From positions 1-41,357 of the forward strand of contig JBMLOK010000068.1 in assembly GCA_049243005.1 (NCBI GenBank): a stretch of DNA of 41,357 nt, written 5' to 3'. Of this stretch, positions 1-41,357 are shown piece by piece. How positions within the stretch are numbered: the stretch's first letter is position 1; each line of letters starts with the position of its first letter. The translations under genes were made by a program, and so were the position numbers. The stretch comes from Bacteroidia bacterium (lineage in GTDB: Bacteria; Bacteroidota; Bacteroidia; UKL13-3). The notes under the pieces are model-generated. The model was given only the letters and a program-made list of their open reading frames with translations, had not been told where the DNA came from and made no database searches.

Positions 1-500
1 GTTTTATTTACAGGATTAGCCTGGTCTTCATTTTTCCTTCTCTCCGACTCCATCATGGCAAACAATGCTCCTAATAGATGTTTAATAACAGAATAATCAG
101 GAGGAGAATTTAATTCCATCTCTTGTTTCATCATTTCACATATATCTGTCATTCTCTTAAAACAAACTCCATTCTCCATTAACAGATGTGCATGGTCGTG
201 ATAATTAGAATACAGCTGAAATGTGGTTTCCGGAATGAACTCACTTTTAAACCTAATTACCCAGGCACTGCATTCATTATTTTTAATGACAGGAATCAAA
301 CGATGAATTTTCCCTTTACTCACAAAAACCAAGGCCGGTGCTTCAATATCATGGGTTTTAAAATCTATAAAATGATTGAGTCCACCCGACATCGCGATGA
401 TTAATTCCTCATAATCATGTGAATGCGGAACATCCGGAACGGCTGCCAATTCAGCTGCTTCAGCATGATTAATTTTAAAGATATGAAAGAGGTGATTCAT
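1..500 (-). CDS. AraC-family transcriptional regulator, N-terminal part (runs off the window edge; not in the ORF track)
   Basis: Manual translation from ATG at 500 gives MNHLFHIFKINHAEAAELAAVPDVPHSHDYEELII...HFIDFK...VFVSKGKIH..., open to position 1. The PHxHDYxE, HFIDF and GKIH pattern is typical of the AraC cupin ligand-binding domain in Bacteroidota. The HTH domain would lie outside the window. Confidence 0.8.
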   Translation of the reverse strand, partial: MNHLFHIFKINHAEAAELAAVPDVPHSHDYEELIIAMSGGLNHFIDFKTHDIEAPALVFVSKGKIHRLIPVIKNNECSAWVIRFKSEFIPETTFQLYSNYHDHAHLLMENGVCFKRMTDICEMMKQEMELNSPPDYSVIKHLLGALFAMMESERRKNEDQANPVNK

Positions 501-568
501 TATTGCAATATAAGAACTTGGACTCTATATCATTTTTTATCAATTAAAAAAGAATTCAAATCTGTTCG

Positions 569-590
569 AAAATTGACTTAGGTCAAATTG
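569..590. promoter_or_regulatory. CRP/FNR-family-like operator palindrome
   Basis: AAA-A-TTGAC-TTAG-GTCAA-A-TTG: a perfect TTGAC-N4-GTCAA core at 573-586, resembling the FNR consensus TTGAT-N4-ATCAA, between the divergent araC and GT2 genes. Confidence 0.5.
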
Positions 591-616
591 AAAAATCGTG
601 TCTCAATCTACCTTCG
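587..616 (+). promoter_or_regulatory. Putative Bacteroidota sigma-A promoter for the GT2-rfbC operon
   Basis: ATTG (587-590), 18-nt spacer, TACCTTCG (609-616), one mismatch to TAnnTTTG. Lies 18 nt before the TTG start. Confidence 0.4.
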
Positions 617-634
617 ACCTTATAAAAATCAACA

Positions 635-1678
635 TTGAACAAGCCTTTTGTAGATATCGTCATACTTAATCATAATGGTAAGAAATTCCTGGATGAATGT
701 TTTACTTCTGTATTAAACGGTAATTATAAAAATCAGAAAGTTTATTTATTGGATAATGCTTCTACTGATGATGATGTATTTTATGTTAAACAAAATTTCC
801 CTGAAGTAGAAATCATTCAAAACCCTAATAACAACGGGTACTGCGCTGCTTACAATTTAGCATTTGAAGCATGCAACAGTCCGTATATAGTTTGTTTAAA
901 CAATGATGTTACAGTTCATCCCGATTGGTTGGTACATCTAGTTGAATTAGCAGAAAGCAATTCGAATATATCAGCACTACAACCTAAAATTTTATCTTAT
1001 TACAACCATAGTGATTTTGAATACGCCGGCGCATCAGGAGGAATGATGGATGTTTTAGGATATCCATTTTTAAGGGGAAGAATATTCGATCATATAGAAA
1101 AAGACAATGGTCAATATGATGATATAAAAGAAGTATTCTGGACATCAGGAGCAGCTATGTTTATCAGAAAATCAGCTTTAGAAAAATGTGGTGTTTTTGA
1201 TGAATTGATTGTACATCATATGGATGAAATTGATTTATGCTGGAGAATGAGGTTATCAGGCTTTGAGATGAAGGTTCAACCTAAATCAGAAATCTATCAT
1301 ATTGGAGGAGCTAGTATTCCGAAAAATAGCTTCAAAAAAGTGTATTGGAATCATAGAAATTCACTCTATTTATTGTTAAAAAACTACTCCATTTCCAACT
1401 TACTTTTATTCTCATTAGGCCATTTTTTATTGGATATAGTTGCGGCCTGGACTTTCCTTTTACAAGGCAATTTTACCGCATTTAAAGCAATTGCATACGC
1501 ACATATCTGGATAGTAAAAAACATTCCTGTTATTTTAAAGAAAAGAAAAGAAGTACAGCATAGAAGAAGTGTTGCTGATTCAAATATTAAAAAAGCCATG
1601 TACAAAGGCTCCATAGTTTGGGAATCATTTGTTTGTAAACGAAATACCTATCAAACCATAAAAAATTATACATCATGA
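635..1678 (+). CDS. Glycosyltransferase family 2 (WbbL/rhamnosyltransferase-like)
   Basis: VILNHNG, LLDNASTD, NNGYCAAYN, LNNDV, SGAAMFIR and DEIDLCWR GT-A motifs. TTG start; overlaps rfbC by ATGA. Confidence 0.92.
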   Translation: MNKPFVDIVILNHNGKKFLDECFTSVLNGNYKNQKVYLLDNASTDDDVFYVKQNFPEVEIIQNPNNNGYCAAYNLAFEACNSPYIVCLNNDVTVHPDWLVHLVELAESNSNISALQPKILSYYNHSDFEYAGASGGMMDVLGYPFLRGRIFDHIEKDNGQYDDIKEVFWTSGAAMFIRKSALEKCGVFDELIVHHMDEIDLCWRMRLSGFEMKVQPKSEIYHIGGASIPKNSFKKVYWNHRNSLYLLLKNYSISNLLLFSLGHFLLDIVAAWTFLLQGNFTAFKAIAYAHIWIVKNIPVILKKRKEVQHRRSVADSNIKKAMYKGSIVWESFVCKRNTYQTIKNYTS

Positions 1679-2238
1679 AAATATATTTGATACACGAGGC
1701 TTTGAACGGATTAAAGGTTTTTCAACCTGAAGTATTTGAAGATGAAAGAGGATTTTTTGCTGAAGTATACAGAAAAGACCAGTTTGTTGAATATGGCATT
1801 GAAGAAGAATTTGTTCAAGACAATCATTCAAGAAGTGCAAAAGGTGTTTTAAGAGGATTACATTTTCAATGGGAACCACCAATGGGTAAACTCATGAGAG
1901 TAACATCTGGTGAAGCTTATTTAATGGCTGTTGATATCAGAAAAAACTCTCCTACTTATGGCGAATGGTATGGTGAAACAGTAAGTGCACAAAATAAAAA
2001 AATGGTTTATGCTCCAGGAGGTTTTGCCAGAGGCTTTTGTGTATTAAGTGATTTTGCTGAAATACAATATAAGTGCACAGGTTTATACAATAAAAATGCT
2101 GAATCAGGAATATTATGGAATGATCCGGCATTGGGTATTAAATGGCCAATTGATAATCCAACTTTATCTGATAAAGACAAAAATGCACAAACCCTAGCTG
2201 AATGGTCATTGAAACCGGATTCTAATTTGATTAAATAG
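1675..2238 (+). CDS. rfbC: dTDP-4-dehydrorhamnose 3,5-epimerase
   Basis: DERGFF, QDNHSRS, GVLRGLHFQ (catalytic His), VDIRKNSP, GFARGF, QYKCT, WNDP and LSDKD motifs. Confidence 0.95.
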   Translation: MKIYLIHEALNGLKVFQPEVFEDERGFFAEVYRKDQFVEYGIEEEFVQDNHSRSAKGVLRGLHFQWEPPMGKLMRVTSGEAYLMAVDIRKNSPTYGEWYGETVSAQNKKMVYAPGGFARGFCVLSDFAEIQYKCTGLYNKNAESGILWNDPALGIKWPIDNPTLSDKDKNAQTLAEWSLKPDSNLIK

Positions 2239-2239
2239 T

Positions 2240-3214
2240 ATGGAAAAGAAAAGAGTTTTAATCCTTGGAGCATGTGGTTATGTGGGGTCTTTTTTAAGTC
2301 CATATTTACAAGAAAACAATTGGGAAGTTGAAGCAGTTGATTTATGTTGGTTTGGAAATTATCTTGATGAAAACATTCCTTTAACACAAAAAGATATTTT
2401 TGATTTAAAAGCTGATGATTTAAGAGGTTTTGATAATATTATTTTCCTAGCTGGATTATCTAATGATCCTATGGCTGAATTTTCTCCTAAAGATAATTTC
2501 ATATACAATACAGCTATGCCGGCGTACATCGGATATCTGGCTAAAGAAGCCGGAGTAAAAAGAATGATGTTTGCCAGTTCTTGTTCAGTTTATGGCTTTA
2601 CACACAATCAAACATTTACAGAAGATAATATAACCATTTGTGATTACCCTTATGGCATATCTAAACTACAAGGAGAAAAAAGTTTATTGGCTTTAGCTGA
2701 TGAAAACTTTTCTGTTTTATGCTTCAGACAAGGAACTGTTAGTGGATATAGTCCAAGAATGAGATTAGATTTAGCCATTAATACTATGTTTTGGCATGCT
2801 GTTCAGGACAAAGAAATTCAGTTAAGTAACAATAAAATATGGAGACCAATTTTAGGTACCGAAGATTTATGTCGCGCCTACTTATTGGCTTTAAACAAGG
2901 AAGACTGGACAGATATTGGAACAGTAAATATCAGCAGTTTTAATAGTACCATTGGGGATTTGGCTGATGAAGTTGCATTGTTTGTTGAAGAGAAATTCGG
3001 ACATAAAGTAACAATTCATAACAAAGGAATTCAAGATTATAGAAATTATAAAGTGAGTACAGAAAAAGCCATAAATTTATTGGGCTTTGAAGGAAAAGAA
3101 ACTTGTAGAGGAATACTTGAAGACTTATATAAAAACATAGAAAAGTTTACTCCATTTGAACAGGAGAGATTTTTTAATATTCAGGTATTTAAACAAATCA
3201 TGCAAACAATTTAA
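2240..3214 (+). CDS. NAD-dependent nucleotide-sugar epimerase/dehydratase-family protein (extended SDR)
   Basis: GACGYVG Rossmann motif, LAGLSNDP, ASSCSVYG, YGISK catalytic YxxxK. Lacks the STDEVYG signature of RmlB. Confidence 0.88.
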   Translation: MEKKRVLILGACGYVGSFLSPYLQENNWEVEAVDLCWFGNYLDENIPLTQKDIFDLKADDLRGFDNIIFLAGLSNDPMAEFSPKDNFIYNTAMPAYIGYLAKEAGVKRMMFASSCSVYGFTHNQTFTEDNITICDYPYGISKLQGEKSLLALADENFSVLCFRQGTVSGYSPRMRLDLAINTMFWHAVQDKEIQLSNNKIWRPILGTEDLCRAYLLALNKEDWTDIGTVNISSFNSTIGDLADEVALFVEEKFGHKVTIHNKGIQDYRNYKVSTEKAINLLGFEGKETCRGILEDLYKNIEKFTPFEQERFFNIQVFKQIMQTI

Positions 3215-3226
3215 TTAAGAAGTATA

Positions 3227-4138
3227 ATGAAAATAATGTTAACCGGATCTAATGGCCAATTGGGTCGTGACATCCATGAAGTACTAGAAAATAACGGATA
3301 TGAAGTAATTGCTTTAACACATGAAGATTGTGATTTGGTAGACCTATTTACCATGAAAGAATTAATCATGAAACATATGCCGCAAATATTTATTAATACT
3401 GCTGCATTTCACAATGTAGAAGCTTGTGAACAAGATTCAAAAAAGGCTTTTAAAATTAATTCTGAAGCACCTGCCTTTATTGCCAGAATGTGTAATTATC
3501 TTTCTATAAAACTTATTCATTTTAGTTCTGATTACGTTTTTAATGGAAAAAACAATAGTCCATATTCTGAAAATGATACTCCTGAACCATTAAACATCTA
3601 CGGACTATCAAAATTAAAAGGAGAGAATTTAATCAAAGCATCTTGTTGTAAACATTTGATAATTCGTGTGAGTGGACTATATGGTAAATATCCTTGCAGG
3701 GCAAAAAATGGTTTAAACTTTGTGCAATTGATGTTAAAACTTGCAAAAGAAAAAGGTGAAGTTAAAGTAGTAACTGATGAAATTGTTTCACCAACATCAA
3801 CAGCTAGTATTGCTAAAATTCTGATTGAATTTTTGAATAAAGATTTACAAGGAACAGTTCATGTAAGTTCGGAAGGTTCATGCTCATGGAATGAATTTGC
3901 AAAAGAAATTTTCGATTATACAGATACTCCTGTAAGCTTATTAGCTGCTGTTTCAACAGATTTCCCAAGCAAGGTTTCAAGACCAGCTTATTCAGTTTTA
4001 GACAATAAATACATTTATTCAAAAGGCTATCCAAGAATGCCACATTGGAAAGAATCATTGCATTTGTATTTAGATGAATTGAATATAACATCAAAAGAAA
4101 ACAAAGAACTTGAAGCTGAGGCTGGCTTAAGCGTTTAA
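3227..4138 (+). CDS. rfbD: dTDP-4-dehydrorhamnose reductase
   Basis: TGSNGQLG, INTAAFHNVEACE, HFSSDYVFNG, PLNIYGLSK, SPT and RPAYSVLD motifs. Confidence 0.93.
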   Translation: MKIMLTGSNGQLGRDIHEVLENNGYEVIALTHEDCDLVDLFTMKELIMKHMPQIFINTAAFHNVEACEQDSKKAFKINSEAPAFIARMCNYLSIKLIHFSSDYVFNGKNNSPYSENDTPEPLNIYGLSKLKGENLIKASCCKHLIIRVSGLYGKYPCRAKNGLNFVQLMLKLAKEKGEVKVVTDEIVSPTSTASIAKILIEFLNKDLQGTVHVSSEGSCSWNEFAKEIFDYTDTPVSLLAAVSTDFPSKVSRPAYSVLDNKYIYSKGYPRMPHWKESLHLYLDELNITSKENKELEAEAGLSV

Positions 4139-4229
4139 TCGAAAAAATCACAAAGGATTCAACTTAAGTTCATTAAGTATTTTGAATTTGAAATAAGTCA
4201 AACTGTTTTACAAAAATTGCTATTTAAAC

Positions 4230-4272
4230 AATCCGATTAACCATTTAAATGGTTAATCGGATTTTTCTTTTT
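4230..4272 (+). terminator. Intrinsic terminator after rfbD (perfect 34-bp palindrome plus T-tract)
   Basis: AATCCGATTAACCATTT|AAATGGTTAATCGGATT (4230-4263), followed by TTTCTTTTT. Confidence 0.8.
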
Positions 4273-4560
4273 AATAAGATTTAAACAAGAGCATCCAAAT
4301 CTTCCATAAACTATTGCTCAACTTAACTATAATATAAACAGCACTTTAAACAAATTAAGCATAAAATTATTTTTAAATTTAAAGCCTATTTATCCTATAA
4401 AATCGAATATTATGTTCAGAATAATATTGTTACCATTTAGACATTAAGTTATGAAAATGACAATTAGCATGTAAAAAATACAACTTAAATAGGTTATATT
4501 GGCATTAATATTAGTTTTTAAGCAGTTTGTATTAATTATTAGTAGCCTAATTAAAACAAA

Positions 4561-7500
4561 ATGAATGTAGCCGTTCAAAAAAACATGCCCATTGGGATTG
4601 GAATAGGTGCGTCGGCCGGTGGGCTTGAAGCATTAGAGATAGTTTTTGAGAACTTACCTGAAAGCCTTCAAAAGAAGGTGTATTTTGTTGTTGCGCAACA
4701 CCTAAGTCCAAAACACTCCAGTTTACTAGTTCCTATCCTTTCTAAAGTATCAAAATTTCCTGTTGTACAGGCAGAAAATAACAAAATTGTAGAGGCAGGT
4801 AAAATCTATATTACTCCGCCAGATTCAGACATTCAGATAAAAAAAGGAACAATTAAATTAAGTAAGCCAAAGAATAAATTAGGTCCAAAACCTTCAGTAG
4901 ATAAATTATTTGAAAGCATTGCCCAGGAATACAAAGAAAAAGCAATTGGAATTATACTTTCAGGAACCGGAAGTGATGGAAGTTTAGGTGTAATTAAAAT
5001 AAAAGAAAATGGAGGAAATAGTATTGTTCAATATCCGGAAAGTGCCAAATATGATGGCATGCCACATTCAGCAATACAAACGGGTTGTGTAAATTATGAA
5101 AGTTACGCAGAACATATTGGGGCTAAAATAGTTGAGCTACTTAATTTCAAAAAAAGAAAAGTACAAACACATTCCAGACAAGAAGAAACAAGAAGGATAT
5201 TCAAAGAAATTCAACTTGAATTCGGTACTGATTTTAATCAGTATAAAATGACTACCATTCTGAGGAGAATAGAAAAAAGAATGTTGTTTTTATCTATACC
5301 AAACTATTCAGATTATACGCAATTAATCATTAACAATAAAGAAGAAAAAAATATTCTCTATCAGAGTTTCCTGATTGGTGTTTCCGGATTTTTTAGAGAC
5401 GCTGAGTTATTTAAAAACCTGGAATTAGAAATTGAAAAGAAAATTAAAGCAGATGAAATAAAAGAAAACTTTAGAATATGGATACCGGGATGTAGCAATG
5501 GTGAAGAAGCTTACAGTATTTGTATGATGGTAGATTATTTATTTACTACTAAATATAAAATCAGAAGTAATATTCAAATTTTTGCCACTGACATCTCAAA
5601 CAAATCGCTTTTAGTTGCAAGAAAAGGTATTTATGAAATTGGTCTTAGAAACAAAATATCTAAAGAACTAATTCAATCTTATACAATTGACCAAAACAGT
5701 GAATTTCTAATAGATAAGTCTATTAGAAGCAAAGTTTTATTTTCACAACATGATTTAACCAACAATCCACCTTTTTTAAATATTGATTTAATTAGCTGCA
5801 GGAACTTACTTATCTATTTAAACCAAGATGTTCAAAAAAGAATTTTCTCCATATTTCATTATTCGTTGAATGAAAAAGGAATCTTATTTCTAGGTAAATC
5901 AGAAAGTATTTCAGGTTCGGAAGAATTATTTGAAGTATTAAATTCTAAATCAAAAATTTTTCAGAAAAAACATGTTCATTCAAAACGATTAATAAAACTT
6001 GGTCATTTCAAGCCATTAAAAAATTCGCTAAATAAAGATGAACAGATTTTATCGAAAAAGGATTATTTAATGAACCAAAAGGAGCTAATTAGAGAAAAGA
6101 TAATTCATCTGATAGAGCCTATTTACTTGATAGTTTCTGAAAATTTAGAGATTCTCGAAACACATGGAAAAATCAGTGAAATACTTGAAATCGCGGAAGG
6201 TAATATTCACATGAATCTTTCGAGTTTATTAAGAAAATCACTTTTAACTGAAGTAAAAAAATTAATCTTACAATGCAATAAATTAGGAGAAAACAAAAGC
6301 TCAATTGTCAATAATGTTTTTGTAGATGGAATTCAAATTAGTTATAAAATAAGTGTTGGTCATTTAAGTGAATACAATAACCCTGGTTACAATAAGGCTG
6401 TATTATTGGTTTTTGAAAAAATTGAATCTATTAAACAAAAACCTTTCAAACCGGAAGATTTTAATTCACAAAGATTAATAGAAGTTGAACAGGAATTAGA
6501 GATTACAAAAATTCATTTACAATCTTATATTGATGAAATAGAAACAACGAATCAGGAACTTCAATCATTAAATGAAGAACTTCAATCATCTAATGAGGAA
6601 CTACAATCATCTAATGAAGAATTAGAAACAAGTAATGAAGAATTACAGGCTTCTAATGAAGAGTTACAAACAGCTTATTCTGAAATTAAACATATCAATC
6701 AGGAATTAGAGATAAAGGAAAAAGAGTTAATTGAAAGCAATAATTTATTCTATTCAATGTTCGAGAACTCTCCTCAAGGAAATATTTTATTAGACCCAAA
6801 TCTTAGTTTAATTCTATTTAATGAACCCGCAAAAAAAATAATCTCTCAGATTGGTTTAGGAAAACTTGAAAAGAGTAAAAACATCCTTGATATCATTGGA
6901 AATCATGCAGATTTTGACAGAATCTTAGCTGCAATAAGAAAGGTTCAATTAGAAAAGAAATCATTTTTTGAAAACTTAAGGACCAAAACCAATTTAGAAA
7001 TCTTTCACACAGAATTACATATAACACCCATACTACTCAATGGAAACATTCAATACATTTCATTAAATCTGATTGACTTAAGCAATCTGGTAAAAAAAGA
7101 AGAAGAAATATTTGAACGAGATGAAATGTTAAATTCATTATTAGAATCAAATACAACCTTCTTAATCAGGTTAGATTTATTGGGAAACTATACCTATGTA
7201 AACAATGCATTTTGTCAAAAATTTGGAGTTAGTCCAAGTGAAATAATTGGAAAGAACTACCTGACCACAATTCATCCTGATGATTTATCGGAATGTGAAA
7301 AAACAGGGTATCAAATATTAACTCAACCCAATCTAATTCACAAATCCCAAATTCGTAAACCCAAAGCAAATGGTGTTTATATTGATACTGATTGGGAATA
7401 TGTAGCCATACAAAATAATGAAGGAATAATCAAAGAAATACAAGGTGTTGGAAGAGACATTACAGACCAGAAAAAAATGTTATTAGATCTTGAAGAAGAA

Positions 7501-10125
7501 CGAAACCACCTGGAGATGTTAATATGGGGAGGCAGATTGGGCACATGGGACTGGAATCTTGTATCTAATGAAATTGTATTTAATGAAAGATGGGCTGAAA
7601 TGTTGGGATATGAAGGAGCACAAATAAAATTAGCTTATTCTGATTGGGAGAAAACCATATTAAAAAGTGATTTACCAAAAGTAAAAGAGGCATTAGAATT
7701 AACAATCAAAGGAGAACGTTCTTTTTATGAATTAGAGTACCGTTGCATAGGCTTAAATGGTAAAATAATCTGGATGTATTCAACAGGAAAAGTTATTGAG
7801 AAGAATAAAAAGAAAAAACCACTTCGTATCTTAGGAATTCATCAAGACATTACAGAAAAAAAAGATACTGAATCAAAAATAAGAACAATTGAAGACAGAA
7901 ATAATGCCATTGTTTCAACATTAAATGAAGGTATAGTAATTCAAAATTTAGATGGTGAAATAATCTCTTGTAATTCCAGTGCAGAGAAATTATTAGGTAT
8001 ATCATTTGATCAAATGATTGGAAAATCATCTATTGATCCAATATGGAAAACGATAAAAGAAGATGGAAGTGAATTTCCGGGAGAAGAGCACCCTGCAATG
8101 AAGACTCTTAAGACAGGCGTGGCACAATCTGATGTTGTGATGGGTATCATTAAACCAAACGGCGAATTAACTTGGATTAATGTTTATGCTCATTTATTAT
8201 ATCATACCGATAGCAAAATTCCATATGCTGTATTTACTATTTTCCATGATTTTACAGATAGAAAAAAAGCAGAAGAAGAATTAGAAAAGAATAAAAATCT
8301 ATTAAATGATACAGGAAGAGTTGCACAAATTGGAGGTTGGGAATTTGACTTAAAATCGAAACAAATTACGTGGACTGAAGAAACTTTTAGGATTCATGAG
8401 TATTATGAAAATAGTGCCCCAGATTTAGAAACCATAAGAGCATTCTTTGATGAAACCAATCTGCCAATTTTAGACAATGCCTTTAAAATGGCAATTGAAA
8501 AGGATATTCCTTTTGATTTAGAATTAAAACTAAAAACTCTATTAGGAAATGAAAAATGGGTAAGAATTATTGGAAAAGGAAAATATGATGCTGAGGGAAT
8601 AACTAAAATAATTGGAAGTGTTCAAAACATAACTAAAATTAAAAAACAAGAACTAGAATTACATTCAGAAAAAACAAGGTTAAATGGAATCATTGAAGGA
8701 ACGAATGTAGGAACATGGGAATGGGATGTTAGAACCAATATAACTATTTTTAACGACAGATGGGCTAGCATGTTGGGTTATACATTAGAAGAATTGGCTC
8801 CTATTAGTTTTCAAACCTGGGTTGATTTAGCACATCCTATAGATTTGAAAAATGCGAATGCTCAAATACAAAAACATCTTCAAAAAGAGATTGACTACTA
8901 TGAAGTTGAAATGAGAATGCGCCACAAAAATGGCGATTGGAAATGGATTTTAACCAGAGGTAAAATAGTTAAAACAGATGAAAACAATGAACCTATTCAA
9001 CTTTCCGGAATTCATATTGATATAACTCAAAGTAAGCTGCTGGAAGAAGAACTCAAAAAACTTTCAATTGTTGCAGAGCGAACCTCAAATGCTGTTGTGG
9101 TTTCTGATAATTTGGGTAGGATTACCTGGGTAAATGAATCGTTTACAAAAATTACCGGATATAAATTAGATGAAGTTAAAGGCAAAAAACCAAAATCAAT
9201 TTTTCATTACCAGGGTACCAATCCTGAGACAATAAAATACCTTCATAATAAATTAAAAAAATTGGAAGATGCAAAATGTGAAATTAAAAACAGAGGCAAA
9301 TTTGGTCAAGAATATTGGATTGATTTAGAAATCAAAGCATTGTTTGACCAGAGTGGTGTTCATACAGGATTTATGGCAGTTCAGGCAGATATTACAGAAA
9401 GTAGAAAAGCTGAACAAGTCTTAAAACATAAAAATGAACAACTTGAAAATATCAATAAAGAATTAGAACAATTTGTATATATAGCTTCTCATGATTTACA
9501 AGAACCATTATTAACAATTAGAAATTGTGCTGAGATTATTAAATCTGAAATGGCTGTAAATCTTGATGAAGAAATGAATATGTACCTCGATTTCATTTTT
9601 CAGTCGAGTGAAAGATTAAGAGAGTTAATTAAAGGCTTGATGCAATATTCAAGAATCGGAAGAGAACGAAGAATTGAAGAAATTAATTTAAATAACCTGC
9701 TATTAGATATAAAGAAGGACTTACAATTTTCGATTGAAGAAAGTTCATCAATAATTAAGTACGATGAATTACCAACAGTTAATGCTTATCCAACTGAATT
9801 GAGGTTATTGTTTCAAAACCTAATTAGTAATTCAATCAAATTCAGGACCCTGAATTCTCAAACTATTATTGAAATTACCTGCACTGAATCTGATGAAAAC
9901 TGGTCATTTATGGTTGAGGACAATGGCATTGGGGTTGATCCCAAAAACTTAGAAAAAGTATTTATTATTTTTAAAAGACTTCACAACCGTGATGAGTATG
10001 AAGGAACTGGAATCGGATTGGCACATTGTAAAAAAATCATTGAATTACATGGTGGCAAAATCTGGATGGAATCTGAAAAAGGTAAAGGTTGTAAAGTAAT
10101 TTTCACTATCCCTAAAAACCAATAA
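4561..10125 (+). CDS. CheB-CheR fusion multi-PAS sensor histidine kinase
   Basis: CheB triad motifs GASAGG, QHLSP, GSDG. CheR motifs RIWIPGCSNGEEAYS, FATDIS, SCRNLLIYL. EELQSSN coiled coil. About 7 PAS/PAC units (GTWDW/GGWEF/GTWEW starts, DITxxK ends). H-box ASHDLQEPL, N-box NLISNSIKF, DNGIG, GTGIGLA. No transmembrane segment seen. Confidence 0.93.
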   Translation: MNVAVQKNMPIGIGIGASAGGLEALEIVFENLPESLQKKVYFVVAQHLSPKHSSLLVPILSKVSKFPVVQAENNKIVEAGKIYITPPDSDIQIKKGTIKLSKPKNKLGPKPSVDKLFESIAQEYKEKAIGIILSGTGSDGSLGVIKIKENGGNSIVQYPESAKYDGMPHSAIQTGCVNYESYAEHIGAKIVELLNFKKRKVQTHSRQEETRRIFKEIQLEFGTDFNQYKMTTILRRIEKRMLFLSIPNYSDYTQLIINNKEEKNILYQSFLIGVSGFFRDAELFKNLELEIEKKIKADEIKENFRIWIPGCSNGEEAYSICMMVDYLFTTKYKIRSNIQIFATDISNKSLLVARKGIYEIGLRNKISKELIQSYTIDQNSEFLIDKSIRSKVLFSQHDLTNNPPFLNIDLISCRNLLIYLNQDVQKRIFSIFHYSLNEKGILFLGKSESISGSEELFEVLNSKSKIFQKKHVHSKRLIKLGHFKPLKNSLNKDEQILSKKDYLMNQKELIREKIIHLIEPIYLIVSENLEILETHGKISEILEIAEGNIHMNLSSLLRKSLLTEVKKLILQCNKLGENKSSIVNNVFVDGIQISYKISVGHLSEYNNPGYNKAVLLVFEKIESIKQKPFKPEDFNSQRLIEVEQELEITKIHLQSYIDEIETTNQELQSLNEELQSSNEELQSSNEELETSNEELQASNEELQTAYSEIKHINQELEIKEKELIESNNLFYSMFENSPQGNILLDPNLSLILFNEPAKKIISQIGLGKLEKSKNILDIIGNHADFDRILAAIRKVQLEKKSFFENLRTKTNLEIFHTELHITPILLNGNIQYISLNLIDLSNLVKKEEEIFERDEMLNSLLESNTTFLIRLDLLGNYTYVNNAFCQKFGVSPSEIIGKNYLTTIHPDDLSECEKTGYQILTQPNLIHKSQIRKPKANGVYIDTDWEYVAIQNNEGIIKEIQGVGRDITDQKKMLLDLEEERNHLEMLIWGGRLGTWDWNLVSNEIVFNERWAEMLGYEGAQIKLAYSDWEKTILKSDLPKVKEALELTIKGERSFYELEYRCIGLNGKIIWMYSTGKVIEKNKKKKPLRILGIHQDITEKKDTESKIRTIEDRNNAIVSTLNEGIVIQNLDGEIISCNSSAEKLLGISFDQMIGKSSIDPIWKTIKEDGSEFPGEEHPAMKTLKTGVAQSDVVMGIIKPNGELTWINVYAHLLYHTDSKIPYAVFTIFHDFTDRKKAEEELEKNKNLLNDTGRVAQIGGWEFDLKSKQITWTEETFRIHEYYENSAPDLETIRAFFDETNLPILDNAFKMAIEKDIPFDLELKLKTLLGNEKWVRIIGKGKYDAEGITKIIGSVQNITKIKKQELELHSEKTRLNGIIEGTNVGTWEWDVRTNITIFNDRWASMLGYTLEELAPISFQTWVDLAHPIDLKNANAQIQKHLQKEIDYYEVEMRMRHKNGDWKWILTRGKIVKTDENNEPIQLSGIHIDITQSKLLEEELKKLSIVAERTSNAVVVSDNLGRITWVNESFTKITGYKLDEVKGKKPKSIFHYQGTNPETIKYLHNKLKKLEDAKCEIKNRGKFGQEYWIDLEIKALFDQSGVHTGFMAVQADITESRKAEQVLKHKNEQLENINKELEQFVYIASHDLQEPLLTIRNCAEIIKSEMAVNLDEEMNMYLDFIFQSSERLRELIKGLMQYSRIGRERRIEEINLNNLLLDIKKDLQFSIEESSSIIKYDELPTVNAYPTELRLLFQNLISNSIKFRTLNSQTIIEITCTESDENWSFMVEDNGIGVDPKNLEKVFIIFKRLHNRDEYEGTGIGLAHCKKIIELHGGKIWMESEKGKGCKVIFTIPKNQ
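6550..6675 (+). repeat. Six imperfect 21-bp in-frame tandem repeats encoding N[EQ]EL[QE][STA][SLA] heptads
   Basis: Units aatcaggaacttcaatcatta, aatgaagaacttcaatcatct, aatgaggaactacaatcatct, aatgaagaattagaaacaagt, aatgaagaattacaggcttct, aatgaagagttacaaacagct. Confidence 0.85.
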
Positions 10126-10127
10126 AC

Positions 10128-10529
10128 ATGAGAAACTTAAACTGTATTTTACTGGTAGATGACGACAATGCTACCAATATGTTGAATTCATTCGTAATTA
10201 AAAAAATGGAACTGACAAAAACCATAAAAGTAGTCTTAAATGGAAGTGAAGCACTGGACTATTTACAATCTATTTCAGAAGAGGAGCAATGTCCTGAATT
10301 TATTTTCTTAGACATCAATATGCCCAAAATGGATGGATGGGAATTTTTGAAGGAATACCGTGAAATGAATGTAGAAAGACAAAGGGCAAAAGTAATTTTA
10401 CTTACTACATCAGAAAATCCGGATGATATTGAAAAAGCTAAAAACTACCCCGAGATTCAGGAATATTGCAATAAACCATTAACTAAAGAAATAATTTTAA
10501 ATCTGGTCAATAAATATTATCCTGAATAA
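10128..10529 (+). CDS. Single-domain response regulator (receiver only)
   Basis: LLVDDD, IFLDINMPKMDG (phosphoacceptor Asp), LLTTS, NKPL. Starts 2 nt after the kinase stop. Confidence 0.93.
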   Translation: MRNLNCILLVDDDNATNMLNSFVIKKMELTKTIKVVLNGSEALDYLQSISEEEQCPEFIFLDINMPKMDGWEFLKEYREMNVERQRAKVILLTTSENPDDIEKAKNYPEIQEYCNKPLTKEIILNLVNKYYPE

Positions 10530-10538
10530 GCTAAAAAA

Positions 10539-10874
10539 CTAAGTCTTAAACTCGAATATTTTCTCCATTAACTGCCACTTCTCTCCTATTTTAGAACCGG
10601 GAATTGCTTGTTGGTATTTCCACATCAAATCTTCCCAAAGCAATACCTTTTCGCTCGCGAAATCAATTTTGTTTTTCTCTTCAAAACTAAATGAATCGCT
10701 TGTTTCAATTCGCATCATTAAGCGATTATGAACACGAAATATTTCACAACTTGTTATGCCGGATTCTTTGATTTTTTCTAATACCTCCGGCCAAACATTT
10801 TGGTGATAATCTTCATATTCCTGAATAGATTTTTCATCATTTATTAAATCTAAAGCAAGGTAAAATGTTTTCAT
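10539..10874 (-). CDS. L-rhamnose/L-fucose mutarotase (RhaM family)
   Basis: EYEDYHQNVWPEV motif (Tyr and catalytic His), IKESGI, WEDLMWKYQ, EKWQLMEKIF. Confidence 0.9.
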   Translation of the reverse strand: MKTFYLALDLINDEKSIQEYEDYHQNVWPEVLEKIKESGITSCEIFRVHNRLMMRIETSDSFSFEEKNKIDFASEKVLLWEDLMWKYQQAIPGSKIGEKWQLMEKIFEFKT

Positions 10875-12097
10875 ATTCTAATTAATTTAGAGGCATAAAA
10901 AGCAATCCAAACAAAAGCAAACATTGGCAATAAGAAAGCAAACTGAATATTAGAGCTATCAGAAATCAAACCCATAAACAAAGGAAAAATTGCCCCACCT
11001 ACAATTGTCATAATGATTAATGAGGAAGCCATTCCTGCTCTTTCATTAAGTCCTTTTACCCCATTGGAAAAGATACTTGGAAACATAATCGACATAAAAA
11101 ACATACTTGCCATTAAAGCATATACTGTGAGATAATTCTGAGAAACCATTACAATAAGCAGTAATACAACATTAATAATTGCATAAACCATTAATAACAA
11201 ATTTGGCTTTATATAATTCATTAAAAATGCGCCAATAAATCTACCCGACATAAATAAAAACAAAGCAACAGATAAATATAAAGCTGCGGTTTTATCTGAA
11301 ATTCCAGTTTGAGAAACAGCTAATCTTATAAAAAAACTACCTATTCCAACCTGTGCACCTACATATAAAAATTGTGCTAACATTGCTTGTCTAAGTGAAT
11401 TAGATTCTTTTAACAATTTAATATATGAACCAGAATCTGATGACTTTTTCTCTAATTCTGGTAAAGGTAAAAACATAAAAATTAAAGCAACAGCCAATAC
11501 AATTGATGCAATAACCAAATATGGAGTCTGAACAGATGCAGCTTCCTGAAGTAATTTATCATGAAGGTCTGAACTGCTTAAACCACTTGTATTTTCTGAT
11601 GTAAATATATTTCCTGAAAGAATAAACCTGCTACCAAATAAGGCTGCTAAAGTAGCTCCCAATCCGTTAAATGATTGTGCAAAATTCAATCGTTTTGTTG
11701 CGGTTTCGGCATCACCTAAAACAGTTACATAAGGATTAGCAGCAGTTTCAAGAAAAGTCAAACCGGTTGCTACTATAAACAATGCAATTAAAAAGAAGGA
11801 ATAGGATAAAATGAGAGATGCCGGATAAAAAAGAAATGCACCTATTGAAAATAACAAAAGTCCAATGACAATAGTTATTCGATAGCCCCATCTATTTATA
11901 AACAAAGAAGCAGGAATAGCCATTAAGAAATAAGCAATATAAAAAGATGAATCAACTAAGGCTGATTGCATATCATTGAGCTGACAAGCTTTTTTCAGAT
12001 GAGGAATTAAAATGGGATTAAGATTATGTGCCAAAGCCCATAAAAAGAACAAACTCAGAATTGAAACAAAGGCAATTTTTGTATTTACTTTCTTCAT
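10871..12097 (-). CDS. fucP: L-fucose:H+ symporter-family MFS permease
   Basis: About 12 hydrophobic segments; LFFLWALAHNLNPILI, TGLTFLETAANPY, RLNFAQSFNGLG, AQFLYVGAQV, FMSIMFPSIF, IVGGAIFP. Overlaps the mutarotase start (ATGA). Confidence 0.88.
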   Translation of the reverse strand: MKKVNTKIAFVSILSLFFLWALAHNLNPILIPHLKKACQLNDMQSALVDSSFYIAYFLMAIPASLFINRWGYRITIVIGLLLFSIGAFLFYPASLILSYSFFLIALFIVATGLTFLETAANPYVTVLGDAETATKRLNFAQSFNGLGATLAALFGSRFILSGNIFTSENTSGLSSSDLHDKLLQEAASVQTPYLVIASIVLAVALIFMFLPLPELEKKSSDSGSYIKLLKESNSLRQAMLAQFLYVGAQVGIGSFFIRLAVSQTGISDKTAALYLSVALFLFMSGRFIGAFLMNYIKPNLLLMVYAIINVVLLLIVMVSQNYLTVYALMASMFFMSIMFPSIFSNGVKGLNERAGMASSLIIMTIVGGAIFPLFMGLISDSSNIQFAFLLPMFAFVWIAFYASKLIRI

Positions 12098-12100
12098 GTT

Positions 12101-13246
12101 TTATTTTCTTCTTATTTGAATTTGGATAGCATTATCGATTGGTTTATCTGAACATAATATCAAGTATCCTCCTCCACCGGCGCCGCTTAATTTATAACCA
12201 TATACAGAATCCTTATAAACATCTATTATATTAAAGATATCTTCATTTACCATATTGGGAAACATGGCAATTTGAGCTTCAAACGACAATCGCATAGATT
12301 CACCAAATAATTTTAAATCCTTATTTATAGCAGCATTCCAACAAGATTCGGCAGCCTGTGATAAAGCATTTGCATAATACTTATTAATATTGGTATCAGC
12401 TAAAACATGGTAATCGTGTTTACGCTCACCTAAACTAATTAGGTATAAATTTTGCTCAATAAAACTTAATACATCTTCATCAAAAACTGAATCAATTTTA
12501 GATGGCCAGTATTGAGCTTCATAAAAACTTCGATTTAATCCGGCATAAACAATTCCAATTGCATCTTGTGAACCGGCAATCTCTGTTTTACCAGGAGGAT
12601 TTTCATATGAAAATAAAATCTTTGCTGTTTTTTCGGAATTTGAATCGGGTAATTGATTTTGCCATAATTCAGTTGCAACCCTTCTGGTGCTGCTAGCCAT
12701 TCCACTTCTAGAATTAAAATCGTGGCTTGGTTCTATGCTGATTGTAATAACAGGTCCGGAAGCAAACAAAGATACAAAAGGCTGATCTAGCCAACCACCT
12801 GCTAAATCAATTCTAAATGGAATGGTATTTATTTTTCGCAAATCTGTGGTTGAGCGTGCAGGAAGTCCTGTAAAAGGCGTTCTATCCAAAACAATCAATT
12901 CGATATTTTTTGAAGCACATAATTCTGCCTTTTCTTTTGAATAACCATCTTCATTAACCACAAAAATATCGGGTTGAATTCTTTCTAGCTCAGGTAAAAA
13001 ATCTAAATATCCGGAACCCTGACTGATACAAACTTCATGAACATCAATTAGTGCTTCAAGAATAAATTTTCGCTCATTTTCTGAATTCACTGGATATCTT
13101 TTCTTCAATTCGAAGACAGTTTTATCTGAGCCCAAACAAACATATACTTGTCCGAACTGTGCTGCACTTCTAATAAAAGCAATATGCCCGCTGTGCAACA
13201 AATCAAAACATCCACTGATTAGTACCTTTTTAAGTGTCTTCTCCAT
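12101..13246 (-). CDS. Bifunctional HxGH cytidylyl/adenylyltransferase-like domain plus GHMP (fucokinase-like) sugar kinase
   Basis: N-terminal SGCFDLLHSGH...GSD...RSTT. C-terminal PFRIDLAGGWLDQP, RSGMASS, GSQD, YKLSGAGGGGYL. Start moved to ATG at 13246 (MEKTLKKV) rather than the track's TTG at 13285. Confidence 0.85.
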   Translation of the reverse strand: MEKTLKKVLISGCFDLLHSGHIAFIRSAAQFGQVYVCLGSDKTVFELKKRYPVNSENERKFILEALIDVHEVCISQGSGYLDFLPELERIQPDIFVVNEDGYSKEKAELCASKNIELIVLDRTPFTGLPARSTTDLRKINTIPFRIDLAGGWLDQPFVSLFASGPVITISIEPSHDFNSRSGMASSTRRVATELWQNQLPDSNSEKTAKILFSYENPPGKTEIAGSQDAIGIVYAGLNRSFYEAQYWPSKIDSVFDEDVLSFIEQNLYLISLGERKHDYHVLADTNINKYYANALSQAAESCWNAAINKDLKLFGESMRLSFEAQIAMFPNMVNEDIFNIIDVYKDSVYGYKLSGAGGGGYLILCSDKPIDNAIQIQIRRK

Positions 13247-13359
13247 ATCTAATCGGCAAAATAGGAAAAAAGAAAAGTTTAGCAATAATCAAAATAAAGA
13301 CTTATTCTAATTTAACTTCAGCTTGATTTTTAAAAATTCAAGTAAAAGGGAGATCTAAG

Positions 13360-13746
13360 TTAATTCCTAATAATTTGATTCAAATCGGCAATCGAAAGAG
13401 GTTTACTTAAAAAGCCTTTAACAATTGAAAATTGTTTAGCCATTTCCATGTCTCTTTCATCTAATGAAGAACTCAGCATAAAAACCTTAATAGATTCAAT
13501 TAAATTAGCAGGTAGTTCATTTAATTTTTGAAGGAAGGTGATTCCATCCATATCAGGCATTCGAATATCCAATAAAACTAAAACAGGTATTAATTCCGGG
13601 TGTTTTAAATCTCTAGTTAATTGTTGAAGTGCTATTTCCGCAGAATTAAAAACCACAACCTCACATTCCCAACCTGAACGTTCTATCATTTTAGAACTTA
13701 TGAGATTGAAAATTTTATCATCGTCTATTAAATAACACCTGTTCAT
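13360..13746 (-). CDS. Single-domain response regulator (receiver only)
   Basis: YLIDDD, VLLDIRMPDMDG, MLSSS, LSKPL. Confidence 0.92.
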   Translation of the reverse strand: MNRCYLIDDDKIFNLISSKMIERSGWECEVVVFNSAEIALQQLTRDLKHPELIPVLVLLDIRMPDMDGITFLQKLNELPANLIESIKVFMLSSSLDERDMEMAKQFSIVKGFLSKPLSIADLNQIIRN

Positions 13747-13758
13747 AAAAAGTAGAAA

Positions 13759-13843
13759 TAAATTAAAATCCTTTAAAGACTATAAAGAAGTCGAATATAT
13801 TGGATTTTAATTTAAAAATTTATAAATAATGAGTAATTATTTA
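13759..13843 (-). other. Two intergenic inverted repeats between kinase and receiver genes
   Basis: TAAATTAAAATCC (13759-13771) pairs with GGATTTTAATTTA (13802-13814); TAAATAAT (13823-13830) pairs with ATTATTTA (13836-13843). Both are AT-rich. Confidence 0.45.
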
Positions 13844-13846
13844 GTT

Positions 13847-15694
13847 TTAAGACTCCTCTTCCGGTTCAAATATACTTGGTAAATAAATTGTGAAAACAGA
13901 ACCTTTGCCTAAAACTGAACTCACCTCAATTCTACCATTTAATTTTGATACAATTTCCTTGCAGATATAAAGTCCTAAACCGGTACCGGAAGTTACATTA
14001 GAAGCTCTAAAAAACATATTAAATACCTTTTGAAGATTGGCTTCACTGATACCTTCCCCATTGTCTTCAATTCTTAAGATGATTTCATCTTTCTTTTTAT
14101 AAGCTTTAACTCTTATATAAGAATTTGCAATTTCTTTTCTGGAATACTTTACTGAGTTTGCAATGATATTTTTAACTACAGTATTTAAGCGAGGTTTATC
14201 TGAACTGAATTGGAGGTTATTTTCAATATCCAACATCAAATCAACATTATGGTCTGAATAGTATTTTACATCATTAAAAGCATTCGTAACTATCTCTTTT
14301 ATATTAATAAACTCTGGTCTGATACCCAATCTAGCATTTCTTGAATAATCTAAAATTTCTTTTATGGTTTCATCCATTCTGGAAACAGATTCAGCAACTA
14401 ATCCTAAGTACTGTTCGTTTTCTTGGGTGTCAACAGATTTTATATCTATTAAGGCTAACAATCCTTTAATTGCTAATAAAGGCGCTCTTAAATCATGTGA
14501 AACACTGTATACAAAATTATCAAGTTCTGAATTGATTTTCTTTAATTCAGCATTATTTAAAATAAGTTCTTTTTGAGCTAAATGTCTTTTTTCTTCAACA
14601 GCAATGGCAGCTGCAATAATTCCAATGATTTGTTTGTCTTCATCCGTTGGTTGAGTTGCGCTAGCAAAACAGACTCCCAAAATACCGGTTGTCGTGCCTT
14701 CCAGATTAACTTTTCTTCCTATAGTTCTAAACTGATGAACATCTGTACCTTTACTATTCATTTCAGATTTAAATTCCGGAGGAATATGAGAATCTATGGT
14801 AGTTTCGTCTTTAGAATTCCTAATAAATGTTTTTAAATAAACTATATCATTTACAGAAAGAAAAATTGGAGATTGACTAGTTTTCGAACATGAGTATGAA
14901 AATAAATCTAATTTATCTAATCCTTTATAAAAGCAAAAATCTGCATTTAACAATTCACAAGCCACATCAGTAAGTTTTCCTATATTTTCAATTGGACTCG
15001 AACCAAAACCCAGGAAAACTTTTGCTAAACGAGAAAGGCGATTTTCAGAAGATTGAATTCGTTTAGCTTTTTGAAGGCTATTAAACTGAGATAATACCTG
15101 CTGAGCAAATAAACCAAAAGCATTTGCTCTTCTTTCATCGACAGGATTGTAACTTAATGCGCCCGATTTGAGTACGCCACCAACCATGTAAATAGAAACA
15201 TTTAATTCCTGATTTACGGCCCTAGTAAGCATGAGTTGATTGAAGGGAATTAGGTTGCTTAAATCATCCCATTGGCCATCATTTAACTTAAGTACTTTTC
15301 CGCTATCATAATAACTTAAATTTCCATTTAAGAGATTATAAATCCGATATGCTTCTTCATTTTGGAGAGAAAAACCCTCCATTTCATAACTAAGTAAAAA
15401 CTGGTTATTCTGACTTGAAACAATTACCAAACCTATTTCAAATTCAAAAATATCAATTATGGATTCCGCTACTAACAATAAGAAATCAGATTCTTCACTT
15501 TCCTCAAATGCTTCCTTATTAAAAGCATTCATACGCTTATGCATCACCACCTCGCTATCTAAGCGATCACGAACATTTATCAGCGATTGTTCAACAGCAG
15601 AAAATCGTGAGATCCTCAGCTGTAAATCTCTGAATTGATTAATTAATTGTTCCTTGCTTAAATCTTCAAGATCTGTATGAGTTAATATCCCCAT
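13847..15694 (-). CDS. Cytoplasmic sensor histidine kinase (probable GAF-like domains, HisKA, HATPase_c)
   Basis: H-box FVYSVSHDLRAPL, NIIANSVKY, DNGEGI, FFRAS, GTGLGLYI. GAF-like end motif GILGVCF...PTDEDKQIIGIIAAAIA. No transmembrane helix seen. Confidence 0.9.
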   Translation of the reverse strand: MGILTHTDLEDLSKEQLINQFRDLQLRISRFSAVEQSLINVRDRLDSEVVMHKRMNAFNKEAFEESEESDFLLLVAESIIDIFEFEIGLVIVSSQNNQFLLSYEMEGFSLQNEEAYRIYNLLNGNLSYYDSGKVLKLNDGQWDDLSNLIPFNQLMLTRAVNQELNVSIYMVGGVLKSGALSYNPVDERRANAFGLFAQQVLSQFNSLQKAKRIQSSENRLSRLAKVFLGFGSSPIENIGKLTDVACELLNADFCFYKGLDKLDLFSYSCSKTSQSPIFLSVNDIVYLKTFIRNSKDETTIDSHIPPEFKSEMNSKGTDVHQFRTIGRKVNLEGTTTGILGVCFASATQPTDEDKQIIGIIAAAIAVEEKRHLAQKELILNNAELKKINSELDNFVYSVSHDLRAPLLAIKGLLALIDIKSVDTQENEQYLGLVAESVSRMDETIKEILDYSRNARLGIRPEFINIKEIVTNAFNDVKYYSDHNVDLMLDIENNLQFSSDKPRLNTVVKNIIANSVKYSRKEIANSYIRVKAYKKKDEIILRIEDNGEGISEANLQKVFNMFFRASNVTSGTGLGLYICKEIVSKLNGRIEVSSVLGKGSVFTIYLPSIFEPEEES

Positions 15695-15710
15695 AGTAAA
15701 ATTAGTGATA

Positions 15711-16898
15711 TTATTTTCTGTAAATTACATATAAAGCAGTTGTATAATTATGGTAAGTATTCTTACCCGATAATCTGGCAAATTCACCAAAACCATACAT
15801 ACCTAACCAAGGTGGACATTCCCCATTGTTTGAAAAAGGGAATTGCATTCTGTTTACCAGTTCTTCTTTTAAAATTCTATTAAATAAGAATCTTCCACGA
15901 GCAAGGCAATCGGCATGAAAAACAGCAACCGGAACTTTACCTTCCGACCTTTTTACCATATCTGAAACGATTCTGTCCATTTCGGTAAAAATTTTCTCTT
16001 CATCTCTTTGTGTTAACCAAAGTTTGGTTCCTTCTTTAATTGATGTTGCATACAACATTTCCTCATTTTCATGACTGGTAACAACTCTTAAAATATGTTC
16101 ATTACCATATTCTTTAGCTTGTTCCAAATTCAGTTGTTCAGCCAAAGCTCCAATAGGAATTGTATCGCCACAATTATTGTCTGCATTTAAACCTAAACGT
16201 TGAGTAAACTCAGACCAAGCCGGCTTTCCATTTAATTCAATAATCCTATTTCCATTAGATTTAGTTACAATAAATGGCTCCCCATAAGCAACGAATCCGT
16301 GTGTTGCTGCAGTATCAACTACTAAAGATGGATCTGAAAATCCAACTAAAAAAGAAGCATGCTCATATACATTTTTATCTATAGCCTGATAACTTATTAC
16401 CCCTTTCATATTATCTGAAGTTGTTGCTCCAAAAATGGTAACTTCTGGTCCAAACACATCTTCAATAGCAAGAATGCATGCATCATTGTCAATATCAATT
16501 CCAGGTGCCATAAAATAAAGCATATTGATATTTGGATTTTCATCTTTCAATGCTTTAGCCATTACCAATGTTTTTTGGTAAGCATTTGAACCATTGATAT
16601 CAACACAATGTCCGACAGAAAACTCTTTACCTTTTATTGCCATTAAAGCAATATCTTTCATTGATTCACTTACACCCTCTCTACCAACAACTCCACAACA
16701 TGATGCCGCTAAAATTCGGGCATTGGGAGCCAATTTTGAAGCTTCATCAACTAAATCAGAAAAATTATGACCTATTGATGCATGAAGAATAATTAAGTCA
16801 CAATCAGAATATGAATTACCAAGGGCGATTTCCAAACATTCACTAACACCTCTGCGGGTATTAACCATTCTTGTGCTTCCTGAATAAAATTCTAACAT
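15711..16898 (-). CDS. Stand-alone FIST-domain (FIST_N plus FIST_C; NosP-like) sensor protein
   Basis: ASCCGVVG, IFGATTSD, HGFVAYGEPFIVTKSNGNRIIELNGKPAW, DCLARG, GMYGFGEF and YHNYT FIST motifs. Start moved to ATG at 16898 (MLEFYSG). Confidence 0.88.
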   Translation of the reverse strand: MLEFYSGSTRMVNTRRGVSECLEIALGNSYSDCDLIILHASIGHNFSDLVDEASKLAPNARILAASCCGVVGREGVSESMKDIALMAIKGKEFSVGHCVDINGSNAYQKTLVMAKALKDENPNINMLYFMAPGIDIDNDACILAIEDVFGPEVTIFGATTSDNMKGVISYQAIDKNVYEHASFLVGFSDPSLVVDTAATHGFVAYGEPFIVTKSNGNRIIELNGKPAWSEFTQRLGLNADNNCGDTIPIGALAEQLNLEQAKEYGNEHILRVVTSHENEEMLYATSIKEGTKLWLTQRDEEKIFTEMDRIVSDMVKRSEGKVPVAVFHADCLARGRFLFNRILKEELVNRMQFPFSNNGECPPWLGMYGFGEFARLSGKNTYHNYTTALYVIYRK

Positions 16899-17196
16899 AA
16901 TTTTGGGGATTAAATAATCGTTAAAAATACAATACAAAAAAATCAGTTATTGTCATTAATTCAATTAATAGTTTTAATTTTTCGTTTGCTAATTTAAAGA
17001 TAATCAAAATCAATTTTAGTGGTTAATTTTATGATTTAACCGGAAAAAACTTATTAAGAAAACTTTTGTTAAACCTGAAAATTTAAGTTTTTTAAGAATA
17101 AAATCCTTCTTAAAACTCCAAAAAAATGCGAAAAGAGCTAAGGTAGATTCGAGTAAATCTAATTAATGTGTCAAATGCATCTGAAAGTTAATGCAT

Positions 17197-18171
17197 TTAA
17201 TTTCTTACAAATTGAATTGAACTATCTAAGAATTTACCAGCATTTAAATCTGAATATTTATTTATAAATAAGTCAGGGGGTACAACTGTTTTTTCTGAAA
17301 TGATTATGTCTAAGGCTTGATCTACATCATCAACAATAAATGAATTTGACTCTTTTAATAAATCGCCCAAGCCTCCTAAATTAAAACCAATTACATTTGT
17401 ACCTAATAAAATACTTTCATGAGCTACTCTATTCCATCCTTCATTAATAGAAGTAAAGGCAATAGTATAAGTAGATTCTGCCATTCTTTTCAAATAAGAT
17501 TCTCTGTTTTCTGCAATAATTTCATAAGTATTAAAGCGACCTGTTTCACTAGTATTATTGGTACTGAAATAACAATTATATCCTAGTTCAGTTAATCTGT
17601 TTGCCAATTCAAAAACTTTATAATCATTTTTCCAACTCCATTGTCCCAAATGAATTTGTTTTACTTTTTTAGCAACTTTTATTGAATTGTACTCTTTTAA
17701 ATTAAAGAGGTTTGGAAAGTAAATGACATGACAATCATTTACTTTATTTCTAAAATAAGTTTCCCAAAAAGGAGCAACAACTAAAATAGCAAAATTCCGA
17801 GTTTTGATCAGGTTTAGAAGAACAAAAAAAAGTTTAAAATAGTATTTTAAAACAATAGAACTGTTGTCTCTTTCATCTTCATAATGAAAAACCAGAATAT
17901 ACTTATTATTGGAAAAAATCGCTTTAATTAAAGCGGGTAAAGCAAATCTTGAAACGAGTAGATTTATATCAGCATTGGAATGTTTTAAACCGAAGAAAAG
18001 TAATTGCAGATGTGCAAACCAATTATCAAAAAACTTATGCTCTCGAATTTGTTTAAATTCAATTTTATAACCCAATGACCTTAAAAAAGCAAGGAGGCTT
18101 TCTGCATAAAATTTTTCATGCAGAAAGCCTCCGGTTATATATTTACCATGAGAAAGGTAATTAAACTTCAC
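17197..18171 (-). CDS. GT-B glycosyltransferase (GT4-like)
   Basis: N-terminal TGG loop, ExxxxxxxE motif EGWNRVAHE, VIGFNLGGLGDLL. GTG start 1 nt after the SPFH stop. Confidence 0.78.
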   Translation of the reverse strand: MKFNYLSHGKYITGGFLHEKFYAESLLAFLRSLGYKIEFKQIREHKFFDNWFAHLQLLFFGLKHSNADINLLVSRFALPALIKAIFSNNKYILVFHYEDERDNSSIVLKYYFKLFFVLLNLIKTRNFAILVVAPFWETYFRNKVNDCHVIYFPNLFNLKEYNSIKVAKKVKQIHLGQWSWKNDYKVFELANRLTELGYNCYFSTNNTSETGRFNTYEIIAENRESYLKRMAESTYTIAFTSINEGWNRVAHESILLGTNVIGFNLGGLGDLLKESNSFIVDDVDQALDIIISEKTVVPPDLFINKYSDLNAGKFLDSSIQFVRN

Positions 18172-18172
18172 C

Positions 18173-19102
18173 TCAATCTTTTTTGTTTAAGTTGGAATCC
18201 AATCTTGAAATTGCCATCATTTCTTTCATCGATTTTTGCATACCTTCAAGCGAACCATCAAGAAAAATTACATTTCCTTTTCCTTGCTCTGCAAAATTCT
18301 TAACAGCTTCTGTCCACATACTAAACAAAATGAAAGATGCATCTAAATCTCCATCTTGCATCACTTTTGCAGCCTGACTCAAACCTTTAGCTACTTCTTC
18401 TCTGAATAAGGCTATCCCCTGCCCTCTTAGTTGAGCAGCTTCCATTTCAGCCTGAGCTGCAATTTTAATAGCATTTCCTTCTGCTTCTGCTGCTTTGGTT
18501 TTGGTAATTAACAATGCCTGACCTTCATTTTCTGCAGCAGATTTCATATTATTTGAAGCTACTACTTTAGCCATTGATTTCATTACCTCCTCATCGAAAT
18601 TGATATCATTGATTTGAAGGTCAATCAAGTGATAACCCCATTCCTCCAAAGTCTTATCCATGTTATCTTTTACTGCTTCAGTAATTTCTCTTCTTAAGCC
18701 AAGAATTTCCGCTTGTTTTTTAGTCGCTACATATGCCCTGATTGAACCTTCAACAGAACGAGTTAAAGCTTGCATAAAGTTACCACTATCAATAAATTTA
18801 AAAGCTACATTTTTAATTGTTTCTTCATCCTGATTAATTACTGAATAAAGCAACATAGCCGTAAAATTCACATTTGCCTGGTCAATGGTAGTTGCATTAA
18901 AACCTAATTCAACAGATCTGTTTTGAATTGAAATTTTACGAAATACAACTTCAATCAAAGGTATTTTAAAATTCAAACCAGGATACAGAGTTCTGTTGTA
19001 TTTACCAAAAATTGTTGTAACAGCAACAAGTCCTTGTTGTACTGTTGTAATAGAAAAGAAAATAATAGCCGCAATTACTAATCCGATAATTATATATTCC
19101 AT
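18173..19102 (-). CDS. SPFH/band 7 domain membrane protein
   Basis: N-terminal TM helix, FGKYNRTLYPGLNFKIP, WGYHLIDLQINDI, and an AEAE-rich coiled coil (KAAEAEG, LRGQGIA). Confidence 0.92.
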   Translation of the reverse strand: MEYIIIGLVIAAIIFFSITTVQQGLVAVTTIFGKYNRTLYPGLNFKIPLIEVVFRKISIQNRSVELGFNATTIDQANVNFTAMLLYSVINQDEETIKNVAFKFIDSGNFMQALTRSVEGSIRAYVATKKQAEILGLRREITEAVKDNMDKTLEEWGYHLIDLQINDINFDEEVMKSMAKVVASNNMKSAAENEGQALLITKTKAAEAEGNAIKIAAQAEMEAAQLRGQGIALFREEVAKGLSQAAKVMQDGDLDASFILFSMWTEAVKNFAEQGKGNVIFLDGSLEGMQKSMKEMMAISRLDSNLNKKD

Positions 19103-19105
19103 GTT

Positions 19106-22100
19106 TTATAAATTGATTTGAATTTCAATAATTAAATCATCTTGTTCAATTAAACTTCCTTCCTTCAAAACTAAAGATTTTATTGTTCCTGTTACAGGTG
19201 AAATTACAGTACTCTCCATTTTCATAGCTTCAATGGTAAATAATGGGGTATTTTTTTCAACCACATCATTTTCTTTCACTAAAATTTTAGATAATCTACC
19301 TTGTAAAGGAGAACCGATTTCTCCGGCAATTTTGGCTTTTCTGTTTGAATGTTTAGCAGATGTATTATGTCGATCAATTACTTCAATACTTCTAGTTTGG
19401 CCATTTAATCTAAAATAAACTGTTTTCTTCCCATCACCTTCGTCAACCATATTGATTAATCTAACCAGGATATTTTTCCCAGGTGCTAATTCAATAATAA
19501 TTTCCTCTCCCAATTTCATTCCGAAGAAAAAAGCCGGAGTTGGTAAATGATATAGTTCACCAAAAGCCTCTCTTTTGGTAGCATAATCTTCAAAAACTTT
19601 AGGATAAAAACACCAGCTTAAGAAATCAGTAAACTGATAATCCTTTCCAAATTTCTCTTGAAACTTTATAAAGTCAGCATCAAAATCAATGGGTGCTAAA
19701 TGTTCATTTGGACGACCTGTGTAAGGTTCAACATCTTTTAAAATAAGTTTAGAAAGTTCTTTAGGGAAACCACCGGGATTTTGCCCTAAATCACCTTTAA
19801 ACAATTCAATTATTGAATCCGGAAAAGAAATACTATCTCCCTTTTCCATGATATCTTTTTCGGTATAAGAATTAGCTGTCATGAATAAAGCCATATCCCC
19901 AACAACTTTAGATGAAGGTGTAACTTTTATTATATCACCAAACATCTTATTAACTAAGACATAGTTTTGCTTGATGGTTTCAAATTGGTCTTCCAAACCA
20001 AGACTTCTTGCCTGCGGACGAAGATTAGAATACTGACCACCTGGAATTTCATGGTCGTAAACTTCAGCAGTACCGGCTTTTAACTCGTGTTCAAAAGGAT
20101 AATAATATTCTCTGACTGCTTCAAAATAATTTGAAAACTGGTTCAGAGAATGCAAGTCCATTTTTAAATCACGCTCATTCCCATTCATCATTGCAACAAT
20201 AGAATTGAAATTAGGTTGTGAAGTTAATCCGCTCATACTTGCCAAAGCCACATCAACAACATCTACGCCCGATTCAATGGCCTTTAAATAGGTTGCAGGC
20301 TGAATGCTGCTTGTATCATGCGTATGTAAATGAATTGGAATATCAATCGACTTTTTAAGTTCTTTAATTAAATATTCTGCCTGATATGGTTTCAATAAAC
20401 CGGCCATATCTTTAATCCCTAAAATATGAGCTCCGGCATCTTCTAATTGCTTTGCTAAATCGAGGTAATACTGAATATTAAACTTAGAGTTTTTAGATGA
20501 ATCGAGTAAGTCTCCGGAATAACAAATGCATGCTTCAGCTAAACCATTGGTTCTTTCATTAACAGCTTTGATACTCACCTTCATTCCTTCAATCCAGTTC
20601 AAGGAATCGAATATTCTGAAAACATCAATACCATTTTTGAAACTCTCTTCAATAAACTTTTCAACTAGATTATCGGGGTAAGCTTTGTATCCAACAGCAT
20701 TAGAACCTCTAATCAGCATTTGAAAAAGAATATTAGGAATCGCTTCTCTTAACAAAGCAAGTCGTTGCCAAGGGTCCTCATGTAAAAATCGAAGTGCCAC
20801 ATCAAAAGTAGCACCACCCCACATTTCAAGTGAAAACAATTGAGGATGATTTTTGGCATAGGCTTCAGCTACTTTAAGCATATCAATTGTGCGCATACGA
20901 GTAGCAAATAAACTTTGGTGTGCATCTCTTAGCGTACAATCAGTATATTGAATTGACTTTTCATTTTTCAACCATTTCACAAAACCATCGCGACCTAAAT
21001 CCTGAAGTCGGTTTCTTGAACCTAATGGTATTTCACTAAACTTATCAAAATCAGGAATACGGGCAGTTCTGAATACCTTTTTATCATCAACAAATTTTAC
21101 ATCATCATTTCCATTTACTATGATATCGGCCATATATTTCAAAGCCTTCGTACCTCTGTCGAAGCGCTTTTTGAAAATGAATAATTCCGGATGTGAATCG
21201 ATAAAATTAACAGTGGTTTTTCCAGCTAAAAATACTGGATGTTGTAATACATTTTCAAGGAAACTAATATTGGTTTTAACACCACGAATACGGAACTCTT
21301 TAAGAACCCTTTGTAAACGTTCAGTTGCTTCCAGTAAATTTCTTCCACTTGCAGTAACTTTAACAAGTAGTGAATCAAAAAACGGAGAAATTTTCGCATT
21401 TGGATATGCACTACCTTCATCTAATCGAATTCCGGGACCACCTGCATTTCTGTATGCTATAATAGTCCCATGATCTGGTTTAAAGCCATTTGCAGGATCT
21501 TCAGTAGTAATACGCACCTGCACTGCAAAACCTTTTACTTCAATTTGATTTTGGCTGTAAATATTAATTTCAGGAGAATCGAGACGATATCCTTGAGCGA
21601 TTAAAATTTGAGAGCGTACAATATCATAACCGGTTACTTCCTCAGTAACGGTATGTTCAACTTGAATACGAGGATTAACTTCAATGAAATATATATTTTC
21701 ATCTCTATCAACTAAAAACTCAACTGTACCTGCATGACTATAATTAACATGTTTACAAATTTTAAGAGCGAAGTCGTGTAGTTTAGTTTTTGTTTCTATT
21801 GAAATACCGGGAGCAGGCGCCATCTCAACAACCTTTTGAAAGCGACGTTGAACTGAACAATCTCTTTCATGTAAATGAACTAAATTACCATGTTTATCTC
21901 CTAGAATTTGAACTTCAATATGTCGGGGTTGGTCAATAAATTTTTCAAGAAAAACGGTATCGTCACCAAAAGCAACTTTGGCTTCATTACGAGCTTCATT
22001 AAAAACCTTTTCCAAATCAGATTCGGTTCTTACTACTCTCATTCCTCTTCCACCGCCGCCTGAGGCAGCCTTAATCATTAATGGATAACCAATTCTATTC

Positions 22101-22549
22101 GCTTCCTGAATAGCAATATCGAGGTTTAATAAATCAAGTTGACTATCCTGAATAATTGGAACTTTTGCTTCGGTTGCAACTTTTTTGGCCAGCATTTTAT
22201 CACCCAAAGCCTTCATCACTGTAGGATCAGGACCAATAAAAATGATTCCTTCTTCCTTACATCTCTGGGCAAAAAGTGCATTTTCACTTAAAAAACCATA
22301 ACCGGGATGAATCGCATCAACCTGGTGATGTTTAGCCACGTAAATGATTTCTTCAATATCTAAATAAGGTTTTAAAGGGTCGTTTTCTAAACCAATCTGA
22401 TAACTTTCATCGGCTTTATACCGATGTAAAGAATATCTATCCTCATAGGTATAAACAGCAACAGTTTTGATGTTTAATTCAACTGCTGCACGAAATACTC
22501 TGATTGCAATCTCTCCACGATTGGCAACCAATAATTTTTTAATTGGCAT
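19106..22549 (-). CDS. pyc: Pyruvate carboxylase (single-chain BC-CT-BCCP)
   Basis: LVANRGEIA, HPGYGFLSEN, ERDCSVQRR, EVNPRIQVEH, RDAHQS, EMWGGATFD, HLHTHD, IPGGQYSN, biotinylation motif EAMKME. Confidence 0.98.
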   Translation of the reverse strand: MPIKKLLVANRGEIAIRVFRAAVELNIKTVAVYTYEDRYSLHRYKADESYQIGLENDPLKPYLDIEEIIYVAKHHQVDAIHPGYGFLSENALFAQRCKEEGIIFIGPDPTVMKALGDKMLAKKVATEAKVPIIQDSQLDLLNLDIAIQEANRIGYPLMIKAASGGGGRGMRVVRTESDLEKVFNEARNEAKVAFGDDTVFLEKFIDQPRHIEVQILGDKHGNLVHLHERDCSVQRRFQKVVEMAPAPGISIETKTKLHDFALKICKHVNYSHAGTVEFLVDRDENIYFIEVNPRIQVEHTVTEEVTGYDIVRSQILIAQGYRLDSPEINIYSQNQIEVKGFAVQVRITTEDPANGFKPDHGTIIAYRNAGGPGIRLDEGSAYPNAKISPFFDSLLVKVTASGRNLLEATERLQRVLKEFRIRGVKTNISFLENVLQHPVFLAGKTTVNFIDSHPELFIFKKRFDRGTKALKYMADIIVNGNDDVKFVDDKKVFRTARIPDFDKFSEIPLGSRNRLQDLGRDGFVKWLKNEKSIQYTDCTLRDAHQSLFATRMRTIDMLKVAEAYAKNHPQLFSLEMWGGATFDVALRFLHEDPWQRLALLREAIPNILFQMLIRGSNAVGYKAYPDNLVEKFIEESFKNGIDVFRIFDSLNWIEGMKVSIKAVNERTNGLAEACICYSGDLLDSSKNSKFNIQYYLDLAKQLEDAGAHILGIKDMAGLLKPYQAEYLIKELKKSIDIPIHLHTHDTSSIQPATYLKAIESGVDVVDVALASMSGLTSQPNFNSIVAMMNGNERDLKMDLHSLNQFSNYFEAVREYYYPFEHELKAGTAEVYDHEIPGGQYSNLRPQARSLGLEDQFETIKQNYVLVNKMFGDIIKVTPSSKVVGDMALFMTANSYTEKDIMEKGDSISFPDSIIELFKGDLGQNPGGFPKELSKLILKDVEPYTGRPNEHLAPIDFDADFIKFQEKFGKDYQFTDFLSWCFYPKVFEDYATKREAFGELYHLPTPAFFFGMKLGEEIIIELAPGKNILVRLINMVDEGDGKKTVYFRLNGQTRSIEVIDRHNTSAKHSNRKAKIAGEIGSPLQGRLSKILVKENDVVEKNTPLFTIEAMKMESTVISPVTGTIKSLVLKEGSLIEQDDLIIEIQINL

Positions 22550-22612
22550 AGGTAGCTTTTAAAGCGAGTAATTTCGAAAAAACTTTCGTAATAAAAAATG
22601 AGAATTACCCAC

Positions 22613-25600
22613 CTATCGCATTAAATAAATCTTACCTGTATTTTTTATAAAAAATTTGTCCTCGTCCTTCGATTTTGCGGTCCTATGCTCGATTTCAGAA
22701 TTATCTATTTTACTGAATACCTGATAGAAATAAACACCATTAGCTAATTTATCCCCAAAATTATCAGTTCCATCCCAAGCCCATTCACTCACATTGTTTC
22801 CAATTCTAATGTTACCAAATTCTTCCTTTCTAACTTCTTTTACTATTCTACCATCAATCGACATGATTCTTACCAAAAGTTGATCAGGAATTTTAGATCC
22901 TGTTAAAGTAAAAACAAAACGCATCGAAGAAGTAAATGGGTTAGGATAAGGATAAAAATAAGTAATACTGCTTTTGTTAATTACAGAAAAATCGATTTGG
23001 TATTCAGTATTACCTGCAAAATTTCCACTAGCATCTTTTGCCTGAACTTTTAAGGTATACAAGCCATCAGTAAATTTCGAAGGTTTGTATTCGATGGTAG
23101 CTGTATTGTTATTCTGGTTTGCCGGAATAAATTTAATTTCCGGACTATTCATAGGAATTTGGTCAAACTCAAATGCCCTTGGTTTTCTTATATAAAGGTT
23201 GAATGTTGAAGTATCTTCCTGTAATAAAAACTTATTGGCATCTGTAGAACTAATTCTTATGATTGGCTGAGGAGAAACAATATCTCCGTTTATGATTCTC
23301 TGTCCATCAAAACTAACATCCAATAAGGGATTCAACCTATCGACTTTAACAGATAAATCACGAATTGCAATATTGTTATTATAATTAAATTCAGAAATTC
23401 TTTTAGTAGAATTTATATTCAATTTGAATTGCTGATTACCCTCCATTGCACTTGTTGAAATACTTTTCTCAAGTACTTGATAGCCTTTTGCAGCAAGGTA
23501 ATTCAGACTTGTATTAGAATTATGGGTAATGATTCTGGAGTCGTTTTTTACTTCCCAATTAATTAGAAATGAATCAACATCAGAAGCAGAAATATTTCTT
23601 ACTGGAATTTTAATTCTAATAGAATCACCTTTATCTAATTTGTCTGATTTGAATTCATAAGAAAAGGAAGGATCAATAACCAATTCAGGTGCTTCTATAT
23701 ATGAAATTTGCCATGATTTTATTTGATGTGGCGTTCTGTTTAATGAATCAACAAAATGTAATTTCAATTTTAGAAATGGATATTTTGTTGCATCAATACT
23801 TGCCAAATCGGTAAGTTCTGATTTGATGTTCTTCAATAAAATAGTATCAATACCATTTAAATTTACACCTATTATTTCGGCCCACCATCTTCCACTTTGT
23901 ACGATATCTTTATCATATAAATTTAGTCTTAAGCTACCAAACTGTTTTGCTGGTCCGATGGCTTTAGAGGTAAAATCACCTTCAAACCATTTTAATAAAA
24001 AGCTCTTTTTAATTCTTAGATATTTTTCATCTTGAGGTTCATTTGATTGAGGAGGCAAACTTGTTAATCCTTCCAGCTCACTGTTTTGAACTGTGTCTTC
24101 AGATGCAGTTCCAAGAGCACCATTTTTCATTCCAATAACTGCCCATGCTGTATTTCTGCTGGCTACTTGTCCTACTTTAACCGAGCCTATTTTAGAAAAC
24201 ATATTTCTTGTTTCCTGCTCCCAATTATGAATATTGGTAGAATAACGAGAAAACATGGCTACGAAAAACCCATCAGGAACAGAATCAACCAAACGCCTTA
24301 ATTCCCTTTCTCCTTCAACATAATTTGTATTAAAAGTATAATATCTAAAACTTCTATCTGTTTTGTTAGCCTGAATAAAAGAACAATTAAAAGGATAATT
24401 TGGAAGTTCATAAGGCATATCAACCTGGAATGGTTCGAAAACCAAAACTACTGTTCCTTGTGCCATACAATTACCAACCAAAGCATTTAATAAATAAGGA
24501 ATAACAACTCCCATTCTTCTATGATCCCATCTTCTATTTTCGATACCTAATGTCAGTTCATTGTTGGTGAATTCCGTTGATTTCAATGAATCATTAAACA
24601 ATACAAAACGTGTATCAGAAACATCTTTCACTTGGCTATAAACACTTTGTCGCCAACCTGTTGTACCATTTGGAATATGAGTAAAACTTCCGATTTGCCA
24701 AATACCACCTTTATCTTCACTGATATTCATTTTAACCCTCCAAAAATAAACCTGTGTATCAATTGAATTCAATTTAAACTGAAAAGAAGCCAATCCATTT
24801 TGAGAAATTGGTCCGGATTCTTTAAAAAACGAACTCGATTTATTAAAAGTTAAAGAAGTATCTAATTCGAATAAATATTCAATTTTATCGGAGAAAATAT
24901 TATTGTTCTGAGCGTAACATACAATTGAATCAGTATTTACAATACTATATGGATAAGGATACAACAATGTAATTCCGCTACCGGGAAGGAAAAAATCAAA
25001 TTGAATACTATTGTTTGAGTATTGAATTTCATCAACTAGTTTATTGGGATTTATATCAACAAAAAACTTATTTAAACCTGCATCAGTTTTTGAAATTGGT
25101 TTAATCCAATAGTAAACAGTATCTCTAAAATATGGCGAATTGACTTTAAAAACTGGAAAATCCTGTAATGAATTATCTGGTAGAACTCTTTTGATTTTAA
25201 TTTCAATTGAATCAGAAACAGCTTTTGCAATATTATTAACCACAATTGCCAATTGAAATGAATCAAGTTGGGCTGTTGCATTTGTAGGATTTACAAAAAT
25301 GGCATTTGAATTTAAAGAAAAATCAGGCTTAGATGGACTATATAATTTAAAAGCAGGGTCACCTTGAAGTAATAATTGAAGGGCATGAGAACGAGCATAT
25401 AAATCATTAGAAGAGGTAGATTCAATTAAAGCAGTTTTTAAAATTTCACCTACAGGACGACCATAATTTGTGCCATTCATAGCCAAATAAAAATTATCCA
25501 TTTGGTTGTATAAGTAACCTGTTAAAGTTAGGTTACTATGTGCTAACCAACCTATAGCACCCTTTCTTGCTGCACAGATATAATCCTTCCCATAAACAAG

Positions 25601-27640
25601 ACCGGTGCCACCCGGATCAACATCATTTGCATTACCAATACTACAACCATTGAAATAATAAAAACTAGGTTTATTGTTTTCGGTTAAACTTCCAATTGAA
25701 CCAAAATCCATATCTAAAACTGTAAGTGAACCATGACCTAAAAATGTCATCATGTTTACACCATCATTTTGAATTTTGATTAATTTTTCTCTTATATCAT
25801 CCTGAGTTGGCTTGGTTACATTTTTATGGTAAGAAAACACATTGGCTCCTGTTGGTTTTTGAGATATAATTCCTTTTAAATAATTCACTCTGTTTGTAAA
25901 AGGAATTTGCTCAGACAGATAATCTTCACCTCCACTTAAATGAAGAAAGTTCTTTCTCCATTCGGCAATTGTATCAGGATTATTTTCCAAGGCTTGAATT
26001 TTTTCCAGGTAATTAAAAACATCCTGGTTAGTTTGTGCCGGAATTCTACCTGTTGGAATTGCGGGAACACCTAGATCGTTGTCAAAACCCGCAGTATATA
26101 GATTATCAGATGAAGGTTCACCAATTGCAGGAACTAAGTTTAATTTATAATTTTCGGGTGAGGTTCTAATTAAATTGTTTTGATAACCTCTTCCCAACAA
26201 TAATAAAAAAGCCGGATCTACAGCCTGCATTTCGAATAAATGTTTCGAAAACCTTTTGATACTTAAAGGGTGATGATGGCCATAAAAATAAGTATTTGCC
26301 AATTGATCGGCATACACCAATAATGTTTTATATCTGCTGTTTCTATAATCGCGATATGCAGCAGCAGCAGGCTCCAAAGCTTTATTTGAAACAATTAAAT
26401 ACTGGTAATTTTGATTTGGATTGGGGATAAAAAAATCTACTTTTTCCAAAGTACTAGGAACTTCAAAAGAATTGTTTTCACTAAGTATAAGTTCATCTGA
26501 ATTAAATGCCAAAGCTTTTAAAACCGAACCTTGTAGAGAGCAATTTATAATTTGTTTATTAAATCTATCTAAAATAAAAGCACCTGTTCCAATGAAATTT
26601 GTAAACTGAACAAGTTTTTTTGATAACCCGACTTTATTCAACTGAAAGGTTTTGAATGTTTGAGAAATAGATTGACCTGTATTGTAATCTATTTTTATGT
26701 AAGAAATACCGTTTAAATCTGAATTTACAGAAAGATCATTAATTACTTTAACCTTTACATATAAAACTGAATTCATAAAAATTGCAGGTATATCTTTTAG
26801 AATAAGTCTTTCACCATAACCTCTATAAGTTGTATCAGCAATTACAAAATTAGGATTAGGAGAATTTCCAATTAAAACCTGAACATGGTGATTTGGAGCA
26901 TCGGGATTATCAAGAAAAAAATCTGATGAACCAACTATTTTCATTTCAAGTTTACCATTCACTGCATTGGTAACATCAGGTAAATTAATTTGAACTTCTC
27001 TTGATTGGTTTAATCCAATTAAATAAGAAACCCAACCTTCAGCGCCGGCATAATCAGAAACATAATATTTTTCGCTGGCAGGTAAAAAAGCACCACGGTA
27101 GTATTCTTCTTGAAAGGTTATAATTTTACTTTCTTGATAATTTTGTTCTGGCAAAAAAGAACTAAAACTGGTATCAGAAGTTAAATTATATCTTAAAGGA
27201 ATTTGATTTGAAGTATCAGCATTGATGCACAGAAAATACCAAGCTGTATCAGTAAACAAACTTGAAAAGGATTGAGCTTGTTCTATACTTGAAGTATATA
27301 ATTCCTTATCCAATTCACCTGTATTTTTTTGGCCATAGAATAGAATAAAATCATTTGATTGAAATTTGCCATCTAGTTCACCTGAACAAAAGATTAATTG
27401 TTCCTTACCATTTTTATATAGACTTAGTTTTTGTGGATTTAAATTCTGAACATCTATTCCATTATTTACCAAAGTGAAGGAATCAATTTTATAAACTGCA
27501 TCCTTTACTACAGGAAATTTATAATAGGATTGATAAGGTTTAATCCATTCGAAACCATAAGTATTCTGTGCAAAAAGAAGTGAAGCAGAACTAAAATTTA
27601 AAATCAGAGTAATTATTACTCCAAGTTTAAATAGTTTCAT
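22613..27640 (-). CDS. C25-family cysteine peptidase, PorU-like T9SS sortase paralog
   Basis: Signal peptide ending LLFA|Q; C25 dyad motifs FLGHGS and FNGCSIG; LQGDPA; CARDB-like Ig repeats (DEIQYSNN, SEFNYNNN); C-terminal YPNPF...WDGTD...LANGVY. Start uncertain (ATG 27640 preferred; the track uses TTG 27679). Confidence 0.85.
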   Translation of the reverse strand: MKLFKLGVIITLILNFSSASLLFAQNTYGFEWIKPYQSYYKFPVVKDAVYKIDSFTLVNNGIDVQNLNPQKLSLYKNGKEQLIFCSGELDGKFQSNDFILFYGQKNTGELDKELYTSSIEQAQSFSSLFTDTAWYFLCINADTSNQIPLRYNLTSDTSFSSFLPEQNYQESKIITFQEEYYRGAFLPASEKYYVSDYAGAEGWVSYLIGLNQSREVQINLPDVTNAVNGKLEMKIVGSSDFFLDNPDAPNHHVQVLIGNSPNPNFVIADTTYRGYGERLILKDIPAIFMNSVLYVKVKVINDLSVNSDLNGISYIKIDYNTGQSISQTFKTFQLNKVGLSKKLVQFTNFIGTGAFILDRFNKQIINCSLQGSVLKALAFNSDELILSENNSFEVPSTLEKVDFFIPNPNQNYQYLIVSNKALEPAAAAYRDYRNSRYKTLLVYADQLANTYFYGHHHPLSIKRFSKHLFEMQAVDPAFLLLLGRGYQNNLIRTSPENYKLNLVPAIGEPSSDNLYTAGFDNDLGVPAIPTGRIPAQTNQDVFNYLEKIQALENNPDTIAEWRKNFLHLSGGEDYLSEQIPFTNRVNYLKGIISQKPTGANVFSYHKNVTKPTQDDIREKLIKIQNDGVNMMTFLGHGSLTVLDMDFGSIGSLTENNKPSFYYFNGCSIGNANDVDPGGTGLVYGKDYICAARKGAIGWLAHSNLTLTGYLYNQMDNFYLAMNGTNYGRPVGEILKTALIESTSSNDLYARSHALQLLLQGDPAFKLYSPSKPDFSLNSNAIFVNPTNATAQLDSFQLAIVVNNIAKAVSDSIEIKIKRVLPDNSLQDFPVFKVNSPYFRDTVYYWIKPISKTDAGLNKFFVDINPNKLVDEIQYSNNSIQFDFFLPGSGITLLYPYPYSIVNTDSIVCYAQNNNIFSDKIEYLFELDTSLTFNKSSSFFKESGPISQNGLASFQFKLNSIDTQVYFWRVKMNISEDKGGIWQIGSFTHIPNGTTGWRQSVYSQVKDVSDTRFVLFNDSLKSTEFTNNELTLGIENRRWDHRRMGVVIPYLLNALVGNCMAQGTVVLVFEPFQVDMPYELPNYPFNCSFIQANKTDRSFRYYTFNTNYVEGERELRRLVDSVPDGFFVAMFSRYSTNIHNWEQETRNMFSKIGSVKVGQVASRNTAWAVIGMKNGALGTASEDTVQNSELEGLTSLPPQSNEPQDEKYLRIKKSFLLKWFEGDFTSKAIGPAKQFGSLRLNLYDKDIVQSGRWWAEIIGVNLNGIDTILLKNIKSELTDLASIDATKYPFLKLKLHFVDSLNRTPHQIKSWQISYIEAPELVIDPSFSYEFKSDKLDKGDSIRIKIPVRNISASDVDSFLINWEVKNDSRIITHNSNTSLNYLAAKGYQVLEKSISTSAMEGNQQFKLNINSTKRISEFNYNNNIAIRDLSVKVDRLNPLLDVSFDGQRIINGDIVSPQPIIRISSTDANKFLLQEDTSTFNLYIRKPRAFEFDQIPMNSPEIKFIPANQNNNTATIEYKPSKFTDGLYTLKVQAKDASGNFAGNTEYQIDFSVINKSSITYFYPYPNPFTSSMRFVFTLTGSKIPDQLLVRIMSIDGRIVKEVRKEEFGNIRIGNNVSEWAWDGTDNFGDKLANGVYFYQVFSKIDNSEIEHRTAKSKDEDKFFIKNTGKIYLMR

Positions 27641-27821
27641 TTTCGCAAAAGTTTTAATTCTTATCATGGTTTTGTTCAACGAAAAACTCTTAAAATCAAC
27701 ATTAAAACAATTAAATTAAAACAAAATAAAAAATTGAATTAAATATTGATGATTTAAGTTTTACCCGATTTGCAATATATAAAAATGGATTTATGAAATG
27801 AGTTGAATAGGAATCTTTTAC

Positions 27822-27854
27822 AAAAAAAATGCCTCCGATTTTTCGGAGGCATTT
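27822..27854 (-). terminator. Intrinsic terminator after the dipeptidase gene
   Basis: AAATGCCTCCGA-TTTT-TCGGAGGCATTT hairpin; the A8 run at 27822-27829 gives a U-tract on the minus strand. Confidence 0.88.
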
Positions 27855-27895
27855 CACAGAATATAATTTAAAGCGAAAATGCTCTAATTACTTAA

Positions 27896-29281
27896 TTAAT
27901 TCGCTTTCATTTTAGCAAAGTTTTCGTAGAAATAAGGAATGGTTTCAATTCCTTTTAAGTAGTTAAATATGCCATAATGTTCATTTGGACTATGCAAAGC
28001 ATCACTATCCAAACCAAATCCGAACAAAACCGATTTCAAACCTAATTCTTTTTCAAACAATGCAACGATTGGAATACTACCACCACCTCTTGTAGGAATA
28101 GGTGTTTTACCAAAACTGGTTTCCATAGCTTTTTCTGCAGCAAGGTATGCAACTGAATCAATTGGTGTAACTACAGGTTCACCACCATGATGTGGACGAA
28201 CTTCAACTTTAACACCAGCAGGAGCAATGCCTTCGAAATGTTTCTTGAAAATTTCAGTGATGGTATGAGAATCTTGATTTGGAACTAATCTCATGCTTAT
28301 TTTAGCAAATGCTTTTGAAGGTAATACAGTTTTAGAACCTTCACCTGTATAACCACCCCAAATACCATTACAATCCAAAGTAGGTCTGATTCCGGTTCTT
28401 TCTAAAGTATTAAATCCTTTTTCACCCCAAACATCACCAATATTTAAATCTTTTTTATAGGCTTCTAAATCAAAAGGAGCTTTGTTTAAAGCAATTCTTT
28501 CATCAGCAGTTAATTCAAGAACATTGTCATAAAAACCAGGGATGGTAATATGGTTATTTTCATCATGCATACTTGCAATCATTTTTGCAAGAATATTGAT
28601 TGGATTAGCAACTGCACCGCCATAAACACCACTATGTAAATCACGGTTAGGACCAGTTACTTCAACTTCAACATAACTCAAACCACGTAATCCACTGTCA
28701 ATACTTGGAATATCGTTGGCAATCATTGAAGTATCTGAAATCAAAACAACATCAGCCTTTAACATTTCTTTATTTTTGATACAGAAAGGACCTAAATTAG
28801 GAGAACCAACTTCTTCCTCACCTTCAATCATAAACTTCACATTACAAGCAAGCTTATTGTTTTTCATCATGTATTCGAAAGCCTTTACATGCATATAAAC
28901 CTGGCCTTTATCGTCGCAAGAACCACGAGCAAAAATGGCACCATCAGGATGGATTTCTGTTTTACGGATAGTAGGTTCAAAAGGCGGAGTTTCCCATAAT
29001 TCCAAAGGAACTGCAGGTTGTACATCATAATGACCATAAACTAAAACAGTAGGTAAAGAAGGATCAAAAATCTTTTCTCCATAAACAATAGGATGACCTT
29101 CTGTAGGAAACAACTCGACTTTATCGGCACCTGCTTCAATTAATTTAGCTTTAATAAACTCGGCAGCCTTTACAACATCCTCATTGTAAGCACCATCAGC
29201 ACTAATTGAAGGAATGCGTAATAAATCAAACAATTCGTCTAAAAAACGTTGACGATTATTGTCAATGTACTCTTTAATCAT
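27896..29281 (-). CDS. M20-family metallodipeptidase (ArgE/DapE/CNDP-like)
   Basis: YGHYDVQP, RGSCDDKGQ, IEGEEE, DLHSG, GGSIP, HSPNE. Confidence 0.95.
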   Translation of the reverse strand: MIKEYIDNNRQRFLDELFDLLRIPSISADGAYNEDVVKAAEFIKAKLIEAGADKVELFPTEGHPIVYGEKIFDPSLPTVLVYGHYDVQPAVPLELWETPPFEPTIRKTEIHPDGAIFARGSCDDKGQVYMHVKAFEYMMKNNKLACNVKFMIEGEEEVGSPNLGPFCIKNKEMLKADVVLISDTSMIANDIPSIDSGLRGLSYVEVEVTGPNRDLHSGVYGGAVANPINILAKMIASMHDENNHITIPGFYDNVLELTADERIALNKAPFDLEAYKKDLNIGDVWGEKGFNTLERTGIRPTLDCNGIWGGYTGEGSKTVLPSKAFAKISMRLVPNQDSHTITEIFKKHFEGIAPAGVKVEVRPHHGGEPVVTPIDSVAYLAAEKAMETSFGKTPIPTRGGGSIPIVALFEKELGLKSVLFGFGLDSDALHSPNEHYGIFNYLKGIETIPYFYENFAKMKAN

Positions 29282-29299
29282 GGGTTTCTAAATAATCAG

Positions 29300-29340
29300 T
29301 AAAAGTAGCCAAAAATAGTCCTACTACAAATTCAAATCAA
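29300..29340 (-). promoter_or_regulatory. Putative promoter of the dipeptidase gene
   Basis: Two candidates on the minus strand: TATTTTTG (29310-29317), and TACTTTTA (29300-29307) with TTTG 19 nt upstream. Confidence 0.45.
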
Positions 29341-29366
29341 CCAATTATCAATTTTTATTCACCGCC

Positions 29367-29398
29367 CTTGTGTCCATAAAAATATATACCTATATTTG
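29367..29398 (+). promoter_or_regulatory. Bacteroidota -33/-7 promoter
   Basis: CTTG (29367-29370), 20-nt spacer, TATATTTG (29391-29398), an exact TAnnTTTG match. Confidence 0.6.
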
Positions 29399-29459
29399 AT
29401 TGTAGATAAGTAACTGAAAACCATATTTTACAATGGGATTAAGAATTTAAATTCGAAAA

Positions 29460-29651
29460 GTGGAATTATTCAAAAAATATCAACATTACGGATACAAAGG
29501 ATATGTCATTTACATCCTGTATATGATAGTATTACCTCCTGCTTCTCTATTTTTCTTTATCAGCTCTATGTTCAACCCAAATCCTGAGATTGATTTTACA
29601 GAAATAAACCAAATAGGAAATATCCCTATTGAAAGGATGTTGAAATCTTAA
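29460..29651 (+). CDS. Hypothetical small membrane protein (63 aa)
   Basis: Fills the intergenic gap downstream of a consensus promoter. One hydrophobic stretch, VIYILYMIVLPPASLFFFISSMF. GTG start; no recognisable family. Confidence 0.5.
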   Translation: MELFKKYQHYGYKGYVIYILYMIVLPPASLFFFISSMFNPNPEIDFTEINQIGNIPIERMLKS

Positions 29652-29687
29652 AGCGAATAACCCAATCAACGAGGTTATTTTCGCAAT

Positions 29688-31970
29688 GTGGATTATCTTC
29701 AAACATTAAATGAAGCTCAAAGAGCTGCAGTTGAACAAATAGACGGACCTGTTATGATTGTGGCCGGCGCAGGTTCCGGAAAAACCCGTGTACTTACTTA
29801 TCGCATCGTACATATGCTTAGGCATGATGTCGATCCTTTTCAAATATTATCATTAACATTTACGAATAAAGCTGCAAAAGAAATGCGTCACCGTGTTCAA
29901 GTTGCAGTTGGTACCGAAGCAAAAAATATCTGGATGGGTACTTTTCATAGTATTTTCTCCAGAATATTAAGATCAGAAGCAGACAAAATTGGTTACCCAA
30001 GAAATTTTACAATCTATGATAGTGATGACAGCAAAAGTTTGTTGAAAACCATTGTCAACGAAATGAAACTTGATGATAAACTTTACAAACCAGCGGGTTT
30101 ATTAGGTAGAATTTCATCAGCAAAAAACTCTTTGATAACAGCTGAGGAATATTTAATGAATGATGAATTGGCTGAAAATGACAATTCAAGTGGACGACCA
30201 AAATTCGGAGTCATCTTTAAAACTTATCAAGACCGTTGTTTTAGAGCAGGAGCAATGGATTTCGATGATCTATTGGTAAATACATACAAACTATTTGCGA
30301 ATCATTTAGACACCTTAAATAAGTACCAACATTTGTTTAGGTATATCATGGTTGATGAGTTTCAGGATACAAACCATGCTCAGTACATGATTATTAAAAA
30401 ACTATCTGCAGTACATCAAAATATTGCAGTTGTTGGTGATGATGCCCAAAGTATTTATGCATTTAGAGGTGCGAATATCAAAAACATTCTGGGCTTTCAA
30501 AGAGATTTCCCTGATGTTAAAACATTCAAACTTGAACAAAATTATAGAAGCACTCAAAACATTGTAAACGCAGCTTCAAGTGTTATCGAAAAAAACAGGG
30601 ACCAGATAAAAAAGAATGTTTGGACAGATAACGAAAATGGCGAAAAAATCAGGGTAATGAAAGCTCTAACTGATAATGAAGAAGGCAAGTTGGTTGCATC
30701 TTCAATTTTTCAGGAAAAGATGAACAGCCATGTAATGAACAATGATTTTGCCATTCTTTATAGAACCAATGCGCAAAGCCGTTCAATGGAGGAAGCCTTG
30801 AGAAAAAGTAATATTCCTTACAAAATCTATGGAGGAATGTCGTTCTACCAAAGAAAAGAAATCAAGGATTTATTAGCCTATTTTAGAGTTGTACTTAATC
30901 CAAAAGATGAAGAAGCTTTAAAAAGAATTATCAATTATCCAGTAAGAGGAATTGGTAAAACAACCATGGAAAAAATTACCATCATTGCCGACCATAATAA
31001 AGTTAGCTTATGGGAAGTAATTGAGAATATTGGTCAGTTTGGATTAAAAGGCGGAGGTGTTATAGAAGATTTTGTTACCATGATTAAGAGTTTTCAGGTA
31101 CAAATGGACAAGAACGCTTATGATGTTGCCATGCATATTGCTAAACAAAGTGGTGTTTTAAAGAATTTGTACGAAGACAAAACTGTTGAAGGTATTGCCA
31201 GGTATGAAAATATTGAAGAATTACTTAGTGGTATAAAAGAATTTAGTGTTGAAGAAACTGCAGATGAAGATGGTGTTTTACAACCTAATAAACTGGCTGA
31301 TTTTATGTCGAATGTTGCCTTACTTACTAATGACGATAACGATAAAAATTTAGATAAAGATCATGTGAGTTTAATGACCATTCACTCAGCTAAAGGATTG
31401 GAGTTTAAATACGTTTATGTGGTTGGTTTGGAAGAAAATTTATTCCCTTCACAATTATCATTAAACAGCAGACAAGAACTTGAGGAAGAAAGAAGGTTAT
31501 TTTATGTAGCACTTACCAGAGCTATGAAAAGACTTACACTAAGTTTTGCAACAAGCAGATTTAAATTTGGTTCGATAATAAATGCTGAACCAAGCAGATT
31601 TCTTCAGGAAATAGACCCTCAGTTTTTAAGTTTTGAAAGTTTGTTTAACTCTAAAGGAACTTTTAAAGAAAATAAAATCTCTGATTCTCCTGGCAGGTCA
31701 GTAAGTGGATTACAAAAGAAAGTTCTAAATCCTGTTAAAACCAGCTTTTCAAAAACAGCAGCAGCTTCTCCTCCACCCGACCCTAATTTTGTTGGAGATG
31801 ATACAAGTAATTTACAAACTGGAATGAATGTAGAACATCAACGATTTGGAAAAGGAATTGTGTTAAGTGTTGAAGGTGCCGGTGACAATAAAAAAGCCAA
31901 TATTGATTTTGAAGGAAACGGAAAAAAAATGCTGGTTTTAAAATTCGCTAAGCTTAAAATTCTAGCTTAA
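29688..31970 (+). CDS. pcrA: UvrD/PcrA ATP-dependent DNA helicase
   Basis: AGAGSGKT, TFTNKAA, VDEFQD, VGDDAQSIYAFRGA, TIHSAKGLEF, EERRLFYVALTRA, C-terminal Tudor-like HQRFGKG. Confidence 0.97.
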   Translation: MDYLQTLNEAQRAAVEQIDGPVMIVAGAGSGKTRVLTYRIVHMLRHDVDPFQILSLTFTNKAAKEMRHRVQVAVGTEAKNIWMGTFHSIFSRILRSEADKIGYPRNFTIYDSDDSKSLLKTIVNEMKLDDKLYKPAGLLGRISSAKNSLITAEEYLMNDELAENDNSSGRPKFGVIFKTYQDRCFRAGAMDFDDLLVNTYKLFANHLDTLNKYQHLFRYIMVDEFQDTNHAQYMIIKKLSAVHQNIAVVGDDAQSIYAFRGANIKNILGFQRDFPDVKTFKLEQNYRSTQNIVNAASSVIEKNRDQIKKNVWTDNENGEKIRVMKALTDNEEGKLVASSIFQEKMNSHVMNNDFAILYRTNAQSRSMEEALRKSNIPYKIYGGMSFYQRKEIKDLLAYFRVVLNPKDEEALKRIINYPVRGIGKTTMEKITIIADHNKVSLWEVIENIGQFGLKGGGVIEDFVTMIKSFQVQMDKNAYDVAMHIAKQSGVLKNLYEDKTVEGIARYENIEELLSGIKEFSVEETADEDGVLQPNKLADFMSNVALLTNDDNDKNLDKDHVSLMTIHSAKGLEFKYVYVVGLEENLFPSQLSLNSRQELEEERRLFYVALTRAMKRLTLSFATSRFKFGSIINAEPSRFLQEIDPQFLSFESLFNSKGTFKENKISDSPGRSVSGLQKKVLNPVKTSFSKTAAASPPPDPNFVGDDTSNLQTGMNVEHQRFGKGIVLSVEGAGDNKKANIDFEGNGKKMLVLKFAKLKILA

Positions 31971-32917
31971 TTGTTTTTAACAAATCCGAAATCCTGAACG
32001 ATAGGTTTATTTGTTAAAACACCTGTTTTTAAACAAGTTGCAATAAAAATTGATTCCTCTTTAGACAAGTTTGCATTTATCGTAAATTTACCTCCAATTA
32101 CTTCAGACTGAACAATTGGCGCAGATAAAACAAGGTTATCGAATTTGATGATTAAACCCTTTAGAATATTCTTATGAGTAAGTTTAGCAAATCTGTTTTT
32201 AAATGGTGCCTTCAGGGTGATTATAATTTCATATCCATCAGAAACTTCGGATAGTTTTACACGTATGTCTTCAAACATGTGCGGAAGAATACTTAAATCT
32301 TCTTTTTCATCGATTTTTTGAACATATACAGGACAAGTGGTTTCATTGAGCAATTTACCAAATTGAATTCTGGCTCCAAATGGCATTAAAGCTTTTGCCT
32401 CAGGCGCATTAAACAAATGCAAAAGTCTACTTGTGTCTTTTACCATCATATAACCAATTGTAGGACCAGAAACTAAATTGCCTTCTCCATCTGAGCTTGG
32501 CATCATTAAAGAGAATAAAGGATTGTTCCTTACAAAATCCATTGAATCATTTTTCAAATAATCGGGTAATTGATTTGAAACCACCAAATTTCTATTGATT
32601 TTTTCAAGAATTGGATAGAATTCCTTTACATCATAAGATTCTGTAATATCAAAATCACCTTTGGTTTGTATAGTCTGATATATTAAACCAGAATCCTGAA
32701 ATGAATTTAGTTTAAAATAAAATATCGAATTGGGCAATTCTGAAATTTGAGGAGTTTCTCCGGATAATTCAAAAATTCTATCTTTTAAAATCCTGATATC
32801 ATTTTGATTATTTGTTCCTAATAATTGTATTTTAAACTCTAAGTGATTTTGATGAGAATTACATGATATCAATCCCAAAACAATCAATAAAAAGCTAAAT
32901 AGTTTTATAACTTTCAT
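31967..32917 (-). CDS. Lipoprotein resembling the SecD periplasmic P1/head domain
   Basis: Lipobox LISC at residue 19. FAKLTHKN...IKFDNLVLSAPIVQSEVIGGKFTINANLSKEES...LKTGVL matches the SecD P1-head pattern. No downstream TM helices. Confidence 0.72.
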   Translation of the reverse strand: MKVIKLFSFLLIVLGLISCNSHQNHLEFKIQLLGTNNQNDIRILKDRIFELSGETPQISELPNSIFYFKLNSFQDSGLIYQTIQTKGDFDITESYDVKEFYPILEKINRNLVVSNQLPDYLKNDSMDFVRNNPLFSLMMPSSDGEGNLVSGPTIGYMMVKDTSRLLHLFNAPEAKALMPFGARIQFGKLLNETTCPVYVQKIDEKEDLSILPHMFEDIRVKLSEVSDGYEIIITLKAPFKNRFAKLTHKNILKGLIIKFDNLVLSAPIVQSEVIGGKFTINANLSKEESIFIATCLKTGVLTNKPIVQDFGFVKNN

Positions 32918-32920
32918 AGA

Positions 32921-33988
32921 CTAATGGAATAAAATAGCTTCACCCAAAGCAGGTAATAAAATACCATTATCATTTATTTGCAAATCTTTTAGTATCTGAC
33001 GAGGTTCCAACATAGGTTCATCACTTAAGTCAAAAGTTCCATAATGCATTGGTATCATTTTATTGGCACCCATTTCTTTGAAAGCTTTATAAGCATTTTG
33101 AGGTGAAATATGATTTGATGACATAAACCATTCAGGCTTGTAGGCACCAACACCAATTATGCAGAAATCAACTTTTGAGAAAAGATCACCAACTTCTTTA
33201 AGGTGTAAATCATAACCGGTATCTCCACTAAAATAAATATTAGATTTATCAGACTGTAACATAAATCCACCCCATAATCTAGTATTGGTATCAAACAAAC
33301 CTCTTTTACTCCAATGACGAGAAGGCATGAAATGAAGACTAATTCCAGCCTCATTCAACTTAGCTTGAGAATACGTTTGGTACCAGGCAGCTTCCTGAAT
33401 TTGAATATCATTACCTAACCAAGATTTTAAAAGAGGTGCCATGTTTAATCCTGTAAGAATTATCATTTTGGGATTATTCTTCTTTAAAGATTTCAAACTG
33501 GATTTATCACAATGATCGCGGTGGTCGTGAGATATTAGAACAAAATCAATATCCTTTAAATCATTGATTGCAAAAGGTAAATCAGAACGGCGTTTAACAG
33601 GACCTGCATTACCTAAAACCGGATCGATTAAAATTGAAACACCATTAATTCTGATGAAAAAACAAGCATGTCCAAGCCAAATCATTCCATCATTTTTAGA
33701 ATAAAAAAAACTAGTATCCGGTTTTAATTCCAGACCTGAATTTCCCTTAGTTTTTAATGCTTTTTGAGGATTGGTTTCGCGTTGCCATTTCCATAGGTCG
33801 GCAGTTTTAGGTTCAAAAGGATTGTATTGATTAACAAACCTATTTTTTGAATCTTTGATATTGCCCGAAACATTAGATTTTACAAAGGGTAAATCCGGAT
33901 TAAGATGAGGCTGGGAGTTTTGTGCCATACTGGATTGAAACATAAAAAAAGCCATCAAAACTGATAGCCAGGTATTAAAGTTTTTCAA
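32921..33988 (-). CDS. Secreted MBL-fold metallo-hydrolase (NAPE-PLD/RomA-like)
   Basis: WLGHAC, SHDHRDH (HxHxDH), HWSKRG, FSGDTGY, GAYKP, PMHYGTF. Signal peptide ending SMA|Q. Confidence 0.9.
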   Translation of the reverse strand: MKNFNTWLSVLMAFFMFQSSMAQNSQPHLNPDLPFVKSNVSGNIKDSKNRFVNQYNPFEPKTADLWKWQRETNPQKALKTKGNSGLELKPDTSFFYSKNDGMIWLGHACFFIRINGVSILIDPVLGNAGPVKRRSDLPFAINDLKDIDFVLISHDHRDHCDKSSLKSLKKNNPKMIILTGLNMAPLLKSWLGNDIQIQEAAWYQTYSQAKLNEAGISLHFMPSRHWSKRGLFDTNTRLWGGFMLQSDKSNIYFSGDTGYDLHLKEVGDLFSKVDFCIIGVGAYKPEWFMSSNHISPQNAYKAFKEMGANKMIPMHYGTFDLSDEPMLEPRQILKDLQINDNGILLPALGEAILFH

Positions 33989-34562
33989 GAATTTGGTGAT
34001 GGATTTTGAGAACTTGTGTAATTAACAATTCATTACCATCATTATTGATGATATAATTTGAATAAGGTACTTTATCTTCTTCAGACATTTGGTTATTAAT
34101 TCTAGCTTCAACACTCGATCTATCAACGCCATCTCTACTCATTGTTCTTTGAATACGAGTTTCTATAGGGCATTTAACTAAAATCAATTCATCAAGCTCA
34201 AGGTAAGATTTACTTTCTATTAAAAGCGCTGCTTCTTTTAAAATATAATCTGAATTTTGATTGTTTGACCATTTTTTAAAATCTTGAGCAACCGCTGGAT
34301 GCACAGCAGAATTTAGTTCATTTAACTTCGACTTATTGACGAAAGCAATGTCTGAAATATGTTTTCTATTGAGAGAATTGTCATTGAAATAGGCCTCATT
34401 ACCAAAAATTTGTTTGATTTGGATAATCAGGTCAGCATCATTTGTCATGAGCCATTTAGCTCTTGAATCGGCATCATAAATCGGAATTCCTAAAACATGA
34501 AATATTTTAGAAACAGTAGATTTTCCGCTACCGATATTACCAGTTATGCCAATTTTTCTCAA
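33975..34562 (-). CDS. coaE: Dephospho-CoA kinase
   Basis: IGITGNIGSGKSTV, YDADSRAK, LNSAVHPAV, EAALLIE, RDG, NQM, IINND. Confidence 0.97.
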   Translation of the reverse strand: MRKIGITGNIGSGKSTVSKIFHVLGIPIYDADSRAKWLMTNDADLIIQIKQIFGNEAYFNDNSLNRKHISDIAFVNKSKLNELNSAVHPAVAQDFKKWSNNQNSDYILKEAALLIESKSYLELDELILVKCPIETRIQRTMSRDGVDRSSVEARINNQMSEEDKVPYSNYIINNDGNELLITQVLKIHHQILEKL

Positions 34563-34573
34563 AAGAATGAAAT

Positions 34574-34621
34574 AAAAAAGCTTATGAAATCACAAGAAAA
34601 CCTTGTAATTCATAAGCTTTT
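34574..34621 (-). terminator. Terminator-like hairpin between yajC and coaE
   Basis: AAAAGCTTATGAA (34576-34588) pairs with TTCATAAGCTTTT (34609-34621), with an inner ACAAG/CTTGT pair and a U-run on the minus strand. Confidence 0.65.
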
Positions 34622-34633
34622 ATAAGTTAATTA

Positions 34634-34966
34634 TTACTTAGTATCTTTTTTAGGCTCATTTAAAGCCTGTGAAGCCTCCATAGAGACAGCAGTGCGGTCG
34701 ATACGTAATTTTGTACCTTCACTTTCAATCAAAAAAGTAGTTTCATTTGCATCTATGATTTTTGCATGAACACCACCAATTGTAATAACTTTATCTCCTT
34801 TACCTAAAGCTTCTCTGAATTTCTTTTGAGCTTTATTTTTCTTCATTTGAGGATAAATCATAAAGAAGTAAAACACAACAAAAATCAGGATGAAAGGTAA
34901 GAAACTCATGATTGAATTAGAGCCTGCACCAGTAGCAGGAGGACCCATTAAAAACAGTATATTCAT
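34634..34966 (-). CDS. yajC: Preprotein translocase subunit YajC
   Basis: Single TM helix ending FYFFMIYPQ, then LGKGDKVITIGG. Confidence 0.96.
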   Translation of the reverse strand: MNILFLMGPPATGAGSNSIMSFLPFILIFVVFYFFMIYPQMKKNKAQKKFREALGKGDKVITIGGVHAKIIDANETTFLIESEGTKLRIDRTAVSMEASQALNEPKKDTK

Positions 34967-34968
34967 AT

Positions 34969-35427
34969 TTATTTATTTAAGACTTCGCCTTTGATGGCAA
35001 GAATTGTTTCAGAAGGAATAGTGTTTGCAAGAATAGTTACCGATTTATCAAAAACCCCAACTTTACCTGCGCTATTAAATTGCACGTCGATTGAAGCTTC
35101 AACACCCGGAGCAATTGGTTCTTTTGGATAACTTGGAACAGTGCAACCACAAGAAGCAGAAGCATTGGTAATGAGCAAATCAGATTTACCTGTATTCACA
35201 AATTTGAATTTGTAAGTCACAACCTCCCCATCAGTCAATTTGCCAAAATCATGAATATTCTCGGTGAAAGTCATGATTGGAGCATTTTCTGCGGCAGAAG
35301 CTGAAGTATCATTAGCAGAAACCGGGTTTTCAACCAAATTAGTTGAAGCTTTTTCCTTTGGATTACTATCACATGAGTAGAAAGTAAAAGCCGCAATTGT
35401 AAAGGCAAAAAATAAGATTCTTTTCAT
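34969..35427 (-). CDS. DUF1573 lipoprotein
   Basis: Lipobox FYSC; HDFG, FVNTGKSDLLI, ASCGCT, PIAPG. Sits between nusB and yajC, as usual in this phylum. Confidence 0.9.
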   Translation of the reverse strand: MKRILFFAFTIAAFTFYSCDSNPKEKASTNLVENPVSANDTSASAAENAPIMTFTENIHDFGKLTDGEVVTYKFKFVNTGKSDLLITNASASCGCTVPSYPKEPIAPGVEASIDVQFNSAGKVGVFDKSVTILANTIPSETILAIKGEVLNK

Positions 35428-35450
35428 TTTATTTTTTATTGATAAGATAG

Positions 35451-35480
35451 CAAATTTAATAAGACAGATTGATTTTCAAA
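35451..35480 (-). promoter_or_regulatory. Internal -33/-7 promoter for DUF1573-yajC
   Basis: Minus strand TTTG (35477-35480), 18-nt spacer, TAAATTTG (35451-35458). Confidence 0.65.
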
Positions 35481-35499
35481 GTTGAAGGTAGTTAAGAAA

Positions 35500-36441
35500 T
35501 TATTCATTGAGTCCACGACCCATTTTATTAATCTTATTTTCGCTTCTTAATTGCATTTGAATTTTATCGAGAACACCATTAATAAATCCATGACTATTAG
35601 GCGTGCTGTAGAGTTTAGCCAATTCAAGGTATTCATTAATAGAAACTTTCACCGGTACATAAGGGAAAAATAAAATTTCACAAAGAGCCATTCTCATTAA
35701 AAGAATATCAACCAAAGCAATTCTATCCTGATCCCAGTTTTGAGTTTTCGAATTGATTAATTCATTAAAATCTTTTTGATGTTCGATGGTTAAATCAAAT
35801 AAATCCTTCATAAATTTTAAGTCTTCATCCTCATCTTTGTGAGCATCTAACAAGAATTCCGGCTTTGGTTCTTTTAATTGATTTAATACCTTTTGCAGGC
35901 TAGTTAAAACTAAAACCTGGTCATCTTCCCAATTCACATAAACTTCTTCAAAATACGACTCAAACTGCTCTGAATCAGAGAAAAGTTGTTCAAAAACTGT
36001 CACCAAAAAGGTTTTGTCTTCTGTAAAAGTGTGGGTAGTTTTAGAAGTGTATTCCTGAAAAAATGGAAGTGTTTTTAATTCATTGAATATTTTTTTAGCG
36101 AAATCCAATGAATCAACCCAACGAGGTTTTACTTTTTTAATCGCTTCCTGAAACTGGAGGTTTTCCTCCATTAAAGCAATAACTTTATTATTCCTAATTG
36201 CATCCAAAGGTTTAATAAGGTTTTCGAGTGGGAAGTACTTTGCTTTTTGCAGCTCAAGTTCTTGTTCTACAAAAAATTTCAATTCCAAAGGAAAAGAAAG
36301 AGAGAACAGGTAAAGTTCATAAGTTTTTTCCAGATTACTAATCATGGTTCTTTTGTACAAATGAGCAAGAGGCTTTTCCTCTTGGGCAAAACCGTACAAG
36401 GTTTGAAAAACTTTGACACGTAAGAATCTTCTATTTAACAT
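35500..36441 (-). CDS. nusB: Transcription antitermination factor NusB (long Bacteroidota form)
   Basis: MLNRRFLRVKVFQTLY start; WDQDRIALVD, PVKVSINEYLELAKLYSTPNS, FINGVLD. Confidence 0.96.
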   Translation of the reverse strand: MLNRRFLRVKVFQTLYGFAQEEKPLAHLYKRTMISNLEKTYELYLFSLSFPLELKFFVEQELELQKAKYFPLENLIKPLDAIRNNKVIALMEENLQFQEAIKKVKPRWVDSLDFAKKIFNELKTLPFFQEYTSKTTHTFTEDKTFLVTVFEQLFSDSEQFESYFEEVYVNWEDDQVLVLTSLQKVLNQLKEPKPEFLLDAHKDEDEDLKFMKDLFDLTIEHQKDFNELINSKTQNWDQDRIALVDILLMRMALCEILFFPYVPVKVSINEYLELAKLYSTPNSHGFINGVLDKIQMQLRSENKINKMGRGLNE

Positions 36442-36454
36442 ACAATTTATATTG

Positions 36455-36522
36455 AGCAGAAAACCACAAACGTTATAACTTATTGGATGCCATAAAAGAA
36501 AGAACGTTTGCGGGTTTCCGCT
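36455..36522 (-). promoter_or_regulatory. Long RNA stem-loop in the nusB leader
   Basis: 20-nt arms (36455-36474 and 36503-36522). On the transcribed minus strand 19 of 20 positions pair, including two G-U wobbles. 28-nt loop; no U-tract. Confidence 0.6.
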
Positions 36523-36533
36523 GATTTTGGGTT

Positions 36534-37607
36534 TTAGTAAGTCGAATGAACTCTTGACATATCAAGAATTCTTTTTTCAGCTAAATTCATAGCTGCTTTT
36601 TGGGTATGAATATTTTCGGTTGCAGAGATTTTCAAAATCTCAAGCGTTACATCAAAAATATGCTCTGCTTTTCTGTAAGCTGTTTCTCTATTATAACCGA
36701 TATGTTCTTGGTAAACGTTGATTAATCCACCTGCATTGATTAAAAAATCAGGAGCATAAGTAATGCCTTTTTCAATCAATAATGGACCATGGATATTTTC
36801 ATCAGCCAATTGGTTATTTGCAGCTCCGGCAACAACAGAAGCTTTTAACATATTAATGTGTTCTGTATCCAAAATTGCGCCTAAAGCACAAGGAGCAAAT
36901 ACATCAACATCTTGCGAATAGATTTCATCACCTTTTACAACTTTTGCACCAAGGGTATCAGCATAATGTTTTAAAGTAGCTTCATTTATATCTGAAATAA
37001 CCAAAGAAGCACCTTCCTTGTGTAAAAATTCCAATAAATGACCACCTACTTTACCGACACCTTGAACAGCAACTTTTTTTCCTGCAAGACTATCAGTACC
37101 CCAAACATGTTTAGCACTGGCTTTCATTCCCATGTAAACACCATAAGCAGTAACAGGAGAAGGGTCTCCGCCTCCACCCATACTTTCAGGTAATCCTACT
37201 ACATTTTCAGTTTCCATGTGAACATATTCCATGTCTTTAGTTGTAGTATTTACATCTTCAGCAGTTATATATTTACCATTTAAGTTTTCTACAAAACGAC
37301 CGAATTTACGCATTAAAGCTTCGGTTTTTATTTTTGAAGCATCGCCAATAATTACAGCTTTAGCACCACCAAGATTTAATCCTGAGATAGCAGCTTTGTA
37401 AGTCATGCCTCTTGAAAGGCGCAAAACATCGTTAATAGCTTCTGCTTCGGTTGCGTAATTCCATACACGTGTTCCTCCCAAACCGGGACCAAGCACGGTA
37501 TTGTGAATAGCAATAATTGCTTTTAGGCCTGTAGCATTATCATTACAAAACACAATTTGCTCGTGGTCGTAAGTTGCTAGTTGGGCAAAAATTTCTGAGT
37601 TTGACAT
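36534..37607 (-). CDS. Glu/Leu/Phe/Val dehydrogenase (leucine dehydrogenase-like)
   Basis: GGTR, LSRGMTYK, GGAKAVI, TAEDV, GDPSPVTAYGV, VQGVGKVG, APCALG, GAANNQL, NAGG. Start moved to ATG at 37607. Confidence 0.95.
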   Translation of the reverse strand: MSNSEIFAQLATYDHEQIVFCNDNATGLKAIIAIHNTVLGPGLGGTRVWNYATEAEAINDVLRLSRGMTYKAAISGLNLGGAKAVIIGDASKIKTEALMRKFGRFVENLNGKYITAEDVNTTTKDMEYVHMETENVVGLPESMGGGGDPSPVTAYGVYMGMKASAKHVWGTDSLAGKKVAVQGVGKVGGHLLEFLHKEGASLVISDINEATLKHYADTLGAKVVKGDEIYSQDVDVFAPCALGAILDTEHINMLKASVVAGAANNQLADENIHGPLLIEKGITYAPDFLINAGGLINVYQEHIGYNRETAYRKAEHIFDVTLEILKISATENIHTQKAAMNLAEKRILDMSRVHSTY

Positions 37608-37640
37608 AGTTAGGTATTTTTGTCTGGTTTTTGGTGGGCG

Positions 37641-37648
37641 CAAAAGTA
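37641..37648 (-). promoter_or_regulatory. -7 promoter element for the dehydrogenase-nusB operon
   Basis: Minus strand TACTTTTG, an exact TAnnTTTG match, 33 nt upstream of the ATG. No well-spaced -33 element found. Confidence 0.55.
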
Positions 37649-37874
37649 GGTTTTATTTTCAATTTTGAACACCTTCCAAATAAATTTGAAAATAGCTTAA
37701 CCAAATTATGATTTATCCATAGTCTTAAAACTAATATTTTATAGGATTTGCAATACTTTACACCAAGTTTTCCAAATTATGATATTTGTCAAAATGTAAT
37801 TTTTCTTTAAACAGCTAAAGAATAAATTAAAGATTACTTCTAAGAGTCCTTAATTTGCAACATAAAAATCAGCT

Positions 37875-39656
37875 TTGAAATCTCTTAAGAAACTAAATAA
37901 ATATTTTCTAAAATATAAATGGCATTTAATTGGAGGGATTGTATTCGTAAGTCTTTCGAACTTATTTGCGGTCTTTCCTGCACAATCTGTAAGGATAGCT
38001 ATAGATTTAGTAATAGAAAACCTAAAAACCTATCAGGAATTTAAGGGCACTAAACTTAGCTCTAATATTGAAGATAAAACCGGCTTAATTTTACTTTTCT
38101 TTGGAATACTTGTAATCGTACTTGCCTTATTCAGAGGACTTTTCATGTATTTGATGCGTCAAACCATCATTGTTATGAGCAGGCATATTGAATTTGACAT
38201 GAAAAATGAGATTTACTCTCATTATCAGGATTTATCCTTATCATTTTACAGAAAAAATAGTACTGGCGATCTTATGGCCAGAATTAGCGAGGATGTAAGC
38301 AGGGTAAGAATGTATGTTGGTCCTGCGATTATGTATGCCATCAATTTAGTTGTAACTATAATTTTAGTATTGTGGGCAATGTTTTCTGTCAATACACAGC
38401 TAACATGGTTAGTAATACTACCATTACCAATTCTCTCTTATTCAATATTTTATGTCAATAATATTATCAATAGGAAAAGTGATGCCATTCAATCAAAATT
38501 ATCTGATTTAACATCATTTGTTCAGGAAGCATTTTCTGGAATAAGGGTTATAAAGGCTTTCGCAGCAGAAAAAGAATCAGAATCTGCCTTTGAAGAAATG
38601 GGGGAAGATTATAGGAACAAACAATTAGATTTAGCTAAAACCGATGCCGTGTTTTTTCCATTGATGTTTTTTTTAACCGGATTGAGCACACTTATAACCA
38701 TTGTGGCAGGAGGTTTTGAAGTCCTAAACGGAAGAGCCAGTTTAGGAAATATAGCAGAATTTGTAATTTATGTAAATATGTTAACCTGGCCTGTAACAAG
38801 TTTAGGATGGACAAGCAGTTTGGTACAAAGAGCAGCAGCTTCACAAACAAGAATTAATGAGTTTTTAGATACAAAACCGGAAATTCAATCCACCAATTCA
38901 ACAGAATTTACATTTAATGAATTTATAAAATTTGAAAACATTGGCTTAACCTATCCTGAAAAGAGTGAAAAAGCTTTAAAAAACATCAATTTCACTTTAA
39001 AAAAGGGAGAAAGTTTGGCGATATTGGGAAACACAGGTTCTGGAAAAACCAGTTTAGCTAATCTACTTTTAAGACTATTAGAACCTACTGAAGGTAGAAT
39101 ATTGATAGATGGAAATGATTTAAAAGATATCAATTTAGGTAGCTATAGAAGAAGTATAGGATATGTACCTCAGGAGGTATTTTTGTTTAGTGATAGTATT
39201 TCCAATAATATTTCATTTGGAATATCAACCAATCATCAAAATTTAGAAAAAATTAAGAAAGCCGCTGATGAAGCGGCATTAACAGAAAATATTAACAATT
39301 TTAAAGATGGTTTTTCTACAGTGATTGGAGAAAGAGGAGTTAGTTTATCGGGAGGCCAAAAACAAAGAGTTGCCATCGCAAGAGCGTTTTTAAAGAATCC
39401 TGAAATTTTAATAATGGATGATTGCTTAAGCGCCTTAGATACCCGCACAGAATCTATAATTCTAGAGAACTTAAAGCTTATAATGAAAGGAAAAACGAGC
39501 TTTATAATTAGTCATAGAGCTAGTAGTGTAAAAGACGCAAATAGAATTATAGTATTGGAAAATGGTGAAATTATAGAAGAAGGAAACCACGATAACTTAA
39601 TGTTAAAAAATGGTAAATATTCTGAGATTTTTGCCAAACAGAGTAAAGAAGAATAA
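37875..39656 (+). CDS. ABC exporter, fused TMD-NBD (MdlA/MsbA-like)
   Basis: Several TM helices, TGDLMARISED, Walker A GNTGSGKT, signature LSGGQKQR, Walker B ILIMDDCLSALD, ISHR. Confidence 0.95.
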   Translation: MKSLKKLNKYFLKYKWHLIGGIVFVSLSNLFAVFPAQSVRIAIDLVIENLKTYQEFKGTKLSSNIEDKTGLILLFFGILVIVLALFRGLFMYLMRQTIIVMSRHIEFDMKNEIYSHYQDLSLSFYRKNSTGDLMARISEDVSRVRMYVGPAIMYAINLVVTIILVLWAMFSVNTQLTWLVILPLPILSYSIFYVNNIINRKSDAIQSKLSDLTSFVQEAFSGIRVIKAFAAEKESESAFEEMGEDYRNKQLDLAKTDAVFFPLMFFLTGLSTLITIVAGGFEVLNGRASLGNIAEFVIYVNMLTWPVTSLGWTSSLVQRAAASQTRINEFLDTKPEIQSTNSTEFTFNEFIKFENIGLTYPEKSEKALKNINFTLKKGESLAILGNTGSGKTSLANLLLRLLEPTEGRILIDGNDLKDINLGSYRRSIGYVPQEVFLFSDSISNNISFGISTNHQNLEKIKKAADEAALTENINNFKDGFSTVIGERGVSLSGGQKQRVAIARAFLKNPEILIMDDCLSALDTRTESIILENLKLIMKGKTSFIISHRASSVKDANRIIVLENGEIIEEGNHDNLMLKNGKYSEIFAKQSKEE

Positions 39657-39763
39657 GTAAGTCAGCAAAGGTTATCAACACCTCATAAATAAAGGTGAGT
39701 TAAAAAGTTTTGAAATCAGAAACTGAACTTATAATTTGCCCCCACTTTAGAGAAAAACGAGCA

Positions 39764-40096
39764 ATGGACGAGTTTAACAAAAACGACAAACAAGAAATCT
39801 ATTCGAAGAAAATCAGAGCCGGTAAAAGAACTTACTTCTTTGATGTGAAAGCCACCAAAGGAAAAGATTATTTCATTACTATTACTGAAAGTAAAAAAAG
39901 GTTTGAAGACGGCAACTTTGTGAAGCATAAAATTTTTCTTTACAAAGAAGATTTCAACAAATTTGTGGAAGCATTAAATGAAACTGTCAATCATATCAAG
40001 ACAGATTTGATGCCAGACTACAATTTTGATGAGTTTAACCAGGAACATACTTTTGATATGAATTTTGATGATAATCAAAATGAAAGTAATGCTTAA
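39764..40096 (+). CDS. PUR-family DNA/RNA-binding protein (DUF3276)
   Basis: IYSKKIRAGKRTYFFDVKAT, YFITITESKK, KHKIFLYKEDF. Start moved to ATG at 39764. Confidence 0.92.
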   Translation: MDEFNKNDKQEIYSKKIRAGKRTYFFDVKATKGKDYFITITESKKRFEDGNFVKHKIFLYKEDFNKFVEALNETVNHIKTDLMPDYNFDEFNQEHTFDMNFDDNQNESNA

Positions 40097-40117
40097 GAAT
40101 TATTTAAAACAAATACC

Positions 40118-40125
40118 TATTTTTG
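40118..40125 (+). promoter_or_regulatory. -7 promoter element for the lipoprotein gene
   Basis: TATTTTTG, an exact TAnnTTTG match, followed by an A-rich 29-nt stretch to the ATG. Confidence 0.55.
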
Positions 40126-40154
40126 TAAAACTTTAAAAAAAACCAAAATAAAAT

Positions 40155-41084
40155 ATGAAAAAGTTATTTAGAACTATGTTTGTATTAACAGCAATGAGTG
40201 CTGTTGCATTTACATCATGTAAAACTGAAGAAACTGTTGACGCAGAAAAAGCGGCTCCTACAGTGCTTTTAAACGATGGTGTTGCAGGTGCATCATACTC
40301 ATCACAAGTTGATTCAATTATGTTAGATATTGAAGCTAGCGCTGATACTGATGTTAAAATCAAATCTATTAAAATTACCAGAGCTGTTACTGGCGCTGCA
40401 ACTAATACAATCGTAAGCAAAACTTATGATGCAAAAGACGTTTTATTAACTCATTATGATGTTATCAAAGGTCAAATCGCAATTAACGATGGTGATAAAA
40501 TCACTTACTTAGTTACAGTTACAGACAGCAAAGACAAAGTTACAACAGCTAATTTTGTTGCTTCAATTAATAGTATCGCTACTTCAGACCAAATTTTATT
40601 AGGAGCTCCTAGCAATACAACTAACCAATACCGTTTCTTTGGTGTAGCTAATAATTTTGCTCGTTACAAAGCAGGTACAACCGGTACAGAATTAGCAAAA
40701 GATAATTCAAGCAAAGTTGATTTTATTTATTTCTACAACTCAGCTGGTTCAGTTGGAAATGCAATCTACTCACCAGATTACAATTTTACTGCTGGAACAG
40801 GATGGGCAACAGAAACTTCAACTTGGACTGCTAAAAACAAAACAATTTATTTAACAACTGATTTAAACCAATCTAGCTTTGATGCATTAAATGCTTCTAA
40901 CTTCTTCACAGAATTAGAAACTTTAACTTGGGCTAGTGGTGTTGATAGAATTCCTAACTTAATTAATGGTCAGGTTCTTGCTTACAAAAGAGCTGATGGA
41001 AAACGTGGTTTCATTTTAATTGCTGCTACAGCTCTAAATGCAACAACAGGTTCATTAACTTGTAAGTTAAAAGCTGAGTTATAG
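40155..41084 (+). CDS. Hypothetical surface lipoprotein
   Basis: Lipobox FTSC followed by KTEETVD. Thr/Ala/Ser-rich, beta-type sequence; VDFIYFY...IYSP and GQVLAYK...GKRGFI motifs. Confidence 0.8.
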   Translation: MKKLFRTMFVLTAMSAVAFTSCKTEETVDAEKAAPTVLLNDGVAGASYSSQVDSIMLDIEASADTDVKIKSIKITRAVTGAATNTIVSKTYDAKDVLLTHYDVIKGQIAINDGDKITYLVTVTDSKDKVTTANFVASINSIATSDQILLGAPSNTTNQYRFFGVANNFARYKAGTTGTELAKDNSSKVDFIYFYNSAGSVGNAIYSPDYNFTAGTGWATETSTWTAKNKTIYLTTDLNQSSFDALNASNFFTELETLTWASGVDRIPNLINGQVLAYKRADGKRGFILIAATALNATTGSLTCKLKAEL

Positions 41085-41110
41085 AATTTATTTCTTAACA
41101 AAAATCTTAT

Positions 41111-41357
<247 letters not shown>

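Follow-up and report, generated by a model that had tools for sequence, protein, structure and literature searches.

The locus studied here raises the question of which sugar, and which nucleotide, are handled by a nucleotidyltransferase fused to a GHMP-type kinase when its gene is followed directly by those for a permease and a mutarotase. It lies in a 41,357-nt stretch of Bacteroidia DNA (referred to as the window), and a first-pass annotation had proposed that it encodes a pathway for a scavenged 6-deoxy-L-sugar, with L-fucose and L-rhamnose named as candidates and a nucleotide other than GDP considered possible. The operon is probably a self-contained L-fucose salvage module, leading from import through mutarotation and the sugar 1-phosphate to NDP-fucose.

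From what is observed (the order of the genes, the folds of their domains, catalytic and sugar-binding residues that are conserved, and conserved genomic associations) we infer the catalytic steps, the anomer logic and the nucleotide of the following route. FucP would import free L-fucose, the RhaM-family mutarotase would speed exchange between its α and β anomers, and the C-terminal GHMP-kinase domain of the fusion would use ATP to phosphorylate β-L-fucose at O1. Its N-terminal domain, a HIGH-fold nucleotidyltransferase (NTase), would then convert fucose 1-phosphate and an NTP to NDP-L-fucose, most probably GDP-β-L-fucose, and the salvaged GDP-fucose would join the pool made de novo by gmd-fcl and be passed by fucosyltransferases into surface glycans.

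Operon layout, permease and mutarotase

In the ORF listing the three genes lie on the minus strand in the order fusion, fucP and rhaM-family gene, spanning 13246..10539 (Table 1). Between the fusion gene and fucP there is a gap of 3 nt (the TAA stop, then aac, then the fucP ATG), and fucP overlaps the third gene by 4 nt in the sequence ATGA, which contains the fucP TGA and the ATG of the third gene. The ORF coordinates and junction sequence confirm the tight coupling first described for the three genes, and domain and fold matches agree with the identities then given to them (HxGH NTase-GHMP kinase fusion, FucP and RhaM-type mutarotase). The fusion starts at an ATG; the N-termini of homologues give no support to a TTG that lies 13 codons further upstream. 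The presumed promoter region is flanked by the fusion gene and a response-regulator gene. A scan confined to sigma-70-type promoters gave 14 sites against 17.2 expected, and a terminator scan gave 2 against 1.7, neither of which is an enrichment.

Table 1. Features of the operon and its upstream region (positions in the window)
Feature	Position	Strand	Basis
Fusion gene, 381 aa, NTase + GHMP kinase	12101..13246	-	ORF including stop codon; Pfam, NCBIfam
NTase domain, about aa 4-126	12869..13237	-	VIA structural alignment, motif residues
Compact GHMP sugar-1-kinase domain, aa 131-381	12104..12856	-	VIA, HMMER alignment
FucP, L-fucose:H+ symporter, 408 aa, MFS	10871..12097	-	TIGR00885
RhaM-family mutarotase, 111 aa, predicted L-fucose mutarotase	10539..10874	-	PF05336
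Intergenic region, 113 nt, upstream of operon; presumed promoter region	13247..13359	-	Sequence

The arrangement is more than chance, because each gene is a single close copy in the assembly and the same neighbours recur in several clades of homologues. Elsewhere in the 3.3-Mb assembly the sole other match to the fusion is 30% identical over 129 residues (on contig C345), the sole other match to FucP is a 33%-identical MFS gene (on C340), and there is no second rhaM-family gene.

The permease matches the TIGR00885 fucP equivalog with 362 bits (cut-off 280.4) over residues 8-402, which identifies it as FucP. The third gene product scores 85.5 bits against PF05336 (rhaM; cut-off 23.4), while the RhaM/YiiL equivalog TIGR02625 gives only 24.2 of the 99.6 bits at its cut-off; judged by its sequence, the 111-aa protein is a member of the wider PF05336 family rather than a RhaM orthologue. 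Its best solved relative, with a weak match (E 0.0021), is the PF05336 protein FucM (PDB 7BYU/7BYW), entered as ‘L-fucose mutarotase’ and described as the RhaM-type L-fucose mutarotase of a non-phosphorylating fucose pathway (Watanabe et al. 2020, cited in PMC11199699). FucM differs in that it serves catabolism by way of a dehydrogenase; no such route was found in the window's genome.

The two domains of the fusion protein

The AlphaFold2 model of the fusion has a mean pLDDT of 87.1, with each of the two catalytic domains intact and confidently predicted. Residue conservation was judged from 39 homologues sharing 49-86% identity with the fusion.

The N-terminal domain matches PF01467 (CTP_transf_like) over aa 10-137 with 41.5 bits (cut-off 21) and TIGR00125 with 45.4 bits (cut-off 27.7). 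It contains H18-S-G-H21, K48 and E58-R59, with R131-S-T-T134 just after the domain; the first and last of these we take to be the HxGH and RxxxSTT-type motifs, and H18, G20, H21, R131, S132 and T134 are invariant in the 39 sequences. In the model, the predicted Rossmann-like fold (residues 2-141, with 4-124 aligned) superposes in VIA on solved HIGH nucleotidyltransferases, namely 3glv (Z 16.9, rmsd 1.7), CTP:glycerol-3-phosphate cytidylyltransferase 2b7l (Z 16.7, 30% identity), the Fom1 CyTase 5x3d (Z 16.6) and HldC 5xf2 (Z 15.7). By score, motif and fold, the fusion belongs to the cytidylyltransferase-like HIGH nucleotidyltransferases. The nearest characterised relatives of this domain use CTP (GCT, ECT, CCT, Fom1) or ATP (HldC), and we know of no GTP-using member of the fold.

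The C-terminal domain is less readily recognised by family models. Pfam does not place it in the GHMP superfamily at its gathering thresholds, with no GHMP_kinases_N match and a GHMP_kinases_C match on aa 306-366 of 18.7 bits, below the cut-off of 21, though PF08544 scores above threshold in some homologues in precomputed annotations. Structure and motifs point more clearly to a GHMP kinase. Residues 131-381 of the model have the GHMP fold together with its phosphate-binding loop (motif II) and a glycine-rich motif III, and the kinase motifs are R145-I-D-L-A-G-G-W152-L-D154-Q155, the P-loop G182-M-A-S-S186-T-R188, G225-S-Q227-D228 and G355-A-G-G-G-G360-Y, of which G182, M183, S186 and 355-360 are invariant in the 39 sequences. 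VIA matches the domain to the heptokinase WcbL (4usk; Z 22.1, 244 aligned, 22% identity), the fucokinase of FKP (9iip; Z 20.3, 234 aligned, 26% identity), galactokinase (1s4e; Z 19.7) and an HddA-like protein (3k85; Z 17.2). By sequence, the best PDB match of the fusion is the FKP fucokinase (E 9.4e-11), with WcbL at E 0.0095.

In the published description of FKP, R592, W599 and D601 contact fucose, A900 contacts the phosphate and D762 is the general base (PMC11982464); Q761 and D762 also belong to the residues binding fucose 1-phosphate in 9IIP. The HMMER alignment places R592, W599, D601 and A900 opposite R145, W152, D154 and A356 of the fusion, all invariant in the family, while T602 of FKP is replaced by Q155. 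The invariant G-S-Q-D of the fusion is spaced like G759/Q761/D762 of FKP, although the correspondence of Q227/D228 is at the level of the motif only, because the HMMER profile alignment stops short of the middle of the kinase domain.

The fusion is not an Fkp: the Fkp equivalog NF009948 matches only at its fucokinase end (positions 874-944 of 974; 53 bits against a cut-off of 721), and the N-terminal domain has a different fold. It may nevertheless work like Fkp of Bacteroides, the textbook salvage enzyme. As in FKP, a single chain is predicted to lead from free L-fucose to nucleotide-fucose, the transferase preceding the GHMP kinase, and the kinase domains are homologous and keep the fucose-contacting residues. 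In contrast, FKP has 949 aa, so that the 381-aa fusion is less than half its length, its kinase domain has about 430 aa rather than about 250, and its transferase is described as an α/β plus β-helix pyrophosphorylase (PMC11982464), whereas that of the fusion is an unrelated HIGH/HxGH Rossmann-like domain of about 125 aa.

Genomic context and competing explanations

The family is large (more than 7,900 homologous clusters at 90% identity), and its neighbourhoods were compared in the best 80 of 211 loci; most of these come from MAGs, and they do not count as independent cases. Gene calling left two loci (L029, L045) without a called fusion ORF and chose an antisense ORF in four high-GC loci. The salvage proposal had been staked on homologues being linked to fucP or mutarotase genes, and such linkage is found: among these best 80 of 211 loci the gene immediately downstream of the fusion is a fucP homologue in 18, a rhaM domain lies nearby in 24, and rhaM, NTase and kinase are joined in a single polypeptide of 594-613 aa in six loci (and in P0242). 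In a set of 84 loci a rhaM domain lies within 1.3 kb of the fusion in 26, on the same strand in all but one. The other neighbours in the best 80 of 211 are gmd (7 loci), fcl (7), GH29 (5), class II aldolase (5), fucI (4), a GDP-mannose 3,5-epimerase homologue (4; E 9.5e-84 against 2c59) and FGGY kinase (2), so that by this tally about 40 of the 80 have at least one gene related to fucose or GDP-sugars. Nearly all of these are on the strand of the fusion, and they are spread over separate clades of a quick tree from which two of 84 loci, having no clean full-length fusion row, were left out. About half of the best 80 of 211 have no fucose-related neighbour, many being short contigs; seven loci have MarR instead, five of them with acyl-CoA dehydrogenase as well. 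Fusions of the kinase domain with Gmd (P0324) and with glycosyltransferases (P0287, P0316) also occur.

The window's assembly has gmd above cut-off, adjoining an fcl-like gene, and two GH29 genes. A search for GT11 fucosyltransferases (PF01531) gave no match anywhere, the controls included, and so carries no information. No Fkp was found in it, fucI, the FGGY kinase (fucK) and the aldolase (fucA) gave no matches, and fuconate dehydratase was not found, the enolase-superfamily genes being only MenC-like, dipeptide-epimerase-like and enolase. With gmd-fcl and GH29 found and these other genes not, the operon looks anabolic; ‘not found’ is used here rather than ‘absent’ because the assembly is only 87% complete. 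Within the whole window there is likewise no isomerase, aldolase or sugar dehydrogenase gene, as the first-pass annotation had stated. Its pathway for a scavenged 6-deoxy-L-sugar is supported by the linkage to fucP and rhaM, by neighbours specific to fucose or GDP-fucose (GH29, fucI/fucA/FGGY kinase, gmd, fcl), by those fucose-1-phosphate residues of FKP that align and are invariant in the family, and by the failure to find a fucose catabolic route in this genome. Comparative genomics supports narrowing its list of sugars to L-fucose, and L-rhamnose is left without support. Of 300 genomes sampled once from the window's phylum, 9 have the fusion and 3 have Fkp; none has both, and the overlap to be expected is itself only about 0.1.

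The nucleotide is the point at which fold and context diverge. The same pathway could use CTP or ATP and supply CDP- or ADP-L-fucose to fucosyltransferases not yet recognised, since all characterised structural neighbours of the N-terminal domain are cytidylyl- or adenylyltransferases and its best NCBIfam partial matches are rfaE domain II and glycerol-3-phosphate cytidylyltransferase. This is unlikely, however, given that the fusion adjoins, on the same strand, three GDP-sugar enzymes (Gmd, Fcl and GDP-mannose 3,5-epimerase), that a Gmd-kinase-domain protein exists and that this genome has its own de novo supply of GDP-fucose and hence users for it; we know of no CDP- or ADP-L-fucose donor in biology, nor of a transferase that depends on one. 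The links to the three enzymes suggest a GDP-sugar product, unusual for this fold, and disfavour the non-GDP nucleotide first considered. We lean slightly towards the fusion being the first guanylyltransferase of the cytidylyltransferase fold; it would then serve fucose salvage and, in combination with GDP-mannose 3,5-epimerase, the use of L-galactose by a Leloir-like route. At loci with the epimerase as neighbour (L024, L034, L042, L054, L085) the sugar may be L-galactose, and L083 and L086 have divergent epimerases next to a paralogue, together with LacI, rhaM, a FucP-like gene and GH43/GH51. That the physiological substrate of the window's own enzyme is not L-fucose but L-galactose, or a further sugar of the fucose configuration such as D-arabinose, with GDP-L-galactose leading to GDP-mannose, is quite unlikely: FKP is reported to accept L-galactose (PMC6678494) and Amuc_1591 of Akkermansia muciniphila apparently accepts D-arabinose (PMC13313206), but the assembly matches include no epimerase orthologue (best tblastn match 26% identical), the permease scores above the L-fucose equivalog cut-off, the genome has GH29 α-L-fucosidases, and the nearest relatives (L001-L005) all have fucP and no epimerase.

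L-fucose is also preferred over a heptose. Both WcbL, a GHMP heptokinase with the kinase fold closest to that of the fusion, and the HddA-like 3k85 are among the structural matches, the N-terminal domain resembles HldC/RfaE domain II both in fold and in having the HxGH motif, and the pairing of kinase with nucleotidyltransferase follows the logic of HldE/HldC and HddA/WcbL, so that a heptose-phosphate kinase and heptose-1-phosphate nucleotidyltransferase making NDP-heptose for LPS might be envisaged. It is highly improbable, as FKP is by far the better sequence match and its aligned fucose-binding residues are invariant in the family. The neighbours are those of fucose (fucP, rhaM, GH29, fucI/A/K, gmd, fcl) rather than of heptose, and no match to the GmhA (SIS) or GmhB (HAD) families was seen among the scanned neighbours, in which these families were not queried by name. 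The HldE model NF008454 matches only at positions 341-434 of 475 (39.8 bits against a cut-off of 521), and the HldE kinase belongs to the PfkB family. Heptose activation was dropped on context and sequence. Hardly credible is a catabolic kinase, such as an L-fuculose kinase replacing FucK beside a regulatory or vestigial NTase domain. In Bacteroidales the fusion does sit within fucA-fucI-...-fucP-GH29 operons, but the NTase motifs are invariant, the fusion is linked to gmd/fcl and glycosyltransferases as well, and neither fucI nor fucA was found in the window's genome; as FGGY kinases co-occur in those operons (in L044 and L054, and as the upstream gene in L020), this reading was dropped.

Related systems and implications

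Animal fucose salvage (FCSK kinase, FPGT pyrophosphorylase, FucM mutarotase) shares the three-step logic proposed here, including a mutarotase that aids salvage, but uses separate proteins, a mutarotase of the RbsD/FucU type and a pyrophosphorylase of another fold. Fucose mutarotase is described as facilitating fucose incorporation (PMC2912782).

Thousands of genomes name the fusion gene only ‘adenylyltransferase/cytidyltransferase family protein’. If the salvage proposal is right, many harvesters of fucosylated glycans would channel fucose directly into surface glycans of their own, including Akkermansia on the account of a 2026 report, and a 381-aa maker of GDP-fucose or its analogues would be a compact alternative to FKP for biocatalysis. 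Use of GTP within the cytidylyltransferase fold would, to our knowledge, be new; were the product CDP- or ADP-L-fucose, the module would supply fucosyltransferases of a class not yet recognised, in thousands of bacteria from the environment and the gut. The operon, with permease, mutarotase and enzyme together, is a natural test set.

The operon stands as undescribed, as first suggested, but the enzyme design does not, having been proposed for Amuc_1591 (Lakey et al., Gut Microbes 2026, PMC13313206). The report proposes from genetics alone that Amuc_1591 is a putative ‘fucose-nucleotidyltransferase’: its loss suppresses D-arabinose toxicity, and L-fucose rescues growth. By the published description it likewise has an N-terminal adenylyl/cytidylyltransferase and a C-terminal sugar kinase that superposes on 9IIP, and it carries the same NCBI product name as the fusion family, but per the report it adjoins murJ, not fucP/rhaM. 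Name look-ups with the Verrucomicrobiae homologues listed no Akkermansia entry, and no murJ was seen beside the Verrucomicrobiae loci L022, L045 and L046, whose homologues have N and L or I, not V and G, at residues 176 and 326. Verrucomicrobiae members of the family sit inside glycan-biosynthesis clusters.

Operon organisation and genome content

Three minus-strand open reading frames spanning 13246 to 10539 form a real and well-conserved operon, which encodes a fusion of a HIGH-fold nucleotidyltransferase with a GHMP kinase (the fusion), a FucP permease and a RhaM-family protein; ORF calling and domain matches bear out the three-gene arrangement proposed in the first-pass annotation. A TTG lying 13 codons 5' of the fusion ATG is disfavoured as a start because the N-termini of homologues do not back it. 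The permease exceeds the NCBIfam FucP equivalog cut-off (362 versus 280.4 bits). The RhaM-family protein matches Pfam rhaM at 85.5 bits, falls far under the RhaM/YiiL equivalog cut-off (24.2 versus 99.6 bits) and has as its best solved relative the RhaM-type L-fucose mutarotase 7byu, a weak match (E 0.0021).

Features of the window around the proposed fucose operon, in order of position
Feature	Coordinates	Strand	Length	Details
Glycan-building cluster	635-4138	+		GT2 glycosyltransferase, rmlC, SDR, rmlD (dTDP-rhamnose synthesis); about 6 kb from the operon
Hybrid sensor kinase and receiver genes	4561-10529	+	1854 aa (sensor)	CheB methylesterase, CheR methyltransferase, many PAS, HisKA, HATPase; then a stand-alone receiver gene
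ORF 3, rhaM family	10539-10874	-	111 aa	ATG overlaps the ORF 2 TGA as ATGA
ORF 2, FucP	10871-12097	-	408 aa	start three bases past the fusion TAA
ORF 1, fusion	12101-13246	-	381 aa	ATG at 13246, TAA stop
FIST-domain protein, histidine kinase and receiver genes	13360-16937	-		directly upstream of the operon
Peptidase_C25 (gingipain-type) and ILEI protein	22613-27679	-	1688 aa	

Both flanks of the operon consist of two-component-system genes. Only 113 nt separate the upstream group from the operon, which these genes may therefore regulate or be cotranscribed with, and on the other side the stand-alone receiver gene converges on the operon with 9 nt between stop codons. Domain annotation across the window found no sugar-catabolic genes, in agreement with the first-pass annotation.

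The window's own assembly (3.3 Mb, 481 contigs, 87% complete) contains a gmd gene over cut-off with an fcl-like gene adjoining, and two GH29 genes. The fusion, FucP and rhaM were each found without a second close copy in this 87%-complete assembly, the only further matches being a stretch of 129 residues at 30% identity for the fusion (contig C345) and, for FucP, an MFS gene at 33% identity (contig C340). At the same completeness, the assembly yielded neither Fkp, the Bacteroides L-fucokinase/GDP-fucose pyrophosphorylase, nor L-fuconate dehydratase, and tblastn found no fucI, FGGY kinase or class II aldolase; its only enolase-superfamily genes are MenC-like, dipeptide-epimerase-like and enolase. 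Subject to this incompleteness, imported fucose has no route in the genome other than the fusion.

The fusion enzyme and its relation to known systems

The fusion matches Pfam CTP_transf_like over residues 10-137 (41.5 bits, cut-off 21), with a sub-threshold GHMP_kinases_C match at residues 306-366, and it also matches part of the NCBIfam Fkp model, at its fucokinase end. An AlphaFold2 model, with 39 homologues as input, has a mean pLDDT of 87.1. In this model, residues 131-381 align with the WcbL heptokinase (Z 22.1, 244 residues, 22% identity), the FKP fucokinase 9iip (Z 20.3, 234 residues, 26% identity) and galactokinase (Z 19.7); the kinase domain, at about 250 residues, is unusually compact. 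Residues 4-124 superpose on small HIGH-fold transferases, including 3glv (Z 16.9), glycerol-3-phosphate cytidylyltransferase (Z 16.7, 30% identity), Fom1 CyTase (Z 16.6) and HldC (Z 15.7).

According to excerpts of the FKP structural report, fucose-1-phosphate is contacted by R592, W599, D601, T602, G759, Q761, D762, G717 and A900, with D762 as the proposed general base (PMC11982464). HMMER alignment pairs R592, W599, D601 and A900 with R145, W152, D154 and A356 of the fusion, all four invariant across the 39-sequence alignment, and the counterpart of T602 is an invariant Q155. In the invariant G225-S-Q227-D228 the residues are spaced as in G759/Q761/D762 (G-x-Q-D), a likeness at the motif level only because HMMER left this stretch unaligned. 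In the transferase, the motifs H18-x-G-H21, K48, E58-R59 and R131-S-T-T134 are invariant in the same alignment and, as this matches the conservation of the kinase contacts, both halves look catalytically competent from their sequences. We infer that the fusion works like FKP. It nevertheless fails the Fkp membership cut-off (53 versus 721 bits) and its transferase fold differs from that of FKP; nor is it an HldE.

In print, the nearest case is the Akkermansia muciniphila protein Amuc_1591 (Lakey et al. 2026, PMC13313206), to which excerpts of that paper give the two-domain design and product name of the fusion. Amuc_1591 likely belongs to the family of the fusion. All 12 of 12 spontaneous D-arabinose-resistant mutants were mutated in Amuc_1591 and growth was rescued by L-fucose, and on this genetic evidence a 'previously uncharacterized fucose-nucleotidyltransferase' was put forward (PMC13313206). 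A full-text literature search for the fusion with fucose terms returned nothing beyond this paper. The enzyme design, judging from these excerpts, is thus already in print and cannot be called undescribed, but the fucP-mutarotase linkage adds to it, as do a triple fusion and the GDP-sugar associations.

Genomic neighbours and the proposed pathway

Neighbours were counted at the best 80 of 211 loci. Most of these come from MAGs, often on short contigs, and the loci are not mutually independent. The anticipated co-occurrence with fucP and rhaM was found, a FucP homologue lying immediately downstream of the fusion in 18 of these 80 loci and a rhaM domain within 1.3 kb in 24 (26 of 84 when four loci were added, with 25 of the 26 on the same strand as the fusion). 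Gmd and Fcl each stand beside the fusion in 7/80 loci, six neighbouring Gmd proteins passing the TIGR01472 cut-off, GH29 alpha-L-fucosidase and class II aldolase in 5/80 each, FucI in 4/80 and FGGY kinase in 2/80; remaining identities were confirmed with Pfam or NCBIfam. A neighbour resembling a weak Fcl is instead homologous to GDP-mannose 3,5-epimerase, with E 9.5e-84 against Arabidopsis GME 2c59, and adjoins the fusion in L024, L034, L042, L054 and a fifth genome (L085). By tally, one or more of these fucose/GDP-sugar genes occur at about 40 of the best 80 loci. A quick maximum-likelihood tree spreads these contexts across separate clades, which argues for a shared function and repeated independent association.

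We infer each catalytic step as follows: FucP would bring in L-fucose, the RhaM-family mutarotase would equilibrate its anomers, the kinase domain would form beta-L-fucose-1-phosphate and the HIGH-fold domain would convert this to NDP-fucose. Neighbours, FKP contact residues and genome content support this pathway, which the first-pass annotation had left open to several sugars, and narrow it to L-fucose. The idea of an NDP-sugar is supported; the non-GDP nucleotide suggested as a possibility is disfavoured, the product being probably GDP-fucose. By guilt by association, GDP is favoured because Gmd, Fcl and the epimerase recur as same-strand neighbours and Gmd is joined to the compact kinase domain in one representative (P0324). 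To our knowledge, the characterised relatives of the HIGH fold all use CTP or ATP, and with those neighbours in view a non-GDP nucleotide sugar is rather unlikely.

L-galactose, or another fucose-configured sugar, is an improbable substrate in this host: GDP-mannose 3,5-epimerase adjoins the fusion elsewhere but was not found in the window's 87%-complete assembly, and the FucP equivalog score speaks for an L-fucose permease. Heptose activation, which the structural match to WcbL might suggest, is very improbable, the closest solved relative by sequence being FKP (E 9.4e-11), with WcbL reaching only E 0.0095. A catabolic role for the fusion kinase, even with FucI and aldolase genes beside some copies, is hardly credible and was rejected because FGGY kinases co-occur in fusion-bearing fucose operons.

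Distribution and variant architectures

At least 7,977 of 8,000 scored candidates in a 90%-identity database are homologues of the fusion, the best 120 all being at least 58% identical to it; where named, they are called 'cytidyltransferase-like protein' or 'adenylyltransferase/cytidyltransferase family protein'. Clustering at 50% (E <= 1e-30) gave 184 representatives, and, judged by record title, relatives belong to Bacteroidota, Chloroflexota, Verrucomicrobiota, Ignavibacteriota, Calditrichota and Latescibacterota, among others. Cultured species that carry the gene include Pontibacter silvestris and Huijunlia imazamoxiresistens. Within the window's phylum, a sample of 300 high-quality genomes contained nine with a match to the fusion (one match partial, one stop-split) and three in which Fkp exceeded its cut-off; none of the three is among the nine, the overlap expected at these frequencies being about 0.1. 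A TAG stop or a frameshift divides the copy at G260:C11:44395-45526 into two parts. The contig of L001, 99% identical to the window's gene, bears the title of a cyanobacterial MAG (Vulcanococcus limneticus). Bacteroidia MAGs come next among the relatives, and the G+C content of the window is only about 32%; a mistake in binning or naming probably lies behind the title.

Six Bacteroidales-type loci have ORFs of 594-613 aa, and in each of the six the HMM places a rhaM domain just 5' of the match to the fusion; Pfam scans of two of them (L043, L050) show a single rhaM-transferase-kinase chain, a layout shared by representative P0242, and in L044 a tandem-rhaM gene lies immediately upstream of the fusion. 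In P0287 and P0316 a glycosyltransferase (GT2 or DXD-type) is joined to the kinase domain, and some representatives have two tandem transferase domains. A PNP_UDP_1-transferase-kinase architecture also occurs, and part of these variants (P0324, P0287, P0316, P0246, P0245) may be gene-calling read-throughs. Many proteins of about 240 aa consist of the kinase only.

In three Verrucomicrobiae loci the fusion gene lies amid GT2, EptA-like, Wzy_C-like and SDR genes. In a Chitinophagaceae-type clade (L012, L013, L017, L036, L040, L058) it is followed by a MarR regulator in all six loci and then by an acyl-CoA dehydrogenase in five, with no fucose genes in view at these loci. A divergent paralogue, 42-45% identical to the fusion, adjoins a GDP-mannose-3,5-epimerase-like SDR in L083 (G120:C8) and L086 (G072:C3). 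At L086 the paralogue is accompanied by a LacI regulator, rhaM and a FucP-like permease that narrowly misses its cut-off; GH43 is present at L083, and genome G120 has no gmd over cut-off. Further glycan-degrading genes are present at both loci, where a pathway for L-galactose or a plant-wall sugar may be encoded.
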